Shown: piece after piece, positions 1-64,000 of the stretch | How positions within the stretch are numbered: position 1 is the stretch's first letter | Layout: every line of letters begins with the position of its first letter | Assembly (NCBI GenBank): GCA_041305185.1 | Contig: JBFYLW010000003.1 | Coordinates: 2,692 to 66,691 of the forward strand | Direction: 5' to 3' | DNA length: 64,000 nt | Origin: Nanobdellota archaeon | Lineage (GTDB): Archaea > Nanobdellota > Nanobdellia > Woesearchaeales > ARS49 | The notes under the pieces: model-generated | The model's database searches: none | Told to the model about the DNA's origin: nothing | The model's input: the letters and a program-made list of their open reading frames with translations, nothing else | Made by a program: the position numbers and the translations under genes

Positions 1-68
1 TAATAAGAAATGACATTTACCCTGATTTTTCTATTATTGATTCTTGCAAAAAAGCATATCTTGCAGAT

Positions 69-1415
69 GTGAATTTAGTTGACAAATTTATAAGAAATTT
101 TCGTCTTGCAGCTGAATTTTTTTCAAATGATGAAAAAGCAGATTGGAATTATTATGTTGACTATATCGGGAAACTTCTTAAAATTAACAGTGATTTTGCT
201 TTGAACATTTTTGATAAATTAACTCCTATTTATGTTCAAAAAGGAAAAAAATTTTTGGATGAAATTTTGGCTTTTTCTTCTGACGCTATGGAAATTTGCC
301 CTTCATTTTTTGATTTAAATATGTTCAATGAATATGTATATCGTATGAATCCGCAAAGCGTTTATCATGATTTTACTCCGCATACGCCTCAATCTAAAAA
401 ACTTAAAGACATTAAAAGCCTGGTTTTAGCTTATAGAAATGATAAGACTGAGATTAGACAGGCCATTGTCGATCAGATAAAAAAACAGTATTCTTCTGAT
501 TCAAACAAGAACATCATTAAATTGAATATTCCTGACAAGATGTATACGTTGAAGTCTCAGGTTGAAGCATTCAGGCAGGTGTATGAGGATCCTAACTATC
601 TGAAGCAAAAACCAAGCAATGAAGACAAATATATTTCTGAAAAGATTTTGCCAGAGCTTGCAAAAATGATGTCTGCATCTGGAACTCTTGAGATAAGGGC
701 GCTGGGTTGTGGCACGGGGGTTTCAGAATTGAGATTTGTAAGGAATTTGGAAAAACATTTGCCTAAACACAGATTACATCTGTGCTTGTGTGACATAAAT
801 GAACGGATGATTGATGAGGCGCGGGTGAATGCCTATGATGATGTTCTGGAAAATGGTTTTGACATGACTTTTAGTGGTAAAAGATGTGATTTTCTTGACA
901 GAAAAAGCATAAAATTCATTTCTTCTGAGCAGTTTGATAGAAGCGTTTATCTTATTCTTGGAGGTACTGTGGGTAATTTTTCATCCAAAGCCAGACAGCG
1001 CATATTTGGTAATATTTACAAAAATATGCAGTCTGGAGACGTGTTGATTGTTACCTGCGGAACCAAACCTGATTTATCTTCTTATTGCGGCGAATCGACT
1101 GCGCGTTTTATCTTTTCGCCGTTAAGAATGCTTGGTATAGAAGAAAAGAGCATTTTTGAGTTTGATGGGGGTCTTTCTAATTATTCCTGCAAATTACAGG
1201 GCAAAAAAATCATTGGCGCAGTTACTTTAAACGATGATACTAAGATTGAAGGTCTTGATCATGAATTAAAAGAAGGCACGGAGTTCCAGGTGCTTTATTC
1301 CGATAGAATTGATCCAGAATCATTCAAGAAAGAGCTTAGCCTGTTCGAATTGCATGGTGGTGCGCCTTTCATCACTCCTGGCAACAGGGCAATAGCTGTT
1401 TGCTATAAGAAATAA
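69..1415 (+). CDS. class I SAM-dependent methyltransferase-like protein (N-terminal extension of unknown function)
   Basis: Gly-rich SAM-binding motif I 'LEIRALGCGTGVSE' followed by acidic post-I region ('CLCDINERMIDEA'); 448 aa, intact ORF. Confidence 0.5.
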   Translation: MNLVDKFIRNFRLAAEFFSNDEKADWNYYVDYIGKLLKINSDFALNIFDKLTPIYVQKGKKFLDEILAFSSDAMEICPSFFDLNMFNEYVYRMNPQSVYHDFTPHTPQSKKLKDIKSLVLAYRNDKTEIRQAIVDQIKKQYSSDSNKNIIKLNIPDKMYTLKSQVEAFRQVYEDPNYLKQKPSNEDKYISEKILPELAKMMSASGTLEIRALGCGTGVSELRFVRNLEKHLPKHRLHLCLCDINERMIDEARVNAYDDVLENGFDMTFSGKRCDFLDRKSIKFISSEQFDRSVYLILGGTVGNFSSKARQRIFGNIYKNMQSGDVLIVTCGTKPDLSSYCGESTARFIFSPLRMLGIEEKSIFEFDGGLSNYSCKLQGKKIIGAVTLNDDTKIEGLDHELKEGTEFQVLYSDRIDPESFKKELSLFELHGGAPFITPGNRAIAVCYKK

Positions 1416-2381
1416 TTATAATTCTGGCAGGTAGTTTATCTGGTGGACTGCATAATTCAATATGATTGTGTAGTCTCTTAATATTTCTGAGAATTCCTGT
1501 TTCATCTTGTTCATGATTGCATACAATTCAATGATGTCTTTTACCATTATCTCGAATTCCATATCTGCAGCACCAAGCGCGTCTGTTATGAAGATTGTGT
1601 TTGGATTGTATCTTAGGGATGTGATGAGATTGTTTTTCTTTTCTTTTGTCAGATTTTCCAGATGCAGAAATATTTTGTAATATTGATATCCTAATTTTGC
1701 AGTATTAATCATTGCCCTGAATCCCATGATTATTTTTTGTTTTTTCAGGTTGTTTATTCTGTATCTTACGGCGTTTGGAGTGATTTTTAGCTTGCTGGCC
1801 ATCTTATGAAGGGGTTCGCGTGCATTTCTTGCTAATACGTTTAGGATTTCAGCATCTTTTAGATCTATTTTGACGTTTCCGTACGTGCCTATCGGCCATT
1901 CAGTAAAATCATATTTGTCAAATAGGTAGTTGTTTTTGTAGTGGTAGATGTTTGTTGCTATTGAGACGTATTTATCTCGGATGTTTTTTGCAAACTTTGT
2001 ATATATGTCATCCACTGTGTCTTTTGCCTTGTTGACATTTTTTGCCCAGATTACTATGACTAGGTTCCACGGTCCGTCTATGCTTGCAATCCATCCTATG
2101 TTCTGGTTTTTCTTGGCGTAATCAATGATTTCTTTCTCTTTTTCAGGTGTCGTGTTCTGTAGTTTTAGCAGCAGTCTGCAATAAATATATCCTAGTTTTG
2201 CAGTGTCTATTACGGCGTAATATCCCAGTATTATCTTGTTTTCTTCAAGTCTTTTCATCCTGTAATTTACAACTTCTTTGGACAGTCCTGCTTTTTTTGC
2301 AATCTGGGATATGTTGCTTCGTGCATTCATGTCTAGTTCAGAAAGTATTAGTTTGTCCTTTTTGTCTAATTTTATATTCAT
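1416..2381 (-). CDS. Lrp/AsnC-family transcriptional regulator, tandem-duplicated (two HTH+RAM units in one chain)
   Basis: Two repeats of 'DxxDxKILxxLxxNARxxxxxIAKxxGLSxxxVxxRxKxLexxKIIxGY' HTH_AsnC pattern (residues ~10-70 and ~170-230). Confidence 0.8.
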   Translation of the reverse strand: MNIKLDKKDKLILSELDMNARSNISQIAKKAGLSKEVVNYRMKRLEENKIILGYYAVIDTAKLGYIYCRLLLKLQNTTPEKEKEIIDYAKKNQNIGWIASIDGPWNLVIVIWAKNVNKAKDTVDDIYTKFAKNIRDKYVSIATNIYHYKNNYLFDKYDFTEWPIGTYGNVKIDLKDAEILNVLARNAREPLHKMASKLKITPNAVRYRINNLKKQKIIMGFRAMINTAKLGYQYYKIFLHLENLTKEKKNNLITSLRYNPNTIFITDALGAADMEFEIMVKDIIELYAIMNKMKQEFSEILRDYTIILNYAVHQINYLPEL

Positions 2382-2488
2382 TTATTATCAAATGTAAATA
2401 TATCCTTATAAACTTTTCGTTTTGATAAAAATATCAATCAAACATTTTATTTATATCTTTGAGTATATATGTGCTGTGAGGTTAAACC

Positions 2489-2540
2489 TGGGTTTTATGT
2501 CCGGAAGAATTCCGGAAAAAGCCGGGTTTTTCCGGTGGGA
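2489..2540. promoter_or_regulatory. palindromic operator-like repeats in divergent intergenic region (Lrp gene <-> lipoprotein operon)
   Basis: Perfect inverted repeat tccggaa-gaa-ttccgga and adjacent imperfect ccggaaaaagccgg/ccgggtttttccgg palindrome between divergently oriented genes. Confidence 0.4.
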
Positions 2541-2576
2541 AAAAATGATAATGTGTGAATTGCAGGGGGCTAAAAA

Positions 2577-3374
2577 ATGAAAAAAATATTTTTGGGATTG
2601 ACTTTGATTATTTTATTGCTTTCAGCTTGCACTCATTCGCAGGTATCTGGGAATGGTGTTGTGGAAGCGGGTAATGAGACTGTGGAAACTGCAGTGGGGC
2701 AGAATTCTACTCAAACAGCTGAAAAGCTTGCTGCAGATGAGAAGAAAGAGGCTGAAAGGGTTGAGGTAGAGAAAAAAGCAGAGGAGGAATTGATTAATCT
2801 GGCGAAGCTGAAGAAGGCAGTTAATGCTACTGTCGAGAAATGCAGCGGGTTTGAAGATGGGTATAACAGCACTTTCTGTTTTGCAGAGTATGGTGTGAAC
2901 TTGATGAAGCAGTATGGCAGGATTCAGGATTTGCATCCTGTTTACACTCTGTGTGAATATGCTGATGACAGTAATTTTTGTTATTTTTATGCTGCTGTTA
3001 TGCTTAATGGTCCGGGGTATTGCAATAAAGTCAAAGATAAGACTGGTTGTGAATTGATTTCTGATCCTTTGTTTTGCAACAGGTTGATTAATCCTAATCA
3101 GTGTCTTTTGGAAAGGGCAACGCTTATTCGTATTGTGAACAAGCCTGCGGCTCAGATGACTTGTGATATGATGAAAAGGTTTGATAAGTATCCTGATGCT
3201 GAAAAATACAATTGTGCTGAGATTGATTTTGGAGAAGTTTCTTATGATAAGGAGTCTTTCAAGGATCGTTTCTTTTTGATGCATTTTATGACTGCACTTA
3301 TGGATTTTGAACTCTATAATACTACCTTGGAGGATTATAATAGGAATAAGAGGGTGGACTATGAACAAGATTAA
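2577..3374 (+). CDS. Cys-rich secreted lipoprotein, family shared with 14326..14961 and 15429..16064
   Basis: Signal peptide + lipobox 'LLLSAC'; conserved motifs 'NSTFCFAEYG' and 'SNFCYFYAAV' shared with two paralogs; coiled-coil K/E-rich insert. Confidence 0.6.
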   Translation: MKKIFLGLTLIILLLSACTHSQVSGNGVVEAGNETVETAVGQNSTQTAEKLAADEKKEAERVEVEKKAEEELINLAKLKKAVNATVEKCSGFEDGYNSTFCFAEYGVNLMKQYGRIQDLHPVYTLCEYADDSNFCYFYAAVMLNGPGYCNKVKDKTGCELISDPLFCNRLINPNQCLLERATLIRIVNKPAAQMTCDMMKRFDKYPDAEKYNCAEIDFGEVSYDKESFKDRFFLMHFMTALMDFELYNTTLEDYNRNKRVDYEQD

Positions 3375-3579
3375 GATTATTGGAAGGCTGGTTTTGATTG
3401 CGTTGTCAATAATGTTTATTTCTTTTGTTATTGAGACGAACAGCGGCACTTTTTTTCATGTTTCTGCTGCTGGCGCTATTATTTTCTGGTCATTAATTGG
3501 CATTTGGCGGGATATCACTGGTGGCAAAAAGGCTTACCTGGTTTGGAAAGATGGAAGGCCGAAGCTGGATATGAGATGA
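3361..3579 (+). CDS. small two-TM membrane protein partnered with the Cys-rich lipoprotein
   Basis: Start ATG at 3361 overlaps upstream stop; 'MNKIKIIGRLVLIALSIMFISFVIE...AIIFWSLIGIWRD' paralogous to small ORF 16061..16225 ('MNKTKILIKLGLIGLVVVIMLFSVE...AAVFWLVIGVLRE'). Confidence 0.5.
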   Translation: MNKIKIIGRLVLIALSIMFISFVIETNSGTFFHVSAAGAIIFWSLIGIWRDITGGKKAYLVWKDGRPKLDMR

Positions 3580-4424
3580 ATTTGATGAAAGACTTGAATT
3601 ATTGCAGGTTAGTGACGCATGAGCCTTTGATAGTCAAAGGGCTGTCTTTGGAAGGTACTGCTGGTTTGAAAGAGAAGGTTCCTGCATTTCTTGGCGTGGG
3701 TATCAGCAGCAGGGATGTTTTGTCTTGCGGTCTTCCTGTTGATGTTTTGAGTATGGTCTTGATGAGTGAGCTTGTTGGTACTGAAAAATATGTTCTTGTG
3801 GCTGATGAGCATGCGAAATTCAATGGTTTTGATGAGGGTGTCGTCAAAAATGTTGCTTCTTTGTATTCAGGAGTGTTGTCGAGTGTGCTTGGGAGTCTTG
3901 GGCTGTCTGGTTGGAAGGTATTGCTTGGTTCAGATATTGGTCAAAGTGCGGATTACCAGAATATCTTGAAATCTGTTGATGAAAAAAATGGTTATGTGAA
4001 GAGAGAGCTTGCAGATATGGTTTGGTTTGCAGAACGCGGTGTTAAACTGAAAATTGGCTGGTCGAAAGATGAGGGTTGTGATTTTGGCGAGCTTTTTTTT
4101 GATAACAAGTTCAGGGAGCTTGACAGGGCTGAAATGTCTTTTCTGTACTTGAAATCCGGAAGGACCTTTAACCCCGATAAGCCTTTTTCAGCTCCGTATT
4201 TTTGTGATAATGCTGAAAATAGGGTTATGCTGTGTTCAGGGGAGGATGTGGGTTTGAAGATATCGTCTGCTCAAAAAAGGTTTGGGAAGAATAAAGTTTC
4301 TGGTTATCTTCGTTTTTTGAATGATTTGATGGATTTGTATGATTGCGTAATCAGGCCGGTAAAAGAACAGGCTTTGGAGAACAGGTTGCAATATGTTATT
4401 GACAGGTGCTGCCATGATATTTGA
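3576..4424 (+). CDS. hypothetical protein (start re-assigned to ATG 3576, ATGA overlap with upstream stop)
   Basis: Intact 282-aa ORF in operon; no recognisable motifs. Confidence 0.4.
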   Translation: MNLMKDLNYCRLVTHEPLIVKGLSLEGTAGLKEKVPAFLGVGISSRDVLSCGLPVDVLSMVLMSELVGTEKYVLVADEHAKFNGFDEGVVKNVASLYSGVLSSVLGSLGLSGWKVLLGSDIGQSADYQNILKSVDEKNGYVKRELADMVWFAERGVKLKIGWSKDEGCDFGELFFDNKFRELDRAEMSFLYLKSGRTFNPDKPFSAPYFCDNAENRVMLCSGEDVGLKISSAQKRFGKNKVSGYLRFLNDLMDLYDCVIRPVKEQALENRLQYVIDRCCHDI

Positions 4425-4448
4425 TAATTTTCAAGGAGGGGTAGGTAA

Positions 4449-5357
4449 ATGAAAAAATTGCTTGCAGCGCTGGTTTTAGGGGGGGTTTTGGGTTTTGTAC
4501 AGCCTGTTATCGCGCAGGAGGCTCCTAAGGAGAAGAGTGCTGTAGAAAGAGTGGGAGATGGTATTGGTGATTTGTTTGGCAGGGGTCTTGATTATATCAC
4601 TCGCAAATTAAGAGAAAGAGAGCTTGAGGGTGAGATTGAGAGCAAGTTTTCCTATAATCTTGATGATAAGAATCTTGAAGGGTTTTTAGCAAAGAAACGC
4701 TATGAAGTTTTTGAAAGTGCTGATGTGACTAATTTCACGGATAATAAAGCTGTTGCAGTGCTTGAATACGATTTTAGGAGTCCTGAGCCGGGCAGGTACA
4801 GGAATTTCAGGACCAGGATGCAGCGGGAGTTTTCATTGACTGATGGCTCGATTGATGCTGTTGTCAGCCAGGGTGAGGATTGGGGTGAGTTGTGTGGCAG
4901 GAAAGTGAGCGAAGCTGTTTTGAATGATTTTTTGCTGCTTAACTCTGCTGTTGCAGATAGGTGGGATAAGAAGGTGCAGGACTGTGCTGCTCAGAACAAG
5001 GAGCATGTTTTTGATTATCAGATTGTGTTTATTGCGCATAACGGTGATGTTTACAAGCGTGATAGTGCTGAAAAGTCTAAAGTGGAATTGCCGGCTAAAA
5101 AATCTCAGGCAGGTATTAGTCTGACTGTTAAGGATAAGTTTGGGAATGTTCTTCAGAATCAGAGGTTTGTTGAGGAATACCAAAATCAGGGTTCCTGGCA
5201 GTATGAGCGCGAGTTGTTCAACAGGAGTATGAGTGGTTTTGATTTTACTGAAGAAAATCATTGGAATGAGAGGGACTTTTTGCAGCAGCTTGGCGCTTCT
5301 GCAGATAGTGCTTTTCGTGAAGGAGTCAAATACATAAAAAGTTTGTTTCAAGATTAG
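4449..5357 (+). CDS. secreted hypothetical protein
   Basis: N-terminal signal peptide 'MKKLLAALVLGGVLGFVQPVIAQEAP'; GGAGG-like SD 8 nt upstream. Confidence 0.5.
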   Translation: MKKLLAALVLGGVLGFVQPVIAQEAPKEKSAVERVGDGIGDLFGRGLDYITRKLRERELEGEIESKFSYNLDDKNLEGFLAKKRYEVFESADVTNFTDNKAVAVLEYDFRSPEPGRYRNFRTRMQREFSLTDGSIDAVVSQGEDWGELCGRKVSEAVLNDFLLLNSAVADRWDKKVQDCAAQNKEHVFDYQIVFIAHNGDVYKRDSAEKSKVELPAKKSQAGISLTVKDKFGNVLQNQRFVEEYQNQGSWQYERELFNRSMSGFDFTEENHWNERDFLQQLGASADSAFREGVKYIKSLFQD

Positions 5358-5419
5358 TTTTTCCTGGAGAGGTGATTCAACATAGCGCGAGCTCTGGGAA
5401 AAACTAGGAGGAAAAGAAA

Positions 5420-6595
5420 ATGGCAGATGAAAATGATGGTAATGAACGGGCGGACCTTAAATGGTGGGGTATGACTGAGAGGGAGCTTAAGCTCAAAGAA
5501 AAGTACAATATTATTCATCCGGTGTTGCGTAGGAAAGAGCTTTTGGATTACGTAAGGGAACATTCCGGCAGGGATTTGTTATCAAAACCTCATGCGTCGC
5601 CTGTTTCAAATGCTCCTGACATGAATCAGGTTCAGAACTATGCTGGAAAAATGATTGTTCTTCAGCACGAGTTTGGCAGGACTATGCGTCTTATTAATAA
5701 TGACACAGTATATAATCAGATGAGGGAATATGTCTTGCAGAAGTTTTTCAGAAGCATTCCTAAGTCTCCAGAAGAGATTCTTGAGCTTCAACTTAACAAC
5801 ATTCATGATTTGAATGAGGTTTATGCTGATTTCATTAATCATTCTATTTGTTTATTGGATGGCATTTCGGATTCTATGGATGGCCGGCTTGATGAGATTG
5901 CGCTTGGTGAGGCAATGATGATTGAGGCTATTGTTGGCGGTTCTAAATTGTCCAAGATCTATGAGCAAGAGAGACAAAAACTTGCAGGTATGAAAAGAGA
6001 GCATTCTGTTTCTAATACGTTGGATGAGAGGATGAATGGTAGTATTACTTTTGTTGAAAATCTGAATAGACGATTGGGAATTAGGGACCAGGCAAGTTTG
6101 TGCAAGAATACATATCGTGATGTGGTAGATGCTAAAAGTGCTGAAATTTTGAATAGGGAGCATGTGAATGATATGATGAGAGACTTGAAGTTATTCGCGC
6201 GTGTGTTTGAAATTGGTTACTTTATGAATTTTCACAACGCAGATACTTTAAGGAAAAGTCGGCGTCTTGAAAATCTGATAAGGGAAACGAAGGATTTTGT
6301 GATTCATCAGAATAAGAACCTCAAGATTGCAGGAACATTGATGACACAGTTCGCTCAAATGAATGAAACTGCAGGATCCATATACGGTTTCCTTATCTCT
6401 GTGGCGGAGGGCGTATATAAGATAAGTAAAGATCCTGCTTTCTTGTTTGATCAAAAAAAGAATTTTCTGGGCATGAATTCTAGACAGATTGCAGAGTATT
6501 CCCTGGAGGGTTGTTTTAATGATAATTTTTCCGCTGACACAAATCGTTACAGGCAAATGGCTGTGGAGCTTCAGACCCAGATGGTGAGGCAATAA
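5420..6595 (+). CDS. hypothetical alpha-helical protein
   Basis: 391-aa intact ORF, SD-like 'aggagg' upstream; no motif recognised. Confidence 0.4.
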   Translation: MADENDGNERADLKWWGMTERELKLKEKYNIIHPVLRRKELLDYVREHSGRDLLSKPHASPVSNAPDMNQVQNYAGKMIVLQHEFGRTMRLINNDTVYNQMREYVLQKFFRSIPKSPEEILELQLNNIHDLNEVYADFINHSICLLDGISDSMDGRLDEIALGEAMMIEAIVGGSKLSKIYEQERQKLAGMKREHSVSNTLDERMNGSITFVENLNRRLGIRDQASLCKNTYRDVVDAKSAEILNREHVNDMMRDLKLFARVFEIGYFMNFHNADTLRKSRRLENLIRETKDFVIHQNKNLKIAGTLMTQFAQMNETAGSIYGFLISVAEGVYKISKDPAFLFDQKKNFLGMNSRQIAEYSLEGCFNDNFSADTNRYRQMAVELQTQMVRQ

Positions 6596-7341
6596 TGAGC
6601 GGTGCAGATAGGGGTTTTGGTGCTTTTCAGAGGGCTCTTGAGGAACTGATTAGAGTTCCTTCCTCGAAAAGCCATAAATCCCTGCTCCTGTCTCATGATT
6701 CTGCTTCTGACTACTTGAAGGATTTTTATTCTGGTTTTTTGGAGGATTATTGTGATGACAACAAGAAACTGTTGTCGCATAAGGTGGATTTTTTCAATTA
6801 TGGCGCATCTTTGGTGAAGAAAAAGCAGGCTTATGATGAGAGTCTTGGTTTGAAAGAAAGGTTTTGGGCTTTTGAAAAGCTTGCCCATGTCAGGGGTTTT
6901 ATTCTTCAGAGGAATTTTGCGGGTATTGAGGGAAAAAAAGAGTTTTATCAGGGACGGATATATGAACAAAATGGTATTCTTAGTATGTATCAAGATATTT
7001 TTGGTTATCTTAAGGATGCTGTTATGGGTTTTGAAAAATTGTATTTTCCTCTTTGTGCGTTGAAAAATGATGTGTCTATTGCTGATTTTGTGTCTAACTC
7101 AGAAGGAGAGTTCAAGAATTCAGCGCAAACTGCCTTAAAATCCTCTTTATTTTCATTTTATCTTCAGTGGTGTAATTATGCTGAAGGTCTTAACAGCAGA
7201 GTTGTTAATTATGACCGTTTGAATAGGAGATTCCGCTGCCTTAATGATTTTATGGCTGATTTGAGCGACGTGTGTTATAATCAGGATGCTGTTATCAAGG
7301 AAAACGCAGAGTTGTTTTTTGAAAATGCAAACCCCTCTTGA
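6595..7341 (+). CDS. hypothetical protein
   Basis: Start overlaps upstream stop (TAATG); 248 aa. Confidence 0.4.
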   Translation: MSGADRGFGAFQRALEELIRVPSSKSHKSLLLSHDSASDYLKDFYSGFLEDYCDDNKKLLSHKVDFFNYGASLVKKKQAYDESLGLKERFWAFEKLAHVRGFILQRNFAGIEGKKEFYQGRIYEQNGILSMYQDIFGYLKDAVMGFEKLYFPLCALKNDVSIADFVSNSEGEFKNSAQTALKSSLFSFYLQWCNYAEGLNSRVVNYDRLNRRFRCLNDFMADLSDVCYNQDAVIKENAELFFENANPS

Positions 7342-7921
7342 GAATAGGCTGGATTGTTTCACTACTGTACTGCCTGGTGAAGAGCATAATATGTATGAGT
7401 TAGTCAGCAATATTGTTGAATACTCGGGCGATATTGTTTTCGGATTGTACAATCATTCTCGGGAGGAATTGTTGCCTTTATATCGGCGATTGGGCAATTG
7501 CTTGTTGACTTTGGCGCACGAATTTAGATATATGTCAGATGCCTGTAGGGAGTATGTCAAAATTGGTTTTTCTGATGAATCTGCTCCGAATTTGTTGAAG
7601 TATCTGACAGGCAATATGAGGAAGAAAGGTCTGGATTGGTTTGGTGATAGGAAAAAGTTTTCTCAAATCAAAAAAATGCTTAAAAAAAATGATTCGGATA
7701 AGACCGGATTGTTGACTTTGGCAGATGATTATTTCAATGAATGTCATCTTAATTCATCGTTAATGCTTCAGAAGGTTGAGCGCTTTTATCGTTTGCCTGC
7801 AGTTATACAGGAGGGGTTTGTTTTCTATGATAAGATGAAGCGAAGTTTGTTTTGGGATAAAGATTGCAAGAAATTCTTGAGAAGAATTATTGGTGAGGAT
7901 TATGACAAAAGATTGGAGTGA
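7286..7921 (+). CDS. hypothetical protein (true start probably internal, 7325 or 7391)
   Basis: ORF overlaps upstream gene; internal Met candidates. Confidence 0.35.
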   Translation: MLLSRKTQSCFLKMQTPLENRLDCFTTVLPGEEHNMYELVSNIVEYSGDIVFGLYNHSREELLPLYRRLGNCLLTLAHEFRYMSDACREYVKIGFSDESAPNLLKYLTGNMRKKGLDWFGDRKKFSQIKKMLKKNDSDKTGLLTLADDYFNECHLNSSLMLQKVERFYRLPAVIQEGFVFYDKMKRSLFWDKDCKKFLRRIIGEDYDKRLE

Positions 7922-8648
7922 TCATTTTTCTCAAGATAATTATAAAGATAGAAATCTGGATAATTACCTGAATTTTGATAAAATTAAAAAAAATCCGTTT
8001 AATAAGCTTAAACTAATGCTTGCTGCTGGCGCTCTTTTAGCGCTGGGTCCCTGTGTTGCTTTTTGCTGCAGCGGTTCTTCCAAGGATTACTTCAGGAAAT
8101 CAGACCTGGATGTGAATAAGATTCATGGAAAGTATGAATTGACTCTTACTGAAAAGAATGAGCCGAATCCTTTTGTTATTAATGATGATTTGGTTGATAT
8201 AATCAGGAAAGAGACAAAAAATTGTGAAACCGAGCTGGATAAAGCAAAGGCAATCTTTTATTGGATGAGAAAAAATATCAGTTATGACTTAACAAAATAT
8301 TTTACACGTACTAACGGCTTTGTTAGAAATCATAAGTTATTTGGAGATGAGTCTGGCTATAGAAACAGCACTGAAGTTATAGACGATGAAGAGGGAATAT
8401 GTGGAGAATCTGCTTTCTTGTATGTTACAATGGCTCGCTGCGTGGGGTTGGATTCTAATATTGTTTTTGTTAATAGAGATTGTTATTCAGATAGTGTCAA
8501 TCATGGTTGTGCTGTTGTGCATATTAGAGGGAAGAGAATTCTTGTTGATCCTGCGTACGATACTTTCGATATTAAGCATAAAGAATACCGGATCCAGTCT
8601 GATGAGGAAATTATCAGGAATTACCGTCATTGGAGGAAAAATGAATGA
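7890..8648 (+). CDS. transglutaminase-like cysteine-protease-fold protein, membrane/lipid anchored
   Basis: N-terminal hydrophobic segment with Cys cluster 'LAAGALLALGPCVAFCCSGSS'; Cys-His-Asp triad context 'GICGESAFLYVTMARCVG' ... 'HGCAVVHIRG' ... 'ILVDPAYD' typical of transglutaminase core. Confidence 0.65.
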   Translation: MVRIMTKDWSDHFSQDNYKDRNLDNYLNFDKIKKNPFNKLKLMLAAGALLALGPCVAFCCSGSSKDYFRKSDLDVNKIHGKYELTLTEKNEPNPFVINDDLVDIIRKETKNCETELDKAKAIFYWMRKNISYDLTKYFTRTNGFVRNHKLFGDESGYRNSTEVIDDEEGICGESAFLYVTMARCVGLDSNIVFVNRDCYSDSVNHGCAVVHIRGKRILVDPAYDTFDIKHKEYRIQSDEEIIRNYRHWRKNE

Positions 8649-9958
8649 GCTTGGAGCAGGGTTTGGATGAATTGAAAATTTATGGGAGGCCACGGATAAG
8701 CTGGTGGCTGAAGAAGCAAAAGAAGAAAATATTAGGTACAGCATTTTCAGTTGCTGCGCTTGCTTGTTCTCTTTACGGCGGGTTGGTGTTTTATCAGCAT
8801 CAGAAAGAAAAAGCAGCAGAGAAGATGTACCAGGCTAACAATATTGAAGAGATTAAGCAGAGTAATAAAATAATGACTGAAGAGCTTGAGGTATATAAGC
8901 GGAAATATGATGGTCCTGAAGGATTGGATAACTTGATTTTTACCCAGCAAAGAAAACTCGCCGAGTTTGAGAAACGATTGCAAACTGAAGTGTTTCCAAT
9001 AAGTTTTAAAGAGGTGCATAGAAAAAGGTTGGCAAATTACCCATTGAAAATATTATTAATTGATGATTCCTTTTATATGCCTTCTGACAAAAACCTTCTT
9101 GGATTCGATATTAAAGAAATATATAAAGATCTTCCAACTGCTCTTTTATTTACGTATGGAATTATCAATTTTAATGAATCGACTGTGGTTTACCATGAAA
9201 ATGAAATGAATAAATTAAAAACAGTCGTGATAGCGCCAGGATTAGGAAAAAAAATATTGCATGAAACTGAATCTTGTAGCGGTTATAGAATATCTTTAGA
9301 ATGTTACCATAACAGAATTGCTTTAAAATATGAAAATTTAAATGGGAAAGATATTCGTCGAACTTTTTTTATTGAAGGAGATCAGATCCGTGCGCAAGAT
9401 GGTGATGCGGATTTTTCTACATATAAAGGCATGAGATATGATATTTCGTGGGGTAATCTGCATAAGAAATCAGAAAATGAGGAACTTTGGACAATAGGGA
9501 GCAATATTAATGAATATTTTCTTGTCAATAATCAGGCATTTATTCGTTCTGATAATACTTTATTTGCACATAACATATTCACTGGAAAGGAGATGTGGCG
9601 TTTTTCTTATAACACCAAAACCAAAGGCACACCGTTATGCGAGGATGTCCGGGTATATGTCGGCGCAGAAGATAATCATCTTTATTGTTTAGATTCAAAC
9701 ACTGGTAATTTGGTTTGGAAGTCTCAGACGAATGACAAGGTTAGGGAGCGTCCTTCTGTGGATAATGGTCGTGTTTATTTTGGTTCGCTGGACTCTCATA
9801 TTTACGTTTTGGACTCGAGAAATGGCAGGCGTTTGTGGATGCATGAGCTTGACAGCCCGATTAGTTCTCCTCCGATGGTTAAGGATGATATGCTTTACTT
9901 GGCTACGACTAATGGTAATTTGTATGCTTTTAAGAAGAAGAAGAGTGATAAGAAATGA
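8645..9958 (+). CDS. membrane-anchored PQQ-like beta-propeller repeat protein
   Basis: N-terminal anchor module 'MSLEQGLDELKIYGRPRISWWLKK'+TM; C-terminal repeats 'HLYCLDSNTGNLVWK', 'HIYVLDSRNGRRLWM', 'GNLYAF' typical of PQQ/BamB-like propellers. Confidence 0.6.
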   Translation: MSLEQGLDELKIYGRPRISWWLKKQKKKILGTAFSVAALACSLYGGLVFYQHQKEKAAEKMYQANNIEEIKQSNKIMTEELEVYKRKYDGPEGLDNLIFTQQRKLAEFEKRLQTEVFPISFKEVHRKRLANYPLKILLIDDSFYMPSDKNLLGFDIKEIYKDLPTALLFTYGIINFNESTVVYHENEMNKLKTVVIAPGLGKKILHETESCSGYRISLECYHNRIALKYENLNGKDIRRTFFIEGDQIRAQDGDADFSTYKGMRYDISWGNLHKKSENEELWTIGSNINEYFLVNNQAFIRSDNTLFAHNIFTGKEMWRFSYNTKTKGTPLCEDVRVYVGAEDNHLYCLDSNTGNLVWKSQTNDKVRERPSVDNGRVYFGSLDSHIYVLDSRNGRRLWMHELDSPISSPPMVKDDMLYLATTNGNLYAFKKKKSDKK

Positions 9959-11139
9959 GTCTGGATGATTTGAAGATAAAAGGAAGAACTAAATCCTTGT
10001 GGTGGTTGAAAGACAAGTTTAGAAAGTACAAGGCTCCGGTAGTTGCGACTGTGCTTGCTGGCGCTTTGGGCTTGTATGGGTTGGTAAGCAGTTACAGGGC
10101 TGCTGTATATAAGAACGGGCTTTTTGAAAATTATAATTCTGTTAAAGTTATGATTGAGGAAAAAAGGTATGATGCTGCATTGGATTTGCTGACTATATTG
10201 AAAGAAGAGCTTAAGCAAGCAGATGATGCGAGATTGGTGGGTTTAAGCAAAAATGTTGATAGGCTTGAAAATAGAGTATGTGATGGTAAAATTGGTTTTG
10301 AAGAGGATTTTGAAAAATTAAAAAATTTCTTTGAAGAATATCAAAAGAACAGTGCACGGGCTATTGAGGGGTTTGACTCTTTAGAATCAAGATTCGAGAA
10401 TTATGCGAAAAGTTATCAGGAAGATAATCAGGAATTCCAATGTTTGAAAAAAGAATTTGAAGAATTTAAAAAAAGAATCTGCGAGAGTCAGATACGTTTA
10501 GATAGATTGGAAACTGATTTGATTGAAACCAGGCAAAAAAGAGAGTCTAGGTTGGATTTAGGTCAAACATTTTATTCGGACGATTTTTCCAAAGATAAAG
10601 GTTGGTTGTTGGGAATTATAGACAGCAGTTTGGGAAAGGATGCGTGTAGTTATAACATTTCCAATGGAACTCTTACTTTGACTGCTGGCTGGTCTTCGTG
10701 TCCTCTTGCATTAGTGGACAAGTCTGTTAAAAATGCAATTATTGAGGTTGATGCTCAATTGGTCAGTTCTTCTTATAAGTCAGAGTTGGTTTGTGCAGGG
10801 ATTTGCGTTAGGGTTCCTGAAGGTGATTTGAGGAATATGCGCGATATGTGTGGTTTTAACATTCGTTCTGGTGTTGGTGAAAAGAATACTTTGTTCAGCA
10901 GGAATGGTTCCAAGAGTATGGGTAAGAGCACATTTGCTCCAAATATTGAGATAGGGAAGTGGTACCATCTTAAAATGGACGTGTATGACACTCATGTTCA
11001 ATGTTATATTGATGATAACCTTATTTTTGATGAGGTTCTGCCAGAAGGGAGTATTCCTGAAAAAGGCAGGGTGGGTTTTTACTGTAATGGTTCTGAGATT
11101 AGCAGGTATGACAATTTTAAACTTATTTTGAGGAACTGA
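9955..11139 (+). CDS. membrane-anchored coiled-coil protein with C-terminal concanavalin/LamG-like (DUF1080-type) domain
   Basis: Shares N-terminal module 'MSLDDLKIKGRTKSLWWLKDK'+TM with flanking genes; C-terminus '...KGRVGFYCNGSEISRYDNFKLIL' resembles end of 3-keto-disaccharide-hydrolase/DUF1080 lectin fold. Confidence 0.45.
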   Translation: MSLDDLKIKGRTKSLWWLKDKFRKYKAPVVATVLAGALGLYGLVSSYRAAVYKNGLFENYNSVKVMIEEKRYDAALDLLTILKEELKQADDARLVGLSKNVDRLENRVCDGKIGFEEDFEKLKNFFEEYQKNSARAIEGFDSLESRFENYAKSYQEDNQEFQCLKKEFEEFKKRICESQIRLDRLETDLIETRQKRESRLDLGQTFYSDDFSKDKGWLLGIIDSSLGKDACSYNISNGTLTLTAGWSSCPLALVDKSVKNAIIEVDAQLVSSSYKSELVCAGICVRVPEGDLRNMRDMCGFNIRSGVGEKNTLFSRNGSKSMGKSTFAPNIEIGKWYHLKMDVYDTHVQCYIDDNLIFDEVLPEGSIPEKGRVGFYCNGSEISRYDNFKLILRN

Positions 11140-11140
11140 A

Positions 11141-12073
11141 ATGAGCTTGAAGCAGGATTTGCATGAATTGAAAATTTATGGGAGGCCGCGAATAAGCTGG
11201 TGGCTGAAAAAGCATTCAAAAAACCTATTAAAGACAGCTGCTTCAATTTCTCTGCTTGCTTGTGCTCTTTACGTTTCAATGGGGTTTTATTATTCTAAAA
11301 AAGCAGTATCGGAAAAAATCTATGCTTTGGAGCAGATGGTTAGGGAAAATATAGACAACACTGTGCTGAAGGAGGAGGGCTTGATTGCTTTTGTTTCTAA
11401 CAGGGATGGTAATGATGAGATTTATTTGATGAACTACAATGGAAAAAACCAAAAAAGACTGACTTTCAACACTACCTTTGATGGCGACCCTGCTATCTCC
11501 CCTGACAAGAAGACGATTGCTTATGCTTCCTGCGCTAATGGAAACTTGGATATTTTTCTTATGGATATGTACGGGTTAGCTCGTCAGCAGATTACCAAGG
11601 ATAGTTCGAACGAAAAGAATCCTGAATGGTCGCCTTGCGGTTCATATCTTCTTTTTGAAAGTGACAGAGGAAAGGGATGGGGAATTGATAAGATTGATCT
11701 TGCAACAAAAAATGTCAGTGAATTCTTAGATGGTGGTACAAATGATATTAATCCTAAAATATCGCCCAATGGAGTGTATCTTGCTTATAATATTGGCAGT
11801 TGTTCTATAGTGTGTAATTGCAGAACTAGGATTACAAAAGATTGTGAATCATCAACGAATATTTTCAACCCTTACTGGTCAAAAGATAGTTCTTCTTGTA
11901 ATTTTACAGATGATCCTAATGTGATTATGGTGTATACGCCAATAGGAGATAGGACTGTTTTTAACAAAAAAGTGAATGGAAATTGGCAGATATTTATCAA
12001 AGACAATGGAAATGGCAGTGAAACCCAGCTGACAAACACTGATTCAAATAATTATATGCCGGATTGCAGGTGA
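11141..12073 (+). CDS. membrane-anchored TolB-like (PD40) beta-propeller repeat protein
   Basis: N-terminal module 'MSLKQDLHELKIYGRPRISWWLKK'+TM; repeats 'DGNDEIYLMNYNGKNQKRLTFNTTFDGDPAISPDKKTIAY', 'NPEWSPCGSYLLFESDRG', 'NPKISPNGVYLAY' typical PD40/TolB blades. Confidence 0.6.
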   Translation: MSLKQDLHELKIYGRPRISWWLKKHSKNLLKTAASISLLACALYVSMGFYYSKKAVSEKIYALEQMVRENIDNTVLKEEGLIAFVSNRDGNDEIYLMNYNGKNQKRLTFNTTFDGDPAISPDKKTIAYASCANGNLDIFLMDMYGLARQQITKDSSNEKNPEWSPCGSYLLFESDRGKGWGIDKIDLATKNVSEFLDGGTNDINPKISPNGVYLAYNIGSCSIVCNCRTRITKDCESSTNIFNPYWSKDSSSCNFTDDPNVIMVYTPIGDRTVFNKKVNGNWQIFIKDNGNGSETQLTNTDSNNYMPDCR

Positions 12074-12077
12074 AAAA

Positions 12078-12530
12078 ATGCTAACCCCTAAAGACTTGGA
12101 AATAATCTCTCATTTGAGGCAGAATTCAAGGAAGTCTCTTGTTGACATATCAAATGATACAAAAGTGCCTACGAGTACTGTGTTTGACAAGTTGAAGTGC
12201 TTTAATGATGGTGTGATTAAGAAGTATACTGCGATTGTGGATTTTCCATTGATTGGCTATAATATTCGGGTTTTTATGATGTTGAAGTCTTCTGATGAGG
12301 AAAGGCTGAAATGCTTTCTTTTTTCGCATGGTAATGTCAATTCCGTTTTCCAAATTAATAACGGGTATGCTTTTTTTATTGACTGCATATTCAGGGATTC
12401 TAAGGAGTTTTTTTATTTCAGGCAGGAGCTTGACAAGCTTATAGTTTCAAAGCAGGTTTTCAATATTATTGATGAAATCAAGAGGGAGGATTTTTTGGTT
12501 GAGCGAGGTGTAAATAATGAGCGGTCTTGA
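12078..12530 (+). CDS. Lrp/AsnC-family transcriptional regulator
   Basis: 'DLEIISHLRQNSRKSLVDISNDTKVPTSTVFDKLKCF...GVIKKYTAIVDF' HTH_AsnC + RAM domain; 150 aa. Confidence 0.7.
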   Translation: MLTPKDLEIISHLRQNSRKSLVDISNDTKVPTSTVFDKLKCFNDGVIKKYTAIVDFPLIGYNIRVFMMLKSSDEERLKCFLFSHGNVNSVFQINNGYAFFIDCIFRDSKEFFYFRQELDKLIVSKQVFNIIDEIKREDFLVERGVNNERS

Positions 12531-13203
12531 GAAAGATATTGAAACGCTTGAAAGGGAAGTGCAGGAGTTGAAGAATCAGGTTGCTGTTCGTGAAAACGTG
12601 CAGGCTGAGTCTAAAAGAGCTGAAGAAGAGGCGAGGCGTGCTGTTGAAATGGAAAAAGAACGGCAGGCAAGAATGCAGCTGCTTCAAGAAGAGAGGAAAT
12701 TGCTGAAGATTAAGCTTAAGATGCCTGAGATTCAGAAAGAGATTTTTGCTTATATAAAAAGAGAGGGATCAAGCGCTTATCAGACTATTATTGAAGCAGG
12801 AAAAAGATATGCCTGGCGTGATTCTGATAAGGACAGCATAAATCAGGTTGTTGAATTCTTGGAAAAAAATCTGGCTGAAATTAACAGGCTGGTTTTTGAT
12901 GAAAAACTGGCGATTCAGCCAGTATACAGGCCGGTTCCGAATAAGGGTTCTTCTTGGATAGTTGCTGAAGGCGTACTGCAATATGAGAGTATAGGATATT
13001 CTTATCTTTCTGGCTCGATTGAGGTTCCTGGAAAGTGCATTGAGGGTGCTACTAAACGCCTTTCAACAGGCGACGAATTGACATTTTACCTTAACCCGAA
13101 AATTTCTGATTTTTGCAGCAAGGTTGGAATTGCGCTTCCTGTTTGTTTTAATTCATTCTTTAAATTTGTTCAGAAAACCAAAGAAAAATATTGTAAAGAT
13201 TAA
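12517..13203 (+). CDS. coiled-coil hypothetical protein
   Basis: N-terminal E/R/K-rich heptad-like region; overlaps upstream gene by 14 nt. Confidence 0.35.
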   Translation: MSGLEKDIETLEREVQELKNQVAVRENVQAESKRAEEEARRAVEMEKERQARMQLLQEERKLLKIKLKMPEIQKEIFAYIKREGSSAYQTIIEAGKRYAWRDSDKDSINQVVEFLEKNLAEINRLVFDEKLAIQPVYRPVPNKGSSWIVAEGVLQYESIGYSYLSGSIEVPGKCIEGATKRLSTGDELTFYLNPKISDFCSKVGIALPVCFNSFFKFVQKTKEKYCKD

Positions 13204-13244
13204 GTACTGGAAACCTTTATAATCTTATTTATTTTAATTCATTT

Positions 13245-13655
13245 ATGCGCTACAACAAACTCATTCCAGAGCTTAGTGTGTCTGATTTCAACAAGAGTCT
13301 GGACTTTTACACCAAAATCCTGAATTTCAAAATAGAATATGCGCGAGAATTGTTTGCATTCCTATCCTTGGAAGGCAGTCAGTTGATGATTGATGGTAAG
13401 AACGAGTCTGGTCCTTGGTTTACTGGTAAATTAGAGTATCCGAGGGGTAGAGGCATTCATTTGCAGTTGGAAGTTAAGGATGTTCTTTCTGTGCTGAAGC
13501 GTCTTGAAGCGCATAATTATCCTGTTAAGGAGTCTCTTAAAGAGTACTGGTTCAGAAAGAACAATGAATTAGTTGGCGTAAAAGGTTTTCTTGTTATGGA
13601 TCCTGATGGTTATTTGTTGATGTTTAATGAGGATATTGGGAGAAAGCCGGTGTAG
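13245..13655 (+). CDS. glyoxalase/bleomycin-resistance (VOC) fold protein
   Basis: 136 aa; pattern 'ELSVSDFNKSLDFYTKILNFKI...GIHLQLEV...GFLVMDPDGYLLMF' matches VOC beta-alpha-beta-beta-beta modules. Confidence 0.55.
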   Translation: MRYNKLIPELSVSDFNKSLDFYTKILNFKIEYARELFAFLSLEGSQLMIDGKNESGPWFTGKLEYPRGRGIHLQLEVKDVLSVLKRLEAHNYPVKESLKEYWFRKNNELVGVKGFLVMDPDGYLLMFNEDIGRKPV

Positions 13656-13656
13656 T

Positions 13657-14007
13657 ATGGACCTTGAAACTCTTGAGAACGCGTTAAAAAACTGCTGGAG
13701 CAGGGATACTTGTTATCTTCCTATGCGTAAGGACTGGTCTGAGAAGAATCCTGCTTATGGTCAGTGTCATTGTACTGTTTTGGTTGTTAATGATTTTTTT
13801 GGTGGTAAGATCTTGAAATACGTTTTCAAAGATGGTACTGGTCATTATTCTAATTATATCAACGGAAAAGAAGTTGATTTCACAAGGTGCCAGTTTGACA
13901 ATAACGAGGTTTTCCCTGAGCCTGAGATTATGGAAAGGGAGGGTACTAAAGACACTCCTGAGTATTTTCTTTTGAAGAAAAAGGTTGAAGAATTTTTAAA
14001 AAAGTAA
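13657..14007 (+). CDS. hypothetical protein
   Basis: Start re-assigned to ATG just after the upstream stop; no motif recognised. Confidence 0.3.
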   Translation: MDLETLENALKNCWSRDTCYLPMRKDWSEKNPAYGQCHCTVLVVNDFFGGKILKYVFKDGTGHYSNYINGKEVDFTRCQFDNNEVFPEPEIMEREGTKDTPEYFLLKKKVEEFLKK

Positions 14008-14017
14008 AATAAAAAAT

Positions 14018-14227
14018 TTACTTCATGTGTCTGACTTCTTTGAACAGTTTGTATGCGTACAGCCAGACTGCTACGGTGATTCCCACCATTAATGCTGTTA
14101 ACAATATGTGTTGGAATCCGCCGTATGGTTTTTGCATCATCTCTGTTCCCATTGCTCTTCCGTATTCTCCTGTCTGTGCTAGTGCAGAGCCTGCTGCCAG
14201 TAGACTTGCTAGTAGAATCTTCTTCAT
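14018..14227 (-). CDS. small secreted/membrane protein
   Basis: Signal-like N-terminus 'MKKILLASLLAAGSALA' and C-terminal TM helix; 69 aa. Confidence 0.3.
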   Translation of the reverse strand: MKKILLASLLAAGSALAQTGEYGRAMGTEMMQKPYGGFQHILLTALMVGITVAVWLYAYKLFKEVRHMK

Positions 14228-14325
14228 ATTATCACCTCTTTAGGTCATATTTTGTCTTATTTTTATTTAAATGTTTGGAAACATTTTGGGAATGTTTATA
14301 TTATTGGTGTGTTGCCGTGATTTGT

Positions 14326-14961
14326 ATGAATGTGAAAATTATTTTGCTGTTGTTTTTGTTGGCTTCCTGTAGTCCGCCTGATCCTGATGCAGGATTGTCG
14401 ATGGGTCAGATAGCTGAAAGGCAGATTATTGAGACCAGGTCTAATTGTTCTGTTCACGTTGATGATTATAATTCAACTTTATGTTTTGCAAATTATTTGA
14501 TGAATTTCAGGAAATCTGCGCTTGAGTCTGATCGTTCTTATCCTGATTATATGATTGATACTTTTTGTTCGGCTGCGAAAGTGCGTGACTTGTGCTTTTT
14601 TTATGTTGCTGCGACCATTAAAAAAAGTGAGCTTTGTAAGCATGTCGTTGCCGATAAAAGAATTGAATGCCGCATGTTGTCTGATGATTATGTCTGTTAT
14701 TCTTTTAAGAATAAATTTGACTGTATGGTGAATAAGGCGATTTTTATGGAATTTGTTGACCATTCAAAATCTGTTGAAATCCGCAGGTATTTGGCTGAGC
14801 AGAACCAGTCTGTTGAAAAGCTTGAAGAAAACTGTGAGGCGCTCTCAGCTCATTTGAAAGACGATAATCTGTCTTATGAAGAAAGATTTTTGAAAGCATA
14901 TTTGCTATTACGGTATTATGATATTGATGTGGATTTTATTAATGCAAGTCAGCTTGTTTGA
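14326..14961 (+). CDS. Cys-rich secreted lipoprotein, paralog of 2577..3374 and 15429..16064
   Basis: Start re-assigned to ATG 14326 ('MNVKIILLLFLLASCSPP' lipobox); motifs 'NSTLCFANY', 'DLCFFYVAAT' shared with paralogs; the 14092 start would run through an antisense gene. Confidence 0.55.
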   Translation: MNVKIILLLFLLASCSPPDPDAGLSMGQIAERQIIETRSNCSVHVDDYNSTLCFANYLMNFRKSALESDRSYPDYMIDTFCSAAKVRDLCFFYVAATIKKSELCKHVVADKRIECRMLSDDYVCYSFKNKFDCMVNKAIFMEFVDHSKSVEIRRYLAEQNQSVEKLEENCEALSAHLKDDNLSYEERFLKAYLLLRYYDIDVDFINASQLV

Positions 14962-15053
14962 TTTTTTATTTGTTGCAGTTAATTTGTATCTGCAACTTTA
15001 AAAAATTCCAACTATTGCTATTAATACTCTGCCCCTTGGGTCGGTTGGATTTT

Positions 15054-15302
15054 TTATTTTCCCCATCTGGAGAAATAAATTATTCCTATGACGCATATGA
15101 CTGTTGCGATTACTGCTGTAGCTAGCTGTAATAGCCATCCTGTTCCTGTTAGTCCCATCATTTCAATTATTTTTGCGACTGCTGACTTTATGAAATCGTT
15201 CCACGTCAGTGCTATTACGAATGCGAATGCTCCTGCTATGGCTATTCCTATCTGTGCTTTCACCCGGTTTTTGAATTCTTTTGCTTGTTCTATTGTTTTC
15301 AT
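15054..15302 (-). CDS. small two-TM membrane protein
   Basis: 82 aa with two hydrophobic helices (GIAIAGAFAFVIAL; LLQLATAVIATVICVIGIIYF). Confidence 0.35.
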   Translation of the reverse strand: MKTIEQAKEFKNRVKAQIGIAIAGAFAFVIALTWNDFIKSAVAKIIEMMGLTGTGWLLQLATAVIATVICVIGIIYFSRWGK

Positions 15303-15428
15303 GTCCGGTATTTCTTGATTTTTGTTTAAAAACCTTTCTCGTAAACTTTCCAGTTGTATTGGAAATATTGTAAACTTTACATTTGAGTGGCGTTAGCTTT
15401 AAAAACAGGAAAAATAGACGGTGATTAG

Positions 15429-16064
15429 GTGGTTGCTATGAAAAAAATGATTTTATTGTTGGCATTGATTTTGCTTGTTGGCTGCAGTCAGCCTGAGATT
15501 GAAGAAATTGATGATGAGCTTGAGCAGAGCAGGAAACTGCTTTTGGAGGCGGAGATTAATGAGTCTTTGAGTTTTTGCTCTTATGAAACTGATGAGTTTA
15601 ACAATACTTTTTGTTTTGCCGAGAAGGCTGTTTATTTTAAGGAGCAGGATGTAAAATATCCTTTTGATGTTGTTAAGCGTTTTTGTGGTGCTTCCAACGA
15701 TTCTGACATGTGTTATTTTTATGTGGCTATGAATACGGGTGATGTTTCTCTTTGTATTAACGTTAAGGACAAGATTGGTTGTACTTTGGTTTCAAATGAC
15801 AGGTTCTGTTATACGATGTCAAACAGGGAGGAGTGTTTGATGACTCAGGCTTTTATGCTTCAGTTTGTTGATTTGAATAAATCAGCTGAAATATGCAGTT
15901 CTCTGCCTCAGAAGTATCGGGTTGAGAGTGAGGATGATCTTTCTTGTGCTGATATTGATTTTGAGCCGGAGGAAATGAATGTTTCGAATCGCAGCAGGTT
16001 TTTGATGACTTATGTGCTTTCTGAGATTGCTGAGTTTGAGGTTGAGAAGGTCAGAAGAAGATGA
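15429..16064 (+). CDS. Cys-rich secreted lipoprotein, paralog of 2577..3374
   Basis: Lipobox 'LLVGCSQP'; motifs 'NNTFCFAEKAVYF', 'SDMCYFYVAMN', 'VKDKIGCTLVSNDRFCY' align with 'NSTFCFAEYGVNL', 'SNFCYFYAAVM', 'VKDKTGCELISDPLFCN' of the 2577 gene. Confidence 0.6.
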   Translation: MVAMKKMILLLALILLVGCSQPEIEEIDDELEQSRKLLLEAEINESLSFCSYETDEFNNTFCFAEKAVYFKEQDVKYPFDVVKRFCGASNDSDMCYFYVAMNTGDVSLCINVKDKIGCTLVSNDRFCYTMSNREECLMTQAFMLQFVDLNKSAEICSSLPQKYRVESEDDLSCADIDFEPEEMNVSNRSRFLMTYVLSEIAEFEVEKVRRR

Positions 16065-16225
16065 ATAAGACTAAAATTCTGATAAAGCTGGGTTTGATTG
16101 GCCTTGTTGTTGTTATTATGCTTTTTTCAGTTGAGAGCCAGATTGCGACTATGCATAGTTTTTTTGGCGGTATTGCCGCCGTATTCTGGCTGGTGATTGG
16201 CGTTCTCAGGGAGTTATTTGCCTAA
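16061..16225 (+). CDS. small TM protein, paralog of 3361..3579 (not in ORF track, 54 aa)
   Basis: ATG 16061 overlaps upstream TGA (ATGA); translation MNKTKILIKLGLIGLVVVIMLFSVESQIATMHSFFGGIAAVFWLVIGVLRELFA. Confidence 0.45.
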   Translation: MNKTKILIKLGLIGLVVVIMLFSVESQIATMHSFFGGIAAVFWLVIGVLRELFA

Positions 16226-16704
16226 TTGGAATATTTTGTTGATTCTTCCTGTAGAAGTTTGCTTTGGTATAGAAGGTTGGCTTTTCTCGTGTTCATTTCG
16301 TCGTTTATTGAGTAATCAAAGCATTTCTTGTAGTGCGGGTATTGATTGTGGAGTACTCTGTTTTTTTCATAGAGGTCTAGTGAGCGGAGGAAGGACATTC
16401 TCCATGCTTTGTACGTTTCTTCTCCTGTTTGATTGTAATACTTGTTTTTGAGGGTTTCTGTGTTTTCTGTTGACTGGCTTAGCTCTTGTCTATAGTCTGA
16501 AAACAGGCTTTTTATGTCTTCCCTGTCGCAGTCTGCGTGCAGTGGAGGTTCGTAGAATATGTTCAATGCAAACCTGCCGAAGGTGTTCAGTAGCGGTGCG
16601 AGTATGATGAATCCTATTATCATGAAGATTATTCCTTGCGTTTTTGATACTTTTCTGTTTCCCTGGTAATATTTTGTTGTGTTGTATGTTTTTTTGATTT
16701 TCAT
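16222..16704 (-). CDS. membrane hypothetical protein
   Basis: N-terminal TM helix 'GIIFMIIGFIILAPLL'; 1-nt spacing to downstream M48 protease gene. Confidence 0.35.
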   Translation of the reverse strand: MKIKKTYNTTKYYQGNRKVSKTQGIIFMIIGFIILAPLLNTFGRFALNIFYEPPLHADCDREDIKSLFSDYRQELSQSTENTETLKNKYYNQTGEETYKAWRMSFLRSLDLYEKNRVLHNQYPHYKKCFDYSINDEMNTRKANLLYQSKLLQEESTKYSN

Positions 16705-16705
16705 T

Positions 16706-17734
16706 TTACGACTCGTGTACGTGTGCTTTCATGAATTGTACTAGGTATGCCATTTTCATTGTCAATAGGTTGCTTGCTTCTTTTTCGTATTTTTCCTGTT
16801 CGTTGAATATTTCAGGCAGTTCTGTGTCGATATCGAATTTGACTTTTTTGATGTTGAGGATTTCCAGTCTTTCGCTTATGCTGGGGTGTGTTGTCCACCA
16901 TGAGCTTTTTGCTGTTAGAACCTGGTCATAGGATTTTTCTATGTTTTTCTCATCATAGGACTGTTTCATGTACTTGTAGATGTTTATCACTTGTTTTTTC
17001 TCTTTCAGGTAGTGGAGGATGTGTTGTGGTACCACGTTTTCGAATATGTTGCTTATTATGCAGTATTTTACCAGTGCGTTGGCGAATTCCTGTTCTCCTA
17101 CAAGGTCTGCTGCGAACCTGTCTGCTCTGTATTCTATTCTTCTGTCATACCATAGTGTGATGAGTGCATAGTATCTTGACAGCAATAAGAAAACCAGATA
17201 TGTTGGTAAATAAAATATTATTGAGATTCCGATTCTGATGTTTTGCTTGTTTATCTCTCTTTGGAGTTCTATGAATCTTTGTATTCTGTACACAAAATAT
17301 CCGAGGACTGTGTCTTTTCTTGCGAAATGCCCGTATTCGTGGACTATTATTGCGGTGATGTCTTTTTCGTCCAGCAGTCTGAGAGCTCCCAGTCCGATTA
17401 TGAGGTCTTTTCTGAAGAGTCCTGTTACTGCTATGTCGCTTTTTTCTGACAGTATTATTTTGTGCGGTCTTTTTAGTCCTGTTTTTTTGGCTACCTGGTC
17501 TATTATCTTGTGTAGTTTTTGTGCGTCTTTTGGCTTGAGCTCGAGTCTGTAGCCTTGCTTGTCTGTTTTGATTGCAAGGTATATTCCGAAAAGTATTGGC
17601 CAGCAGAATAGAAGGAACGTGAAGGTGAATGTGACCAGTAGAAATCCTACTATTATTAGAAATATGAGTATCATGCTGAATCCGAAGAGCAGCATGAATG
17701 CTGAATATGCAAGTTCGAATTTTCCGCTTTCCAT
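16706..17734 (-). CDS. M48-family (HtpX/Ste24-like) zinc metalloprotease, membrane bound
   Basis: HExxH zinc motif 'IIVHEYGHFARKD' flanked by multiple TM helices. Confidence 0.6.
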   Translation of the reverse strand: MESGKFELAYSAFMLLFGFSMILIFLIIVGFLLVTFTFTFLLFCWPILFGIYLAIKTDKQGYRLELKPKDAQKLHKIIDQVAKKTGLKRPHKIILSEKSDIAVTGLFRKDLIIGLGALRLLDEKDITAIIVHEYGHFARKDTVLGYFVYRIQRFIELQREINKQNIRIGISIIFYLPTYLVFLLLSRYYALITLWYDRRIEYRADRFAADLVGEQEFANALVKYCIISNIFENVVPQHILHYLKEKKQVINIYKYMKQSYDEKNIEKSYDQVLTAKSSWWTTHPSISERLEILNIKKVKFDIDTELPEIFNEQEKYEKEASNLLTMKMAYLVQFMKAHVHES

Positions 17735-17838
17735 GTCTTTAAAATATAGGTTGTAGTTAATAAATTTTATCTAAAATCGACGGAAAGTTTACGTTTTTTG
17801 GTAAGCTTTAAATATGGCTGGCTTGAGTTTTTCTTTTT

Positions 17839-18363
17839 ATGGCTTTGAAGAAAAAAGGTCGTTTTGAGGCATTGAAATATGATGCTACGTCAAAACTTCC
17901 TGTTTTGGAGTTCAAGGGAAATCTTGATGTGAATAATGATCATTATGTTGTTTGTGTTGGTCAGGGTTCTGATGGTTCTGTGAGTATTAATCTTGCTCCG
18001 CAGGCAGGGGGATATTTTAATTTTATTTTGTGTCCTAAAGGTCTTGTTGCTATCAGTGATGGCGGGGAGAGGTATCTTTCCAAACAGCAGTTTTTGGAAA
18101 ATGCAGGCATGTCTGATTCTGATGTTTCTGGTTTGGTTAGGATTTTGAAGAGGGAGTCAAAGGCTTTGTTTGGTTCTTCTGCTGAGCACATGCACCCTTG
18201 TTTGGATAAGATGCGTTTGAATCCTTTTGTTTCTGAGTTTAGGGCTGTTTTGCATAAAAAGCTTGAGCCTTTATTTGAGAAGCTTAAGTTGTCCCGTGAT
18301 GACAGGGAGAAGGTCTATAACGCTGCTTTAACTTCTTATTACCAGTTTGAGCGAAGGGTTTGA
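17839..18363 (+). CDS. hypothetical protein
   Basis: 174-aa intact ORF, no motif. Confidence 0.3.
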   Translation: MALKKKGRFEALKYDATSKLPVLEFKGNLDVNNDHYVVCVGQGSDGSVSINLAPQAGGYFNFILCPKGLVAISDGGERYLSKQQFLENAGMSDSDVSGLVRILKRESKALFGSSAEHMHPCLDKMRLNPFVSEFRAVLHKKLEPLFEKLKLSRDDREKVYNAALTSYYQFERRV

Positions 18364-18455
18364 TAGCAACCTTTTTATTCCTTGAAATGATTTTTTCTGC
18401 AAGAGGTGATGTTTATGTCTTGTGGTAAGTGTGGAACTAAGAGAAAGAAGAAGAA

Positions 18456-19136
18456 ATGAAGTGTTCTGTTTTTGTTTTTATTTTGGTTTCTTTGATTGCT
18501 TTAGCTGGTTTGTTGTATTTTCAGTCGGCTGAAGTTGATTGTCATGTCATTCATTCCTGCCCGTCTGAAACCGGTCAGTACGAGTGTGGTGATTTGGGGT
18601 ACTGTCAGCAGTGTCCTGATAACAAGTTTTGCAGGTATGGCAGGCCGTTTAATTATCAGCGTCCTGATGTTTTCATTTTAAGCAGGGGTTTCGGCGTTAC
18701 AGGTTCTTTTTCAGCTTTCCTGCTTGAGTTGAAAGGCGGTATTTCTGATAAGAATGGTCTTCCTTTGTTTTCCAGCAGGGGTAGTGATGCCTGGATTGTT
18801 GATGATGTGCAGAACGTCAGGGTTTCTGCTAATTTGTTCAGTAATATTGTTGCTGTGAATAAGTATGGTAAGGTTGTTGCTTCAGGCACTACTGAGAATA
18901 TTCGTTATTCTTTGAAGTTTCATAGCGATTGGGATCAGGAATCAGAAGTGGACATAATGGTTGGCTTTTATGATGCCTGGCGTCCTGAGAGCAATAAATT
19001 ATATCCGTGCACAAAGCTTAATGTTCAGGATTATGCTAATGACCCTCTTGTCCGCCGCCAGCATTATGCTTTGAAGGATATTGTTTGCGACAGGATTAGT
19101 ATTCTTGAGCGTTTCCAGTCAAGAGGGTTCAGGTAG
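18456..19136 (+). CDS. secreted/membrane-anchored Cys-containing hypothetical protein
   Basis: N-terminal TM/signal 'MKCSVFVFILVSLIALAGLLYF'; Cys cluster. Confidence 0.35.
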   Translation: MKCSVFVFILVSLIALAGLLYFQSAEVDCHVIHSCPSETGQYECGDLGYCQQCPDNKFCRYGRPFNYQRPDVFILSRGFGVTGSFSAFLLELKGGISDKNGLPLFSSRGSDAWIVDDVQNVRVSANLFSNIVAVNKYGKVVASGTTENIRYSLKFHSDWDQESEVDIMVGFYDAWRPESNKLYPCTKLNVQDYANDPLVRRQHYALKDIVCDRISILERFQSRGFR

Positions 19137-19343
19137 TTATTGTTTTTGTGCTTCGAGAATGACTTTTTTGTTCAGGTGCTTGCTTGCGTTCAGGACTTCA
19201 ACACCTAATAATTTGCCTTTATTGTCAAAATCTACGTTTATGTCTTCTTTCACAGTTATTGTTTTTTTGGCATCTCCATCTTTTATAGGGTATTCCAAAT
19301 AGAGATATGCTGCGTCCACTTCCTTGTCATATTCTATTTTCAT
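19137..19343 (-). CDS. DUF2283-family small protein (putative antitoxin-like partner)
   Basis: 'MKIEYDKEVDAAYLYLEYPIKDG...' matches DUF2283 consensus (MKIxYDxExDxLYI). Confidence 0.6.
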   Translation of the reverse strand: MKIEYDKEVDAAYLYLEYPIKDGDAKKTITVKEDINVDFDNKGKLLGVEVLNASKHLNKKVILEAQKQ

Positions 19344-19347
19344 GGTT

Positions 19348-19557
19348 TTACATTACGGTTATTATCTTTATATAACTTTTGATTGGTATTATTTTCACTA
19401 TTATTGTTCTGTTGTTAATTTCTCCGATGGCTTCTTGCGTTCCATCGAATGATTTGATTATTTGATTGGGGTATTTTAGCACTTGCTGTACTTCAAGTTC
19501 TGTTATTGCTCTTTGTTTCATCCTCCTTTTTGCGTGTTCTGAATAAATTATTTGCAC
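19348..19557 (-). CDS. DUF4258-family small protein (putative toxin-like partner)
   Basis: 'MQIIYSEHAKRRMKQRAITELEV' matches DUF4258 N-terminal consensus; 4-nt spacing to the DUF2283 gene. Confidence 0.6.
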   Translation of the reverse strand: MQIIYSEHAKRRMKQRAITELEVQQVLKYPNQIIKSFDGTQEAIGEINNRTIIVKIIPIKSYIKIITVM

Positions 19558-19662
19558 TTGATTGTATTGGCTGAGCTTGTTAATGGGTCTGTTGAATGAA
19601 ATCCTGTAAACTTTTCAGTTCATTCAGTAAATAATTCAGAAAAATGATATTTTTATGGAAAT

Positions 19663-20439
19663 TCAGTAATTTTCTTCTTCAAATGTTGTTCTCGCAGGCT
19701 CAAAGTGGTCTTTTAAGGAATTGTATACAGTTCTCATTTCGTTTATTTCTGTTATGCTGAGTTTTGTTTTGTTGCCTGCGTCTATTAGGTTGATTGCTTT
19801 TTTTAGCGAGTTGAATACTTCTCTTGCATAGCTTTCTTCTTGTCTGGTTAACATCATTGTGCCGTATACTGCTGCGACATAAAAGTGTCCTTCTGGCTCT
19901 TCTGGTTTGAATTCTGTGACTTTTCGTATGTCTTCCAGTGCTTTGTCTAAATAGTCGTTTTCTGTTTGTGCTACTTTGAGTCTTACCTGGAATCTGTGCC
20001 ATCTGTATTGTGCTGTGTCTTGTTTTTCTATTGCTTTTGTAAAGTTTTGTTCTGCAAAGCTTAGGAATCCCTCTCTTGCGCAGATGAGTCCTTTTGTGTC
20101 GTATGCTTTTTCTGTTTCCTGCAATGTTATTGCTTTGTCTATCCATTCGAGTGCTTGTTTTATGTCTCCGCTTTGCGACAGGCAGTCTGCATATTCTATC
20201 ATGGAGTCGTGTGTGTTGTTTCTTTTGAGCATTGCTGTGAAGAATGAGTTTCCTGCGCGGTTGTATAATTCTTTTTTTCGTGTTTTGTCTGTTTCAGTTT
20301 CTGCTGTGTATTTCAGCATCATGCCTTTGTGGTAATCGTTCACTCTTTCTTCCAGTATTGGCGTTTCTGTTTTTTGCGTGCTTGCGCAGCTTCCTAGAAG
20401 TATGCTTCCCGCGACCAGCGCTTCGAGTAAACGTTTCAT
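19663..20439 (-). CDS. TPR-repeat lipoprotein
   Basis: Signal+lipobox 'LLGSCAST'; TPR-like helical repeats (AxxxYxxAG, W/Y-rich pairs). Confidence 0.5.
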   Translation of the reverse strand: MKRLLEALVAGSILLGSCASTQKTETPILEERVNDYHKGMMLKYTAETETDKTRKKELYNRAGNSFFTAMLKRNNTHDSMIEYADCLSQSGDIKQALEWIDKAITLQETEKAYDTKGLICAREGFLSFAEQNFTKAIEKQDTAQYRWHRFQVRLKVAQTENDYLDKALEDIRKVTEFKPEEPEGHFYVAAVYGTMMLTRQEESYAREVFNSLKKAINLIDAGNKTKLSITEINEMRTVYNSLKDHFEPARTTFEEENY

Positions 20440-20472
20440 TTGCTTTAGGAAAGCGTTTTGGATTAATAAGTC

Positions 20473-20784
20473 TTACCAGTGTCCGCGTCTTATCCTGTTT
20501 GCTTGCTGCACTGTTGCTATTGGAGCAGTTACTACTTCGTCCATTTTCTTATTTAGGACGTGGTAGAGTGTTTGTGCTGTTCCCGGCATTTTTGGTATTT
20601 GTTCCATCAGCCCGTAGACTTGTTTTTCAAATTCAGGGTCTGCAAGCAGTCGTGACAGTTTGTATGCCTGTCTGGGCTTTTCAAACAAGTCAACTTCTGG
20701 TTCTTCTGATTGTTTCTCTGCCAGGGCAGCCATAGCGTATAAGGCAGTTCCTCTTAATGTTTCACTCAATGTGTATTCACTCAT
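20473..20784 (-). CDS. hypothetical protein
   Basis: 103-aa ORF in a 4-gene minus-strand cluster. Confidence 0.3.
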   Translation of the reverse strand: MSEYTLSETLRGTALYAMAALAEKQSEEPEVDLFEKPRQAYKLSRLLADPEFEKQVYGLMEQIPKMPGTAQTLYHVLNKKMDEVVTAPIATVQQANRIRRGHW

Positions 20785-20841
20785 GAGTAATGGAATTTCA
20801 GCAGGTGGTTTATAAAGCTTGCGTCGTGATGTGGAAAATTT

Positions 20842-21321
20842 CTAGGTTCCGTATGTGCATCTGAGTAATGCGATTTCAAGGTATCCTTGGCTGAAGCCGA
20901 GTGCTCCTGCTGCTTGTGCTATTGTTTCTGGGTGCGAATTTATTGCAGTTCGTAGTACATTATGACACCTGCTTCCGAGAAGATAGTTGCAGTCTTGTAT
21001 GTAATCTGCTATTCCTTTCATGTTTCCAAAGGCTCTTCCAAGCAGTGCAGATGCTGTGACTTCTCCTTTTGCGAATGCCGCCTGCATTTGCGTGTTTCTT
21101 TCTCTTAATGCAGAATCGCTTGATACTGCGAGTTCAGCAGTTTCGCAAATTCTTTCAAGTATTCCTCTTGAAGCCATTGATTCCAGTGCTGCAAGGTTTC
21201 CAAGCGCGTCTACTGCCTGTTCTGACGAGAAATTCATCAGATGCATTACGTGCGATACAAATGCAGGGTCTGCTTTTACAAGAGATCCTCCTGATCTTAA
21301 TGGCGATGTCATTTCATACAT
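20842..21321 (-). CDS. hypothetical protein
   Basis: 159-aa ORF, 9-nt spacing to next gene. Confidence 0.3.
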   Translation of the reverse strand: MYEMTSPLRSGGSLVKADPAFVSHVMHLMNFSSEQAVDALGNLAALESMASRGILERICETAELAVSSDSALRERNTQMQAAFAKGEVTASALLGRAFGNMKGIADYIQDCNYLLGSRCHNVLRTAINSHPETIAQAAGALGFSQGYLEIALLRCTYGT

Positions 21322-21330
21322 TTTGTTACC

Positions 21331-21798
21331 TCATCTGTTTTGTCCTATGATGTATTTTTGTGCTGCGGTGTACATTGCTGTTTCGATTGTTCTTCCGAAC
21401 TCTCTTACAAATGATTGTGGGTTTGGTATCGAGGTTCCATATCTTCTTCTGTGTTCTGATGCGAAATTTTTTCCTGCCTCGTTGACTGCATCTATTATTG
21501 TGCCTGACATGCTTGATGGAAGCACGTCGCTTAGGAAATCCGCTACCCCTTGTATTGTTCCTTTTGCTTTTTCAAGATAAAGTGTTTTGTGTACGTTTAG
21601 TTTTTCATATTCTGCTCTTTGTTCTTTGACTTCTTCAAGTCCGTCTTTTTTGAATAGTATTTTGCACCATCCCCTTATGCCTGTGGATTCTCTTTGCAGC
21701 CTGTCTGTTTCATCGACATGTTCTGCAACTTCTCCTACTTCTGAGTAGAATTTGTTCATTGCTTGAATTAATATTGTGTCGAATTCTTCAGGTGTCAT
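21331..21798 (-). CDS. hypothetical protein, tandem paralog of 21800..22261
   Basis: Shared motifs 'FDxILxxxMNxFYS', 'DExxRLQRESTGxRGWxKILFKxDGxEEVxxQRAEx', 'KAKGxxxGxxDF', 'RxYGxSxPxPxxFV'. Confidence 0.4.
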   Translation of the reverse strand: MTPEEFDTILIQAMNKFYSEVGEVAEHVDETDRLQRESTGIRGWCKILFKKDGLEEVKEQRAEYEKLNVHKTLYLEKAKGTIQGVADFLSDVLPSSMSGTIIDAVNEAGKNFASEHRRRYGTSIPNPQSFVREFGRTIETAMYTAAQKYIIGQNR

Positions 21799-21799
21799 T

Positions 21800-22261
21800 T
21801 TATCCTCCAGTGAGATATTTTTGTGATGCTTTATACATTTCTGTTTCTATTGCTTTGCCCAGTCCGCTTACGAATGCTTTTGGATCAGGGACTGAAAATC
21901 CATATTTTCTTTCATGGTTTGATATGTATTTGTTTACGGCTTTTGATGCTGCTTCTAATACTGCGTCTGCCATGTCTGGGGGCAAGGAGTCTCTTATGAA
22001 GTCTTTTATTCCGTATACTGCTCCTTTTGCTTTTCCTAAAAAGTATTCCATCCTTGTGGTGATTTGTTCAAGTTCTGCTCGTTGCTGGGTGACTTCTTCC
22101 ATACCGTCGTTCTTGAATAGGATTTTCACCCAGCCTCTAAGTCCTGTTGATTCTCTTTGCAGTCTGTTTGCCTCATCTATATCTTCTGATGCGTTGTATA
22201 GGTCTGAGTAGAAATTATTCATTGATGTCAGAAGGATTTCGTCAAAATTTTCAAGTGCCAT
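21800..22261 (-). CDS. hypothetical protein, tandem paralog of 21331..21798
   Basis: See paralog; 1-nt spacing. Confidence 0.4.
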   Translation of the reverse strand: MALENFDEILLTSMNNFYSDLYNASEDIDEANRLQRESTGLRGWVKILFKNDGMEEVTQQRAELEQITTRMEYFLGKAKGAVYGIKDFIRDSLPPDMADAVLEAASKAVNKYISNHERKYGFSVPDPKAFVSGLGKAIETEMYKASQKYLTGG

Positions 22262-22365
22262 GGCTTTTTTAAAATAAAAAACTGTATTTAAAGTTAACCA
22301 GCGTCGATTGTATATTTTCCATTGCGATACTTTTATTAATCCCTGTTTGCTTTTTTCATAAAAAG

Positions 22366-23016
22366 ATGGAAATCAATGTTTTGAAAAGCCCGGCTTTGCA
22401 GATAATGCTGGGTGTTTTGAGGAACAGGAAGACTGTTACGACTGATTTCAGGCGTAATTTGAGGTATGCTGGTTATTTGATGACTCATGAGATTCTCATG
22501 CACGAGTTCACTATGACCTCTTCTCCTATTATGACTCCTATTGCTAAATCAAAGTGTGCTGTTTTGAAAGAGAAGATTTTGCAGGTTATTGTTATGCGTG
22601 CAGGTGAGCCTTTTGCTGACGGCGGTGCAAGGCTTTTGGATGAGATTAATTCTGTGAGGGAGATTGGTGTTGTTGATGCTCACCGTGTTGAGAAGCCTGG
22701 TTTTAAGTTTGAGGTTGTTATGGGTTCTTTTAAGGTTCCTAAGTTTGACAAAAACACTATTGTGGTTGTTTATGACCCTATGCTTGCTACTGCTTCCACG
22801 CTTACAGAAATTCTGAAGCGTCTGAAAAAGCATGGTACGCCTAAGAAATTCATTATTTGTTCTATTATTGCTGCAGATTATGGCTTGAAGAGCCTGCAGA
22901 AGCATTTTCCTGAGCTGGTTGTTTACACTTTGGGTGTTGATAAGGAGCTTAACAGCAAGGGGTATATCGTGCCTGGTCTTGGCGATTGCGGCGACAGGGC
23001 TTTTGGGACTTATTAG
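22366..23016 (+). CDS. upp: uracil phosphoribosyltransferase
   Basis: PRPP-binding 'VVVYDPMLATASTL' and C-terminal UPRT signature 'GYIVPGLGDCGDRAFGT'. Confidence 0.8.
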   Translation: MEINVLKSPALQIMLGVLRNRKTVTTDFRRNLRYAGYLMTHEILMHEFTMTSSPIMTPIAKSKCAVLKEKILQVIVMRAGEPFADGGARLLDEINSVREIGVVDAHRVEKPGFKFEVVMGSFKVPKFDKNTIVVVYDPMLATASTLTEILKRLKKHGTPKKFIICSIIAADYGLKSLQKHFPELVVYTLGVDKELNSKGYIVPGLGDCGDRAFGTY

Positions 23017-23462
23017 AGTTCTACAAATTCTGTTTTTATCTGTTTGAGCGAGGCGAGTGATGTGATTTTGGCTATTCCTGGTCTTGAAATTACTGTTTTT
23101 AGCAGGTTGTAGTATTCGTCCTGGTCTTTGACTCTGACTTTTATTATCATTTCATAGTCTCCTGTGCAGACGTCTACGCTTTCTATCTGTGGGTGTTTTG
23201 CCAGGAGTTTTCCTATTCTTTCCGGGTCTCCGTACTCGTCTGGGGTTAAACTTATCAACACAAATGTGCAGAATCCTTCGTTTATTTTTTTGTAGTCAAA
23301 GACTGCCTTGTATGTTTTTATGGCTCCTTCCCGTTCCAGTTTTTTTATGTTGTAGTGTATTGTTGTTGAGGGCTCTTTGAGCTTTTTTGCTATCTTTGCT
23401 ATCTGCGGTGTGCAGTTGTTTGTTTTGAGCAATTCTATCAGTTTTGGGGCTATGTCTTTCAT
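23013..23462 (-). CDS. Lrp/AsnC-family transcriptional regulator
   Basis: HTH 'IAKIAKKLKEPSTTIHYNIKKLEREGAIKTY' + RAM domain; convergent 4-nt overlap with upp. Confidence 0.75.
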   Translation of the reverse strand: MKDIAPKLIELLKTNNCTPQIAKIAKKLKEPSTTIHYNIKKLEREGAIKTYKAVFDYKKINEGFCTFVLISLTPDEYGDPERIGKLLAKHPQIESVDVCTGDYEMIIKVRVKDQDEYYNLLKTVISRPGIAKITSLASLKQIKTEFVEL

Positions 23463-23674
23463 ATTATTGTATAGTATTCAACTATATATAAAGATTTCGA
23501 TTAAAAGTTGAATTTTATTCAACAATGAATGAGATGGTCGTCTTATTTTCTTCTGGGTGGCAGGTAAGGAAACGGCTGAATACGCATATAAGTATAGACG
23601 TATAAGCTAGTATATATATCATATGTAGAAAGTATATATTTATTCACGACAATTTTGCTTCTGAGGCGACTAAA
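23463..23674. promoter_or_regulatory. AT-rich divergent promoter region with palindrome and AGTATA repeats
   Basis: Inverted repeat gttgaat-ttt-attcaac; four AGTATA/TATATA boxes (agtatagacgtataagctagtatatatatcatatgtagaaagtatatattta) upstream of the 23675 operon and of the divergent Lrp gene. Confidence 0.4.
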
Positions 23675-24088
23675 ATGACTATTGACGACCTGATTACAGA
23701 GACTAAGAGTACAAAGGATAGGAAGATTGTGGTAAAGAAAATATTCAAGGAATACATGTCTGGAAACTGCAACCCGCTTGAGGCAGCGAACGCTATACAG
23801 GCAGTAATTGGAAGGGTTTCAGGTTACGTTTACAAAGGAACGCCGGGAAGTTTGAGCATTTCAAACTGTGTTGACAGGTACAGTGTGCCTGTAAATGCCT
23901 CTAACAACCGCGCTTACGAGAAGGTTGAGGAATTCAAGGCAGCTTTGAGGATTGTTGCGAGAGGGAATGGAAGAACTCAGATAGAGGACCATAATGGAAA
24001 GGGCTGTTCTACAAAGGACTACGCTGAGAAATTCTGGCAGTATGCTTTGGCTAGAGAGCAGGACGTGAGGGCGAAATATGCAGCTTGA
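23675..24088 (+). CDS. hypothetical protein (first gene of GHKL operon)
   Basis: 137 aa; no motif. Confidence 0.35.
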   Translation: MTIDDLITETKSTKDRKIVVKKIFKEYMSGNCNPLEAANAIQAVIGRVSGYVYKGTPGSLSISNCVDRYSVPVNASNNRAYEKVEEFKAALRIVARGNGRTQIEDHNGKGCSTKDYAEKFWQYALAREQDVRAKYAA

Positions 24089-24137
24089 GATGAGAACATG
24101 ATTGATTGTTTAAGAGAATTTTTGAGGGTGAGAAAAA

Positions 24138-26063
24138 ATGACTAATCTTAGTCAGATCGTGAATGAGAACAAGAAGTTGTTTCATCTTCTATTGAGTGAT
24201 TTGCATAATTTGGAAGATAAGAATAATTCAGGTATTGTTGCTCAGTATGAGTCTGGTTTGGACCAGATTTTGGATTCTGCAAAAGTTGAATTGCGCATGA
24301 TTGATTTTGCTGAACTGCGCGTTCAGGATTTGAGCGCTAGTTTGCTGGGCTTGATTGCTGAGAATAAGTCTGCCAGGGATAAAACTGCACATGATAATGT
24401 TCGTGAAATTGATAGACTTGTTTTTGATAAATATTTTCCCCAGTTTTCCGGTTTGGCAGAGAAATATTTAGCTGAATTGAGTAATCTGAAGAAGTCAGTT
24501 CTTGATAAGGAAGGTATGCGAAAGGCGAATGATTTCCTGCAGAGGCATCGCAAGGAGTACAAGAAGGCTTTCAATTCTAAAAATCGTGATGAATTGCAGG
24601 AATATGTTGTTCAAAAATATGAGGAGTACCGGCGTTCGGTTCAGAATAATGAGGGTGTCCAGCGCAGGTTGAAGAATTTGGATATGCTTATAGTTCCTGT
24701 AAGGCTTCATTACCGTTCTGATGGGGTTGTTGTTGTGACAGATCCTGTTCTGAAAAACCCTTCTGAAGAGCTTATGTCGAATTATGTCGGTTCTGATATC
24801 AGGGATGTTGTGATTGAGCGATTGAAGAGTGCTGGTTTTGTTCCTCATTTCATTGAGACTTGGGAAGGTGAAGGGTCTAAAGAGAGTAAACTGGCTGTTG
24901 AAAGTAAACCAGGTTTAGAATCAAAGCTGCCTGAACCGAAGCCTGAAGCCGTAAAATCTGAAGTTCCAAAGCCTGAAAGCGATTTCAAGTACAATGTTAA
25001 GGATTTGGCGCGGGAGCTTGGTGTTCCAAGTTCCAAGATTGATAATTATTTGCGGAAAAAGCATCCTGAATTGTTCCAGCAGAGCAAACTTTTTCCTGAG
25101 GGTCGTAAGAATGTTTTCACTCGTTTGTATTCGCAGAATGTTCTTGACCACTTGAAGGATTATATTGCGCCTAAACAGCGGGACTTCAGGGGGGTTTTGG
25201 ATGAAAAAGCTGTTCAGATTACCAATCTGCTTGAAAAGGGTAAATCAGATGCGGATATCGCAAAACAGTTTGGTGTAAGTCCTGTAACCATTAGTCGTTT
25301 CAAGGAAAGTATTGGTTTGTGGAGTTCGCGTTATTTGAAAGCTAATTATCCTGCTCTTGATGATATTGCTTTGAAAACCATGCCGGGTGTCGCTTCTTAC
25401 CCGAAGGACAGCATTAGGGAGCAGATGATTCTGAAGTCAATTGATGGTTTGAATGGCGAGATTAATTATTTGGGTTTGGAAGGCGCTCATTTTGGTAGTT
25501 ACATTCTTTTGAATGATTTCTTCAAGGTTAATCCTTCAAAAAGTTTGGTTGCTGAGAACAATCCGCTTGATTACAGGATTATGCGTTCTGTTGTTGATAA
25601 CTGGAAGGTTTTCAAGCCTGGTAAACTGCATTCTAAGGATGGCAGTATTTTCAATGGCTTGAATGTTTACGAGGGTAATCTGGGCGAGGCTGTTCGTGAT
25701 TTCTCAAAGAGCAATGAATGCAAATGGAACCTGATTAATCTTGATTATACTGGTTGTATCAATGATGAGAAAGTAAAGACTCTTGAGTTGTTGTTTGATG
25801 GAAAATTAATCGCGGATAATGGTTTGATGTTTGTTACTTTGAATGATGATGAGCAGATGCGCGAGCGCGTCAGGACTGGCGCTGGCTTGAATGGAAAGGC
25901 TCCTTCACAGGGTTATGGTACTCCTGACCAGATGGCTGTTGTTGATGCCTGTTTGAAGCGTTTCTCTGAGCGTAATGGTTATTCTGTTGAGAGGATAAAT
26001 GATGCAAGGTATTCTTGCAAGGAGAGGCAGATGCTGGCTCTTGCTTACAGGGTGAAAAAATGA
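24138..26063 (+). CDS. large multidomain protein: N-terminal coiled-coil, K/P/E-rich linker, HTH region, C-terminal possible Rossmann/MTase-like domain
   Basis: HTH-like 'SDADIAKQFGVSPVTISRFKESIG'; low-complexity linker 'KPGLESKLPEPKPEAVKSEVPKPES'; Gly-rich 'INYLGLEGAHFGSY' then 'NLINLDYTG' (weak MTase-like). Confidence 0.4.
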   Translation: MTNLSQIVNENKKLFHLLLSDLHNLEDKNNSGIVAQYESGLDQILDSAKVELRMIDFAELRVQDLSASLLGLIAENKSARDKTAHDNVREIDRLVFDKYFPQFSGLAEKYLAELSNLKKSVLDKEGMRKANDFLQRHRKEYKKAFNSKNRDELQEYVVQKYEEYRRSVQNNEGVQRRLKNLDMLIVPVRLHYRSDGVVVVTDPVLKNPSEELMSNYVGSDIRDVVIERLKSAGFVPHFIETWEGEGSKESKLAVESKPGLESKLPEPKPEAVKSEVPKPESDFKYNVKDLARELGVPSSKIDNYLRKKHPELFQQSKLFPEGRKNVFTRLYSQNVLDHLKDYIAPKQRDFRGVLDEKAVQITNLLEKGKSDADIAKQFGVSPVTISRFKESIGLWSSRYLKANYPALDDIALKTMPGVASYPKDSIREQMILKSIDGLNGEINYLGLEGAHFGSYILLNDFFKVNPSKSLVAENNPLDYRIMRSVVDNWKVFKPGKLHSKDGSIFNGLNVYEGNLGEAVRDFSKSNECKWNLINLDYTGCINDEKVKTLELLFDGKLIADNGLMFVTLNDDEQMRERVRTGAGLNGKAPSQGYGTPDQMAVVDACLKRFSERNGYSVERINDARYSCKERQMLALAYRVKK

Positions 26064-26524
26064 ATGATTGGCAGTTAGAGTTCAAGGCTTGGTATGATAA
26101 GCATTACGGCGGTAAAATGCAGAGCGAGTTTGTCAGGGACAGCGGTCTTGCAAGGAGCACTTGGATTGCTTATTTGAAAACTCCTGTTGATTTGTCTCGT
26201 TTGTCAAAAAAAGCCAAGAGTAGTTTGTACAAGCTTACCGGGCTTGATTGTTTCAAGGTTGAAGGTGTTGAAAAGGTTGTTGAGAATAAAGACGTAAAGC
26301 AGCCTGACCTTGTTAAGCAGACTGTTTCTGTTTTTTATGAGCTTGCTCAGAAGCTTGAGGGTTTTAAAGCTTCTCCTGAATTGCGCGAGCAGTTGATTGC
26401 GAAACTGCCTAAGATGGATGTTGGCAGGCTTACTGCTTTGCTTCACGCTGTTTACAAGCCTAAGGATGATTTTGATCAGTGGTTGATGATTTCTGGATAT
26501 GTTTACCAGGGAGAGAGAAAATGA
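26060..26524 (+). CDS. hypothetical protein (ATGA-coupled)
   Basis: Start ATG 26060 overlaps upstream TGA; 154 aa. Confidence 0.35.
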   Translation: MNDWQLEFKAWYDKHYGGKMQSEFVRDSGLARSTWIAYLKTPVDLSRLSKKAKSSLYKLTGLDCFKVEGVEKVVENKDVKQPDLVKQTVSVFYELAQKLEGFKASPELREQLIAKLPKMDVGRLTALLHAVYKPKDDFDQWLMISGYVYQGERK

Positions 26525-28065
26525 AAATTCCATATGAGTTGAAAAATACTGATTTTATTATTGGTCAGATTTCGCAGTTGTACGCTTCTGACCCTGTTGG
26601 AGCTTTGAAGGAATATGTTACTAATGCTATTGATGCTTTTAGTGATGCTTCTTTGAAGGGCAGGAAGAAGGATGCTCGTATTGGGGTTGTTGTTAACAAG
26701 GAAGAGGGCACTATTGTTGTTCAGGATAATGCTCTTGGTATGAGTTATGATTTCTTGTGCTCGATTCCGAGCTCAATTGGTGAGAGTTCAAGGCGTGGCA
26801 TTAAGGAAATGCGTGGTGAGAAGGCTTTTGGTATGCTTGCTTATTGCGGTTTTGGCGATAAGGCTAGTGTTTTGACAAGGACTGGCGCTGATAATGGGAA
26901 TTACAGCAGTTTGCAGATGAAGCGTGGAGAGCCTGAAGCTGACGCTGGCCGTTTGGAAGCTCGTGTTGTTGACCGTACTGAGGGTTTTGCCAGTGGCACT
27001 CGTGTTACGATTACCGGCGTTCCTAAGAAGACTATTGAAGATTATTTTACTCCTCAGAAGCTTAAGCGCGCTCTTGGCGAGACTTATGAGCCTATTATTC
27101 GTGCCGATGAGGTCGGTATTTATGTTGGCTGGCACGGCAGGAATGAGCGTTTGGAAAAAGTTGAGCCTCCTGAGCATAAGGGCGAGAATATTCTGGCTGA
27201 TTCAGAGGAAACCACTAAAAAGGTTATCCGTCTTGCGAACGGTTCTCTTGTTACCGGCAGGCTTGATGTTAATTTGTGGCTGAATCCTGAGGGAGTGAAT
27301 GATAAGGTTGGTCTTTACTGCAAGGGTGTTCGGGCTATTGAGTCTGTTGGCAGGCTGAAAGAGCTTGAGGATTTGTGGAGCAGCGGCAAGCTTTCAGGTT
27401 ATGTTAATGCTGATTTTGTTTCTTTGACGCCTGACCGTGATGGTCTTGTTCGTGATGCTGGTTTTGATTGTCTTGTGGAGTTGTTGAAGGCTTACGAGCC
27501 GGTTTTGAATGAGCAGATTAAGAAGGCTGTTGACCAGACTGTGAAGAAGAAGGCTGATAGCCTTCTTGAGCAGATTGCTGAAAAGCTTGGCGATGTTTAT
27601 GCTAGAAAGCCTAATCCTTTCACAAAAGGGACTGGTGGATCTTTGAAGGAGCCCAGGAAGCCTGGTGTTCTTCGTGATAAGCCCAGAAAGCATAATTGTC
27701 CTTTTGCGCTTGACATTCTTGATTTTGATGCGGGTGATGCTCATAAGCGTTACAAGCTTGAGGAGGATGACTGGATTTTGATTAATTCTGGTCATAATGA
27801 TTTCAAGCAGCTTGCTTTTGGCCGTGGCGTGAAGGATAAGGATGCTTTGCAGTATTTTGCTGCGGTTATTGCTAATGCTGCTGCGTTTTCAGATTATGTT
27901 GACGGCAGGAAGGCTTTGGCAAAGGCTTCCAAGGAGGAGTATGATTCGAAAGCGCAGATGACTGCTGAATCCCAGCAGGCTATTGCTGAGCGTTCTATTG
28001 AGCTGAAGCTTGATTTGCTGGATACTTTTGGCATTATCAGGAAGAGAAAGAAGACGGAGGGATGA
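26521..28065 (+). CDS. GHKL-superfamily ATPase (HATPase_c_3 / MORC- or MutL-like Bergerat fold) with long C-terminal region
   Basis: N-box 'LKEYVTNAIDA' (ExxxNAxDA), G1 box 'VVQDNALGMS' (DxGxG), G2 'GEKAFGMLAYCGFG'; ATGA overlap both ends. Confidence 0.7.
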   Translation: MKIPYELKNTDFIIGQISQLYASDPVGALKEYVTNAIDAFSDASLKGRKKDARIGVVVNKEEGTIVVQDNALGMSYDFLCSIPSSIGESSRRGIKEMRGEKAFGMLAYCGFGDKASVLTRTGADNGNYSSLQMKRGEPEADAGRLEARVVDRTEGFASGTRVTITGVPKKTIEDYFTPQKLKRALGETYEPIIRADEVGIYVGWHGRNERLEKVEPPEHKGENILADSEETTKKVIRLANGSLVTGRLDVNLWLNPEGVNDKVGLYCKGVRAIESVGRLKELEDLWSSGKLSGYVNADFVSLTPDRDGLVRDAGFDCLVELLKAYEPVLNEQIKKAVDQTVKKKADSLLEQIAEKLGDVYARKPNPFTKGTGGSLKEPRKPGVLRDKPRKHNCPFALDILDFDAGDAHKRYKLEEDDWILINSGHNDFKQLAFGRGVKDKDALQYFAAVIANAAAFSDYVDGRKALAKASKEEYDSKAQMTAESQQAIAERSIELKLDLLDTFGIIRKRKKTEG

Positions 28066-28397
28066 AAATGTCATTGGAAAGAGCATACAATAACTGCAGA
28101 ATCTGTTATTTCGAATTAAAAGGAACCGGCTTTCAGAGTAGAGTAGTAAAACCAAGTTTTGGAGAAATACTCGTAAGTAGCAATCATGGTGAAAGGGCGA
28201 TGAACGAGGCGATGAAAGCACTTGAGGAAGAGATTCCTTCAGAGTTTCGTTCTGGTTGTGTAACAATGGAAAGAAGAAGGCCTGCTTATGAAGCCTTGAA
28301 AGTTTGTGCTAAATGTGATGGTAAAAGTCCGGCCATTGCAGAGTTTCTTGAAAAAGCATTGACGGACATTTTTGGAAAGAAGGAGGAACAAAAATGA
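28062..28397 (+). CDS. small zinc-ribbon-like protein
   Basis: Two CxxC pairs ('CRIC' near N-terminus, 'CAKC' near C-terminus); ATGA-coupled. Confidence 0.4.
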   Translation: MKMSLERAYNNCRICYFELKGTGFQSRVVKPSFGEILVSSNHGERAMNEAMKALEEEIPSEFRSGCVTMERRRPAYEALKVCAKCDGKSPAIAEFLEKALTDIFGKKEEQK

Positions 28398-29563
28398 GCT
28401 ATGGAATGAGTTTCGGGTTTAGTCAGGAGCAGCGTTTGGATCATAAGATGAGCTTGCGTCAGGAGCACAGTGTTGATTATCCGAAAGTTATTGAGAGTAT
28501 TCGCAGCCATTTTAGCAGTACTGAGGATTTTCCTACTGATGTTTCGCGTTTGAAGCAATTGTTGAGGACGATTCCTCAGCGTCAGAATGGCAGGCTTGCT
28601 TATGTTATTGGTGGTGGTTGGGCTGTTGAGGTTTTGACTGGCAAAGCGCGTGAGCACGGCAACATTAACGTTCTTGTTGTTGATCCTAAAAGGACTACTT
28701 TGGAAAGCAACCGTTGTTTGGACTATCTTGGCGTTCAGTATTTGGATAAGGCTTTGGCAGATGCTTTGGTAAAGAGGGACGTGATTAAGGGGAATTGGAC
28801 TCGTGGTGAGTGTGATGTTTACGTTCCCAGCCACGAGTTTATGGTTGGCACGAAATTGCTGCCGAGAAATGTTGATGAAGGCAATCGTGACAAGGATATC
28901 GCTGACCTTGTTGAACTGCTTATCGTGCACGCTCCTGATGTTAAGAAGCTGGCTCGTGTGCTGGATTCTTTGCCTTATGTTAATGATGGCGATACTGTTG
29001 CGCGGATTGGTTACAGGATTTCTGGCTCTTTGAAGCCGGGCATTTCTTTGACAGATGATGGTTTTAGGGTGAACAAGCGTCCTAAAAGAAGCGTTGAGAG
29101 AAAGGCAGCGTACGCTCTTCGTTTGCTGAATGATGTTTTGCGTGAACAGCTTTGTGTTTATGATGAAAAGTGGAAAATGGCACAAGCAGGAAGAGTTCTG
29201 GAGGCACAACTTTCGATGAATGAATATGATGGTCTGAAAAAATATCACGAAAGGGAGGGTTCTGCTGAAAATTTCTTTAAGTGGCTCTCGGATAATCGTG
29301 AAAAGCTGGTTAATCCGCACAATAAGATTTACTACCCGAGGCACCCCGACAAAAAACCCATTTTTATGAATAAGACAGATTATGTTTCTGCTTTGGCAGA
29401 CGGGATTATTGACCGGGACGCTTTTGATGTTATGATGGAAGATGCTGAAAAGCATCCGCCTTATTCAGCTTACTCTGTCAGGTCTGTTTCAGAGGGCGGG
29501 AGTTATGCCTTGCTTGTCTGGAATCCTAAGGGTAAGCTGATTTACGAGAATTGGAAGAAGTAA
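28394..29563 (+). CDS. nucleotidyltransferase-fold protein, AbiEii-like (possibly catalytically degenerate)
   Basis: 'VIGGGWAVEVLTGKAREHGNINVLVV' resembles AbiEii/minimal NTase 'GGTAL...R.S.DIDl' but with NIN in place of DxD; later 'NRDKDIADLVELL' resembles AbiEii C-terminal motif. Confidence 0.35.
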   Translation: MSYGMSFGFSQEQRLDHKMSLRQEHSVDYPKVIESIRSHFSSTEDFPTDVSRLKQLLRTIPQRQNGRLAYVIGGGWAVEVLTGKAREHGNINVLVVDPKRTTLESNRCLDYLGVQYLDKALADALVKRDVIKGNWTRGECDVYVPSHEFMVGTKLLPRNVDEGNRDKDIADLVELLIVHAPDVKKLARVLDSLPYVNDGDTVARIGYRISGSLKPGISLTDDGFRVNKRPKRSVERKAAYALRLLNDVLREQLCVYDEKWKMAQAGRVLEAQLSMNEYDGLKKYHEREGSAENFFKWLSDNREKLVNPHNKIYYPRHPDKKPIFMNKTDYVSALADGIIDRDAFDVMMEDAEKHPPYSAYSVRSVSEGGSYALLVWNPKGKLIYENWKK

Positions 29564-29602
29564 GTATATACTTTCAAAAAATTTATATACTGTCTGTGTT
29601 AT

Positions 29603-30550
29603 ATGAAGGATATGAAGCGTAAAGTCATAAAACTCGGCAGTTCTACCTTAGTTACCTCTTTGCCTTCCAAGTGGACTAATATGCTTGGTGTTAAGGCTGG
29701 TGATGAGCTTGAGGTTACTGAGCGCCAGAAAGACCTCGTTATCAGCACTCAGAAGAAGTCTTCTAAGTTTCTTAAGACTCTTGATTTGAAAAAACTGAAC
29801 ACCAAGCTTTCTTTTGGTTATGTTGAGGCTGCGTATGTTTCTGGTGTTGATGAGCTTGAGCTTTTGCATGGTCCTTTTATCGTTCACTACAAGACCGGTC
29901 AGAAATTGAAAACTTCTGAGGTTCTTCAGAGCATGCTTTCTCCTTTGATTGGTTTTCAGATTATTGAGCAGTCTGAGGACAGGACTGTTGTGAAGGATAT
30001 TGGTCAGGTTTCTGATGAGGAGATGGATAATGTTCTCAGAAGAATGTTTTTGCTTATCAAGTCTATGGGTGAGGAGTGTTTTGAGGCTGTTAAGTCTAAA
30101 AATAAGCAGACTCTTGGGAGTATGCCTGTGCGTTATGATAATATTTACAAGCTTTACATTTATTATTTGAGGATGCTGAACAAGCGTGGTTACAGGGATT
30201 TCAGCAAGACTCCTGTGATGTACGAGTTTATTTCCAAGTTCAAGATGATTATCAGTGTTTACAGGTTTATTGGTGTTGAGGCTGTTTTCCTGAAAAAGCC
30301 TTACAGTCAGAAGGCTTTGAAGATTTTCGAACACGTTTTGAAGTCTTTTGAGAACCTATACAAGGTTTTTTACCAGTTTAATGATGAGAATTGTTTGCAG
30401 ATTACTCTTGACAGGAATGTTTCTATTGATATGATGAATGATTTGAAGAAGAAGTGTTCTGTTGAGGATGCTTTGCTTATCGGCAGGCTTTCAGTCATTA
30501 CAATAACGATTTATCACGCTTTGAAGTGCCGTTTTAACCTTGAGATTTAG
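29603..30550 (+). CDS. AbrB/SpoVT-domain regulator with PhoU-like C-terminal region (archaeal phosphate-uptake-regulator-like)
   Basis: N-terminal swapped-hairpin motif 'VIKLGSSTLVTSLPSKWTNMLGVKAGDELEV'; ~250 aa helical C-terminal part. Confidence 0.5.
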   Translation: MKDMKRKVIKLGSSTLVTSLPSKWTNMLGVKAGDELEVTERQKDLVISTQKKSSKFLKTLDLKKLNTKLSFGYVEAAYVSGVDELELLHGPFIVHYKTGQKLKTSEVLQSMLSPLIGFQIIEQSEDRTVVKDIGQVSDEEMDNVLRRMFLLIKSMGEECFEAVKSKNKQTLGSMPVRYDNIYKLYIYYLRMLNKRGYRDFSKTPVMYEFISKFKMIISVYRFIGVEAVFLKKPYSQKALKIFEHVLKSFENLYKVFYQFNDENCLQITLDRNVSIDMMNDLKKKCSVEDALLIGRLSVITITIYHALKCRFNLEI

Positions 30551-31427
30551 CGTTTATTTTTTCCAGTATCTTTTTGATTTCGCTGAAATTGTCTTTTTTG
30601 CCTGTGTTTGGTATGATGTGTAGGTTTTCTTCTGGTATTGCTGCTCTTATTGCTGGCAGTTCTTTTTCGTCGTAGTTGAATAGTATGATATGAGGTATGC
30701 CGTATTCGTACGCTCCTACTACTTCGTCATAATCGTGTCCTATGAATGCTACTTCTTCTTTTTGGTATCCGTTTTTTTGGAGCACTGTATCAAAGAATTT
30801 TGGTGCTGGTTTTTTGCATTTTACATCTGCATAAGATACTACTTCCTTGACCCCTCTTGTTATTCCCATTCTTGGGAGTGATTCGTATAGTTTTTTCCCT
30901 GGTTTTATTGCGTCTGTGACTATGATAAAATCTACCAGTCCGTCAAGGCTTTCTATTGTTTCTTTGACTCCTGGGAAGAGTTCTCTTTTTCTTTTTGAGT
31001 TTTCAGCGATTATTTCTTCGAATTGTACAAAGTTTTCAAGACCGTATTCCTGAAACAATGCCCTGTATGCGTCTTTTGCCGTGTCAGTGCCTGCATTCGC
31101 CTGGTATAAAACCCCTGGGTTGCGCGTCTGGATTTTGTATTTTTCCATAATTTTCAGCATTTCTTTTTCAGCTTTATCGCCTGCTAATTTTTTGTCAATG
31201 CTGGTTAATTTCAGGTAATCCTGTATTTTTTTGAAGTCTTCCTGGGTTTCCACTGGCAGGTTTTTATACGAAAAATTTATGACGTATTCTTTCATTCTTT
31301 CAAGGTCTTTTGCTATTTTGCCCTTGTTTATGCCTGTTTCTTTGTGTATGTAATTTACACCATAATTCCTGTCTTCATTGTCGTCAAACAGTATGTTTCC
31401 TCCGTCCGATAGTATTGCTTTTATCAT
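30534..31427 (-). CDS. HAD-superfamily hydrolase-like protein (non-canonical motif I)
   Basis: Motif II 'FIIVTDA', motif III 'KCKKPAPKFF', motif IV 'VAFIGHDYDEVVGAYEYG'; motif I 'AILSDGGNIL' deviates from DxDxT. Confidence 0.45.
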   Translation of the reverse strand: MIKAILSDGGNILFDDNEDRNYGVNYIHKETGINKGKIAKDLERMKEYVINFSYKNLPVETQEDFKKIQDYLKLTSIDKKLAGDKAEKEMLKIMEKYKIQTRNPGVLYQANAGTDTAKDAYRALFQEYGLENFVQFEEIIAENSKRKRELFPGVKETIESLDGLVDFIIVTDAIKPGKKLYESLPRMGITRGVKEVVSYADVKCKKPAPKFFDTVLQKNGYQKEEVAFIGHDYDEVVGAYEYGIPHIILFNYDEKELPAIRAAIPEENLHIIPNTGKKDNFSEIKKILEKINAKSQG

Positions 31428-34400
31428 TTTTCGTATTTTTCTGCGAATTCTGTTATTGCATCTGATATTCTTTTTATTTTCTGGTTGAATTCATTCATGT
31501 TGATGCTTGATACGCCTGTGGCTTCCATTATCTGGACTGGTTCTCTGGTTCTTTCAAGATATTTTTCGTTTATTTCTTGTATTTTTTCAATATCTTTGCA
31601 GTCTTTGAGCTCTTCACTTCTTTCCAGCATGATTCTGTCGTATTGTATGTTTGCTTCAAAGTAAATTGCTGCCTTTTTTATTGTCGGCAAAAATTCTCTG
31701 ATTGCTGTTGTTTCTATCGGGTATTCCTGCTGGAACAGCATATTTTTGGAGTATTTTTCAAAGGTTTGGTATGTGAAATTCAGCAATTCGTATCTTTCTT
31801 GTATTTGTCCTGCTTGATTTTTTATTGATTTATCAAGTGCTTTATCAAGTGACTCGCTTAATTGAAGAGAGAGATCTTCGATTTCTCCAACGGTTGATTC
31901 TAACAGGCCTATTGTTTCTTCCATTACTTTTAAGTTTTGATTTTCGCGTATCAAAAAGTTCTTTCCTTTTCTTTCTGTGTCATAACTGCGCAGCGTGCTG
32001 AGTGCGCTTATGGCGCGCTGGCTGAGGTTTTTTCTTGCGAAGTAGTGCCATGCTGTTTCTGCAAGGGTTCCAGTGTCGCTTAGGTAGTATTTGTACTTGA
32101 AGAAATTTCTTGAGTCTGTGCTTATTACTTCTTTTTTTGTTCCGAACACTGAATCTAAATCTGCGAGTGAGTCTGCGCATATCATTGCTTTTTCTACTTC
32201 ATCTTCTCCGTTTGTCATGGCTGCTATTGCTGTTGCCAAATCTTTGTGCTTGTCAAGCATGCTTGCTGCATAGCTTGCAAGGTATCCGACAAAGAATTCA
32301 TCTTGTTTAAGCAGTTTTGTGTCGTGTCCTAGTGAGCTTACGTAATTGCGCAGGTTATCATGCAATTTGCTTTTGAACAGGCTTGTGAATATTAGTGTGT
32401 CGAGTGTTCCTGCTGGTAGTGCTTTTATTTTTTCATATTTTACCACTAAACTATTGTTGTGTGTTTCAATTGCCTGTTGGAGCAGCATTGTGGTTATTGG
32501 ATCTGCGCTGTATGTTTTGAAGAAGCTTAGCAAATCTTCTGGCGTTTGTATTTTTGCCTTTGCCATGCTTTTTAATATTTCGTCTTTTTTTCCGAAAAAT
32601 TCTATTTCAAATTGTCTTGCTTCTTCGAGGTGTATGATTGTTTGGGGTGAGAAAATTCCTGCTCTTAGATTGTCTTGCAGGCGTTTCATGTTTTCCTCTA
32701 TCATTATCTGAAGAGCTGGGTGTGCGCAGTTTGTGCCTAGAAGTCTTATGTACTCTTTTGTTATTTTCTCTCTTTGTTCTAATGGAAGTATGTTTTCTGT
32801 AAGCAGGTTTTTGTGCGGGTTTTCTATTTTTGCCAATTGTTCATCTATGCTTTTGTATATTCCGTCTCTTCTCTGTTCGTAATTTTCAATTATTTTTTCT
32901 GCTTCTTTGCTGTCAGGGTCTTCTGAATTCCATGACATTCGATAGGTGTCTCCTTTTGTTTTCACTATTTGTTCTATCTCTTCTGGTCTGCTGATGAGTA
33001 CTTCTTTGAGTTCATCGTGGTTGAGATTCTTTTCTTTTGCTAATATGTGGTCGGTTGCCTGCCATTTATTTATTAATGGAAATCCGTAGTTAGTGGTTAG
33101 ATAGCCAAGTAATGCAGTTCCGAAAGTGACTGCTGTTAATGCTGCTATGCCTATTCTTTCCCATCTTTTCCGTACTCTTTTGTTTGCTGCCTGGTTGAAT
33201 AGGAATGCTCTTTCGTTTTGTTCTTCTTCTTTGTTTTCGTCATTGGCTCTTAGTTCTCCTATGAGCAGGTCCGGGTGTACTGTTTTTTCATAGTTTGCTC
33301 TTGTTTCCTTGTCCCACCTGTTGAGTCTGTTTTGTTTTCCGAATTCTTCCATTCTTTCTTCAAGTTTTGTTTCGCCCATTTCGTTTAATGTGTCAAGGGC
33401 TCTTGTGTAGACAAGGTCTTTCAGATTGTTGTAGAAGTCTGATAAGCGTGTATCTTTGCAGCTTTTTGCTCCTGCTGCTGCTATTGCGGTGAATCTTAAG
33501 TTTTCAAGTGCGTCTGTTATCAGGTACTTTCTTGTGAATCCTTCAAGGGAGTCTGTGTATTTTTGTGTGTCTTCTCCTTGTGAATGGTTCTGTATTGCTT
33601 CGTGCAGTTTTTTGACTGAAACATCTCTTGCGTCTTTTGCGTTTACGCAGTTGTGCTCGTAGACTGACATGTTTAGTCTGTATAGGTCTTTTTGGATTGC
33701 TCCTATTGATGCATCATCCCAGTCTATGATTTTTGGCGTGGATGGTGCTGATTTGATTTTTACGACGTTTTTTCTGTGGAGGTCATTGTGGACTATGCTT
33801 TTCGGCTGTGTGTCAAGTTCTGCTCCTAGTGCTGCGAACCTTTCTACAAGATCTTCAAATCCTTCTTTGTGCTTCCAGGCATCTTCTGTTTCGTCTTTGT
33901 TTTTTGTTTTTGCGTCAAAGAATTTTTGTTTGAAATAATTGGTGTAATTATCTTCTTTCAAAAGTGCTTTTATTTTTTCGTCTGGTTTTATTGTGGAGTA
34001 TCCTCCCATTAAATCTATTATTCCTGCTTTTTGGGGTATTGCCATAGCTCCTTTTTCGTCTAGTGCGACGTCTAGCAGTTCTGTGCATCTGAATGCTTCG
34101 TCTTTTGCTATTCTTTCGAATATGTAGCCTGCTGGTGCTCCTGAGAATTGGTGCGCTTTCAGGAAGTCTTCGACTGCTGAGCCTTTTTCGAGCTTGTCTG
34201 AGTTTTTGTTCAGGAATTTTCCGAATGCGTTCAGCGTGTAGCCGTTATCGAATCTGGCTGTGAGTATCATGCTGAGCCCGTCGCTTACGTTCGCGTTGTA
34301 TTCTTCTTCTATTTTGAATCTGTCATTTTCTATAAGTGTGCTTAGTTCTTTTGCCTTTTCTAGGGGGACCTCTGTAGGGCTTGTTGTTCGTACTTTCTGC

Positions 34401-34489
34401 AATAGTCCTTTTTTTAGAAAATCGTCTATAAACTTATTGTATCTTCTCCTTCCAAGGTTCTTCCTTAATGAAACTATCTTCTGCATCAT
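31424..34489 (-). CDS. 1021-aa protein with N-terminal aminoglycoside-phosphotransferase/protein-kinase-like domain, one TM helix and long helical C-terminal region
   Basis: Catalytic loop 'IVHNDLHRKNVV' (HxDxxxxN) and 'IIDWDDASIG' (DFG-equivalent); TM 'IGIAALTAVTFGTALLGYL'. Confidence 0.5.
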   Translation of the reverse strand: MMQKIVSLRKNLGRRRYNKFIDDFLKKGLLQKVRTTSPTEVPLEKAKELSTLIENDRFKIEEEYNANVSDGLSMILTARFDNGYTLNAFGKFLNKNSDKLEKGSAVEDFLKAHQFSGAPAGYIFERIAKDEAFRCTELLDVALDEKGAMAIPQKAGIIDLMGGYSTIKPDEKIKALLKEDNYTNYFKQKFFDAKTKNKDETEDAWKHKEGFEDLVERFAALGAELDTQPKSIVHNDLHRKNVVKIKSAPSTPKIIDWDDASIGAIQKDLYRLNMSVYEHNCVNAKDARDVSVKKLHEAIQNHSQGEDTQKYTDSLEGFTRKYLITDALENLRFTAIAAAGAKSCKDTRLSDFYNNLKDLVYTRALDTLNEMGETKLEERMEEFGKQNRLNRWDKETRANYEKTVHPDLLIGELRANDENKEEEQNERAFLFNQAANKRVRKRWERIGIAALTAVTFGTALLGYLTTNYGFPLINKWQATDHILAKEKNLNHDELKEVLISRPEEIEQIVKTKGDTYRMSWNSEDPDSKEAEKIIENYEQRRDGIYKSIDEQLAKIENPHKNLLTENILPLEQREKITKEYIRLLGTNCAHPALQIMIEENMKRLQDNLRAGIFSPQTIIHLEEARQFEIEFFGKKDEILKSMAKAKIQTPEDLLSFFKTYSADPITTMLLQQAIETHNNSLVVKYEKIKALPAGTLDTLIFTSLFKSKLHDNLRNYVSSLGHDTKLLKQDEFFVGYLASYAASMLDKHKDLATAIAAMTNGEDEVEKAMICADSLADLDSVFGTKKEVISTDSRNFFKYKYYLSDTGTLAETAWHYFARKNLSQRAISALSTLRSYDTERKGKNFLIRENQNLKVMEETIGLLESTVGEIEDLSLQLSESLDKALDKSIKNQAGQIQERYELLNFTYQTFEKYSKNMLFQQEYPIETTAIREFLPTIKKAAIYFEANIQYDRIMLERSEELKDCKDIEKIQEINEKYLERTREPVQIMEATGVSSINMNEFNQKIKRISDAITEFAEKYEK

Positions 34490-34675
34490 ATACTTTACAG
34501 CCCCCGCTGTATATCAAATTGACGTATATATAGTATAAGAAGGGGCATTTATAAATCTTTCGCATATTAACTACCATCTAGTGATGAATTTAACCCATAT
34601 TTGCTTGTTTTTTATTTTGCGAATGGCAGTCCGTAAACTTTTACGGTTTAAAACGATACAAATTTAAATTAGTTC

Positions 34676-34858
34676 GTGCTGTATTTGTTTGGCGAGCACG
34701 GTATGGTGAGAAAAATGCAAAAGTTGGAATTAGAACACAAGGATCCTGAGGGTGAACTTAGTGAGTGGGCCAAAAGGCAGCTTGCTATTGCTCGTGCAAC
34801 GCCTGACTCTGAGTATATTCCGCACGAAGAATTGAAGAAGCGAATACTTCAGAAATGA
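34676..34858 (+). CDS. putative antitoxin of RelE/ParE pair (true start probably MVRKMQK or MQK)
   Basis: Small acidic/basic ORF overlapping toxin start by ATGA. Confidence 0.45.
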   Translation: MLYLFGEHGMVRKMQKLELEHKDPEGELSEWAKRQLAIARATPDSEYIPHEELKKRILQK

Positions 34859-35100
34859 ATTTTGTCGTGCGATGGCATCCTTGTGCTAATAAGCTGTTAA
34901 ATTCTCTTCCAGGGAATATTAGCACTCGGATAATGAAGAAATTGGACTTGATAGCACTCGAACCCTTCAGATATGTTGAATCTTTTGTTGGAGATTATTA
35001 TAAGATTCGAATTGGCGAATACAGATTATTATGTGATATTGATACTGAAAAAAGAGTTATTAGTGTTCAAATTTTTGATAAGCGCGAGCGAATCTATTAA
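34855..35100 (+). CDS. RelE/ParE-family toxin
   Basis: '...FVGDYYKIRIGEYRLLCDIDTEKRVISVQIFDKRERIY' matches ParE/RelE C-terminal consensus (YRLRVGDYRIIYxIDxxxxVIxVLxIxHRxxIY). Confidence 0.7.
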   Translation: MNFVVRWHPCANKLLNSLPGNISTRIMKKLDLIALEPFRYVESFVGDYYKIRIGEYRLLCDIDTEKRVISVQIFDKRERIY

Positions 35101-35123
35101 ACGCCATTAAAAAGAATAAAAAA

Positions 35124-35708
35124 TTATTTAGGGGGTAAAATTGCCTTTTCGAGGTCTCCAATAAATTCTATGACGTGCCCTGGAGCGCCTCTTGTTTTGG
35201 TCTTGAACTCGTAATTAAGTCCTGCGGCGGGGATGGGCGTGCATATTTCTGTCGTTGAATTTTCTGGAATCCAAATGTGGTGTATTGCATATTCAGTTGC
35301 GCGTCCTTTCTTTACAAAGTCACTCCATTCCGCGACCAGATGATTCATGGTGGCTCTGTCAGCGCTGTAACGATTGCCTTCATTTGTAAGTTTTGTTTTC
35401 ATTTCTCTTGCTATGGTGCCCCATAATCGTGAATCTTGAGTTTCTCCTATGCAGAATCTTTCGCAAGGGAATCTTGTTTCACTTATTTCTGATAGTATTT
35501 TCCAGGCTTCTGAAAGGGGCATTATAGCTCTTACGTCCATTGTTCTTGTTCCTTCCAGCATGTCTGCGTGGTTTAAGTGTGGAACAGGGTCGTCAAAGCG
35601 AAATGTGTATACTCTGCCATTTAACGGCACTTGAATAGTTCTTGACTCGTATCCTATTCTGCAGGTTGCATCTAAATGTCTTTTGTATATGTCTTGTAGC
35701 ACGCTCAT
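35124..35708 (-). CDS. hypothetical protein in locally higher-GC segment
   Basis: 194-aa ORF; visibly more G+C than neighbours; no motif. Confidence 0.3.
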   Translation of the reverse strand: MSVLQDIYKRHLDATCRIGYESRTIQVPLNGRVYTFRFDDPVPHLNHADMLEGTRTMDVRAIMPLSEAWKILSEISETRFPCERFCIGETQDSRLWGTIAREMKTKLTNEGNRYSADRATMNHLVAEWSDFVKKGRATEYAIHHIWIPENSTTEICTPIPAAGLNYEFKTKTRGAPGHVIEFIGDLEKAILPPK

Positions 35709-35780
35709 TTTTCATCCCCTCCAATAAGAAAAAGCTGAACTAGCGGTGTTATTAACGATTTCTAGTATTTATTCTATATT

Positions 35781-36923
35781 TTACACGAACGCTATTACTA
35801 TGTTTGTGACGAGTATCCCTAGTAGTATGAAGCTTACTGATTTCCATATTGTATTGGCGTGTTTTCTGTGTGTTACTTTTTCCAGTACTGTTAGCAGCAT
35901 TCTGCCTCCGTCTATTGGTCCTAGTGGCAATAAATTGAACAGTCCTACTCCTAAGCTTAGTAAGTAAAGCCAGAATACCAGGTCTTTTATCCATAGCATT
36001 GTGTATGTTGCCCAGGTTGGTGCTTTAAGAGGGTTTTCTACATACACTCCGAGCCAGGCTTTTTGGTTGCTTGGGTTTTCTCCGAGTGTTATGTCTCTTA
36101 CTGCCTGTGTTGTTACTACGTTTAGCGTGTCGCCTGGTTTGGTGTCTTTCAAAGCGTTTGAGAAGTCTATTTGTTCTGTTATTGCGTGTCCGTTTATTGC
36201 TGTTATTTTCTCTCCTATTTCTATTCCTGCTTGTTCTGCTGGCGGGTTTCCGTTCATGATTTCTGTTACAACCACTCCGTCTTTTGAGTAGAATGTGTCT
36301 GTGATGGGTGTTATGATTGTGAACATCAGCAGCATTAGCACTAGTCCCATTACTATGTTTGATACTGGTCCTGCGGCGAATACTGCTAGTTGTTGTTTTC
36401 TTTTTGCCTTGACCAGTTTTTTCTCGTCTGGTTCGACGAATGCTCCTGGTATTAGTGGTATTAATGCTCCCAGTACTACCAGTCCTGAGTTTTTTAATGG
36501 CAGTCCGTAGACTCTTGCCATTACGCCGTGCATTCCTTCGTGGACGATTAGTATTGCGAATATGCTTATTATCCAGTAGAAGAATGGTACGTAGAATATT
36601 CCTTTTGCTTTGAAGGGTAGTACGATTCCTACTGCTGGCGCGTTTGTCTGCGTCAAAACCATTATGAGGCTTCTTGCCAAATCAAATGTGACTAGTGCCA
36701 TTCCTACAAATCCTAGTCCTATTATCCAGGGTGCTGCTTTTTCAAAGAAGTGCTTGTGCCTTTTGGCTATTCTGTCCATGGTGGTTAGTCCTGCTTTTGT
36801 CCTGTACAGCGCTGCGTAGAATATGCTGAATCTTTGGAATGCGAGTTTTTTCCTGTTGGCAAGAACTATTAATGTCAAAATGACCACGAGAGAAATGGTT
36901 GCTGCTGTGTCAAATGAAACCAT
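35781..36923 (-). CDS. site-2 protease (M50 family, RseP-like) with PDZ domain
   Basis: HExxH 'ILIVHEGMHGVMARVYG', PDZ 'AGIEIGEKITAINGHAI', second metal-ligand region 'LNLLPLGPIDGGRML'. Confidence 0.75.
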   Translation of the reverse strand: MVSFDTAATISLVVILTLIVLANRKKLAFQRFSIFYAALYRTKAGLTTMDRIAKRHKHFFEKAAPWIIGLGFVGMALVTFDLARSLIMVLTQTNAPAVGIVLPFKAKGIFYVPFFYWIISIFAILIVHEGMHGVMARVYGLPLKNSGLVVLGALIPLIPGAFVEPDEKKLVKAKRKQQLAVFAAGPVSNIVMGLVLMLLMFTIITPITDTFYSKDGVVVTEIMNGNPPAEQAGIEIGEKITAINGHAITEQIDFSNALKDTKPGDTLNVVTTQAVRDITLGENPSNQKAWLGVYVENPLKAPTWATYTMLWIKDLVFWLYLLSLGVGLFNLLPLGPIDGGRMLLTVLEKVTHRKHANTIWKSVSFILLGILVTNIVIAFV

Positions 36924-36955
36924 TTTTCTTATTTTCTTGTGCGTGTTAATAAAAG

Positions 36956-37546
36956 TTGTGTTTTATTGAGGGGAAAACTTTATTATTATCCTGTTTTAGC
37001 TTTGGTTTTATGTTGAGTGAAGCTGATTTGATGTGTTTGCATGATGTTCTTCAGCATATTTTTAACTCCGGGGTGCGTTCTGGCTTGTCTTCTGTTGATC
37101 TTGTCGCGCTTTGCTGGGCTGCTTCTGAAGGAAAGGGCGGTTTTAATTTTGATTCTGATGTTCATAAACAGGTGGAAGAGGTGTTTGACCGCAAGCCTGA
37201 ATATCTTAAGTTGTATGAGTCTCTTCACGCGGTAAATCCTGAGTTTTCCATGGATGAGTTCAAGCGTCAGCTGGCTACGCGTGTTGGTCATTTTCAGATT
37301 TTGTATGGCTCTGCTGTTCAGGCTGGTTATGATGGTTGTATTGAACGGCTGTCATTTCTTGGGGAAAATTTTAAGTGGACTGTTGCTTATTTGCAGAGCA
37401 GGGGTGTTGATGGGAATACTTCTTTGGATAAGATGATGAGAATATTTTTTGCAGGCTCTCCTGATGCTGTTCCTGCTTCTGTGTATTCTGAGCGTATTTA
37501 TAAGTTTCAGAAGGCTTTGACGTATAATCCTGAAAAAAGTGAATAA
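36956..37546 (+). CDS. lytic-transglycosylase (SLT)-like domain protein, no signal peptide
   Basis: 'LCWAASEGKGG' (catalytic-Glu region), 'GHFQILYGSAVQAGY', 'IFFAGSPD' align with SLT ES/GLMQ/AYNAG motifs and with paralog 40193..40657. Confidence 0.45.
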   Translation: MCFIEGKTLLLSCFSFGFMLSEADLMCLHDVLQHIFNSGVRSGLSSVDLVALCWAASEGKGGFNFDSDVHKQVEEVFDRKPEYLKLYESLHAVNPEFSMDEFKRQLATRVGHFQILYGSAVQAGYDGCIERLSFLGENFKWTVAYLQSRGVDGNTSLDKMMRIFFAGSPDAVPASVYSERIYKFQKALTYNPEKSE

Positions 37547-37556
37547 AAAGAAAAAA

Positions 37557-38210
37557 TTATGCCGGAACCGGCTCTGGTTTTGGCTCGTATCCTGGGCTGA
37601 AGACGTTTTTCGTCCTGTCTTTGACGCCTGTATAGACGTTTTTCAGGTAGTCTGCCATTTTTGATGTCCAGTGTTTGTAGATGCCTGCTTCTTTCTCGAA
37701 CTTGGTTCGGGCTTCGCTTAGCATTCTTTTTCTTACTATCCTGTTTAATCCCTGGTCTGCAAGTGTTAGTCCTGGTAAGGCTCCGATTGCGCCGCCTGCT
37801 ATGTTTTTTAGCGCGTCGATGTAGTTGCCTGTTTTCAGTCCGTATACAAGGCCGTATGCTTTGTCTGGAATCTGTGCTAGTGCGTAAAGTTTTTTTCCGC
37901 CTATTGCTCCAAAGATGTCTCCTGTGAAAAAAGCCCACGTATCTGCTACGTATCCTATGCCTTTTCCTGCTAGGTGTGCCTTGTGGGTCCATCCGCCAAG
38001 GTATTTTTGGTATCTGTCATAAGTATCATTGACTATTTTGTATAATTCTTCTACTTTCTCAGGGTTTTTTTCAAGGAATTCCTTGACATTTTTTGTTTCT
38101 TTTACAAAGTCAGTTAATTCCTGTCTTGTGCCTGGTATTCTTCTGATGAAGTCTCTTTCGTCTTCTGCTTTTAGTGCTCTGTCTAGTAATCCCATTTTAT
38201 TTGCCTCCAA
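37557..38210 (-). CDS. hypothetical protein
   Basis: 217-aa ORF, Gly-rich middle; no motif. Confidence 0.3.
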   Translation of the reverse strand: MEANKMGLLDRALKAEDERDFIRRIPGTRQELTDFVKETKNVKEFLEKNPEKVEELYKIVNDTYDRYQKYLGGWTHKAHLAGKGIGYVADTWAFFTGDIFGAIGGKKLYALAQIPDKAYGLVYGLKTGNYIDALKNIAGGAIGALPGLTLADQGLNRIVRKRMLSEARTKFEKEAGIYKHWTSKMADYLKNVYTGVKDRTKNVFSPGYEPKPEPVPA

Positions 38211-38583
38211 AATCTTTGAGTTTCAGTGCTGTGTTGAATTCCAGTATTCCGAGCAGTTTTCCTTCTCTTACTACTGGTATTGAGTATGTTCCTATTGATG
38301 CCATTATTTCGAATGCGCGTTCATATGTGTCGTTTTCTATCGATACTGTTTCTATGTTTTTTGTCATGATTTCTTTGGCTTTGGCAACTTTTGGGTCTTT
38401 TTCTTCTGCAATTACTCGGTTGTTTAAATCTACTGTTGAGACTATGCCTACGGGTTTGTCAGTATTGTCCAGTACAAGTATGTGTCTTGTCTGGGTGTCT
38501 CTCATTATTCTTGATACTTCGAGTATTGTGTCATCTTCCCTGCATATTACTGCATCAGTTAGATGTTCCTTCTGGATTTTCAT
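38197..38583 (-). CDS. CBS-domain pair protein
   Basis: Two CBS-like units ('VSRIMRDTQTRHILVLDNTDKPVGIVSTVDL', 'AFEIMASIGTYSIPVVREGKLLGIL'). Confidence 0.65.
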   Translation of the reverse strand: MKIQKEHLTDAVICREDDTILEVSRIMRDTQTRHILVLDNTDKPVGIVSTVDLNNRVIAEEKDPKVAKAKEIMTKNIETVSIENDTYERAFEIMASIGTYSIPVVREGKLLGILEFNTALKLKDFGGK

Positions 38584-39841
38584 TTTTGCCTCCGCTCAGG
38601 TATTGTTTTCCCTTGTTATATAAAGTTTTTACGCCTTTTACTGCTTGTTTCGCGCCATACCATGCTCCTGTTGCTGGCAGGCAGATTAGTTTTGATATTT
38701 GGTCATCTGCAAAGCCCATTCCGGGTATTGATCTTGTTAGTCCTTTGTATGCTAGTACTGCTGCTGCCGCTACCACAAATGGGTTTGTTGCAATGTCTAC
38801 TAAGTTGTAGCCAAGGTCATCTTTCATCGGGACTCCTTCTTTCTTGATTTCGCTTCTTAGCTCTTTGCCTTGTTCTCTGTAAAGTTTCACGTTCTTTTCT
38901 GCTCCTTTTACTTCTTCTTCTCTTATGTTGATTCCTCTTGATTCAAGTTCCATTAGGATGTCTTCTATTTTGTATCCTTTTTTGACCATATCGATTATCT
39001 GCGGGAAGTATGATTCCAGTTTCTTGTTCTGGTCTGCTACCATTGTTTCGTTTTTTCTGAGGAAGTCGCAGAACTCTTTAGTTGTATTTTCACTTAGTTC
39101 TTTTCCATCGTAAAAGTCTTTGATTATGTTGTATATTTCTCCTACAAGTTGATTGTCTTTTCTTGCCTGGTTCAGCATTTCTAGACTGTTCATTCCTCTG
39201 TATTTTTCATATGCTGGATTTTTTATGGCCAGCATGACTTTTATGTATCCTAATGCGACTTGTGAATCTACCCTGTCTATGAATGGTATGTCGTTTCCTA
39301 TTTCCATTAAATTCTTGACCATTCCTCTCATTTGCATGGCTATTCTGTTGCATACTCTTGCATAATTTTCGTTTTCTTTGTAAACGTCTACAAGTTCTTT
39401 TACGAACTCTTTCTTTGAGGAATAGTAGTCTTTGAGTGTTTGTGCTGCTTTGTAGTCTGTTGCGCTTTTTTCTTCCAGTATTTGTATTGCTTCTTCTAGC
39501 TTGATTGCTGCAAGCATTCCTTCTGGTCCGCCTTTTGCCGCGTCTATCATTGTTTTTGTTGCAAACCTGCCGTATTGCATTGCGCTTTTTGCGTGCTTTA
39601 GAGGATCTTTGAATAGTTTGAGGTTCTGGAAAGCCAGTCCTGCTACAAGAATTTCTAATGGTGTTGCTATGACTTGCTTTTTGTTAGGTACTACTGCGTT
39701 AAAAATGTTTGAAACTGTGAAGTTTTTACGTGCATAATCTCGGGCTGCGTTTTTGCATCTCCTGAGTATGCTGTTGTTTTTGGCTTCGTCGTAATTATTT
39801 CCGTTTTTTCCGTAGTCTTTTTTTATAGGTTCGTTAGTCAT
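38555..39841 (-). CDS. hypothetical alpha-helical protein
   Basis: 428-aa intact ORF. Confidence 0.3.
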   Translation of the reverse strand: MTNEPIKKDYGKNGNNYDEAKNNSILRRCKNAARDYARKNFTVSNIFNAVVPNKKQVIATPLEILVAGLAFQNLKLFKDPLKHAKSAMQYGRFATKTMIDAAKGGPEGMLAAIKLEEAIQILEEKSATDYKAAQTLKDYYSSKKEFVKELVDVYKENENYARVCNRIAMQMRGMVKNLMEIGNDIPFIDRVDSQVALGYIKVMLAIKNPAYEKYRGMNSLEMLNQARKDNQLVGEIYNIIKDFYDGKELSENTTKEFCDFLRKNETMVADQNKKLESYFPQIIDMVKKGYKIEDILMELESRGINIREEEVKGAEKNVKLYREQGKELRSEIKKEGVPMKDDLGYNLVDIATNPFVVAAAAVLAYKGLTRSIPGMGFADDQISKLICLPATGAWYGAKQAVKGVKTLYNKGKQYLSGGKNENPEGTSN

Positions 39842-39895
39842 TTTCCATCCCTCGAGAGTATAATATAGACTTTCAAGTATATAAATCTTTCGATT

Positions 39896-40657
39896 TTGTT
39901 ACCACCATATGGTGACTACATAAACAAAAGATTTATAATCTGGAACATCTTCCCTTCTGGTATGTTGTTCGATAAAAGATGGTTTAATCTCAGTCTGTTG
40001 AATATCGCAGCAGCTTTAGCTTTGACAGCTTGTGACAAGCCAGCTCCTTCTTTGGAGTCTAAACTTGCGCCTGTTCAGGTTGAGCAAAAGGCTGAAATTC
40101 CTGAATGGGATAAATACCTCTTGAAGGATTATCGTGAATATAATGCGCTTTTGCCGACGATATTTTAGGAGAGCAAAAGAACTGGTGTTCCTTTGGAGTA
40201 CCTTGCGATTATTTCCTTGACTGAGTCTACTGGCAAAGGTGGTCAGCGTTTTGAGCCTAAATTCAAGCAAAAGTATGTTGACCCTAATATTGATAAGTTT
40301 CTGCCTGTTTTTGATGAATTGAGCAAAAATGATTCTTCTTTATCTTTGGATGTTTTTAGGAAACAGCTTGCTACCAGCACTGGTCCTTTCCAGATTATGT
40401 ACTTGACTGCTGTTGAGCTCGGCTTTAGAGGTTCTTTTGAAGAGTTATCAAATCCCCGGGTTAATGCCAAATGGGCTGCTGAGTATCTTCGCAAGAAGGG
40501 TGTTTCATCTGCCACTTCTTTGAAGTCAGCTTTGACTATATACAATACGGGTTCTCCTAATGGCAAGCCTCATGCTGGTTATCTTGATCGTGCTATGGCT
40601 TACAGGGACCTGTTTTCTGAAGAGCATAGGGATTTGTTCCCTGTAGAAGGCAATTAA
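39896..40657 (+). pseudogene. SLT-like lipoprotein interrupted by in-frame TAG at 40166..40168 (N-part 39896..40168 and C-part 40193..40657 are in the same frame)
   Basis: N-part has lipobox 'ALALTAC'; region spanning the stop 'LLPTIF*ESKRTGVPLEYLAIISLTESTGKGGQRF' aligns colinearly with paralog 'LQHIFNSGVRSGLSSVDLVALCWAASEGKGGFNF'. Confidence 0.45.
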
Positions 40658-40775
40658 CTTATATATTGCAAATAATTCTAAAGTTATCACTATCAAGTTA
40701 CTATAAAAACGAAACATTTAAATACTAAAGAGTCTATTAACCACTGCATAGAGATTACACATCGGGGGTGTGACT

Positions 40776-41366
40776 ATGAAACACTTGTATTTTTTATTGG
40801 TGCTGGCCGTATTCGCAGCTGGTATTGGAATTGGCAGTTTGGTTAGTATCGGACTGTCAGGTGATAATGCTGTTACTTTTGAGACTAATACAGCTACAAG
40901 CCGTGGATTGAGTTTTAATCCTGTGACGCTTGCAGATGCTATCATTCAATCTGAGCCTTTGCAGGCTATTGCTAAACAGCCTGATTATGGTGGTCCTGTT
41001 GAGCGTGATTCTCCTTCTGATTGGGTTGCAGAATCAGAGATTGAGATGAGGCCTGATGGTGTTTTTATCAAGTTCAATAACCCTCAGTGGGCTATCCTTG
41101 CAGATACTAATAGTATGGATCCTGTTTTTGATACAGGTTCACATCTTATTCAAGCTTTTCCGACAAATCCTGAGCAGATTCACGTTGGCGACATTGTAAG
41201 CTACAATTCGCCTGTGGGCTTCACTATTGTCCACCGTGTTATCGAGATAGGCAATGATGAGGAAGGCTGGTATGCTATAATTAAGGGTGATAATAATCCT
41301 ACTCCTGATCCTTGGAAGGTCAGATGGGATATGGTTACTCGTGTTACTGTAGCTGTTATTTATTAA
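40776..41366 (+). CDS. signal peptidase I (S26 family)
   Basis: N-terminal TM; Ser box 'TNSMDPVF', 'GDIVSY', His box 'HRVIE', 'KGDNN' box. Confidence 0.65.
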   Translation: MKHLYFLLVLAVFAAGIGIGSLVSIGLSGDNAVTFETNTATSRGLSFNPVTLADAIIQSEPLQAIAKQPDYGGPVERDSPSDWVAESEIEMRPDGVFIKFNNPQWAILADTNSMDPVFDTGSHLIQAFPTNPEQIHVGDIVSYNSPVGFTIVHRVIEIGNDEEGWYAIIKGDNNPTPDPWKVRWDMVTRVTVAVIY

Positions 41367-41380
41367 TATCTCCACTCCCC

Positions 41381-41432
41381 GACCGTTAATTCTTAACGGC
41401 AGGCGTCCGGCGTCAAGCCGGCGCTTTTTTTT
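41381..41432 (+). terminator. tandem hairpins followed by T8 run (intrinsic-terminator-like)
   Basis: ccgttaa-ttc-ttaacgg perfect hairpin, then GC-rich ggcgtccggcgtcaagccggcgc stem followed by tttttttt. Confidence 0.5.
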
Positions 41433-41487
41433 AAATATATGTTCTGGTGCAATAATGCTTTTTAACTAGTTATTTAGGCTTTGTCTG

Positions 41488-42321
41488 GTGGACAACTTTG
41501 ACTTTGACTGGGTTTACAAGTTTAATTCCTTATTGTTGGAGCGTTTTGGTTTTTCTGACAAAAAGCGCGTTCTGAGTCTTCCAGTCAGCGACTTTTTCGA
41601 TTTCATCAGGCGTTCTGATGAGCTTTTCCTTTCCTCTAGGTTGTGTATTGACAGCATTTCTTCTGTTTCAGGCTCTCTTGTGGATGTTGTCAGTGAGAAT
41701 GGCAAGATTGTTTGTTACGGTATTACGGGTGATGCTCAGGATTTTGACAGGATGGAGATTTCTCCTGAGGGCTTGTTTTATGTTGTTAATCCTAATCCTC
41801 TTATGAGCTATGTTGCCTTGTTCGGTGATGGTCCTGATAAGAAATGCATTTTGTTATATCCTCACGGCTCTTCTTTGATGTCTGACAGGCACAAGGCGCG
41901 TGTTTTGGATGATTTGCTTGTTGAGTCTCATAATGCTCTTGCCTTTGTGACTTTTAATCATTTTTTTAAGGAGTGGGAAAAATATATGAATTTTGATGAA
42001 GTGGCTCTTGACAGGTTTGTTTCCTCGGTTTACCACTTTCTTGAAAGGGATTTTCCTGATCTTGAGATGGATGTCGTGATGGATTCCAGGTCTTATGATG
42101 ATTATGGAGGATCGCACCCTACTGATTTTTTTGTTGCAAACCTATCTTTTTATCATTCTTGTTCTACAGACCGGGAGAGTCTTGTTTCCAGGCTCTCTTC
42201 TGCGATTAAGCGTTATTTTCCTTTTGATGTTGCAATTTACGATTTTGCTTATAACAAGCATGTTACTGAAGCTTCTCTTTTGTTTCTAGTCCCTGAAGAA
42301 ATCTACATTGAGGAACAGTAA
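41488..42321 (+). CDS. hypothetical protein
   Basis: 277-aa intact ORF. Confidence 0.3.
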   Translation: MDNFDFDWVYKFNSLLLERFGFSDKKRVLSLPVSDFFDFIRRSDELFLSSRLCIDSISSVSGSLVDVVSENGKIVCYGITGDAQDFDRMEISPEGLFYVVNPNPLMSYVALFGDGPDKKCILLYPHGSSLMSDRHKARVLDDLLVESHNALAFVTFNHFFKEWEKYMNFDEVALDRFVSSVYHFLERDFPDLEMDVVMDSRSYDDYGGSHPTDFFVANLSFYHSCSTDRESLVSRLSSAIKRYFPFDVAIYDFAYNKHVTEASLLFLVPEEIYIEEQ

Positions 42322-42462
42322 CCTTTAAAAACCCCCTTTGTTGGTTTGCCTGTATTCGGGGTGGTTATAGTGAAAAACGAAATTACAGTGGCAATTATTA
42401 TGGCAATGTTTGCAGCTTTAGCTGTTGGTGTTAGCGCGTTTCTATAATAAGAAATAAAAAAT

Positions 42463-42816
42463 TTATTTACACTCTATAAGCGCTAGTTTTTGCCCTATCT
42501 TGTCCATGTTTTGGGTAAGGACTTTTACTGCTTCTTCTGCAAGGTCGTATTCTTCTGCGAATGTCGCAAGCCAGTTTTTCAGGTCTCTGAGAGCGTTTGA
42601 CACTGGTCTTACTGAATTCGGGTCTGCTCCTTTCGAAGTGCACTTGAGTCCTCTCATGTTGTCGCTTATCTGGTCGAGTTTTTCGTGCAGTTTCTTGACT
42701 GCTTCATCTGGCACGTCATATTCTGTTTTGAAGACTGCCAGCCAGTTTTTTGTGTCTCGTACAGCGTTTTCTGCTGCTGCAACTGTTTCAGGTCTTATTT
42801 TTTCCATCGTGAACAC
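42463..42816 (-). CDS. small protein with internal two-fold repeat
   Basis: 'AVRDTKNWLAVFKTEYDVPDEAVKKLHEKLDQ' repeated as 'ALRDLKNWLATFAEEYDLAEEAVKVLTQNMDK'. Confidence 0.3.
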   Translation of the reverse strand: MFTMEKIRPETVAAAENAVRDTKNWLAVFKTEYDVPDEAVKKLHEKLDQISDNMRGLKCTSKGADPNSVRPVSNALRDLKNWLATFAEEYDLAEEAVKVLTQNMDKIGQKLALIECK

Positions 42817-42899
42817 CTCGTTTGATAGTATTGCTAACTGTTAGGGGTTTAAAAGATTTTAGGTCTTTAATACAATAATTCTTTTAAGCTGGCAGTTTA

Positions 42900-43454
42900 T
42901 TGCTTGTTCAGATGGATGCAGTGAAGCGGTTGGAAGATTATTCCTTGATTGTTGTTAAGCGTGTTGAGCAGTTCGAGATTCCTTCTCATGTTTCTTTTTT
43001 TTATCAGGATGCTGATATTTATGTTGGTCCTAATTCAAGTTCTTCTGTTCATAAGAGGGTTCCGAATGCTGTTGTTGACTTTTTCAGGGCAAATGCAAAA
43101 AAAACTGTTTTTGAGCACGCTGGCTGGGAGTGGGCTATACGTGGTTACGCTGATGCTGGTTTTTACACGCGCACTCAGGACAGGCGTGGGATTATATTTG
43201 ACAAAATTACTCCTTATGTGAGTAGGTTAAAAAGTTTTGAGAAGAAAAAGGTTGCTTTTAACGAAGTGCTTCCTCCTTTTGAGAAGAACTGTTATCGTGA
43301 TAGCGCTTTTGATATTGCTGATACTGGTTTTCACCTTGTTCTTAATGAGCGTGCTGGTCTGGTGAAAATTGTTGTTGCTGAGTTGGATGTTGGTTTTGGA
43401 GTTTTGAGAGATGTTGCTGCTATTGCCAGTTTTGAGTATGAAGGTTCTATTTGA
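42900..43454 (+). CDS. hypothetical protein
   Basis: 184-aa ORF. Confidence 0.3.
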   Translation: MLVQMDAVKRLEDYSLIVVKRVEQFEIPSHVSFFYQDADIYVGPNSSSSVHKRVPNAVVDFFRANAKKTVFEHAGWEWAIRGYADAGFYTRTQDRRGIIFDKITPYVSRLKSFEKKKVAFNEVLPPFEKNCYRDSAFDIADTGFHLVLNERAGLVKIVVAELDVGFGVLRDVAAIASFEYEGSI

Positions 43455-43707
43455 AACTGTAACCGCACGTCTTTTTGGTTATCTGTTCTTCTTCTGTTCT
43501 TGGGTATTTTCTGCAGTTTAACGGTCTTATCGGGTGTATTGAGCAGTATGATTTGCCGTTTTTGTATTTGAGAAAGACGCATTTGTTTGGAAGCTTGCAG
43601 CATTCTCCGCAGTTGTTGCATTGTCCTTGCCTGTTTTTTGCTACTGGGAGTATTGAAGTGATTGTTCTTTTGAGTTTTGCTCTCCAGGTGTTTTTTTCTT
43701 CGTTCAT
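43447..43707 (-). CDS. YkgJ-family CxxCxxCC zinc/iron-sulfur cluster protein
   Basis: '[12 protein letters not shown]' + downstream Cys/His ('[15 protein letters not shown]'). Confidence 0.55.
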
Positions 43708-44033
43708 GCTAGTTTCAGCCCGTTTGGTACTTTTCTTTCTGGTTGTGCTATGACTACGTCTCCGTTTTCGAGTACGAATCCTGTTGTTAACACCTCAGAT
43801 ATATAATTTCCTATTTGTTTTGGCGGGAAATTTGTTACGCAGATGACCTGCTTTCCTAGTAATTCTTCTTTTTTGTATAGAGTTGTGATTTGTGCGCTGG
43901 ATTTTCTTGTTCCGAATTCTCCGAAATCAATCACTAGTTTGTATGCTGGTTTTTTTGCTTCTGGAAAGTCTTCTATTTTGATTATCGTGCCTACTCTTAT
44001 GTCCACATTTTCGAATTCTTTCCAGGTTATCAT
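43704..44033 (-). CDS. CsaA/Trbp111-like tRNA-binding domain protein
   Basis: '[29 protein letters not shown]...[34 protein letters not shown]' OB-fold tRNA-binding pattern. Confidence 0.7.
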
Positions 44034-44117
44034 GTTTTTGGCTTCAATTTAGGTTTTTATAAATTTTGGGGTTTGCTTCCGCACATTTTTTATGTTTATC
44101 GTTTTTCCTTGTGTGTT

Positions 44118-44519
44118 ATGAAAGTGTTTGTTTCGTACAGGTTTACTGGTGAGGGCAAAGAGCATTTGGACAGCATGCCCATGATTTGTGATATTTTGAA
44201 GTCTGCAGGTTATTGTCATTATTGTTCTATTTTTGATTCTGACCAGTTTGAGAGTGAGAAATGGAGTGGTAAAAAAATCATGCAAAAGGCTTTTGCAGAG
44301 ATTGATAGTTCTGATGTTGTGCTGTTCTTTGTTAGAACGCCTGATATCAGCCAGGGTATGCTGGTTGAGCTTGGTTATTCTCTTGCTAAAAAGAAAAAGC
44401 TTGTTTTGCTGATTAAAAATGATATCAAGGTTAGTATTTTCAGGAGGCAGATTGATGATGTTGTGGAATTTGAGGATTTGTCTGACTTGAAAGAAAAGCT
44501 GGTGAATTTGAAGTTATGA
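44118..44519 (+). CDS. TIR-like / nucleoside-2-deoxyribosyltransferase-like fold protein
   Basis: 'MKVFVSYRFTGEGKEHLD' resembles TIR N-terminus (hFISYxxxD); later 'SDVVLFFV' and 'GMLVELGYSLAKKKKLV'; weak. Confidence 0.3.
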   Translation: MKVFVSYRFTGEGKEHLDSMPMICDILKSAGYCHYCSIFDSDQFESEKWSGKKIMQKAFAEIDSSDVVLFFVRTPDISQGMLVELGYSLAKKKKLVLLIKNDIKVSIFRRQIDDVVEFEDLSDLKEKLVNLKL

Positions 44520-44896
44520 ACATTTACGTCTGTGGCAACCCGTTAGTGAAAGAAGACTCTTTGCCTTTGCGTATTCTTCCTGAGCTTAGGAAAAGGTTTC
44601 CTGAAATTAATTTTGTCGAGTTCGAGCCTACTGAAGACCTTCCTGAAGAGGAAAATCTTGTCATTATTGATACAGTGATTAATGCAAAGGACGTTATGCT
44701 TATTGACAACATTGACCAATTCGTTCAAACAAAAGCTCTTTCCCTGCACGATTTTGATTTGGGCTTGAATTTGAAGCTTGCGAAGAAGCTTGGCAAATTA
44801 AAGAGCGTGAAGATTATTGGTGTTCCGGCTAGAATGCCTGAGGGTGCTGTTTTGAGCAGGATTGGTGAACTCTTGAGGGCTCATTCATTTAGTTAA
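44516..44896 (+). CDS. hydrogenase maturation protease (HycI/HyaD family)
   Basis: 'MNIYVCGNPLVKEDSLPLRIL' and 'NLVIIDTV' align with hydrogenase endopeptidase motifs; ATGA-coupled to upstream gene. Confidence 0.6.
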   Translation: MNIYVCGNPLVKEDSLPLRILPELRKRFPEINFVEFEPTEDLPEEENLVIIDTVINAKDVMLIDNIDQFVQTKALSLHDFDLGLNLKLAKKLGKLKSVKIIGVPARMPEGAVLSRIGELLRAHSFS

Positions 44897-44977
44897 ATTT
44901 AAATATTTGAATGTGGTTTTAATGTTTATGTTGAACATAATTTTCAGGATTGTTTATATGCATAAAAGAAAGGGAAA

Positions 44978-45166
44978 ATGAAGATTACTTATTCTGTTTT
45001 GTGGGAGCTTGTTTTGGTGTTCGCCTCTGTGCTTATTTTTAGAAGTGCCTGGATGTTGTTAGATCAAATTTCTGTTTTAAGTACGCCTGCTGTTTTGTTT
45101 TTTTCTTTGATTGTCGGAGTTGTTTTTGGTTCGCTTTCTCTTCACCGGCTTTATGTTATTAAATAG
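44978..45166 (+). CDS. small two-TM membrane protein
   Basis: 62 aa, two hydrophobic helices. Confidence 0.25.
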   Translation: MKITYSVLWELVLVFASVLIFRSAWMLLDQISVLSTPAVLFFSLIVGVVFGSLSLHRLYVIK

Positions 45167-46450
45167 TTATTGCCAGTTTATCTTCAAGAAGTGTGCTGCG
45201 CAGCTCATGCAGGGGTCGTATGCCCTGACTAGTTTCTCTATTTCGAATTGTAGTTTGTCTTTTGGCAAATCTATGTTTGCTTCTATGAGTGCTTTGATAT
45301 CCTGCTCGATATTAATCTGGTTTTGTCCTGTTGGGACTACTATGTCTGCGTGTGTTATTTTGCCGTCTTGCCCTACTTCTGTCAGATAATAAAGCGTTCC
45401 TCTTGGTGCTTCTACCACTCCTACGCCTGTTCCTGCTGTTTTTGGCGCAATGATTTCTTCTTTTTTGAATTTTGTTTTCTTCAGAATTTCTACGCTTGCG
45501 TCTATTGAATGGAGTATTTCTATTGCTTGCGCTAAATTATTGTGGTATATGTTGTTTGATGGGAATATTTCGAGTGCTTTTTTCGCGCTTTTTCTTGTTT
45601 TCTCGTGCAGGTATGCCTCGTTCATGTTGATTCTTGATAGTGCTCCTACGAGGTATGTTTGTCCTTCGAATTTGTATCCTGATGCCTGTGAGTATGGTAT
45701 TACTTTGTGCATTAGGTGTTCTCCGTATTTCTCCCATGGTACGCATTTGTATTTTCCTGTGCATATGTGGTCTCCTGTGTAGAAGTTGAAGTCTGGGCTT
45801 GTCATGCAGACATATTCTGTTTCTGTTGTGAAGTTGAACTTTTCAGGCATGAAAACGTCTATGAGCTCAAGTATGTCTTCTCGTACGTGTTCCAGTTTTT
45901 TTATGACTTCCTTTGTTTGTTCAGGGTCTGGTGTTTGTGTGAACCCTCCTACTATTGGGTATGGTGGGTGTACTGGTTTTCCTGCTATCAGCGTGCTTAG
46001 TGCGTTTCCTGCTGCCTTTACGTCAAAGCATTGGTGTAATAGTTTGTGTTCTTTTTCGTTTTTTTCGTCAAAGTCGAGTATGCTGTCTTTGCCTATTACG
46101 TCTGGCAGTGAGAACATGTATAAGTGTAATGCGTGGTCTCGGATGTACAGGCCGTACATTGCGAGTTTTCTTAATAGTATTGTTTGTTCTGTTGGTTTTA
46201 TTCCTAGTGCATTTTCAACTGCTTGTATGCAGCATATGAGGTGTGCTATGCTGCAGGTTCCGCATATTCTGCACATTAGTTGTGGCGCTCCTATTGCTGG
46301 CTTTCCTCTGATTGCCTGCGTGTAGAATCTTTTGTTTTCAGATATTTTCAGTTGCACGTGTTCTACTTTGTTGTTTCTTACTTTTACGTCTAAATCAGTG
46401 TGTCCTTCTATTTTGCTTAGGTTTTCGATTGTTATGTCGAAGTTGTGCAT
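45167..46450 (-). CDS. [NiFe]-hydrogenase large subunit (group 3-like)
   Basis: N-terminal Ni-binding 'RICGTCSIAH' and C-terminal 'DPCMSCAAH' motifs. Confidence 0.8.
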   Translation of the reverse strand: MHNFDITIENLSKIEGHTDLDVKVRNNKVEHVQLKISENKRFYTQAIRGKPAIGAPQLMCRICGTCSIAHLICCIQAVENALGIKPTEQTILLRKLAMYGLYIRDHALHLYMFSLPDVIGKDSILDFDEKNEKEHKLLHQCFDVKAAGNALSTLIAGKPVHPPYPIVGGFTQTPDPEQTKEVIKKLEHVREDILELIDVFMPEKFNFTTETEYVCMTSPDFNFYTGDHICTGKYKCVPWEKYGEHLMHKVIPYSQASGYKFEGQTYLVGALSRINMNEAYLHEKTRKSAKKALEIFPSNNIYHNNLAQAIEILHSIDASVEILKKTKFKKEEIIAPKTAGTGVGVVEAPRGTLYYLTEVGQDGKITHADIVVPTGQNQINIEQDIKALIEANIDLPKDKLQFEIEKLVRAYDPCMSCAAHFLKINWQ

Positions 46451-46935
46451 CAGTTCACTCCGAAAAGTTTCAAGTATTTGTTGAGTACTTGGAGGAAGTC
46501 TTTTTCATTCATTGGGCATCCTGGAAGGTTGTCGTCGACTTTTATGACGTCTTTTACTGGCAGTACTTTTTCCCGGTGTTTGAATCTTTCTATTATTGGT
46601 GCAATCTCTTTTTTTGTTTCCGGATCAAACAGGTTTCTTTGTGCTGATGGCATTCCTGTTACTGCGCAGCTTCCTGTTGCAACGATATATTTGCTGTTTT
46701 TGCGTATTTCTTTTGCTCTTTCCGCATCTTTGTCTGATGCGATAGCTCCTTCGATGAAAGATACATCGAGATTTTTTAGTTCATTTTTCGATTTTAGGAT
46801 TCTTGCATATGCGAATTCTATTTTTTTGCTCCATTCCTGCCAGTGGTCGTTCATTATTTCCGTCATCATTATGGTGTTGTCTTCACAGCAGGCGAATGTG
46901 AACCATCCTATGCGTAGTTTCTCTTTTTTTGGCAT
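46450..46935 (-). CDS. [NiFe]-hydrogenase small (delta-type) subunit, short form
   Basis: 'FACCEDN', 'ATGSCAVTGM', 'LPGCPMN' Cys motifs for proximal FeS cluster; 1-nt overlap with large subunit. Confidence 0.7.
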   Translation of the reverse strand: MPKKEKLRIGWFTFACCEDNTIMMTEIMNDHWQEWSKKIEFAYARILKSKNELKNLDVSFIEGAIASDKDAERAKEIRKNSKYIVATGSCAVTGMPSAQRNLFDPETKKEIAPIIERFKHREKVLPVKDVIKVDDNLPGCPMNEKDFLQVLNKYLKLFGVN

Positions 46936-46976
46936 GTTTTAAAAAAAAGTATTTGGGTATTTAAATAATGTGTTGT

Positions 46977-48455
46977 TTATGCTTTGATGCATTTTTCCGC
47001 TATTTTTTGGAAGTGTAGTCCGAGGATTGCAAGTTCTACTGCTACTGGGAATGCTTTTGTTTTTTTGAAGAATGTTTTGAAAAGCAATTTCCAGTAGTAT
47101 TTGCGTGAGTTTGAGAAAATGCCTATTTTCCAGATGCTTAATAGGAATGCTTTTATTTCTTGTACTTTTATCTTGGTTTTTGCTTTTGGGCTGTAGTTTT
47201 GTATGAACGTGTTTATTCTTTCATAGTATTCCTTTGGAGAGTATATTGTTGAGAGTAGTTTTCTGTATCCGTTGAGGAGTTTTTCTTCTCCCATTTTTGG
47301 GATGAAATTTATTTTTGCGTCGGTATTTTCGCCTGTAAACTCTTTAAGAAGCCTGTTTTCTGCTTTGAGTCTGTGCCAGAGTCTTGTTTGGGGCACTGCA
47401 GTCAGCACTCCTACCATTGCTACGACGCATCCTGCCTGTTGGATGAAATTGATTTGTGACTGGAAGATGCTTTCTGTGTCATGGTCGAATCCTACTATGA
47501 ATCCGCCCATTACTTGCATGCCGTGCTGTTGGATTGTTTTGACTGTGTCGAGAAGGTTTCTGCTTGTGTTTTGTATTTTTCCTGCTTCTATCAGGCTTTC
47601 TTCGCTTGGTGTTTCTATGCCCAAAAATACTCTTGAGAAGTTTGCTTTGGTCATTAAATTCATTAGTTCTTCGTCGTCAGCCAGATTCGTGCTTGCTTCT
47701 GTTAAAAATAGGAATGGGTATTTGTGTTGTTCCTGCCATTTGATTACGTGCGGCAATAGTTCTTTTGCTTTCAGCTTGTTGCCGATGAAGTTGTCGTCGA
47801 CTACAAAAACTGTTCCTCTCCACCCGTTGTCGTATAGTGTCTGGAATTCTGTTATTACTTGTTCTGATGTTTTTGTGCGGGGTATTCTGCCGTTCATTAT
47901 TACGATGTCGCAGAATTCGCAGTTAAATGGGCATCCTCTTGAGTATTGTATTGCCATTGCCGAGTAATCTTTTGGGTTGATTAAATCCCAATAGGGCACT
48001 GGTGTTTTTGTTATGTCTGGGCGTTCTGTTGAGGTGTACATTGGCTGGGGGTGTCCCTCTTCCAGGTCTTTGAGGAATAATGGCAGTGTGACTTCTCCTT
48101 CGTTTAGCACGAAGTGGTCGACTTCTTTGAAGTTTTCGTGGAATGTTGAAAAAAGGGGTCCTCCTGCTACTATTTTTTTTTCTTTTTCTTTGCATCTTGT
48201 GATTATTTCCTGCGCGTTTTTCTTTTGGACTGTCATGGCGCTTATGAATACCATGTCTGCCCATTCGAGTTCTTGGTCTGTTATTTCTTTCACGTTCGCG
48301 TCTACGAGTTTCAAATTCCATTCTTTTGGCAGCATTGCTGCAATTGTGAGTAGTCCTAATGGCGGGAATGATGCTTTTTTTGATATGAATTTTAGTACGT
48401 GTTTGAAACTCCAGAATGTGTTTGGGTATTGCGGGTATACTAATAGTACGTTCAT
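46977..48455 (-). CDS. B12-binding-domain radical SAM protein (class B)
   Basis: CxxxCxxC 'YSRGCPFNCEFCDIV'; N-terminal B12-binding-like region. Confidence 0.75.
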   Translation of the reverse strand: MNVLLVYPQYPNTFWSFKHVLKFISKKASFPPLGLLTIAAMLPKEWNLKLVDANVKEITDQELEWADMVFISAMTVQKKNAQEIITRCKEKEKKIVAGGPLFSTFHENFKEVDHFVLNEGEVTLPLFLKDLEEGHPQPMYTSTERPDITKTPVPYWDLINPKDYSAMAIQYSRGCPFNCEFCDIVIMNGRIPRTKTSEQVITEFQTLYDNGWRGTVFVVDDNFIGNKLKAKELLPHVIKWQEQHKYPFLFLTEASTNLADDEELMNLMTKANFSRVFLGIETPSEESLIEAGKIQNTSRNLLDTVKTIQQHGMQVMGGFIVGFDHDTESIFQSQINFIQQAGCVVAMVGVLTAVPQTRLWHRLKAENRLLKEFTGENTDAKINFIPKMGEEKLLNGYRKLLSTIYSPKEYYERINTFIQNYSPKAKTKIKVQEIKAFLLSIWKIGIFSNSRKYYWKLLFKTFFKKTKAFPVAVELAILGLHFQKIAEKCIKA

Positions 48456-48547
48456 AATCTTGGTTTTTGGCTGTTTTATTTAAAATTGTTTTGGATATTT
48501 TGCGTGCTTTGATAAAGCTTTTAAAGTGCAAATGTTGAGCTGTTTTC

Positions 48548-49423
48548 ATGCAAAGGGGTTATTATCTTGTTTTGGCTACTGCTTTTATCAGTGGTATCTC
48601 TATTTTTCTCAACAAATATGCGGTGGAAGGTCTTGACCCGTACTTTTTCGCGTTTTCTAAGAATGTTTTGGTTGCAGTTTTTCTTTTCTCGATGCTTTTG
48701 TTGATGGGTGAGTGGGCTGATTTTAAAGCGTTAAAACTGAAGCAGTGGTTGTTGTTAATCATTGTCGGTCTTGTTGGCGGTTCTGTTCCATTTTTGTTGT
48801 TCTTTAAGGGTTTGCAGTTGACTTCTGCTGCCAGTGCTTCTTTTGTTCATAAGAGCATGTTTGTTTTTGTTGCAGTGCTTGCTTTTGTTTTCCTTAAGGA
48901 ACGTATTAATTTGAAATTTTTGGTTGGCGCAGCTCTTCTTTTGGCAGGTAATTTCCTGCTGGTTAAGTTTGCCTGGGGTTTTGATTTTGGTGCTTTGCTT
49001 GTTTTGGGTGCTGTTGTATTGTGGGCTGTTGAGAATACTTTGTCCAAATATCTCTTGCGTGAGCTTTCCTCGCGTGTTGTTGCTTTTGGCAGGATGTTTT
49101 TTGGCTCATTGTTCATTCTGGTTTTTCTTGCCATTAAAGGCAGTATTTCTCAGATTCTTACATTGTCTGTCAGTCATATTGAGTGGGTTTTGTTTACAAG
49201 CATTCTTTTGTTGTTGTACGTGGCTACTTGGTATGAGGGTTTGAGAACGATTGATGTTTCAACTGCAGCGTGCATTTTGCTGCTTGGTTCTGTTGTGACT
49301 TCTGTTTTGCAGTTTGCTTTTGGTAATGTGTTTTCTGTTGTTCAGGGGGTTGGTGTGGTGTTGCTTGTTGTGGGGGTTGTGATTGTTTGGTCTTCCCGCG
49401 TCAGGCAGCCTGTTTTGGCATGA
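48548..49423 (+). CDS. EamA/DMT-superfamily transporter
   Basis: Ten predicted TM helices in two 5-TM halves. Confidence 0.65.
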   Translation: MQRGYYLVLATAFISGISIFLNKYAVEGLDPYFFAFSKNVLVAVFLFSMLLLMGEWADFKALKLKQWLLLIIVGLVGGSVPFLLFFKGLQLTSAASASFVHKSMFVFVAVLAFVFLKERINLKFLVGAALLLAGNFLLVKFAWGFDFGALLVLGAVVLWAVENTLSKYLLRELSSRVVAFGRMFFGSLFILVFLAIKGSISQILTLSVSHIEWVLFTSILLLLYVATWYEGLRTIDVSTAACILLLGSVVTSVLQFAFGNVFSVVQGVGVVLLVVGVVIVWSSRVRQPVLA

Positions 49424-50112
49424 ATGGTGTTGAGCTTTGCTGCAAATTTTCTAATATTACAAATCGTTTGAATTATTGCGGTCCTTCTCATGCGCACCAA
49501 TGTTTTGCCAGATTTATGCAGTCTGGCGAGGGTGAAAAAGAAGTTCGCGAGTTGTTGGGTAAATTTGAGGGTTTGTTTCCTTATTTGCAGTTTATTGCTA
49601 AAAAGCACGATCTTGAGCCGTTTGATTACAGGGTGGTGGAAGCGTATTGGCTTGGCAATGAGCTTCTTGACGTTTTTACAGCAGAGGATTTCAAAGCTTT
49701 CCTGCCTGAGCTTGGAAAGAGGGGTTTGCCTGCTAAAGTTGTAAGTCAATTGCGGGAGAATGTTCCTGCTGGCGCCTTTCCTCATCATACTTTTAATGTT
49801 TTGTTTGTTGGTGTTGGCCAGATTACCGGCAGTGTTCCGACGACTTTGGAGAATATGCAGAATTGTATGGCTTCCTGGGGTGAGGTTGTTGCGCCGTTAA
49901 AAGTTAAAGGCCCTGTTCTTAATGTCCTGAATGGCAGGTATGTGCTGTCTGACACAGAAAGAGAGGTTAAATTTGCTGTCAGTCCGAAGATTGGCGATAA
50001 GGTGGCGATGCATTGGGGTGAGTGCGTTCATATTCTTAACCCGCGCCAGTACGAAAATCTTCAGAAATACACTGAGAAAGTTATCAGCGCGGTTAACTCA
50101 GTTTCTCAATAA
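49420..50112 (+). CDS. hypothetical protein (ATGA-coupled to transporter)
   Basis: Start re-assigned to ATG 49420; Cys/His-containing N-terminus 'NYCGPSHAHQCF'. Confidence 0.3.
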   Translation: MNGVELCCKFSNITNRLNYCGPSHAHQCFARFMQSGEGEKEVRELLGKFEGLFPYLQFIAKKHDLEPFDYRVVEAYWLGNELLDVFTAEDFKAFLPELGKRGLPAKVVSQLRENVPAGAFPHHTFNVLFVGVGQITGSVPTTLENMQNCMASWGEVVAPLKVKGPVLNVLNGRYVLSDTEREVKFAVSPKIGDKVAMHWGECVHILNPRQYENLQKYTEKVISAVNSVSQ

Positions 50113-50238
50113 CAATGCCGAACTGTACGAGTACTTCGTCTCCTTTTTTGACTTTGATGTCTTTTGCTATTGCTTCTCTTTGTTCTCCTTTGTAATCTAT
50201 CAAGGCTTTTCCGTCTTTTACTTCCACTACTTTTCCTT

Positions 50239-50472
50239 TTATTGCGAGGCACATGTTGAGTATATTCTGTTGTATAGGTCTGCTACTGTTTTCATTTGCT
50301 TGAATTCTGTTTCTGAGATGTATATGCCCAGATCGAATTCTATGTTTGCTAATAGTTCAATTGGTGATAATTCATCTTTGAATATGATATTAAGGCGGTC
50401 TGTTGGTTTTACTCCCCGGGCTGCGTATTTGCTGTTTAGCATTGGTATTATTATCTCTGTTAATTCGTTCAT
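50239..50472 (-). CDS. acyl-carrier-protein-like small protein (start re-assigned to MNELTE)
   Basis: 77 aa; 'FKDELSPIELLANIEFDLGIYISETEFKQMKTVADLYNRI' follows the ACP helix II/III pattern (DSLxxVELxMxxEExFGIEIPDEE). Confidence 0.4.
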   Translation of the reverse strand: MNELTEIIIPMLNSKYAARGVKPTDRLNIIFKDELSPIELLANIEFDLGIYISETEFKQMKTVADLYNRIYSTCASQ

Positions 50473-51371
50473 TTTGCATAGTCTATGAATATGTCTTTTG
50501 ATTTTAGGAATTTTACAGCGCTGATTCCTGCGTTGCACCCGTCTCCTACGTTTTTTGCCAGTTGTCTGCATTTTTGCATGCAGTTGCCTGCCGCGAATAC
50601 TCCTGGCACGCTGGTCATTCCGTTTTCATCGGTCTGTATTATTCCATCTTTCATTGTTATTCCTAGTTTTGCTGCAAAGCTTGTTGCTCCTGCTGTTCCG
50701 CAGGCGAGGTATGCTGCGTCATATTCTTCTTCGCCTTTTTCAAATGTTATTTTCTTCAAAAACTTGTCTGCCACGAACTCTTTAACTCTTGCTGTTTTCA
50801 TTTTTATTTTTCTTTTTTTGAGTTCCTGCAGTAATTTTTTGTCTATGTTAAATTTCTCTGCGTGTGATATTATTGTGATGTTTTTAGTGTATGATGTGAG
50901 TTCTATTGCGTCTTCTGCTGCGAAGTTTCCGTTGCCTATTACTGCTACTTTTTTCCCTTTGTACATTGGTCCGTCGCAGCTTGGGCAGGTGTGGACTCCT
51001 TTGCCCATTAGTTCTTTTTCTCCTTTGATTCCTGACCATTGTATTGGTATGCCTGTTGCGATGATTATTGTTTTTGCTTCGTATGTTTTTTGTGTTGTTT
51101 TTACTTTGAAAGTCTTGTTTTTTTGTATGCTTACCGCTTCTTCTTGTATTATTTTAGCTCCCCATTTTTCAGCTTGCTGTATGCCTAATTCAAGGAGTTT
51201 CTTGCCGTTTATCCCGTTTGGGTATCCGAAGTAGTTGAAGATTTCTGGCGCGTAAGAAAGCTGGCTTTTGTCTTTTTTGCCTATTACGAGTGTTTTTAGT
51301 TGTGCTCGTGCTGTGAATATGGCTGATGTGAGTCCTGCTGGTCCGCTTCCTATTATGATTACGTCTTGCAT
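50469..51371 (-). CDS. trxB: thioredoxin reductase
   Basis: FAD motif 'VIIIGSGPAGLTSA', redox-active 'CPSCDG', NAD(P)H motif 'VAVIGNGNFAAE', 'FAAGNC'. Confidence 0.8.
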   Translation of the reverse strand: MQDVIIIGSGPAGLTSAIFTARAQLKTLVIGKKDKSQLSYAPEIFNYFGYPNGINGKKLLELGIQQAEKWGAKIIQEEAVSIQKNKTFKVKTTQKTYEAKTIIIATGIPIQWSGIKGEKELMGKGVHTCPSCDGPMYKGKKVAVIGNGNFAAEDAIELTSYTKNITIISHAEKFNIDKKLLQELKKRKIKMKTARVKEFVADKFLKKITFEKGEEEYDAAYLACGTAGATSFAAKLGITMKDGIIQTDENGMTSVPGVFAAGNCMQKCRQLAKNVGDGCNAGISAVKFLKSKDIFIDYAK

Positions 51372-51402
51372 AAATTGAAAAAAGAATTGTTGGTTTATAT
51401 AT

Positions 51403-51822
51403 TTATTCCAGCGAGCATCCTGTTTTCTCGCTTAGCGTTTCCAGAGGCATTTCTCCGGGGATTTTTTCTCCGTTTATGTCCCAGGTGGGATATCCTGTTA
51501 TGCCTGCGAACTCGCACGCGTCTGTCTGTCCGCCCTTTGCGTCAGCGCATTCTATGTAGTTTACGTGCTGGATGCTGTCTCCGAACATTTTTTTCTGGTT
51601 TTGGCAGTGTCCGCACCAGGTTGCTCCGTACAATGTTGCTCCTTTTTCTGTCAAACACTTTGCGAAACCGTCATATTTTGATGCAGGTGTTGTTGGTGTT
51701 TTTTTAGGCATTATTTTGTCCTGCAGGAACGCGAATGCTACTACTACTATTACGAGTGCTGCTATGATGAATATTGTGTTTTTGTTCATTTTTTCACCCT
51801 TGTTTTGGCTGTTGTTATTCAT
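51403..51822 (-). CDS. membrane-anchored thioredoxin-like protein (VKOR-associated Trx-like type)
   Basis: TM anchor then 'LYGATWCGHCQNQKKMFG' CxxC motif typical of VKOR-fused Trx-like domains. Confidence 0.6.
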   Translation of the reverse strand: MNNNSQNKGEKMNKNTIFIIAALVIVVVAFAFLQDKIMPKKTPTTPASKYDGFAKCLTEKGATLYGATWCGHCQNQKKMFGDSIQHVNYIECADAKGGQTDACEFAGITGYPTWDINGEKIPGEMPLETLSEKTGCSLE

Positions 51823-51895
51823 ATATAAATCTTATCAACATTAAATACGCTACTTATTAGTAGTTACATGAGAAAGCTTTATATAACTTCCTGTC

Positions 51896-52774
51896 TTGAA
51901 ATGGCATATGGACTTGGTAGAACTGGTTAAAGCAAGGCTGGAATACGCGCAGAGGGCTTTGATTTCTGCGAATGCTGCTTCTGCAGAGGGCAGGGTTGTT
52001 ATGATGATGCATCAGCTGGGAGTGTCTGATTGTCATATTAATGAAGCAGGTATAGCTCTTGGCGACCCTTCTTTTGAGGTTGATGATAAGGTTTATTCAT
52101 CTCTTCAATCGTCTTTTGAAAGGGCTTCTCAGAAGCTTAATGATGCCAGGGCAAAAATTCTGGAAATCGGCTGCAGGAATGCTGTTTTTAATTCTCTTAA
52201 TGATGCCAAGTCTTCGGCTGACCCTTATGAACTGAGGTTTTCTCTTTCTTATGCTCGTTTTGCTTCTCGTTTTTTGGATGATGCTGATTTGTCTGCCCGT
52301 ATTAAGTCTGCAGAGGTTGTTTTTCAGGAAAAATATATTGCTTCTTATCTTGCTTCTGCTTTGCGTTCTGCAGAAAAAGGCAGGGTTGCGGAGATGGAGG
52401 CTGATTTGGATTCTGCAATGCTTAATGGCTTTCTTGAGGATATTTCTGACAAAGTGAGAAGCATTTCCAGGTTTGGATACAAAAACGCGTTATACTCTTG
52501 TATTGAGAATGCAAGAAAAAGTAGTCTGATTGATTCTGAGGATGTTCATTCTGCAGTTGAGCAGATGGAGAATAATGTTTTGAATGCCCGTTTGTATGCA
52601 AAGCGTATTGGCAGGACTGTTGAGAAAGTATTAAGCGGGATAAGATTGTCTGGCTACAAGAATGCTTTGACTATTGCTGTTGGCAAATCTGAATCGTCAG
52701 AGGGTAAAGAACAGCAAAGGTATATCGAGCTTGGCTTGTATTGTTCTGCTAAGGTTAAGGAACTGTCTGAATGA
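51896..52774 (+). CDS. hypothetical alpha-helical protein
   Basis: 292-aa ORF, Ala/Ser-rich helical. Confidence 0.3.
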   Translation: MKWHMDLVELVKARLEYAQRALISANAASAEGRVVMMMHQLGVSDCHINEAGIALGDPSFEVDDKVYSSLQSSFERASQKLNDARAKILEIGCRNAVFNSLNDAKSSADPYELRFSLSYARFASRFLDDADLSARIKSAEVVFQEKYIASYLASALRSAEKGRVAEMEADLDSAMLNGFLEDISDKVRSISRFGYKNALYSCIENARKSSLIDSEDVHSAVEQMENNVLNARLYAKRIGRTVEKVLSGIRLSGYKNALTIAVGKSESSEGKEQQRYIELGLYCSAKVKELSE

Positions 52775-53008
52775 TTCTTTTAGTGTTTTGGGCAGTCCTA
52801 GTTCTGTTTGCTGGTCCCATTTGATGAAGAATTCGAGGTGTCTTTCTATTTTTTTTGCTAGTTCTATCTGTTCGTTAATTGTTTGTATTGTTGCTTCCGG
52901 TGTTGTGGCTAGTATTATGTGTTTCTTGTTTATTTGTTCTTCTGCGGCTGCCAGGGTTGCGGGTATGCTTTTGAGCAGGGTTTGGTAATATCTTAGCAGG
53001 TTTGTCAT
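52697..53008 (-). CDS. hypothetical small protein
   Basis: 103-aa ORF convergent with upstream gene (overlaps its 3' end). Confidence 0.25.
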   Translation of the reverse strand: MTNLLRYYQTLLKSIPATLAAAEEQINKKHIILATTPEATIQTINEQIELAKKIERHLEFFIKWDQQTELGLPKTLKESFRQFLNLSRTIQAKLDIPLLFFTL

Positions 53009-53086
53009 GATGAATTTTTTAGTATATCTGTTTTTTTAAATCTTTGGAACATAAAACATTTAAACAGGTATTTTTTCCTGATTTTT

Positions 53087-53485
53087 ATGAATAAGATTAA
53101 CTTGTATAAATCAAAGGATTTCGACTGGTATCATTATTTGGATGTTATGCCTATCCGCACTAGAAGAGATGCTATTGATTTTCTTTTGAAAAACCAGGAT
53201 ATCCCTCTTCCTGATGGTGCTGAATTGTCGTCTGATGACTGGATTCCTGCTGAGAATCCTGCCCTGATTCAACGACTTGCTGTTCCTTTCGTTGTTGGCT
53301 ACAAGTATTATATTAAGCAGGAGCCGCGTGATGGTCTTGGTTATTTCCTGGCTGCTGTTAAGGTTGGTGATGAGGAAAAACTGCTTTTTTCAAAGGTGAA
53401 TGGTGATGAGTCTCATTTGCATCTTTTGTCCAAAAATCAGCTGCGTTTTCCTGAGAAAAGCGACCACATCAATTACCGGTGGTAA
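53087..53485 (+). CDS. hypothetical protein
   Basis: 132-aa ORF. Confidence 0.3.
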   Translation: MNKINLYKSKDFDWYHYLDVMPIRTRRDAIDFLLKNQDIPLPDGAELSSDDWIPAENPALIQRLAVPFVVGYKYYIKQEPRDGLGYFLAAVKVGDEEKLLFSKVNGDESHLHLLSKNQLRFPEKSDHINYRW

Positions 53486-53517
53486 ATATTTAAAAGCTGG
53501 CTGCTTTCTTTGTTTGT

Positions 53518-54324
53518 ATGCTTAAACCAAGAAAGAGGTCTTCTCATAAAGGTCAGAACGGCGTGGTTCTTGTTATCGGCGGTTCTGAAGAATACATCGG
53601 CGCTCCTGCTCTTGTTGGCATGTCTGCTCTTGCTGTTTTAAGAAGTGGTGCTGACTTGGTGTATGTTGCTGCTCCTGAGAAGGTTGCGTGGGCAATAAAC
53701 TGTATTTCTTCTGATGTCATAACGAGAAAAATCAAATGCGAGAATTTCAGTGTCAAGAATGTCAGTGAAGTTCTGAGGCTTTCAAAGGATGTTGATGTTG
53801 TTGTTATTGGCAATGGCATTGCTTTCACTCCTGGAGCAAAGGAATTCATGCAGCAAATCATTAAGAAAGTCAGCAAGCCTTTGGTTATTGATGCTGGCGC
53901 TTTGCATGTTATCCGTCTTCAAGATGTTAAGAATGCCGTATTGCTGCCTCACGCTAAGGAGTTTGAAGCTTTGTTGAAGAACAGTAAGTTAACAAGAGAC
54001 TCTGTTCAGAGGCATCTTGGCAGTAATGTCCTTGTGATAAAGGGTCATCCGAAGACGGTTATAATGAGCCAATCAAAAACAGCTGTTAACACTTCTGGAA
54101 ATGCTGGTATGACTCATGGTGGTACTGGCGATGTTCTTGCAGGCATTGTTGCTGGGTTGATGGCGCAGGGCAATGATTTGTTTACCTCTGCCAGGATTGC
54201 CGCTTACGTTAACGGCAAGGCCGGCGAATTGTTGTGCAAAAAGCTTGGTTTTGGTTATCTTGCAAGTGATTTGGTTGCAGTGTTTCCTTTAATTCTTAAG
54301 AAGTTTCAGAAGGAGAATAATTGA
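53518..54324 (+). CDS. ADP-dependent NAD(P)H-hydrate dehydratase (YjeF C-terminal/carbohydrate kinase-like)
   Basis: 'KGQNGVVLVIGGSEEYIGAPALVGMSAL', 'HGGTGDVLAGIVAGLMAQG'. Confidence 0.75.
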   Translation: MLKPRKRSSHKGQNGVVLVIGGSEEYIGAPALVGMSALAVLRSGADLVYVAAPEKVAWAINCISSDVITRKIKCENFSVKNVSEVLRLSKDVDVVVIGNGIAFTPGAKEFMQQIIKKVSKPLVIDAGALHVIRLQDVKNAVLLPHAKEFEALLKNSKLTRDSVQRHLGSNVLVIKGHPKTVIMSQSKTAVNTSGNAGMTHGGTGDVLAGIVAGLMAQGNDLFTSARIAAYVNGKAGELLCKKLGFGYLASDLVAVFPLILKKFQKENN

Positions 54325-54862
54325 ATTTGTCTATTATGCGTATGTAATCATATGCTTTGTTTTTTGATTTTATTGTCACTGGTGTTTTATGTCTGGTTTT
54401 GTTTTTCGGGTATTTTTTTATGCCGAAGTTGTAATAAGTCCCTCCATTGATTGCATGTATCTTGTATGATATTGTTTCGTTTTTTGGAAGCAGTGAGCCG
54501 CAGGTTTTGATTAAGCCTTTTGGATATAGTTTATAATATCTGCTTTTCTTGCTTAGTTGCAAGTCTTTTTTTCTGGCGTGCACTCTGCCGCATAAGAATG
54601 CTATTTTTCCTTTTATTTTCATTAATTTTTTCGCCATTATTTCGTCAGCTCCTTCTATGAAAAAAATTTTTATCTTGTTTTTTCTGAGTTCTTTTATCAG
54701 TTTTTTATTTGCTTGTGATTGTCTTCCATCATTCGCAATTCCTTTTGAGGGATATTCTATTGATGCTTGGTTCAATTTGTGTTTTCTTATTATTTTGAGA
54801 AATTCTTCAGGGCATTCTTTCGTCCCGTGCATCTCGCCGACCAAAATATATTTTATTTGCAT
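54296..54862 (-). CDS. hypothetical protein, possibly ChaN/Tiki-like (start re-assigned to MQIKYILVGEMHG)
   Basis: 'ILVGEMHGTKECPEE' resembles GumN/ChaN family 'hhGxxH' N-terminus; weak. Confidence 0.25.
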   Translation of the reverse strand: MQIKYILVGEMHGTKECPEEFLKIIRKHKLNQASIEYPSKGIANDGRQSQANKKLIKELRKNKIKIFFIEGADEIMAKKLMKIKGKIAFLCGRVHARKKDLQLSKKSRYYKLYPKGLIKTCGSLLPKNETISYKIHAINGGTYYNFGIKKYPKNKTRHKTPVTIKSKNKAYDYIRIIDKFNYSPSETS

Positions 54863-54882
54863 TTTAAAATAAAATAAAAAAA

Positions 54883-55155
54883 TTATTTCTTTACAAAATG
54901 ATTCCAGAGTGTTGCGAATACGTATCCGAAGATGTAGCCGAAAACGAATGTCATGACTACTAGCAGTATCGCAGACATCAAATGGAATGGCATTATAGTG
55001 ACGGGTACTGATATCCTGTGAAGTCCTAGCATCCAGTCCATGAACTTTTGCACTCCGCTTGGGGTTATTGCTACGAATATAGTCCATACTAAGTGTATAA
55101 GTGCAAAGAAACAGCCTAATACTAGTCCTGTTTTCTTTCCATCCAATTTAGCCAT
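54883..55155 (-). CDS. small three-TM membrane protein
   Basis: 90 aa, hydrophobic helices. Confidence 0.3.
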   Translation of the reverse strand: MAKLDGKKTGLVLGCFFALIHLVWTIFVAITPSGVQKFMDWMLGLHRISVPVTIMPFHLMSAILLVVMTFVFGYIFGYVFATLWNHFVKK

Positions 55156-55227
55156 TTTATCACCTCACCCCTTATCAGGCATTTGTCAGAATTAAACCTA
55201 TGGTGTGTACTGCATATATTGTCGTAC

Positions 55228-63985: not shown

Positions 63986-64000
63986 AGTCTCAGTGTCATT

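What the first reader, a model, noticed from the sequence alone, without database searches (positions are those of the whole stretch)
2577..3579. Recurring two-gene cassette: Cys-rich lipoprotein + overlapping mini membrane protein (3 lipoprotein paralogs, 2 mini-protein paralogs)
Lipoproteins 2577..3374, 14326..14961 and 15429..16064 share the spaced Cys motifs N-(S/N)-T-(F/L)-C-F-A-(E/N), (D/N)-(x)-C-(Y/F)-F-Y-(A/V)-A and VKDK-x-GC-x-L-(I/V)-S, with about 8-10 conserved Cys. Two of them are followed, via an ATGA overlap, by a ~55-70-aa membrane protein beginning MNK(I/T)KI(I/L). The second mini-ORF (16061..16225) is below the ORF-track cutoff. This is a paralogous secreted-protein family with a dedicated small partner, possibly a surface adhesin/chaperone or toxin/immunity-like pair.
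Basis: seen in the sequence. Interest (0 to 1): 0.6.

Follow-up and report, generated by a model that had tools for sequence, protein, structure and literature searches.

The report
Woesearchaeal Cys-repeat lipoprotein plus microprotein
Three related genes in this DPANN (Woesearchaeota) archaeal genome encode membrane-tethered, cysteine-rich helical surface proteins of an undescribed family, and two of them are tightly coupled to a strongly conserved tiny two-helix membrane protein; the pairing is real, but its function is unknown and it does not look like a toxin/immunity pair.

Summary
lipo1 (2577-3374), lipo2 (14326-14961) and lipo3 (15438-16064) are colinear paralogs (BLASTP E 1e-13 to 1e-31). 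mini1 (3361-3579) and mini2 (16061-16225) are homologous two-TM microproteins (E 6e-8). Only mini2 has the ATGA overlap; mini1 overlaps lipo1 by 14 nt. lipo2 has no mini.

The window is from a Woesearchaeota archaeon. About 18 clusters (50% identity) of full-length relatives exist among 1.8 billion representatives. There are no Pfam, NCBIfam, PADLOC, PHROG or PDB matches.

The lipoprotein has a lipobox, a charged stalk and a confidently modelled all-helical domain (pLDDT 89) with 10 conserved Cys. Its core matches an undescribed Cys-paired helical repeat (hhalign 96%).

The mini forms only 9 clusters. In every locus where its upstream side was read, it overlaps the end of a family lipoprotein gene. 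Its dN/dS is 0.10-0.27, against 0.30-0.43 for the lipoprotein, so it is a real and more constrained gene.

The lipo1 cassette heads a conserved surface-protein operon. In relatives that operon starts with a Zn-ribbon/TerB gene, of which an 11-codon remnant survives here.

Best reading: a membrane complex acting as an envelope scaffold or sensor. Function is inferred, not shown.

The parts
2577..3374 (+). lipo1: 265-aa lipobox protein (LLLSAC). It has a long charged stalk and a C-terminal ~160-aa Cys-repeat helical domain. It is the first gene of a long, tightly packed plus-strand operon.
   Evidence: ORF and alignment. Orthologs with the same synteny in L006 (53% id), L016 (58%) and L010 (38%).
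3361..3579 (+). mini1: 72-aa two-TM hairpin microprotein with a basic C-terminal tail. It overlaps lipo1 by 14 nt, has a GGTGG Shine-Dalgarno-like site 4 nt upstream of its ATG (3352-3356), and its stop overlaps the next ORF's ATG (ATGA).
   Evidence: Sequence. Six 72-aa cluster representatives including mini1 itself. dN/dS 0.11-0.27. AF2 model: H3-25, loop 26-30, H31-53, beta-hairpin 58-71.
14326..14961 (+). lipo2: 211-aa lipobox paralog (LLASC) with 9 of the 10 conserved Cys. It has no mini partner.
   Evidence: Its ortholog P0016 (L012/L013) also lacks a mini.
15438..16064 (+). lipo3: 208-aa lipobox paralog (LLVGC) with all 10 conserved Cys. This is the protein that was modelled.
   Evidence: AF2 pLDDT 89.2, pTM 0.80, 12 helices. 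Orthologs at 46-52% id in L004, L005 and L017.
16061..16225 (+). mini2: 54-aa two-TM hairpin microprotein with an ATGA overlap with lipo3. Its last 4 nt overlap the end of the convergent 160-aa gene (16222-16704, minus strand).
   Evidence: Sequence. 78-85% aa identity to the L017/L004 minis while the lipoproteins are only 51-52% identical. dN/dS 0.10-0.16.
2382..2576 (.). Conserved intergenic leader between the divergent tandem Lrp/AsnC regulator gene (1416-2381, minus strand) and lipo1. It holds the palindrome TTGATAAAAATATCAA (2422-2437), TATA-like A/T boxes and the hairpin TCCGGAA-GAA-TTCCGGA (2500-2516), followed by T5 and CCGGTGG.
   Evidence: Nearly identical over most of its length to L016 in the alignment (read by eye, not computed), with conserved blocks in L006 and L010. 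The hairpin is kept with changed sequence in L006 and L010. RNA fold z = -3.3.
2545..2580 (+). 11-codon remnant ORF (MIMCELQGAKK*). It looks like what is left of the Zn-ribbon/TerB gene that precedes the lipoprotein in relatives. Its stop overlaps the lipo1 ATG (ATGA).
   Evidence: Sequence. The TerB genes of L006, L010 and L014 start MII (L015 starts MLI), end in ...KK, and overlap the lipoprotein gene by 4 nt. No TerB homolog elsewhere in the window.
15054..15302 (-). DUF5654 small membrane protein, divergent from lipo3. It is a conserved neighbour of the lipo3-type cassette.
   Evidence: Pfam PF18898, E=1e-12. Same arrangement in L004 and L017.
3576..4424 (+). 282-aa ORF translationally coupled to mini1 (ATGA). 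It is specific to this genome; relatives go straight from the mini to the 302-aa or 391-aa gene.
4449..5357 (+). 302-aa protein with an N-terminal hydrophobic, signal-peptide-like segment and no known domain. It is the conserved next gene after the mini in L010 and L016.
   Evidence: 58% id to L010 4845-5753. L016 1950-2084 matches its N-terminus.

Best explanation
SHOWN
- The three genes are paralogs of a Woesearchaeota-restricted, undescribed family of membrane-tethered proteins.
- Each member has a lipobox signal (a TM anchor in 2 of 24), a variable charged helical stalk, and a compact all-helical domain of about 160 residues with ten conserved Cys.
- The centre of that domain is one canonical copy of a Cys-paired helical repeat (C-x8-CY-x2-[IV]A-...-x13-C). 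This repeat occurs in long arrays in other uncharacterised metagenomic proteins.
- Two of the paralogs are followed by an overlapping gene for a 54-72 aa microprotein predicted to form two TM helices joined by a loop of about 5 residues.
- The microprotein was found only downstream of family lipoprotein genes. It evolves under stronger purifying selection than the lipoprotein.

INFERRED
- The Cys pairs are disulfide staples across helix-turn-helix corners.
- The domain faces outward. This rests on the signal/lipobox and two conserved N-x-S/T sequons.
- The microprotein lies N-in/C-in in the membrane (positive-inside rule).
- Translational coupling yields a roughly 1:1 lipoprotein-microprotein membrane complex. 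In it the fast-evolving ectodomain is a binding or scaffold surface, and the slow-evolving microprotein is the intramembrane subunit. In the 72-aa class, a basic tail would link the complex to the cytoplasmic side.
- In the ancestral operon that cytoplasmic side includes a membrane-associated Zn-ribbon/TerB protein encoded directly upstream.
- The unit sits at the head of a conserved operon of exported or anchored proteins (transglutaminase-like, PQQ and PD40 beta-propellers). It lies behind a conserved leader and a divergent Lrp/AsnC regulator.
- I therefore read it as an envelope scaffold or sensor module of this DPANN lineage, not a toxin system.
For: Paralogy and colinearity.

Family size and range: 18 full-length representatives at E<1e-10 among 1.84e9 proteins, and every named member is Woesearchaeota or Nanoarchaeota.

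Anchoring: lipobox Cys in 22/24 members and a TM anchor in the other 2. An N-x-S/T sequon lies before the second conserved Cys in 16/24. Archaeal lipobox lipoproteins and AliA are reported for DPANN (PMC12462473).

Fold: AF2 pLDDT 89, pTM 0.80, 12 helices. The Cys lie at helix ends and starts.

Repeat relationship:
- The Cys spacing 9-14-9 in the core matches the alternating 14 / 9-12 spacing of the repeat proteins.
- The HMM hits repeat proteins in 3-8 stretches each.
- hhalign gives probability 96%, E=2e-9.

Mini is real and dedicated:
- Nine clusters in 5.8e9 proteins.
- Every locus where the upstream side was read has it overlapping a family lipoprotein, by 4 or 14 nt.
- dN/dS is 0.10-0.27, against 0.30-0.43 for the lipoprotein.
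- GGTGG sites lie upstream of the 72-aa class starts.
- The AF2 model is a two-helix hairpin.

Operon context and TerB.

Conserved leader.

A membrane-anchored WCGHC thioredoxin-like protein is encoded in the same window at 51403-51822. This is compatible with extracytoplasmic disulfide chemistry.
Against: - No direct evidence of a physical lipoprotein-mini interaction. No complex model could be evaluated.
- The mini's outward loop is only about 5 residues. Any contact with the ectodomain must be small, or must go through the lipid anchor or stalk.
- Many family members work without a mini (lipo2, L008, L012-L015, L019, L020). The mini is therefore accessory.
- TerB is absent from this window. 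In several loci it is present without a mini (L014, L015), so a TerB-mini link is weak.
- The disulfide state is untested.
- Two members each lack a single Cys rather than a pair.
- Woesearchaeota are thought to be anaerobes, where free thiols or metal binding are plausible alternatives.
- No expression data were examined.
Confidence: 0.45

Rival explanations
1. Thiol- or metal-binding envelope buffer. The ten Cys are kept reduced in this probable anaerobe and bind soft metals or metalloids such as tellurite or selenite. The lipoprotein then acts as the extracytoplasmic arm of a TerB-type stress response, and the mini is a membrane accessory.
For: A TerB (tellurite-resistance family) gene overlaps the lipoprotein gene by 4 nt in L006, L010, L014 and L015, and a remnant survives in the window. 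The ten Cys are almost invariant across a family that is otherwise about 30% identical. Single-Cys losses rather than pair losses occur in two members.
Against: - The Cys spacing (C-x8-C and C-x13-C at helix ends) is that of a structural repeat. It is not that of known metal-cluster motifs such as CxxC or CxC.
- The same spacing recurs in long helical-repeat arrays.
- AF2 folds the domain confidently without ligands.
- A membrane-anchored CGHC thioredoxin-like protein is present in the window.
- No metal-binding family matched.
Confidence: 0.2
2. The mini is a dedicated biogenesis factor. It would help membrane targeting, lipidation, signal-peptide handling or folding of its cognate lipoprotein, and would not be a stable subunit.
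For: Strict adjacency and translational coupling. The mini is almost entirely intramembrane with a loop of about 5 residues, so it could contact the lipoprotein's signal peptide or lipid anchor.
Against: - Closely related paralogs and orthologs with equivalent signal peptides and the same fold need no mini (lipo2, P0016, P0017, P0020).
- The mini has no Cys or catalytic-looking residues.
- The 72-aa class has a conserved cytoplasmic tail, which has no obvious role in a purely intramembrane chaperone.
Confidence: 0.15
3. Toxin/immunity-like pair. The exported Cys-rich lipoprotein would be a toxin or effector and the small membrane protein its immunity factor.
For: Small membrane proteins next to exported proteins are a common immunity arrangement. 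A PF14373 (Imm_superinfect) gene lies next to the lipo2 ortholog in L012/L013.
Against: - No toxin, effector or defence domain was found.
- The fold is a helical repeat with no PDB or viral match.
- The 'immunity' gene is more conserved than the 'toxin', the opposite of arms-race pairs.
- The loci are syntenic chromosomal operons across diverged genomes.
- Many 'toxins' have no immunity gene.
- No mobile-element context was seen.
Confidence: 0.05
4. The mini ORFs are chance ORFs, or gene-caller artefacts, in the 3' region of the lipoprotein genes.
For: They are short (54 and 72 codons) and hydrophobic in a T-rich strand.
Against: - The ORFs are conserved in frame, with synonymous changes, in at least 9 sequence clusters.
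- dN/dS is 0.10-0.27 at dS 0.5-3.4.
- mini1 and mini2 are homologous to each other.
- Start context and overlap geometry are conserved.
Confidence: 0.02

Closest known systems
Helicobacter cysteine-rich proteins (HcpA/B/C), Sel1-like repeat proteins
   Same: Both are exported all-alpha helical-hairpin repeat proteins in which each repeat carries a pair of Cys. In Hcp these form a disulfide bridging the two helices; this is my own background knowledge, not a tool result. Both are presumed protein-protein interaction scaffolds.
   Different: There is no Sel1 (PF08238) or TPR hit at E<=0.1. No Hcp structure appears among the Foldseek PDB matches. The repeat here is about 23-26 residues with C-x13-C-x8-11-C spacing, against 36 residues for Sel1-like repeats. 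The host is archaeal, with a lipobox anchor and a microprotein partner.
Archaeal lipobox lipoproteins (substrates of AliA/AliB; PMC12462473)
   Same: Both have an N-terminal signal with a lipobox ending in Cys. DPANN archaea are reported to have predicted lipoproteins and AliA.
   Different: The mature domain here belongs to no described family. Lipidation was not tested, and AliA was not looked for in this genome.
Undescribed 'CY-x2-[IV]A ... LCEK' Cys-paired helical repeat proteins from metagenomes (e.g. P0031, P0032, P0034, P0037)
   Same: The central unit of the lipoprotein domain (FCGASNDSDMCYFYVAMNTGDVSLC in lipo3) aligns to the repeat unit with hhalign probability 96%, E=2e-9, and has the same Cys spacing.
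   Different: Those proteins carry 6-16 regular repeats behind a TM anchor and have no Pfam family either. The lipoprotein family has one canonical unit flanked by degenerate ones, plus a conserved C-terminal helix.
Membrane-associated TerB-domain proteins (PF05099, with Zn_ribbon_15 PF17032)
   Same: A Zn-ribbon + TerB gene overlaps the start of the lipoprotein gene in four related loci and has left a remnant in the window.
   Different: TerB is a neighbour, not part of the cassette. It is absent from this window and is not correlated with presence of the mini.
Phage spanins (Rz/Rz1: overlapping genes for a membrane protein and a lipoprotein)
   Same: Both have overlapping genes encoding a lipoprotein and a small membrane protein. 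There are weak PHROG hits to Rz-like spanins and Cor, through the signal peptide only.
   Different: The hits are not significant (E 0.02-0.08) and cover only residues 1-24 or fail the per-stretch threshold. Gene order and overlap type differ. Archaea have no outer membrane to span. The context is a chromosomal operon, not a lysis cassette.

Membership tests
Prokaryotic/archaeal lipobox lipoprotein | N-terminal signal with a basic n-region, a hydrophobic h-region and a lipobox [LVI][ASTVI][GAS]C | tested here: met
   lipo1 LLLSAC, lipo2 LLASC, lipo3 LLVGC. The lipobox Cys is present in 22/24 family members. There are weak LPAM_1 and lipoprotein-family N-terminal hits.
Prokaryotic/archaeal lipobox lipoprotein | Covalent lipid (archaeol thioether) on the lipobox Cys and cleavage of the signal peptide | not testable with these tools
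   This needs Triton X-114 partitioning or mass spectrometry, as in PMC12462473.
Sel1-like repeat / Helicobacter cysteine-rich protein family | Match to the Sel1 repeat profile (PF08238); 36-residue repeats | tested here: not met
   No Sel1 or TPR hit at E<=0.1 for the lipoproteins or the repeat proteins. No Hcp structure among the Foldseek PDB hits.
Cys-paired 'CY..IA...LCEK' helical repeat class (undescribed) | Repeat unit with C-x13-C-x8-11-C spacing and a CY-x2-[IVL]A signature | tested here: met
   Core spacing 9-14-9. hhalign probability 96%, E=2e-9. Multi-stretch HMM hits.
Toxin-immunity / anti-phage defence systems | A recognisable toxin, effector or defence domain, or a PADLOC model match | tested here: not met
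   No hits in PADLOC. No toxin domains in Pfam or NCBIfam. dN/dS pattern is opposite to expectation.
Phage spanin (Rz/Rz1) | Significant match to spanin families, in a lysis-cassette context with holin and endolysin | tested here: not met
   Only signal-peptide-level PHROG hits, E 0.03-0.08. The neighbours are chromosomal genes.
Disulfide-stapled extracytoplasmic domain | Conserved Cys form intramolecular disulfides (paired geometry in the structure; paired loss in evolution) | tested here: inconclusive
   There is an even number (10) of conserved Cys, placed at helix ends and starts. Two members each lack one Cys, not a pair.
Two-TM hairpin microprotein (the mini family) | Two hydrophobic helices with a short loop, conserved as a coding sequence | tested here: met
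   AF2 gives H3-25 and H31-53. Hydropathy peaks. dN/dS 0.10-0.27. There is no significant match to any Pfam family; DUF7865 scores E=0.026, below its cutoff.

The most novel reading that the evidence does not exclude
The cassette is a DPANN-specific trans-membrane contact or stress-sensing module. A rapidly evolving, disulfide-stapled, glycosylated surface lipoprotein would bind a host-cell or envelope ligand. An ultra-conserved two-TM microprotein would relay this across the membrane to cytoplasmic partners (the Zn-ribbon/TerB protein and the Lrp/AsnC-controlled surface-protein operon). That would make it a new kind of minimal receptor used by symbiotic Woesearchaeota.
Probability: 0.1. Interest if true: 0.7.

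Novelty: new variant of a known kind. Interest (0 to 1): 0.4.

Why it matters
DPANN archaea such as Woesearchaeota are uncultivated and are thought to depend on partner cells. Their surface proteins are the likely interface with those partners, and most are unannotated.

This work defines three things:
- an undescribed lineage-specific lipoprotein family with a confident all-helical model that has no structural match;
- a link from that family to a wider, unnamed Cys-paired helical repeat;
- a conserved microprotein that standard ORF cutoffs can miss.

If the lipoprotein-microprotein pair is a real complex, it is a small, tractable entry point into archaeal lipoprotein biology and DPANN envelope organisation. 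If not, it is simply a well-delimited family of hypothetical proteins.

Tried and rejected
Family and structure libraries:
- Pfam, NCBIfam, PADLOC and PHROGs on the lipoproteins, minis and neighbours gave no significant family. Only signal-peptide-level matches appeared.
- PDB sequence search with two family profiles and with a repeat protein gave only N-terminal lipoprotein-signal matches.
- Foldseek against PDB and BFVD gave a best E of 0.6 and TM about 0.3, to designed helical repeats and 14-3-3.
- Rfam and tRNA scans of the window found nothing.

Collection scans:
- The scan with 11 sequences gave only 3 loci.
- The genome-contig scan gave 1 locus.

Other tests:
- A third mini after lipo2, or in mini-less loci, was sought by tblastn with word size 2. 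None was found.
- The 55-aa ORF upstream in L019 is not homologous to the mini.
- Bacterial sigma-70 and terminator scans are not informative for an archaeon.
- A literature search for Woesearchaeota Cys-rich lipoproteins found no papers.
- I considered a fused lipoprotein-mini AF2 run. I dropped it because the tool returns no PAE or coordinates, so an interface could not be judged.
Full report
**1. The observation**

The ORFs at 2577-3374 (lipo1, 265 aa), 14326-14961 (lipo2, 211 aa) and 15429/15438-16064 (lipo3, 208 aa from ATG 15438) exist. They align colinearly.

| Pair | BLASTP E | Identity |
|---|---|---|
| lipo2/lipo3 | 3e-31 | 31% |
| lipo1/lipo3 | 1e-24 | 31% |
| lipo1/lipo2 | 2e-13 | 23% |

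tblastn finds no further copy in the 64 kb.

The two mini ORFs are homologous (E 6e-8, 35% identity over 52 residues) and both begin MNK(I/T)KI.

- mini1 begins at ATG 3361 and overlaps lipo1 by 14 nt. It is not an ATGA overlap.
- The ATGA overlaps are lipo3/mini2 and mini1/ORF 3576-4424.
- lipo2 has no mini. The TTG ORF after it is unrelated and lies over a real DUF5654 gene on the other strand.
- The third quoted motif fits lipo1 and lipo3 only.

All five proteins are present as called genes in public collections.

**2. Source organism**

The window matches contigs of uncultivated archaeal MAGs. A syntenic locus, L006, comes from 'Candidatus Woesearchaeota archaeon isolate Yap150.bin7.227'. 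Named relatives are all Woesearchaeota or Nanoarchaeota. Predicted lipobox lipoproteins and the lipidation enzyme AliA are reported for DPANN archaea (PMC12462473).

**3. The lipoprotein family**

Rarity:
- A word-indexed search of 5.8e9 proteins found only 3 hits with lipo3, one of which is lipo3's own cluster, and 8 with a profile.
- An exhaustive HMMER search of 1.84e9 representatives found 18 full-length relatives at E<1e-10. It also found 23 weaker, multi-stretch hits.
- No Pfam, NCBIfam, PADLOC, PHROG or PDB-sequence match exists beyond the signal peptide.

Features in the 24-sequence alignment:
- A lipobox Cys in 22 sequences, and a plain TM anchor in the other 2.
- A variable E/K/A/Q-rich stalk.
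- Ten conserved Cys, at positions 47, 59, 83, 92, 106, 115, 124, 133, 153 and 170 of lipo3. Eight are invariant and two are conserved in 23/24.
- An N-x-S/T sequon just before Cys59 in 16/24 sequences.
- A conserved C-terminal helix (DRF..Y...L..FE).

**4. Relation to a Cys-paired helical repeat**

The weaker HMM hits are proteins of 166-509 aa. They carry many copies of a unit of about 23-26 residues...D.CY..[IV]A....D..LCEK..... One other weak hit, the 849-aa P0033, is not of this repeat type.

In the repeat proteins the Cys spacing alternates between 14 and 9-12. The lipoprotein core has spacing 9-14-9. A profile-profile comparison of the family with 22 extracted repeat units gives probability 96% and E 2e-9, aligning FCGAS..NDSDMCYFYVAMNTGDVSLC to the unit. 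The repeat proteins have no Pfam family either.

The lipoprotein domain is therefore one canonical unit plus degenerate flanking units of an undescribed helical repeat. By analogy with the Sel1-like Helicobacter cysteine-rich proteins (my own background knowledge), the Cys pairs are most simply read as disulfide staples. I could not measure distances in the model, so this remains inference.

A membrane-anchored thioredoxin-like protein with a WCGHC motif (51403-51822) is encoded in the window, next to a pyridine-nucleotide disulfide oxidoreductase. This is compatible with extracytoplasmic thiol-disulfide chemistry.

**5. The microprotein**

A profile search found only nine clusters in 5.8e9 proteins: six of 72 aa and three of 54-55 aa, counting mini1 and mini2 themselves.

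In every locus where the upstream side was read, the mini overlaps the end of a family lipoprotein gene.

| Overlap | Loci |
|---|---|
| 14 nt | window lipo1, L006/L009, L016, L018 |
| 4 nt | window lipo3, L004, L005, L017, L010 |

The 72-aa class has a GGTGG site 4-10 nt upstream of the ATG.

| Gene | Nei-Gojobori dN/dS | Comparisons counted |
|---|---|---|
| mini | 0.10-0.27 | dS 0.5-3.4 |
| lipoprotein | 0.30-0.43 | those where dS was not saturated |

mini2 is 85% identical to its L004 ortholog, while the lipoproteins are 51% identical. The mini is thus a real gene and is more constrained than its partner.

AF2 predicts helices 3-25 and 31-53 joined by a five-residue loop. In the 72-aa class a basic beta-hairpin tail follows (pLDDT 73). 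The positive-inside rule gives an N-in/C-in topology. The mini has no conserved Cys.

The mini is not universal in the family. lipo2 and its ortholog P0016 lack it, as do the loci of P0017, P0018 (L008), P0020, P0027 and P0029.

**6. Genomic context**

lipo1-mini1 opens a tightly packed plus-strand operon running from 2577 to about 13200. It encodes:
- a 302-aa protein with a signal-peptide-like N-terminus;
- three proteins with no known domain;
- a transglutaminase-like protein;
- PQQ-type and PD40 beta-propeller proteins;
- a lectin-like protein;
- an AsnC-type regulator.

The same order occurs in L006, L010 and L016. The 282-aa ORF 3576-4424 is an insertion specific to this genome.

In L006, L010, L014 and L015, a Zn_ribbon_15 + TerB gene overlaps the lipoprotein start by 4 nt. 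In L019 only the Zn-ribbon module is present nearby. The window has no TerB. It does keep an 11-codon ORF, ATGATAATG...AAAAAATGA (2545-2580). The start and end of this ORF mirror those of the TerB genes, and its stop overlaps the lipo1 ATG. This looks like a deletion remnant.

The 195-nt region between the divergent tandem Lrp/AsnC gene and this start is much more conserved than the genes. By eye it is nearly identical to L016 over most of its length, and it shares conserved blocks with L006 and L010. It contains a palindrome, TTGATAAAAATATCAA, and a hairpin (2500-2516). L006 and L010 keep the hairpin with changed sequence. The RNA fold z-score is -3.3.

lipo3-mini2 has its own conserved neighbours. 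These are a divergent DUF5654 gene, and a convergent 160-aa gene followed by an M48/M56 peptidase.

**7. Interpretation**

Shown:
- A lineage-specific family of membrane-tethered, Cys-paired helical-repeat proteins.
- A dedicated, translationally coupled two-TM microprotein for two of the three paralogs.

Inferred, with confidence about 0.45:
- The two proteins form a stoichiometric membrane complex.
- The variable ectodomain is a binding or scaffold surface, and the microprotein is the intramembrane and cytoplasm-facing subunit.
- The complex is part of an envelope operon under Lrp/AsnC control.

Rivals:
- A thiol- or metal-binding role tied to TerB (0.2).
- A biogenesis-factor role for the mini (0.15).
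- Toxin/immunity (0.05). It is disfavoured by the absence of any toxin domain, the inverted conservation pattern, stable synteny and the many partner-less members.
- Spurious ORFs (0.02), refuted by dN/dS.

**8. Novelty and score**

Neither protein belongs to a described family, and the fold has no detected structural relative in the libraries available. Even so, the kind of thing it is (an exported helical-repeat lipoprotein plus a small membrane partner of unknown function in an uncultivated lineage) is not surprising to a specialist. No function is demonstrated. Interest 0.4; new variant of a known kind.

Noticed in passing
window 2382-2576 (also L016 823-975, L006 4997-5149, L010 3000-3338): The intergenic leader between the divergent tandem Lrp/AsnC regulator and the lipoprotein/TerB operon is far more conserved than the flanking genes. 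It holds the palindrome TTGATAAAAATATCAA (2422-2437) and the hairpin TCCGGAA-GAA-TTCCGGA (2500-2516), followed by T5. L006 and L010 keep the hairpin with different sequence. RNA fold z = -3.3. It has no Rfam match. It could be an operator for the regulator or a structured 5' leader.
   Followed up: partly
window 2545-2580: An 11-codon ORF (MIMCELQGAKK*) whose stop overlaps the lipo1 ATG. It looks like the remnant of an almost precise in-frame deletion of the Zn-ribbon/TerB gene that precedes the lipoprotein in L006, L010, L014 and L015. In L016 the same deletion point fuses the TerB start directly to the lipoprotein.
   Followed up: partly
window 1-64000: The plus strand is G- and T-rich almost throughout, whatever the gene orientation. 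GC skew is positive in 30 of 32 two-kb bins (up to +0.36; the exceptions are -0.04 and -0.02). AT skew is at or below zero in all but two bins (down to -0.45; the exceptions are +0.03 and about 0). Cumulative GC skew rises almost monotonically. This is an unusually strong replication-strand-like compositional bias for an archaeon, and there is no turning point in the window.
   Followed up: no
window 8645-9958, 9955-11139, 11141-12073: Three consecutive signal-anchor proteins (a PQQ propeller, a lectin-like protein and a PD40 propeller) share a conserved cytoplasmic N-terminus, most closely in the first and third: MSL...L.ELKIYGRPRISWWLKK followed by a TM helix. This may be a sorting or recognition tag.
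   Followed up: no
window 51403-51822 (-) and 50469-51371 (-): A membrane-anchored thioredoxin-like protein with a WCGHC (PDI-type) active site lies next to a pyridine-nucleotide disulfide oxidoreductase. It is a possible extracytoplasmic thiol-disulfide system, which bears on the redox state of the Cys-rich lipoproteins. The Pfam Thioredoxin hit is below threshold (E 0.002).
   Followed up: partly
window 3576-4424 (+): A 282-aa ORF is translationally coupled to mini1 (ATGA). It is absent from the syntenic loci L006, L010, L016 and L018 and matches no family; the only hit is a weak one to tyrosine-tRNA ligase (E 0.028). It appears to be a genome-specific insertion into the operon.
   Followed up: partly
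window 16222-16704 (-) and 16706-17734 (-): The convergent 160-aa gene overlaps the mini2 stop by 4 nt and is followed by an M48/M56 (BlaR1/HtpX-like) membrane peptidase. The 160-aa gene is conserved next to the lipo3-type cassette in L004 and L017.
   Followed up: partly
P0031, P0032, P0034-P0037, P0039, P0042 (metagenomic proteins, not in the window): These form a class of TM-anchored proteins made of 6-16 tandem repeats of about 23-26 residues (...D.CY..[IV]A....D..LCEK...). The Cys spacing alternates strictly between 14 and 9-12. They have no Pfam family and no PDB relative.
   Followed up: partly
L012 3628-3909 (-), L013 1793-2074 (-): A PF14373 (Imm_superinfect) small membrane protein gene lies divergently upstream of the lipo2 ortholog P0016. 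In the window, the equivalent position (14018-14227, minus strand) holds an unrelated 69-aa protein with a hydrophobic N-terminus and one further hydrophobic segment.
   Followed up: no

Follow-up and report, generated by a model that had tools for sequence, protein, structure and literature searches.

Families of paralogous surface proteins are known in which a shared 5′ leader is homogenized by gene conversion; the Mycoplasma "virulence signal region" (PF09610) is one example. The three genes described here resemble such families in combining a conserved N-terminal signal/anchor with differing bodies, and in being homogenized at the DNA level. They also recall the YSIRK/GXXS and KxYKxGKxW elements in the signal peptides of Gram-positive surface proteins, in which a short basic/aromatic motif stands immediately before the hydrophobic core on unrelated extracellular domains. 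N-region motifs of the YSIRK/GXXS type act at the membrane or on its cytoplasmic side (PMC5962339). Among DPANN archaea, surface proteins with LamG and β-propeller domains have been proposed as host-interaction factors (PMC5498576).

The three genes lie one behind the other in the window, which is the whole 64-kb stretch of DNA that was analyzed. Each begins with a copy of the same module, a short tail plus a transmembrane (TM) helix.

8645..9958, + strand: gene 1, 437 aa, N-terminus MSLEQGLDELKIYGRPRISWWLKK
8645..8794, + strand: module copy A (tail plus TM helix), the exchange partner in gene 1
9955..11139, + strand: gene 2, 394 aa, N-terminus MSLDDLKIKGRTKSLWWLKDK
9955..10095, + strand: module copy B, in gene 2, diverged
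11141..12073, + strand: gene 3, 310 aa, N-terminus MSLKQDLHELKIYGRPRISWWLKK
11141..11290, + strand: module copy C (tail plus TM helix), the exchange partner in gene 3

The reading that we favor, and consider probable by a modest measure, is that the trio belongs to a cell-envelope operon, that the module is ancestral, that one exchange of ~150 nt took place, and that the tail serves as a common docking or assembly motif.

Architecture of the three proteins and their operon

The three open reading frames and their N-termini are as an earlier note on this DNA had quoted them, each with a single TM helix behind it. All three N-termini consist of a basic tail of ~25 aa with the pattern I-x-G-R-x-[RK]-x-x-W-W-L-K, after which the TM helix begins. 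When the window is translated in all six frames, the motif WW[LIVMF][KR] occurs at three sites only, all of them at these N-termini. Each protein has a single hydrophobic stretch of 19–22 aa (aa 29–50, 26–47, and 29–47 for genes 1, 2, and 3, respectively) with seven to nine Lys or Arg residues ahead of it, and Kyte–Doolittle windows rise above 1.5 at aa 26–50 only. The predicted topology is that of type II (N-in/C-out) single-pass signal-anchor membrane proteins, as supposed in the earlier note, where the tail was called cytoplasmic. The hydrophobic segment looks like an uncleaved anchor, given that it lacks a consistent signal-peptidase site and that the modeled helix runs on into the stalk.

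Known signal types do not match the module. A Tat signal was rejected because the basic residues of G-R-x-[RK] are not adjacent and four to eight more polar residues precede the hydrophobic stretch; no Tat signal model is among the NCBIfam matches of the full proteins. An archaeal class III (type IV pilin-like) signal was rejected upon inspection of six sequences, in which the n-region spans 25–33 aa and no [KRDE][GA] stands before the helix. Neither the YSIRK/GXXS nor the KxYKxGKxW motif is present in the three N-terminal sequences. The NCBIfam library includes models of YSIRK and KxYKxGKxW, and scanning the full proteins with it at E ≤ 0.01 revealed no signal-peptide family of any kind. When compared with PF09610, the gene 1 module gives an E of 0.0066 and 17.1 bits, which is under the cut-off of 22.4.

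In the product of gene 1, the tail (aa 1–25) and TM helix (aa 29–50) are followed by a helical stalk reaching to ~aa 114 and by a PQQ/BamB-like β-propeller. The protein matches PQQ_2 (PF13360; E 1.8e-23; 83.9 bits versus a gathering threshold of 27.6), and Foldseek returns BamB and 8-bladed propellers (E 1e-11 to 1e-13). In the AF2 model, aa 1–17 are disordered, a single unbroken helix spans residues 20–88, and the propeller has pLDDT values above 85 from ~aa 260 and >90 from ~aa 290. An assignment as BamB was rejected, since TIGR03300 scores 72.6 bits versus a cut-off of 285, the protein has a TM anchor and no lipobox, and the organism is inferred to be archaeal.

The product of gene 2 comprises the tail (aa 1–21), the TM helix (aa 26–47), a conserved juxtamembrane helical segment, a coiled-coil stalk, and a predicted C-terminal LamG/DUF1080-like jelly-roll domain. 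Its match to DUF1080/3-keto-disaccharide hydrolase (PF06439; E 5e-5) spans profile positions 27–186 of 187 and, at 23.8 bits, falls just under the cut-off of 26.8. The product of gene 3 has the tail, the TM helix (aa 29–47), a short helix, and a PD40/TolB-like β-propeller (PD40: E 2.7e-17, 62.7 bits versus a threshold of 20.9; TolB propeller model: E 1e-43, under the model's cut-off). An assignment as TolB of Tol-Pal was rejected because TIGR02800 scores 149.6 bits versus 343 and matches in the propeller part only (model positions 249–382); Pfam and NCBIfam scans of the neighboring genes revealed no TolQ/R, other Tol, or Pal family. Of the domain types proposed earlier, PQQ-like and TolB/PD40 hold, and coiled coil plus DUF1080/LamG-like is probable, its DUF1080 match being just below threshold.

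An operon with all three module-bearing genes is conserved in a distantly related genome, that of Candidatus Woesearchaeota archaeon CSMAG_2085 (L001/L002; L001 hereafter). The neighbors of the trio in the window are as follows.

2577..5357, + strand: start of the conserved cluster, four proteins (a Cys-rich lipoprotein-like protein of 265 aa, a two-TM protein of 72 aa, a 282-aa protein, and a secreted protein of 302 aa)
5420..7921, + strand: three orphan proteins of 391, 248, and ~198 aa, conserved in L001
7890..8648, + strand: transglutaminase (TGase)-like protein that has a TM helix at its own N-terminus, ATGA-coupled upstream of gene 1
12078..12530, + strand: Lrp/AsnC-type regulator, starting 4 nt past gene 3 and forming the operon end in L001 too

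ATGA coupling had been claimed for all three genes. It is found at the TGase/gene 1 and gene 1/gene 2 junctions, which are ATGA overlaps, whereas the gene 2/gene 3 junction is TGAaATG, with a 1-nt spacer and no overlap. The TGase-like protein (PF01841; 39.5 bits versus a threshold of 23) is encoded by the operon's best conserved gene, with 53% identity to L001. Its residues C171, H205, and D220 are unchanged in L001 and, judged by position, form a putative Cys-His-Asp catalytic triad. No TM helix or signal peptide is present in the 391-, 248-, or 198-aa orphan proteins; the AF2 model of the 391-aa protein is all-helical and of a confidence too low for use (pLDDT 40).

Distribution of the module

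Between the window and L001, the ectodomain orthologs are 35%–39% (PQQ), 27% (PD40), and 33% (coiled-coil protein, CC) identical, and the other operon proteins range from 25% to 53%. Gene order is TGase-PD40-PQQ-CC in L001 versus TGase-PQQ-CC-PD40 in the window. The core I-x-G-[RK]-x-[RK]...W-[WL]-[LV]-K is kept on all six proteins of both genomes, although the tail of the L001 coiled-coil protein is degenerate (ITGKMKKYWLVKEK) and lies under the detection threshold of the global profile search. The comparison shows that the common ancestor of both genomes already carried the module on each of the three ectodomain types. In addition, the coiled-coil protein of the window matches part of a non-ortholog, namely the stalk of the PQQ protein in L001 (E 8e-6). 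Such stalk-type repeats common to non-orthologs indicate common descent or mosaicism.

An exhaustive profile search of 1.84 billion (1.84e9) representative proteins recovered module proteins from these two operons only. It matched three proteins of the window (PQQ, PD40, and CC), two of L001 (PQQ and PD40), and one spurious repeat protein. A local HMM applied to 1.06 Mb of fetched loci likewise matched in the window and L001/L002 only. The earlier note had allowed that the N-termini might be generic signal-anchors of a kind that many unrelated proteins carry; the module proves instead to be highly specific. The note's further proposal, that a common handle is being shuffled onto different binding domains, fails because the same three combinations already exist in L001. 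Since this is so, and since no other carrier was found among the 1.84 billion representatives, the module is a fixed, lineage-specific trio of paralogous anchors and not a mobile domain-shuffling cassette.

The distribution also bears on whether the module could be a specialized targeting or insertion signal that routes the trio to one site or pathway, with no docking role. Its placement just ahead of a hydrophobic segment, in several distinct surface proteins from a single operon, would suit such a signal. YSIRK offers a precedent as a set of conserved n-region elements directing septal secretion (PMC5962339), and the sub-threshold PF09610 match of the gene 1 module could mark an element of like kind. 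However, one would expect a pathway signal to occur on more than three proteins in each genome, and no carrier was found beyond the trio. The NCBIfam scan without any signal-peptide family, the lack of a consistent signal-peptidase site, and the AF2 helix that continues into the stalk also argue against this explanation, which we consider unlikely.

DNA exchange between genes 1 and 3

Genes 1 and 3 begin with sequences that are identical at 68 of 75 nt (90.7%) and 77% identical over 164 nt. This agrees with the ~90% identity first reported for the initial ~75 nt and is far above background: Among 276 pairs of gene starts, the next best value is 36/75 and the median is 22. The repeat is the second-longest direct repeat of the window. 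Similarity extends from the ATG to ~+150, where the TM helix ends, and identity is at background outside both limits.

Genes 1 and 3 use the same codon at 18 of 21 conserved residues, compared with 9.4–10.1 expected (P values of 5e-6 and 1e-4). Within the TM region, 11 of 13 codons are identical versus 5.0 expected (P = 6e-4). Codon identity therefore exceeds the expectation from protein conservation, which shows that DNA has been exchanged between the 5′ ends of these two genes. No codon excess is present in the other five paralog pairs, including those of L001; the tail of copy B, for example, has 60%–65% aa identity to copies A and C without excess codon identity. Furthermore, the tails of the PQQ and PD40 proteins of the window are 88% identical, whereas identities between window and L001 orthologs are 0.54 (PQQ), 0.38 (PD40), and 0.40 (CC). 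Excess codon identity, sharp tract limits, and paralog tails that are closer than those of orthologs all bear out the gene conversion or recombination proposed in the earlier note.

The exchange had also been called recent, and this it is not, because dS is ~0.3 (0.28–0.34 in the tract) and six assemblies carry essentially one sequence. The six independent assemblies compared were three JGI metagenomes, one NCBI MAG, and two Logan runs. Over 8645–12073, five of them match the window at 3428 of 3429 positions, and the truncated L094 matches at 3033 of 3034; there are zero differences inside the exchanged tracts. The TM helix end keeps an ortholog-specific signature, GLVFYQ in the window and GLVHYQ in L001.

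Values of dN and dS are 0.067 and 0.276 for codons 1–25 (tail; dN/dS ∼0.24) and 0.446 and 0.338 for codons 26–50 (TM half; dN/dS ∼1.3), each from 25 codons and thus from small numbers. The similar dS in both halves of the tract is compatible with one event. On these small numbers, the tail has been under purifying selection since the exchange, and the TM helix has not.

This difference is relevant to the possibility that the module has no specific function, in which case positive-inside signal-anchors would have descended from one ancestral gene, and the near-identity of two copies would have arisen neutrally through gene conversion between adjacent repeats. The stalk-type repeats common to non-orthologs (window CC versus L001 PQQ stalk), the restriction of the DNA-level signal to one pair, and the lack of structure assigned by AF2 to aa 1–17 would all fit neutrality. 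A neutral origin accounts poorly for a tail that is constrained next to a TM helix that is not, or for a tail core that survives on six proteins although other operon proteins have diverged as far as they have. Generic anchors also would not yield a profile that finds only this family among 1.84e9 proteins. We therefore regard a purely neutral origin as doubtful.

Selection on mRNA or DNA, for instance on a 5′ fold that aids translational coupling or on a regulatory site, might instead have kept the nucleotide identity without exchange. A similar hairpin is possible in the 5′ regions of genes 1 and 3, and a GAGGAA Shine–Dalgarno-like box lies upstream of both. However, the fold z-scores (−1.1 and −1.9) are not significant, gene 2 lacks such a fold (z +0.5), and Rfam has no match in the window. 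Codon identity moreover reaches ~150 nt into the ORF, across the TM helix, and the L001 paralogs have no codon excess, which makes this explanation very improbable. An assembly or binning artifact with a chimeric join at the repeat, conceivable for a metagenome assembly in which repeats can mislead assemblers, can be dismissed, since one arrangement occurs in six independent assemblies from different samples and a 75-nt repeat at 91% is too short and diverged to collapse.

Possible function of the tail and relation to known systems

In the favored reading, the three genes supply the membrane-anchored products of a conserved cell-envelope operon in an uncultured Woesearchaeota-like (DPANN) archaeon. 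Each product carries a short basic cytoplasmic tail, a TM helix, a helical stalk, and an extracellular binding domain, namely an 8-bladed PQQ-like propeller, a LamG-like lectin, or a PD40 propeller. In the lineage of the window, one exchange of ~150 nt between the PQQ and PD40 genes overwrote one module copy with the other. The mechanism may have been gene conversion, or else a duplication/deletion crossover; by the latter, the PD40 gene would also have been carried from first to last place in the trio. Judged from small numbers of codons, the 25-aa tail has since stayed nearly constant while the TM helix drifted.

The tail core, located at the membrane interface, would be the common docking or assembly motif. 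Through it, the three ectodomains may be joined to a single cytoplasmic partner, or to one another via the TM and stalk helices, and the trio may act as one surface complex that binds ligands outside the cell, for example glycans of a host or matrix. We infer that a common cytoplasmic docking or assembly motif is the likeliest function, but conservation of a basic, Trp-rich juxtamembrane segment could result from topology or lipid contact alone. The three orphan proteins encoded upstream are candidate cytoplasmic partners of the tail. A more speculative version, which we hold to be improbable at present, would have the tail serve as docking peptide for a trans-membrane apparatus that is restricted to Woesearchaeota and has not been described before. 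The orphans at 5420–7921, as cytoplasmic helical proteins, would bind the tails of the PQQ, LamG, and PD40 proteins, together with the TGase-like ectoenzyme. In such an apparatus, binding of a host or ligand outside the cell would be linked to a scaffold or signal in the cytoplasm. The Lrp/AsnC regulator encoded in the operon would be the output, and DNA exchange would be a way to keep three tails matched to one partner.

When compared with YSIRK/GXXS and KxYKxGKxW elements, the module differs in sequence, and its hydrophobic segment is apparently an uncleaved TM anchor that continues into the stalk helix. Unlike the genome-wide YSIRK/GXXS class, it is confined to three genes of one archaeal operon. 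Leader-homogenized paralog families also differ from the trio, which has three copies only in one operon, leader/body pairings that are stable over long evolutionary time, and no sign of antigenic-variation-type switching. The ectodomain folds match those of BamB/PQQ-like and TolB/PD40 propellers, and gene 2 resembles TolA in having an N-terminal TM helix, a long helix, and a C-terminal globular domain. However, the host archaeon is without an outer membrane, and the trio is TM-anchored, unlike the lipoprotein or periplasmic BamB and TolB. A shared cytoplasmic tail or an operon of this composition is not described for the DPANN surface proteins of PMC5498576, which are described as secreted or S-layer proteins with PKD/CARDB modules, unlike the TM-anchored trio. 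What the trio has in common with those host-interaction proteins is the predicted LamG-like jelly roll and the β-propellers, in the same kind of organism.

Three adjacent genes and the repeat between two of them

Three genes of the same direction lie close-packed directly downstream of a gene for a transglutaminase-like protein (TGase):

8645-9958, + strand: gene 1, PQQ protein, 437 aa
9955-11139, + strand: gene 2, coiled-coil protein, 394 aa
11141-12073, + strand: gene 3, PD40 protein, 310 aa

The N-termini reported in the earlier note agree exactly with translations of these ORFs. The ATGA coupling it described is present at the TGase/gene 1 and gene 1/gene 2 overlaps, but the gene 2/gene 3 junction reads TGAaATG. 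As proposed, each product has one putative transmembrane (TM) helix, seen as a lone hydrophobic stretch, 19-22 residues long, at aa 29-50 in gene 1, 26-47 in gene 2 and 29-47 in gene 3. Since 7-9 Lys/Arg residues precede this stretch in each product, an N-in/C-out topology is predicted. The basic cytoplasmic tail of ~25 aa and the TM helix together are called the module, or handle.

Pfam and NCBIfam confirm the PQQ_2/BamB-like propeller in gene 1 and the PD40/TolB-like repeats in gene 3. In gene 2, a sub-threshold DUF1080/LamG-like domain is located after the coiled coil. In an AF2 model of the gene 1 product, built on a 66-sequence alignment, residues 1-17 are disordered, residues 20-88 form one unbroken helix (TM plus stalk), and the propeller is at the end. 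In the PDB, this propeller is matched best by 8-bladed designer propellers, by BamB and by an archaeal PQQ-like protein. Tests for Tat, class III, BamB and TolB membership were all negative, and a Tol-Pal or BAM analogy was rejected on the same grounds.

The first 75 nt of genes 1 and 3 are identical at 68 positions, matching the ~90% first estimated, and 77% identity extends over 164 nt. This is clearly above background, as the next best value among 276 pairs of gene 5′ ends in the same window is 36/75 and the median is 22. When the two genes are compared in fixed register, identity is at background level upstream of the ATG, is 13-15 of every 15 nt to nt 75 and 9-12 of 15 to about nt 150, and then returns to background. 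These limits indicate that the repeat is exactly the cytoplasmic tail plus the TM helix. The same operon is present in six independent assemblies (three JGI metagenomes, the NCBI MAG GCA_964387435.1 and two Logan runs). Over the covered part of 8645-12073, five are identical to the window at 3428/3429 positions and the truncated sixth (L094) at 3033/3034, a concordance showing that the repeat is not an assembly artefact.

The longest direct repeat of the window (198 nt, 71% identity) is formed by two tandem paralogous genes at 21331-22261 (− strand; 155 and 153 aa). Over nearly all of positions 1-64000, the cumulative GC skew climbs almost monotonically and reaches about 5.0. GC skew values go as high as +0.36, and the AT skew is negative nearly throughout, regardless of gene strand. 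The 64 kb therefore appears to lie within one replichore with unusually strong strand asymmetry. No tRNA gene was found anywhere in the window.

Distribution of the module and the related operon

The only full-length relative of the gene 1 product is P0003 (BLASTP: 35% identity, covering 84% of the query; global alignment: 38-39%). It is encoded on a 249-kb contig that is labeled Nanoarchaeota archaeon by NCBI and whose GTDB representative is labeled Candidatus Woesearchaeota archaeon CSMAG_2085. This distant locus, L001, shares with the window a syntenic stretch of about 14 genes.

Synteny of L001 with the window
First part: Methyltransf_33 gene, divergent double-AsnC regulator, Cys-rich lipoprotein, small 2-TM protein, secreted 302-aa protein
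Second part: three soluble orphans (393, 245 and 239 aa), TM-anchored transglutaminase-like protein
Last part: three module-bearing genes, then an Lrp/AsnC regulator at the end

Identity between orthologues is 53% for the TGase, 35-39% for the PQQ protein, 33% for the coiled-coil protein, 27% for the PD40 protein and 24-26% for the orphans. The module is present in all three L001 genes (MNLEGRVGFEKVRIRGRVKLGWWLKNK, MNLENRLGLGNMKISGRAKLSSWLKWN and, on the coiled-coil protein, a degenerate MNLENITGKMKKYWLVKEK), each time followed by a TM helix. The three combinations of handle and ectodomain are thus ancestral; contrary to the earlier proposal, there has been no recent shuffling of a common handle onto a new domain.

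The gene order is TGase-PD40-PQQ-CC in L001, whereas it is TGase-PQQ-CC-PD40 in the window (CC, coiled-coil protein). In L001, no LamG domain is present on the coiled-coil protein, and the stalk of the PQQ protein is longer by about 170 residues of repeats. These repeats (aa 95-270 of P0003, encoded at L001 10001-11815) resemble the stalk of the non-orthologous gene 2 product (aa 117-200; BLASTP E 8e-6). The repeat D-F-x-x-L-E-S-R-F-E-x-Y-x-K...D-N-x-E-F is common to these non-orthologues and absent from the window's own PQQ protein, so stalk segments seem to have moved between paralogues. On these sequence comparisons, the history of the trio appears mosaic.

Cys-rich lipoprotein-like paralogues (window 2577-3374 and 14092-14961; L001 3804-4436) share the motif C-x-x-x-[ED]-D-x-[YF]-N-S-[TF]-[FL]-C-F-A; in the window, one is at the operon head and another lies 2 kb downstream of the operon. 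L001 also contains, 1.1 kb from the operon, a 466-aa gene (13975-15375, − strand) with precomputed Pfam matches to Sigma70 r2, r3 and r4. A bacterial-type sigma factor on a contig labeled Woesearchaeota/Nanoarchaeota suggests horizontal transfer or mis-binning. This gene prompted an anti-sigma-like reading of the tail, which was rejected: so short a tail could not hold an anti-sigma domain, and no sigma gene occupies the corresponding position downstream of the window operon.

The possibility had been raised that these N-termini are generic signal-anchors found on many unrelated proteins. An exhaustive HMMER search of 1.84 billion cluster representatives, made without a word index and with a profile of four module sequences, gave no matches beyond the three proteins of the window, two from a single other genome and a repeat protein whose spurious alignment is limited to the hydrophobic part. 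A six-sequence module HMM, run on the six-frame translation of 1.06 Mb of loci, matched only the window and L001/L002; L002 is the L001 genome recovered again by a genome-contig scan with the TGase alignment. That scan also yielded L003 and L004, which hold TGase homologues in unrelated contexts and lack the module. The only WW[LIVMF][KR] sites in the window are those at the three module N-termini. The module has no significant Pfam family, and a viral-contig scan found nothing. When the propeller C-terminus was used in a metagenome scan, all matches were generic PQQ propellers (at most 43% identical, over short stretches) that lack the module. Neither a metagenome scan with poorly chosen patterns inside the module nor a word-indexed search with the 90-aa N-terminus gave a match; the latter, insensitive for short queries, missed even the identical protein P0001. 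By these searches, the module is neither a generic signal-anchor nor a handle spread over many proteins, and is confined to the operon of the window and L001. It is a fixed feature of one lineage-specific operon, not a shuffling cassette.

The same gene cluster encodes a conserved 72-aa two-TM protein (window 3361-3579; L001 4433-4651) that begins MNKIKIIGRLV in the window and MNKGKIIGKLV in L001. Its K-I-x-G-[RK] directly before the TM helix is reminiscent of the handle core; the module HMM has no match there.

L003, found through a TGase homologue, has a cluster that includes two TGase homologues, further orphans, an E1-like protein (recognized by eye from its ThiF-family motifs) and a long protein with a LysM-like end. 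There are hints that such TGase proteins are linked to ubiquitin-like conjugation or conflict systems. The window itself encodes, within 55228-63308 (− strand), a 530-aa E1-like protein with ThiF-family matches at both ends and a weak NCBIfam match to the anti-phage 6A-MBL cap2 model, flanked by large orphan ORFs of 1150, 663 and 404 aa. At 31424-34489 (− strand), a 1021-aa protein combines an APH-type kinase fold with a sub-threshold match to TCAD9 (ternary-complex-associated domain), as in NTP-dependent conflict systems.

DNA exchange between genes 1 and 3

Genes 1 and 3 agree in residue at 21 tail positions and, at 18 of these, also in codon, compared with 9.4-10.1 expected from local codon usage (P 5e-6 when usage is taken from the whole window, 1e-4 when it is taken from the operon only). 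In the TM segment, a common codon encodes 11 of the 13 identical residues (5.0 expected; P 6e-4). The other five within-genome paralogue pairs of both genomes have no such excess. Concerted evolution in L001, plausible from the MNLE start of all three genes, was rejected, as the codon test revealed no DNA-level signal. The window tails of genes 1 and 3 share 88% protein identity and are each 38-54% identical to their own orthologues. The orthologue signal is back at the outer end of the TM helix (GLVFYQ in the window PQQ protein, GLVHYQ in L001). This pattern is what a single exchange of about 150 nt leaves behind.

The codon coincidence thus upholds the exchange part of the earlier claim of recent gene conversion or recombination, but "recent" does not stand. 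By the Nei-Gojobori method, codons 1-25 have a dS of 0.28 and codons 26-50 one of 0.34, with saturation over the next 50; the similar values fit a single event. Population diversity amounts to 1 difference in 3429 nt, and the exchange is old relative to it. Contigs obtained via the cluster mate P0121 and P0124 belong to the same population (1 nt difference) and are therefore uninformative on timing. The exchange may have been plain gene conversion. Alternatively, it may have been the crossover of a tandem duplication and deletion, which would have placed the PD40 gene after the coiled-coil gene and produced a hybrid module; this model could account for the gene-order difference as well.

The dN values are 0.067 for the tail and 0.446 for the TM helix, giving dN/dS of about 0.24 versus about 1.3 on few codons. 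As far as so few codons tell, the tail has been kept since the exchange and the helix has been free to vary while remaining hydrophobic. The core I-x-G-[RK]-x-[RK]-x-x-W-[WL]-[LV]-K survives on all six proteins across very divergent genomes. Together, the dN/dS contrast and this survival argue for a sequence-specific role of the tail. The trio offers a clean small case in which adjacent paralogues exchanged part of a gene at the DNA level, after which selection acted differently on the two tract halves; no new domain-shuffling mechanism is revealed.

A possible role for the tail

In each single-pass product, the helix would run straight from the membrane into a stalk bearing the binding domain, with the tail at the cytoplasmic membrane face. 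The AF2 model predicts that the tail alone is unstructured, like a short docking peptide. On the most economical reading, the common tail, possibly along with the homologous TM and stalk helices, would unite the three ectodomains in one membrane complex linked to a cytoplasmic partner that they have in common. Candidate partners are the three co-conserved soluble orphans encoded directly upstream of the TGase gene (391, 248 and about 198 aa), which have no TM helices or signal peptides. The operon also encodes a regulator and a fourth protein with a TM anchor, whose Cys-His-Asp domain is transglutaminase-like.

Comparison of the orphans with Pfam, NCBIfam, PADLOC and PDB sequences gave nothing significant. 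For the 391-aa orphan, a word search detected no homologue except itself, there is no similarity to a 363-aa protein of L003, and a single-sequence AF2 model was unusable (pLDDT 40). Surface proteins with LamG domains or propellers are the usual suspects for DPANN host contact (PMC5498576). Should the tail prove to be a genuine docking motif, it would provide a small, testable way into how an uncultured DPANN archaeon arranges its surface binding proteins, the presumed host-contact machinery, and a first role for an operon of mostly orphan genes. Interest is otherwise modest, and would be higher if the tail docked onto the orphan cytoplasmic proteins.

The closest functional analogy to the module is a YSIRK-like targeting signal (PMC5962339). 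However, such a signal is less likely here because only three proteins carry the motif and the hydrophobic segment looks uncleaved. There is no support for RNA-level selection: the predicted folds lack significance, no Rfam match was found anywhere in the 64-kb window, and the identity continues for 150 nt inside the ORF. Both the motif specificity and the dN/dS contrast between tail and TM helix contradict an inherited anchor that has no function. The trio is of a known type, namely paralogous surface proteins that have a conserved leader or anchor in common and undergo homogenization between copies; what is new is a very narrowly distributed case.

Follow-up and report, generated by a model that had tools for sequence, protein, structure and literature searches.

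A 64,000-nucleotide stretch of DNA from a Nanobdellota archaeon (contig JBFYLW010000003.1; hereafter the window) carries, at positions 23675-29563, six same-strand genes. They belong to a tiny (DPANN/Woesearchaeota) archaeon, form a real operon with tight coupling and, as a module, match no known defence or housekeeping system. Tentatively, we propose an accessory module, restricted to Woesearchaeota and related lineages of DPANN archaea, with a novel methylation-linked, nuclease-free and defence-like function. This reading, possible rather than probable, is favoured by the module's patchy occurrence and modular make-up, by mosaic divergence and by the conflict-type neighbours of distant homologues; a lineage-specific role in chromatin or DNA management, itself somewhat unlikely, is nearly as likely.

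All open reading frames of the operon are in frame and end in a single terminal stop (Table 1). Four junctions are ATGA overlaps, with Shine-Dalgarno-like motifs (GGTGA, GGAG or AGGAGG) 5-10 nt 5' of each coupled start, and a TATA-like AAAGTATATATTTATTC lies ~30-45 nt 5' of the operon's first ATG. The GC content of the operon is slightly higher than that of its flanks, and dN/dS values of 0.16-0.32 show purifying selection on every gene. ATGA overlaps are frequent across the window (e.g. 9955, 44516, 50485, 31424, 58677) and thus by themselves unremarkable; the cluster stands above chance because its gene order is kept in at least nine diverged lineages, so that the lack of synteny which the original prediction had named as grounds for abandoning it is not what we find. 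That prediction, made from the letters of the window, placed five coupled genes behind a 137-aa ORF and an AT-rich, repeat-bearing upstream region, between Lrp and AbrB/PhoU-like regulators. We confirm this arrangement, with the qualifications that the intergenic repeats are weak (AGTATATAT twice and a TTGAAT/ATTCAA palindrome) and that the locus has one more gene in sibling strains. These strains (L012-L014, 98.6-99.5% nucleotide identity; L numbers denote related loci) carry an extra 192-aa gene, family B, between g137 and g641, which has been deleted in the window and is also encoded in L001, L005, L011 and L024.

Table 1. Features of the operon and its surroundings (positions in the window; residues are those of the protein named)
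Feature	Position	Strand	Description
Lrp/AsnC regulator gene	23013-23462	-	Divergent neighbour; PF01037, 2.7e-12
lrp-operon divergent intergenic region	23463-23674	.	AT-rich; putative promoter, judged from sequence
g137	23675-24088	+	137 aa; opens operon
Deletion scar	24086-24109	.	Clean loss of ~555 bp, family B gene (blastn and alignment with L012-L014)
g641	24138-26063	+	641 aa; helical N-terminal region, two HTH motifs, C-terminal class-I methyltransferase-fold domain
g641 HTH1 (aa 281-340)	24978-25157	+	Excisionase/MerR-like; Pfam HTH_5 at aa 284-307
g641 HTH2 (aa 357-395)	25206-25322	+	HTH_38, HTH_23, HTH_7 matches at aa 357-390
g641 methyltransferase-fold domain (aa 396-641)	25323-26060	+	Invariant K423, E473, D536, Y625, M632
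g154	26060-26524	+	154 aa; HTH-like N-domain and helical C-terminal domain
GHKL ATPase gene	26521-28065	+	514 aa; PF13589
Bergerat ATP-binding fold (GHKL aa 18-189)	26572-27087	+	PDB profile: Hsp90 N-domains, E 9e-11
g111	28062-28397	+	111 aa; Cys-pair (CxxC...CxxC) protein
g389	28394-29563	+	389 aa; NTase fold N-terminal, clade-specific C-terminal half
g389 NTase core (aa 53-128)	28550-28777	+	Motif GGGWAVEVLTGKAREHGNINVLV; PDB profile match to lincosamide NTase 4wh5/4fo1, E 8e-4
AbrB(MazE/SpoVT)-PhoU-like DNA-binding protein gene	29603-30550	+	PF04014, 3.5e-6

The first gene, g137, matched no Pfam, NCBIfam or PADLOC family, is constrained (dN/dS 0.20) and has homologues at the equivalent position in L005 (67% identity), L011 (57%), L008, L027 and L032. 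At the other end, a homologue of the AbrB-PhoU-like protein adjoins the module in L005, L008, L024, L025, L026, L027 and L032, divergent from the module's first gene in all of these except L005, and this protein is probably a regulator linked to the module; in the other lineages examined the Lrp/AsnC gene does not adjoin the module, and its linkage is not conserved. The position of the locus is constant in the window, L005 and L012-L014, with housekeeping flanks (UPRTase, HAD) and no recognisable defence island. The window also has a toxin-antitoxin-like indel, 4 kb upstream of the locus.

The C-terminus of g641, originally suspected of being methyltransferase-like and joined to an HTH, is with high confidence a class-I SAM-dependent methyltransferase fold, with the seven-stranded Rossmann-like sheet and the beta6-beta7 hairpin that define it. 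HTH2, conserved throughout the family, is fused straight onto this domain and supplies the three helices which open the AlphaFold2 (AF2) model. Across 41 diverse sequences neither E473 nor D536 varies, and the model places them at the end of beta2 and at the end of beta4 (within NLDYxG) respectively, where an active enzyme would be expected to have its acidic residue for the SAM ribose and its catalytic motif IV. Motif I (YLGLEGAHFGS) is non-canonical when compared to E/DxGxGxG, with E448 replaced by P in relatives, and motif IV (NLDYTG) is also non-canonical, so both methyltransferase activity and substrate are best described as putative. Several nucleic-acid methyltransferases (RsmD-like, Trm1, Trm14 and HemK2) are among the best PDB neighbours of the domain; however, it differs from class-I N-methyltransferases of this type in identity (~12%), in having NLDYxG for DPPY/DPFG and an atypical motif I, and in the HTH motifs and long helical N-terminal region to which it is joined. 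Its top viral structural neighbours are chromodomain-containing proteins of giant viruses. The sole Pfam link is to PF20553, a 'putative O-methyltransferase'; neither g641 nor 72 family representatives matched N6_Mtase, N6_N4_Mtase, DNA_methylase or MethyltransfD12 in Pfam/NCBIfam, and g641 contains no (D/N/S)PP(Y/F/W) or C5 motif of the recognised DNA methyltransferases.

The gene for g154 lies directly 5' of the GHKL gene in every GHKL-bearing locus. The protein matched no known family, and alignment divides it into an HTH-like N-domain, present in one to three copies in homologues, and a conserved ~70-aa helical C-terminal domain. The GHKL protein itself matches PF13589 (HATPase_c_3) with 32.2 bits (cut-off 25; E 1.3e-7), and the predicted intact ATP-binding boxes, namely the N box (ExxxNxxD), G1 (DxGxG) and G2 (the glycine lid), are indeed present together with a GT motif. 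E31, N35, D38, D69, G73, G99, G104, G159 and T160 are invariant in 12 homologues, as are K262, K268, N422 and H425. It does not belong to the housekeeping families in which profile searches might have placed it, scoring 15-28 bits against HtpG and Topo VI-B cut-offs of 371-455. Specifically, 1) Hsp90/HtpG is rejected by the NCBIfam scores (HSP90 family 28 bits against 455, HtpG 19 against 371); 2) full-length Hsp90, with its middle and C-terminal domains, is rejected because PDB profile matches are confined to aa 18-189; and, 3) Topo VI-B/MutL is rejected by a top6b score of 15 bits against 380.7 and by the lack of a Toprim or Spo11 gene in the operon. Foldseek, with a low-confidence query model, returned Grp94 (E 5e-10) and, at rank 12, the SMCHD1 ATPase (6mw7). 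In MORC/paraMORC proteins the GHKL domain is joined on its C-terminal side to an S5-fold (transducer) domain with a conserved Lys. K262 and K268 are invariant here, and the AF2 model, for which 5 sequences were aligned, has a pLDDT of 53.8 that falls below 50 beyond residue 257. The label 'MORC-type' initially given to this ATPase is not secured, because in its ATP domain the protein stands closer to Hsp90/SMCHD1 and the presence of an S5 domain is not confirmed.

The last two genes are more variable. The fastest-diverging gene of the cluster is g111, with 36% amino acid identity to its L005 counterpart as opposed to 84-91% for its neighbours, and there is no nucleotide similarity between the window and L005 over 28072-28378. 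The Cys pairs behind its description as a zinc ribbon are present, but of the relatives the closest alone retains them, and otherwise the gene shows hardly any conservation. For g389, the 'AbiEii-like NTase-fold' assignment holds in respect of the fold and fails in respect of the family. The N-terminus has a LinA/ANT(2'')-type nucleotidyltransferase fold, and the N-terminal strand-helix-strand motif GGW(A/G)V(E/D)xLTGK..R.H of LinA/LnuA and ANT(2'') aligns with it (E 8e-4), whereas there is no PF08843 (DUF1814) match and hhalign against a bona fide AbiEii (L043) gave a probability of 0.1%. Neither is it a true LinA/ANT(2'') enzyme or a resistance gene, being 2.4 times longer, scoring 15-16 bits against cut-offs of 300-350 and having both catalytic aspartates of the enzyme motif GGWxxD..G...R.H.D(I/L)D replaced by asparagine (NxN, NIN, for DxD, DID) in 4/4 homologues; judged by these residues, g389 is probably catalytically inactive.

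The triad of the methyltransferase-fold (MT) gene, g154 and GHKL recurs in the at least nine lineages mentioned (the window clade, L011/L007, L001/L022, L003, L008, L015, L023, L035/36/38 and L039), and those with a named organism are Woesearchaeota. Their GHKL proteins share from 91% down to 21% identity with that of the window. Only 78 cluster representatives, out of 1.84 billion, were returned by an exhaustive HMMER search for the MT family at E<1e-10 (family size 78-132), the few with a named source being Woesearchaeota or Nanoarchaeota. Accessory genes (REC, MoxR with vWA, families B, D and F) are present in some lineages and missing from others; canonical PF00072 receiver-domain genes, for example, occur in L001, L011 and L015 and are absent from the window. 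Between the window and L005, dS is 0.22-0.46 in the core and 0.85-1.5 in the flanks (2-6 times lower in the core) and this, with the unalignable g111, points to recent allelic exchange. Among distant homologues of the MT domain, one in a bacterium adjoins a ParE/RHH toxin-antitoxin pair and a serine recombinase, and one in another archaeon adjoins AbiEii.

PADLOC-DB v2, which includes BREX, DISARM, MADS and Druantia, gave no system-level match for the operon, in keeping with the initial view that the combination was not a recognised one. The best matches were weak and at the level of the HTH (mad1, a 60-aa HTH protein, to g641 aa 282-340, 2.9e-5; CasR/Csa3, 1e-3), and PADLOC returned nothing for GHKL, g154 and g111 or for the family B, MoxR and vWA genes of related loci. 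The suggestion that the module is restriction-like is not supported: neither the window operon nor the neighbour proteins scanned in related loci yielded a nuclease, a helicase or another effector domain, and no helicase or nuclease appears in precomputed Pfam tables covering the module genes of those loci.

We hypothesise that the three co-translated proteins, g641, g154 and GHKL, would form a DNA-surveillance core. In this scheme g641 would bind DNA and most likely methylate a base, the most economical reading being that it marks resident DNA, while g154 may act as the HTH adaptor that anchors the ATPase on DNA. GHKL, as other GHKL proteins, could form an ATP-driven dimer and so clamp or remodel either DNA or a protein complex; g111 and the probably disabled NTase-like g389 may be variable sensor or regulatory subunits, and the AbrB-PhoU protein may govern transcription of the module. 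As the module has no nuclease, it would not cleave unmarked DNA but would exclude or silence it, by a logic like that of BREX or MORC. In its most specific form, which we regard as unlikely, this would be a nuclease-free, methylation-coupled GHKL 'clamp', in which an HTH-tethered methyltransferase marks resident DNA and an adaptor-loaded Hsp90/MORC/SMCHD1-like ATPase compacts or silences what is unmarked. Against a defence reading stand the missing effector domain and PADLOC system, the stable, housekeeping-flanked site, the lack of relatives in phage, plasmid and IMG/VR collections, the non-canonical methyltransferase motifs, the occurrence in at least four loci of the MT protein with no GHKL within 10 kb, and the neighbours seen in other lineages, namely gyrB-gyrA, co-directional and beside g154-GHKL in L035/L038, and an ATP-dependent DNA ligase gene that follows the MT gene in L037.

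Much of this bears on the strongest alternative, which is somewhat unlikely, that of housekeeping DNA or chromatin machinery in which GHKL and its HTH adaptor compact, bridge or help to segregate a small DPANN chromosome and the HTH-methyltransferase provides an epigenetic or positional mark. The constant position among housekeeping flanks (window, L005, L012-L014), the gyrase and ligase adjacencies, purifying selection on all genes with no effector nuclease, a GHKL N-domain of SMCHD1/Hsp90 type and the chromodomain-containing neighbours of the methyltransferase domain would all be consistent with it. However, those adjacencies come from one lineage each, so small and patchily distributed a family is not what a core function would lead one to expect, gene content varies greatly, with strain-level gene loss and MT without GHKL in several loci, and dS in the core is mosaic and lower than in the flanks. 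Less probable, and indeed rather doubtful, is a regulatory or modification module, where the methyltransferase acts on a protein or small molecule, the HTHs belong to a ligand-responsive transcription factor and the Hsp90-like GHKL remodels a protein client; PF20553, motifs I and IV that are non-canonical for DNA N-methyltransferases, the closeness of the GHKL N-domain to Hsp90 chaperones, the receiver domains and MoxR-vWA chaperone-like pairs of related loci and the two adjoining regulators are in its favour. Least probable of all is a domesticated, now chromosomally fixed remnant of an integrated DPANN virus or plasmid (e.g. a maintenance, partition or anti-host module), for which the long same-strand run of orphan genes around the module in L001/L015, the HTH-rich proteins, the recombinase beside a distant homologue, the upstream indel and weak PHROG matches (e.g. 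phrog_6203 for GHKL, 9e-6) might speak, but there is no integrase, tRNA or terminal repeat near the locus, phage, plasmid and IMG/VR collections gave no matches, GC is only slightly raised and the flanks are conserved in related genomes.

Returning to the defence-like reading, one close comparison is with the restriction-modification (R-M) operons in which GHKL (MORC/paraMORC) ATPases occur with methylases (Iyer, Abhiman & Aravind 2008, PMC2292703). These share with the module a HATPase_c_3 domain with intact ATP motifs, a methyltransferase-fold partner, sporadic distribution and a modular neighbourhood, but they carry SF-II helicase and endonuclease partners that are absent here. Moreover, the ATP domain here is nearer to Hsp90/SMCHD1 with S5 unconfirmed, the methylase lies outside the recognised DNA methyltransferase families, those operons have nothing that corresponds to the HTH adaptor, to g137 or to families B and F, and the module is so far found mainly in DPANN archaea. 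Response_reg_2/HEF_HK pairs are bacterial, two-component-like and have a paraMORC-type HATPase_c_3 beside R-M genes (PMC8011034); the link of HATPase_c_3 to methylases and the receiver genes of related loci recall them, although neither family matched here and the receiver is of the canonical kind. BREX and other methylation-based nuclease-free systems, including MADS, likewise combine a methyltransferase, an ATPase and accessories with no recognisable restriction nuclease, but PADLOC found no PglX, PglZ, BrxC, BrxL or mad2-8 homologues and the ATPase is GHKL rather than P-loop, so the resemblance concerns a possible mode of working and not membership. Finally, eukaryotic MORC and SMCHD1, silencing ATPases of the GHKL class, act downstream of methylation marks to clamp DNA or compact it, and the SMCHD1 ATPase is among our structural matches, a likeness confined to the Bergerat fold of a low-confidence model, with no CW, hinge or coiled-coil signatures. 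If the 'clamp' reading is true, the module would be an archaeal counterpart, and possibly an evolutionary relative, of eukaryotic MORC/SMCHD1 epigenetic silencing, and would add a new class to the immune systems of DPANN archaea, in whose genomes R-M and CRISPR are scarce (PMC12988326).

The six same-strand genes around the GHKL ATPase form a module in which an undescribed HTH-methyltransferase family stands together with a GHKL ATPase and no nuclease. All of the open reading frames put forward in the original prediction are intact in the window, and the ATGA coupling is found at four of four junctions, with GGGTGA, GGGAG, GGAGG or AGGAGG lying 5-10 nt before each downstream start. An operon is thus indicated, although the overlaps are not unusual in themselves, because four-base overlaps are frequent in the window (at least five other gene pairs). 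The setting is also as described, with an Lrp/AsnC regulator on one side, an AbrB(MazE)-PhoU-like protein on the other and AT-rich intergenic DNA with a few short repeats upstream of the operon. The window is chromosomal: its products include UPRTase, radical-SAM and ThiF proteins and one subunit of a NiFe hydrogenase. Searches of it for tRNA genes and Rfam families found none. Over nearly all of positions 1-64000 the GC skew is positive, whatever the coding strand, and the AT skew takes strongly negative values in stretches with minus-strand genes.

Coordinates of the operon genes and of other features in the window and in related loci (L numbers)
Feature	Contig	Position	Strand	Size
g137, first gene	window	23675-24088		137 aa
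g641, HTH-methyltransferase-fold protein	window	24138-26063		641 aa
Methyltransferase (MT) domain of g641, as modelled	window	25212-26060
g154	window	26060-26524		154 aa
GHKL ATPase	window	26521-28065		514 aa
g111	window	28062-28397		111 aa
g389	window	28394-29563		389 aa
Lrp/AsnC regulator	window	23013-23462	-
AbrB(MazE)-PhoU-like protein	window	29603-30550
Deletion scar	window	24086-24109
Segment missing from sibling L012	window	19155-19662		509 bp
Small ORF in this segment	window	19137-19343	-	68 aa
Small ORF in this segment	window	19348-19557	-	69 aa
Three tandem genes	window	20842-22261	-	about 155 aa each
Four overlapping large genes	window	55228-63308	-	404, 663, 530, 1150 aa
APH/methylthioribose-kinase-like protein	window	31424-34489	-
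APH/methylthioribose-kinase-like protein	L028	4967-6958
APH/methylthioribose-kinase-like protein	L032	12739-15720
Extended module	L001	11697-18964
Extended module	L015	7675-11447

Pfam detects only HTH motifs in g641 (aa 284-307 and 357-390), and no curated model exists for its HTH-methyltransferase family. The suggestion that the protein is possibly MTase-like is supported for fold and key residues, since alignment and model place the family-invariant E473 at the end of β2, the canonical position for SAM-ribose contact, and the equally invariant D536 at the end of β4, in the NLDYxG of the motif IV position. Motif I is atypical (YLGLEGAHFGS), and a Toprim reading of it fails because the Glu of GLEG varies. 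A link of the family to PF20553 came from one batch result; two further Pfam scans of relatives gave no match, and literature searches on Methyltransf_35 and on GHKL proteins in DPANN archaea yielded no description of the module. When the MT-domain model is compared with BFVD, the structures nearest to it come from giant viruses and are closer to it than ordinary viral methyltransferases are; two of the five best, from Hyperionvirus and Tetraselmis virus 1 (E 3e-9 to 6e-7), are annotated as chromodomain-containing.

The GHKL protein matches PF13589, and the claim of intact N, G1 and G2 boxes holds, as E31, N35 and D38, D69 and G73, and G99 and G104 are invariant in 12 homologues, likewise G159-T160 and, further downstream, K262, K268, N422 and H425. 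Its family profile matches Hsp90 N-domains (E 9e-11) over aa 18-189 only, and it reaches just 15-28 bits with the family models for HtpG and TopoVI-B, where the cut-offs are 371-455. Foldseek with a poor model (5 sequences, pLDDT 53.8, unreliable beyond the ATP domain) returned Grp94/Hsp90 N-domains and the SMCHD1 ATPase module. The scores and missing domains rule out a bona fide HtpG, TopoVI-B or MutL, and since the Hsp90-like match is so confined and the family scores are below threshold, the sequence comparisons place the protein in a distinct GHKL subfamily whose S5/transducer domain is unconfirmed. In g154, an HTH-like N-domain of some 65 aa, which homologues carry one to three times, is combined with a C-terminal domain of some 70 aa that is strongly conserved; no family or PDB entry matched. 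As for the two distal genes, the N-terminal 200 aa of g389 are conserved in three related loci (L003, L005, L011), and its motif AYVxGGGWAVEVLTGKARxHxNINVLV aligns with the lincosamide nucleotidyltransferase LinA (PDB 4wh5, E 8e-4), with the catalytic Asp pair replaced by Asn in four of four homologues. It is probably an inactive NTase-fold subunit, and its proposed AbiEii-like identity falls away, the profile comparison with genuine AbiEii giving a probability of 0.1%. The zinc-ribbon pattern seen in g111 does comprise two Cys pairs, but these are kept in its closest relative only.

Relatives of the module were gathered through MT and GHKL anchors, and all loci were mapped with local HMMs; a metagenome scan added 23 of them. 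The g641 MT family has about 130 cluster representatives, with the domain C-terminal in nearly all, and the few that carry a source name are from Woesearchaeota or Nanoarchaeota. When the MT profile was used in a third word-indexed search for homologues, 3 proteins were returned. Of 5.8 billion clustered proteins, just four are relatives that share words with the GHKL protein. Gene order is the same on the contigs of GHKL relatives and of g641 relatives, and a triad of MT, g154-like and GHKL proteins occurs together in at least nine lineages, with GHKL identity to the window of about 90% in its own clade, 64-74% in L011/L007, 51% in L001/L022, 48% in L003, 36% in L008-L010, 34% in L015, 31% in L035/L036/L038, 25% in L039 and 21% in L023. 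The g154 homologue is invariably the immediate upstream neighbour of the GHKL gene, and in four loci (L024, L028, L032, L037) the MT protein stands with no GHKL within 10 kb. Around the triad the accessory genes vary: g137 (113-137 aa), family B (169-223 aa), a receiver-domain protein (PF00072, 37.9 bits), family D, family F (216-261 aa, between MT and g154), a small variable Cys protein, an NTase-like gene and a MoxR AAA+ and vWA pair. The g641 C-domain, g154, g137 and families B and F are new protein families. Besides the window, seven related loci (L005, L008, L024-L027, L032) have an AbrB-PhoU homologue adjoining the module, and in all of the seven except L005 it diverges from the first module gene.

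Some loci are larger. In L001 and L015 the module runs on into an orphan gene of 306-314 aa and the MoxR-type ATPase and vWA-domain genes, and in L001 further still into a REC-like gene, a 2OG-Fe(II) oxygenase and a dCTP deaminase. Large APH/methylthioribose-kinase-like proteins recur near the module in several lineages; no homology among them is detectable outside the kinase fold, and they are therefore not counted in it.

Variation also exists between strains. Siblings of the window organism (L012-L014, 98.6-99.5% nucleotide identity) have a further gene, of 192 aa and belonging to family B, between g137 and g641; the window shows a clean deletion scar there, about 555 bp including this gene having been lost; more distant copies are found in L001, L005, L011 and L024. 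Between the window and L005, dN/dS is 0.16-0.32, indicating purifying selection on all genes, and dS is much lower in the module core (g641 0.30, g154 0.34, GHKL 0.22, g389 0.46) than in the flanks (g137 1.5, AbrB-PhoU 0.94, HAD 0.85, a 1021-aa protein 1.26), with zero nucleotide similarity in g111. Such a mosaic is typical of accessory or conflict loci, and we infer from it that the core block has recently undergone allelic exchange and that g111 was replaced. A separate strain-specific indel lies 4 kb upstream of the operon, and its two small ORFs look like a toxin-antitoxin pair of the DUF2283/DUF4258 type. Two of the three tandem genes between this indel and the operon are paralogues (49% identical), and none has a family match.

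The module brings together three modules of HTH type, an MTase fold in which the cofactor and catalytic positions are conserved, a GHKL protein competent for ATP and variable small subunits, which points to a DNA-directed machine that couples methylation with ATP-driven clamping or remodelling. Because it is patchily distributed, modular in content and variable between strains, and because its divergence is mosaic, we tentatively favour an accessory, defence-like role that dispenses with a nuclease, the logic of which would resemble BREX or MORC/paraMORC restriction-modification-associated systems (PMC2292703). No nuclease or helicase family matched in the operon or in the scanned neighbour proteins of related loci. 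PADLOC found no system protein among the window genes, giving HTH-level matches only (mad1, CasR), and nothing among neighbours and accessory families; membership of MADS is ruled out, the other mad genes being absent. The main rival, a lineage-specific chromatin or DNA-management role, would suit the gyrB-gyrA genes that follow g154-GHKL in one lineage and the DNA ligase that follows MT in another, and we regard it as only a little less likely than the favoured reading. A regulatory module that methylates a protein or small molecule appears unlikely, as does the more novel proposal that methylation guides GHKL-based silencing in DPANN archaea with no nuclease involved. Least probable is a domesticated mobile-element module. 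A phage or plasmid origin gained no support from tblastn searches of INPHARED and PLSDB or from two scans of IMG/VR, in which the sole matches were generic GHKL N-domains on rhizobial megaplasmids. Pointing towards a defence or mobile identity, distant MT-domain proteins have as neighbours a serine recombinase and a ParE/RHH pair on a bacterial contig, and AbiEii on another, archaeal contig. Elsewhere in the window, the cluster of four overlapping large genes may encode a ubiquitin-like or conflict system that has nothing to do with the module, its 530-aa product being ThiF/E1-like (Pfam 6e-30) with a weak PADLOC match to Cap2-type E1-E2 (1.8e-11) and the other three having no family.

The genomes of DPANN archaea are tiny, and these organisms rely on hosts and are exposed to viruses. 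As they are also reported to be poor in restriction-modification and CRISPR systems (PMC12988326), several conserved genes that together fill 6 kb of such a genome are likely to be important. If it is a defence system, it would offer a new architecture for methylation-based immunity and a prokaryotic test case for the idea that MORC-type ATPases act downstream of methylation marks; if housekeeping, it would point to machinery for chromatin or DNA management not yet known from Nanoarchaeota. The module differs from MORC/paraMORC operons of the restriction-modification type in missing the helicase and endonuclease neighbours that define them and in having an MTase, adaptor and small subunits that belong to no curated family, but these operons are the closest described kind, and what the module shares with them is the pairing of a GHKL protein with a methylase.

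Follow-up and report, generated by a model that had tools for sequence, protein, structure and literature searches.

Family 1 lytic transglycosylases (SLT; PF01464, CAZy GH23), a group that includes MltE and Slt70 of E. coli, SltB1 of P. aeruginosa and gp144 of phage phiKZ, are the closest described counterparts of the protein considered here. Proteins with murein lytic transglycosylase domains have also been reported in Woesearchaeota (PMC8204110 and PMC9723730, cited in PMC12352652). In the passages concerned they are interpreted as tools to attach to or attack bacteria (PMC8204110, PMC9723730, PMC12352652), and as described there they are mostly very large, up to ~3,000 aa. Two further systems bear on such a gene when a stop codon crosses it. 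One is pyrrolysine (UAG) decoding in methanogenic archaea, where homology likewise continues across an in-frame TAG; the other is the segregation of nonsense and frameshift pseudogene alleles in natural microbial populations.

The locus lies in a stretch of archaeal DNA of 64 kb, analysed as a whole and called the window below. Very probably, it carries a real, recent and strain-specific nonsense allele (CAG to TAG) of a divergent SLT-type gene, an ordinary pseudogene polymorphism rather than a case of recoding. The frame and its interruption are made up of the following features.

39896-40657, + strand: frame with one internal stop, closed by TAA at 40655-40657
39896-40168, + strand: upstream ORF at its maximal extent, from a TTG start
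40166-40168, + strand: premature TAG at codon 69, the sole interruption; CAG (Gln) to TAG, a C-to-T transition on the + strand
40169-40657, + strand: rest of the SLT-like catalytic domain, severed from the export signal
40193-40657, + strand: downstream ORF, 154 aa

The original prediction described two ORFs of the same frame split by one TAG and homology to a paralog that runs straight across the stop, and both observations hold. From 39896 to 40657 the frame is open apart from this codon, and the joined product aligns with the paralog at 36956..37546 at 33% identity over 173 residues (BLASTP, E 1e-27). An ungapped stretch of this alignment crosses the stop (LQHIFNSGVRSGL against LPTIFXESKRTGV), and the match across the TAG is far beyond chance. 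Orthologs likewise align across the position of 40166-40168. All 30 more distant homologs have a sense residue at the position of the stop, and its identity varies (Q, K, A, N, G, E, S, D, T).

Comparison of orthologous loci in related genomes, which the original prediction had suggested as a check, finds the gene intact in three related species. An SLT gene of 231-233 aa occupies the syntenic locus in three related Woesearchaeota assemblies (the intact syntenic genes are among loci L010-L014), within the order M50 peptidase, 212-aa gene, CBS gene, ~425-aa gene, SLT gene and ~197-aa gene. The neighbour downstream of the SLT gene in the window, at 40770-41366 (+), is the one of ~197 aa that is kept in related species. 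It carries SMDP and GDNN motifs, which we take to be typical of type I signal peptidases, and has no Pfam match at E<=0.01.

The assignment of the protein to the SLT group draws on domain, motif and fold evidence. The joined protein scores 23.2 bits against Pfam SLT (PF01464), marginally above the gathering cut-off of 21.3, and P0001, a 219-aa relative with 99% identity, scores 24.3 bits. Pfam SLT matches 20 of the 31 aligned family members, with a best E of 4.9e-10, and three members carry LysM domains. A word-index search of 5.8 billion proteins returned five relatives, P0001 and four orthologs of 230-246 aa with 54-61% identity; one of these orthologs, P0004, bears the NCBI name 'transglycosylase SLT domain-containing protein [Candidatus Woesearchaeota archaeon]'. 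When 1.8 billion cluster representatives were searched with a profile, 367 clusters matched at E<1e-3 but only 16 at E<1e-30, and the close clade of the gene, at 16 clusters, is small. Among GTDB representatives, an ortholog occurs only in 'MAG: Candidatus Woesearchaeota archaeon isolate FT1_394'. Elsewhere in the window, the large subunit of a NiFe-hydrogenase clusters at at least 90% identity with proteins named Candidatus Woesearchaeota archaeon. Both results place the organism in the Woesearchaeota (DPANN).

Members of the family with an N-terminal anchor share the motifs L-[TV]-E-[ST], G-P-F-Q-I-M-Y and Y-N-T-G-S, together with a charged and hydrophobic N-terminal segment. L-T-E-S is conserved in the anchored orthologs and lies in helix 66-77 of an AlphaFold2 model of P0001, and the position of its Glu in the sequence makes this residue the candidate catalytic one. 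The model is all-helical, with a mean pLDDT of 74.9 and a core above 80; residues 1-40 are disordered and are followed by a helix at 46-62 (P0001 numbering). When the model was compared with the PDB by Foldseek, the best 40 matches were all lytic transglycosylases or phage endolysins, SltB1, MltE, Slt70 and phiKZ gp144 among them, at weak scores (E 0.07-1, TM 0.35-0.45). A sequence-profile search of the PDB with the family alignment gave no meaningful match. Because the fold match is weak and the PDB profile search came back empty, the protein is assigned at superfamily level only, as a divergent member of the SLT/GH23-like superfamily with a predicted activity. The label 'lytic transglycosylase' given by the original prediction stands at that level, through the Pfam SLT score just above threshold, the E-S motif and the fold matches.

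Set beside the family 1 lytic transglycosylases, the protein has the same Pfam SLT domain above gathering score, the same E-S motif after a 'G-V-P...L-L-A-I' helix, and the same G-x-x-Q-I and Y-N-x-G motifs, while the all-helical P0001 model looks lysozyme-like, with weak PDB matches of which the best 40 are lytic transglycosylases or endolysins. Like MltE, the protein is small, single-domain and, by prediction, lipobox-anchored. It departs from the group in being very divergent (23-24 bits in Pfam; Foldseek E 0.07-1), in a ~40-residue insertion between the E-S motif and the GPFQI motif, and in being encoded by an archaeon without murein of its own, in which the activity is a predicted one. 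With the murein transglycosylases reported in Woesearchaeota it shares the phylum, the catalytic superfamily and the role proposed against bacterial walls. It differs from them, so far as the cited passages describe them, in its size and architecture (231 aa, an N-terminal anchor and a catalytic domain), in its membership of a small clade and in its inactivation in one strain.

The N-terminal part of the gene, upstream of the stop, contains the following features.

39932-39939, + strand: TATA-box-like TTTATAAT, ~27 nt upstream of ATG 39962
39962-40168, + strand: ORF of the N-terminal fragment, 68 aa, with the signal peptide MLFDKRWFNLSLLNIAAALALTA; ends at the premature TAG
40031-40033, + strand: Cys codon of a lipobox-like L-T-A-C, in the 68-aa fragment

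The native start is almost certainly ATG 39962. TTG 39896 was considered and set aside: gene callers pick ATG 39962, the conserved TATA-like box lies upstream of it, and the n-region that it opens matches that of the orthologs. The two ORFs of the original prediction are kept, with the start of the upstream one moved from 39896 to this likely ATG. In two of the syntenic loci (L011 and L013) the orthologous ATG is preceded, with the same spacing, by an equivalent box, TTTATATA. No SD motif precedes ATG 39962. TTTATAAT is likely the archaeal promoter of a leaderless transcript, a geometry that we presume from general features of archaeal promoters.

The N-terminus reads MLFDKRWFNLSLLNIAAALA-L-T-A-C, a charged n-region and a hydrophobic h-region that end in a match to the lipobox pattern [LVI][ASTVI][GAS]C; a low-complexity linker and part of helix 1 of the SLT-like domain complete the 68-aa fragment. 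The original prediction called the protein a lipoprotein. A lipobox-like L-T-A-C is indeed present, but the Cys is absent from the orthologs except P0010 (L-T-G-C), the remaining ones having an N-terminal hydrophobic anchor without Cys. With this motif as its only basis, the lipoprotein label is a putative one. Lipobox-like N-termini also occur at 2577-3374 (+) and 19663-20439 (-), as MKKIFLGLTLIILLLSAC and MKRLLEALVAGSILLGSC, and the recurrence of such motifs suggests that lipobox-type signals may be used repeatedly in this DPANN archaeon.

Near-identical strains reveal the codon that the stop replaced. Exact-protein look-ups and a pattern scan recovered five contigs overlapping the gene, with nucleotide identities of 99.8-99.9%. 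Four of the five, ~99.8% identical to the window, read CAG (Gln) at 40166-40168. These are Logan SRR5468431, Logan SRR5468423, JGI Ga0105093_10000640 and contig 7 of GCA_964387435.1, that is, three sequencing data sets and one MAG (L003, L006, L007 and L008). The fifth, contig JBFYLV010000014.1 of GCA_041305225.1 (L009), shares the TAG with the window, and there the pieces are called as 68-aa and 154-aa products. An exact-pattern scan around the stop found no match among GTDB representative genomes, and a metagenome scan for the stop region matched only one contig, with CAG. Two further sites vary among these alleles.

39974-39977, + strand: polymorphic A homopolymer; A4 in the window, L009 and the JGI protein P0158, A3 in L003, L006, L007 and L008
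40609-40610, + strand: two adjacent substitutions on the TAG haplotype; GAT ATG (D M) in the sisters, GAC CTG (D L) here

P0158, an intact allele of 231 aa seen as a protein, starts at the ATG with a complete signal peptide and has Gln where the stop lies and Met at 40609-11. Met is also the ancestral state at 40609-11, as judged from the orthologs. Apart from the stop, the TAG allele differs from the intact protein only by this Met to Leu change, and the loss is judged recent for that reason; the allele shows no other sign of decay. A case for relaxed selection, built on 4 differences in ~700 bp against a background of ~0.17%, was dropped because the events are too few. Of the options that the original prediction left for the stop, a recent nonsense mutation is the one that the evidence favours, given CAG in near-identical strains, the intact 231-aa allele and the intact syntenic orthologs.

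A sequencing or assembly error, with CAG as the true sequence and the gene intact, would also account for a single-base difference from contigs that read CAG, and it was among the options first raised. It is very unlikely, since another assembly, not identical to the window, has the same TAG on a consistent haplotype. Over 9.5 kb, nine other sites distinguish the consensus of that assembly (L009) from the window, and both carry the linked variants A at 39270, A4 at 39974-77, T at 40166 and CC at 40609-10, so that the TAG travels with four other variant positions (39270, the A4 run, 40609 and 40610). A cluster look-up places the split products on two NCBI contigs, which likewise argues against an error. 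It may be that both assemblies with the TAG derive from a single sample.

A second lesion affects the signal peptide. The A4 alleles have a K-R n-region that agrees with the orthologs, and A4 is therefore judged ancestral and A3 derived. A4 keeps ATG 39962 in frame; A3, a 1-nt deletion in the signal peptide, shifts the frame. In the A3 allele the leaderless ATG 39962 opens a mini-ORF of 12 codons whose TGA overlaps the TTG at which callers start the gene, and the called product begins MNIAAALALTAC, without the charged n-region. This allele (P0001/P0156), with its signal peptide truncated and the gene otherwise intact, is the commonest assembled allele among the sisters. As read from these sequences, two different lesions and one intact allele coexist among near-identical strains. 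The locus resembles segregating pseudogene alleles of natural microbial populations in its single-nucleotide stop within an otherwise conserved gene, in the intact alleles of strains more than 99.8% identical and in the near absence of further decay. It is set apart from them by a second independent lesion, A4 to A3, that is the commonest state in the sisters.

Beyond the stop, the downstream fragment contains the GPFQIMY and YNTGS motifs and the following features.

40193, + strand: TTG, a possible restart, with GGTG 5 nt upstream
40223-40225, + strand: candidate catalytic Glu of L-T-E-S, within the downstream fragment

On two NCBI contigs the downstream ORF is called as a product of its own (P0155, 154 aa); P0157 is the 68-aa product. 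Reinitiation at TTG 40193 could in principle make the locus a functional split gene, whose signal-less SLT-like protein would have a cytoplasmic role like that of a signal-less subfamily of paralogs. Such a subfamily is conserved, and the GGTG stands at the correct spacing: internal genes of operons in the window use SD-like motifs (GGAGG or GGTGA) that lie 5-9 nt before their starts. The GGTG is, however, mere Gly-Val coding sequence that is identical in intact alleles, the change is very recent and limited to one strain lineage, and the fragment would, according to the structural model, be without helix 1 of the domain. The fragment moreover keeps the catalytic Glu that the signal-less subfamily has lost, which places it outside that subfamily. 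A functional split gene is on these grounds highly improbable; a conceivable product of reinitiation at TTG 40193 would be a cytoplasmic fragment in a murein-free cell.

Programmed recoding, in which read-through of the TAG, or its decoding by pyrrolysine or a suppressor tRNA, would yield the complete enzyme of 231 aa, deserves almost no credence: the frame and the homology do continue past the stop and TAG is the rarest stop in the window, but the TAG is not conserved (CAG in 99.8%-identical sisters, variable sense residues in 30 homologs) and still terminates ~10 long ORFs. The stops of the 69 long non-overlapping ORFs in the window are 10 TAG, 30 TAA and 29 TGA, which agrees with the original prediction that genome-wide recoding is unlikely. 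The option of programmed read-through finds no support, given the lack of conservation and of a stimulatory RNA structure; shuffled versions of the 131 nt that begin at the stop fold just as well (z -0.25). A search for a Pyl or suppressor tRNA came back negative, as the 64-kb window contains no tRNA and no Rfam family. No other homology-supported in-frame TAG occurs in the genes of the window. Same-frame open stretches elsewhere in it were rejected as skew-opened non-coding frames or adjacent genes with no homology across the stop. The resemblance to methanogens that decode UAG as pyrrolysine is limited to an in-frame TAG across which homology continues; here the TAG is not conserved, sits at a variable Gln/Lys/Ala site and is used as a terminator, with no Pyl elements within the window. 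To our knowledge, Pyl machinery is not known in Woesearchaeota.

The paralog that aligns across the stop is a different kind of protein.

37010-37546, + strand: SLT-like paralog, 178 aa, with the likely start ATG 37010 (maximal ORF from TTG 36956)

It has no signal peptide, A-A-S replaces the catalytic T-E-S, and it has no Pfam match. The alignment with it stands as originally described, but the paralog is not an equivalent enzyme, given the missing signal peptide and the replaced catalytic Glu. The paralog groups with P0012, P0017, P0027 and P0028 in the signal-less subfamily. At the orthologous loci L010-L013 it is absent, and the M50 peptidase gene there abuts the 212-aa gene. It probably lacks transglycosylase activity and may be a derivative that stays in the cytoplasm and is non-catalytic; that it serves as a backup for the broken gene cannot be assumed.

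The base composition of the window bears on the type of mutation involved. At four-fold degenerate sites, counted on the + strand, the ratio of T to A is 1973:395 in + genes and 1527:305 in - genes, an AT skew of -0.67 for both orientations that is accompanied by a GC skew of +0.16/+0.17. The sign of the skew is constant across the 64 kb. The syntenic loci of other Woesearchaeota species (L010-L013) have the same bulk skew, at an AT skew of ~-0.3. Since the + strand has ~5 times as much T as A, and more G than C, in either gene orientation, C-to-T on the + strand is the favoured type of mutation. In L009 (GCA_041305225.1), four + strand C-to-T differences from the window and from L006/L008 cluster within 80 nt, at window-equivalent 43716-43794.

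Other differences among the strains are unevenly spread. The HAD-family hydrolase gene at 30534-31427 (-) shows ~108 differences in ~900 bp against L001-L004, where the rest of the overlap differs by 0.1-0.2%; to judge from this pattern, recombination among strains looks to have replaced the allele. There are also smaller patches of divergence near 27500-29000 and 32500. At the junction of the 212-aa gene and the CBS gene, 38263-38269, several independent assemblies break at one and the same place (L001, L002 and L005 on one side, L006 and L008 on the other), probably a breakpoint of strain variation at which short-read assemblies fragment. The window also holds tandem paralogs at 21331-21798 and 21800-22261 (-), head to tail in the same frame at 49% identity (E 1e-59), with a more distant third copy upstream at 20842-21321; the set has no known function.

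Under the preferred reading, a recent nonsense allele, the locus is the orthologous copy of a gene, conserved at this genomic position in a group of Candidatus Woesearchaeota, for a membrane- or lipid-anchored divergent SLT-type lytic transglycosylase of 231 aa. The enzyme would act outside the cell on bacterial peptidoglycan, as the family and the literature on Woesearchaeota suggest. A single C-to-T transition turned codon 69 from CAG into TAG in the strain sequenced. Translation from the leaderless ATG 39962 would then stop after 68 residues, which take in the signal peptide with its lipobox, the linker and part of helix 1, and would leave the catalytic domain with its E-S Glu devoid of an export signal and of its first helix. 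The presumed outcome is a recent loss-of-function pseudogene that segregates among near-identical strains; we infer the loss of function, as we do the enzymatic activity and its target.

For annotation, the 68- and 154-aa ORFs are best described as one SLT-domain pseudogene and not as two hypothetical proteins, and the locus gives no evidence of stop-codon recoding in this archaeon. It is unlikely that the null alleles reflect recurrent, selected loss of an exported peptidoglycan-cleaving enzyme rather than drift; if they did, the enzyme might be a shared 'public good', or strains might be switching bacterial partners. Enzymes predicted to degrade bacterial walls have a central place in the view that some Woesearchaeota are predators of bacteria or attach to them, and two disabling alleles beside an intact one indicate that a gene for such an enzyme can be dispensable at the level of the strain.
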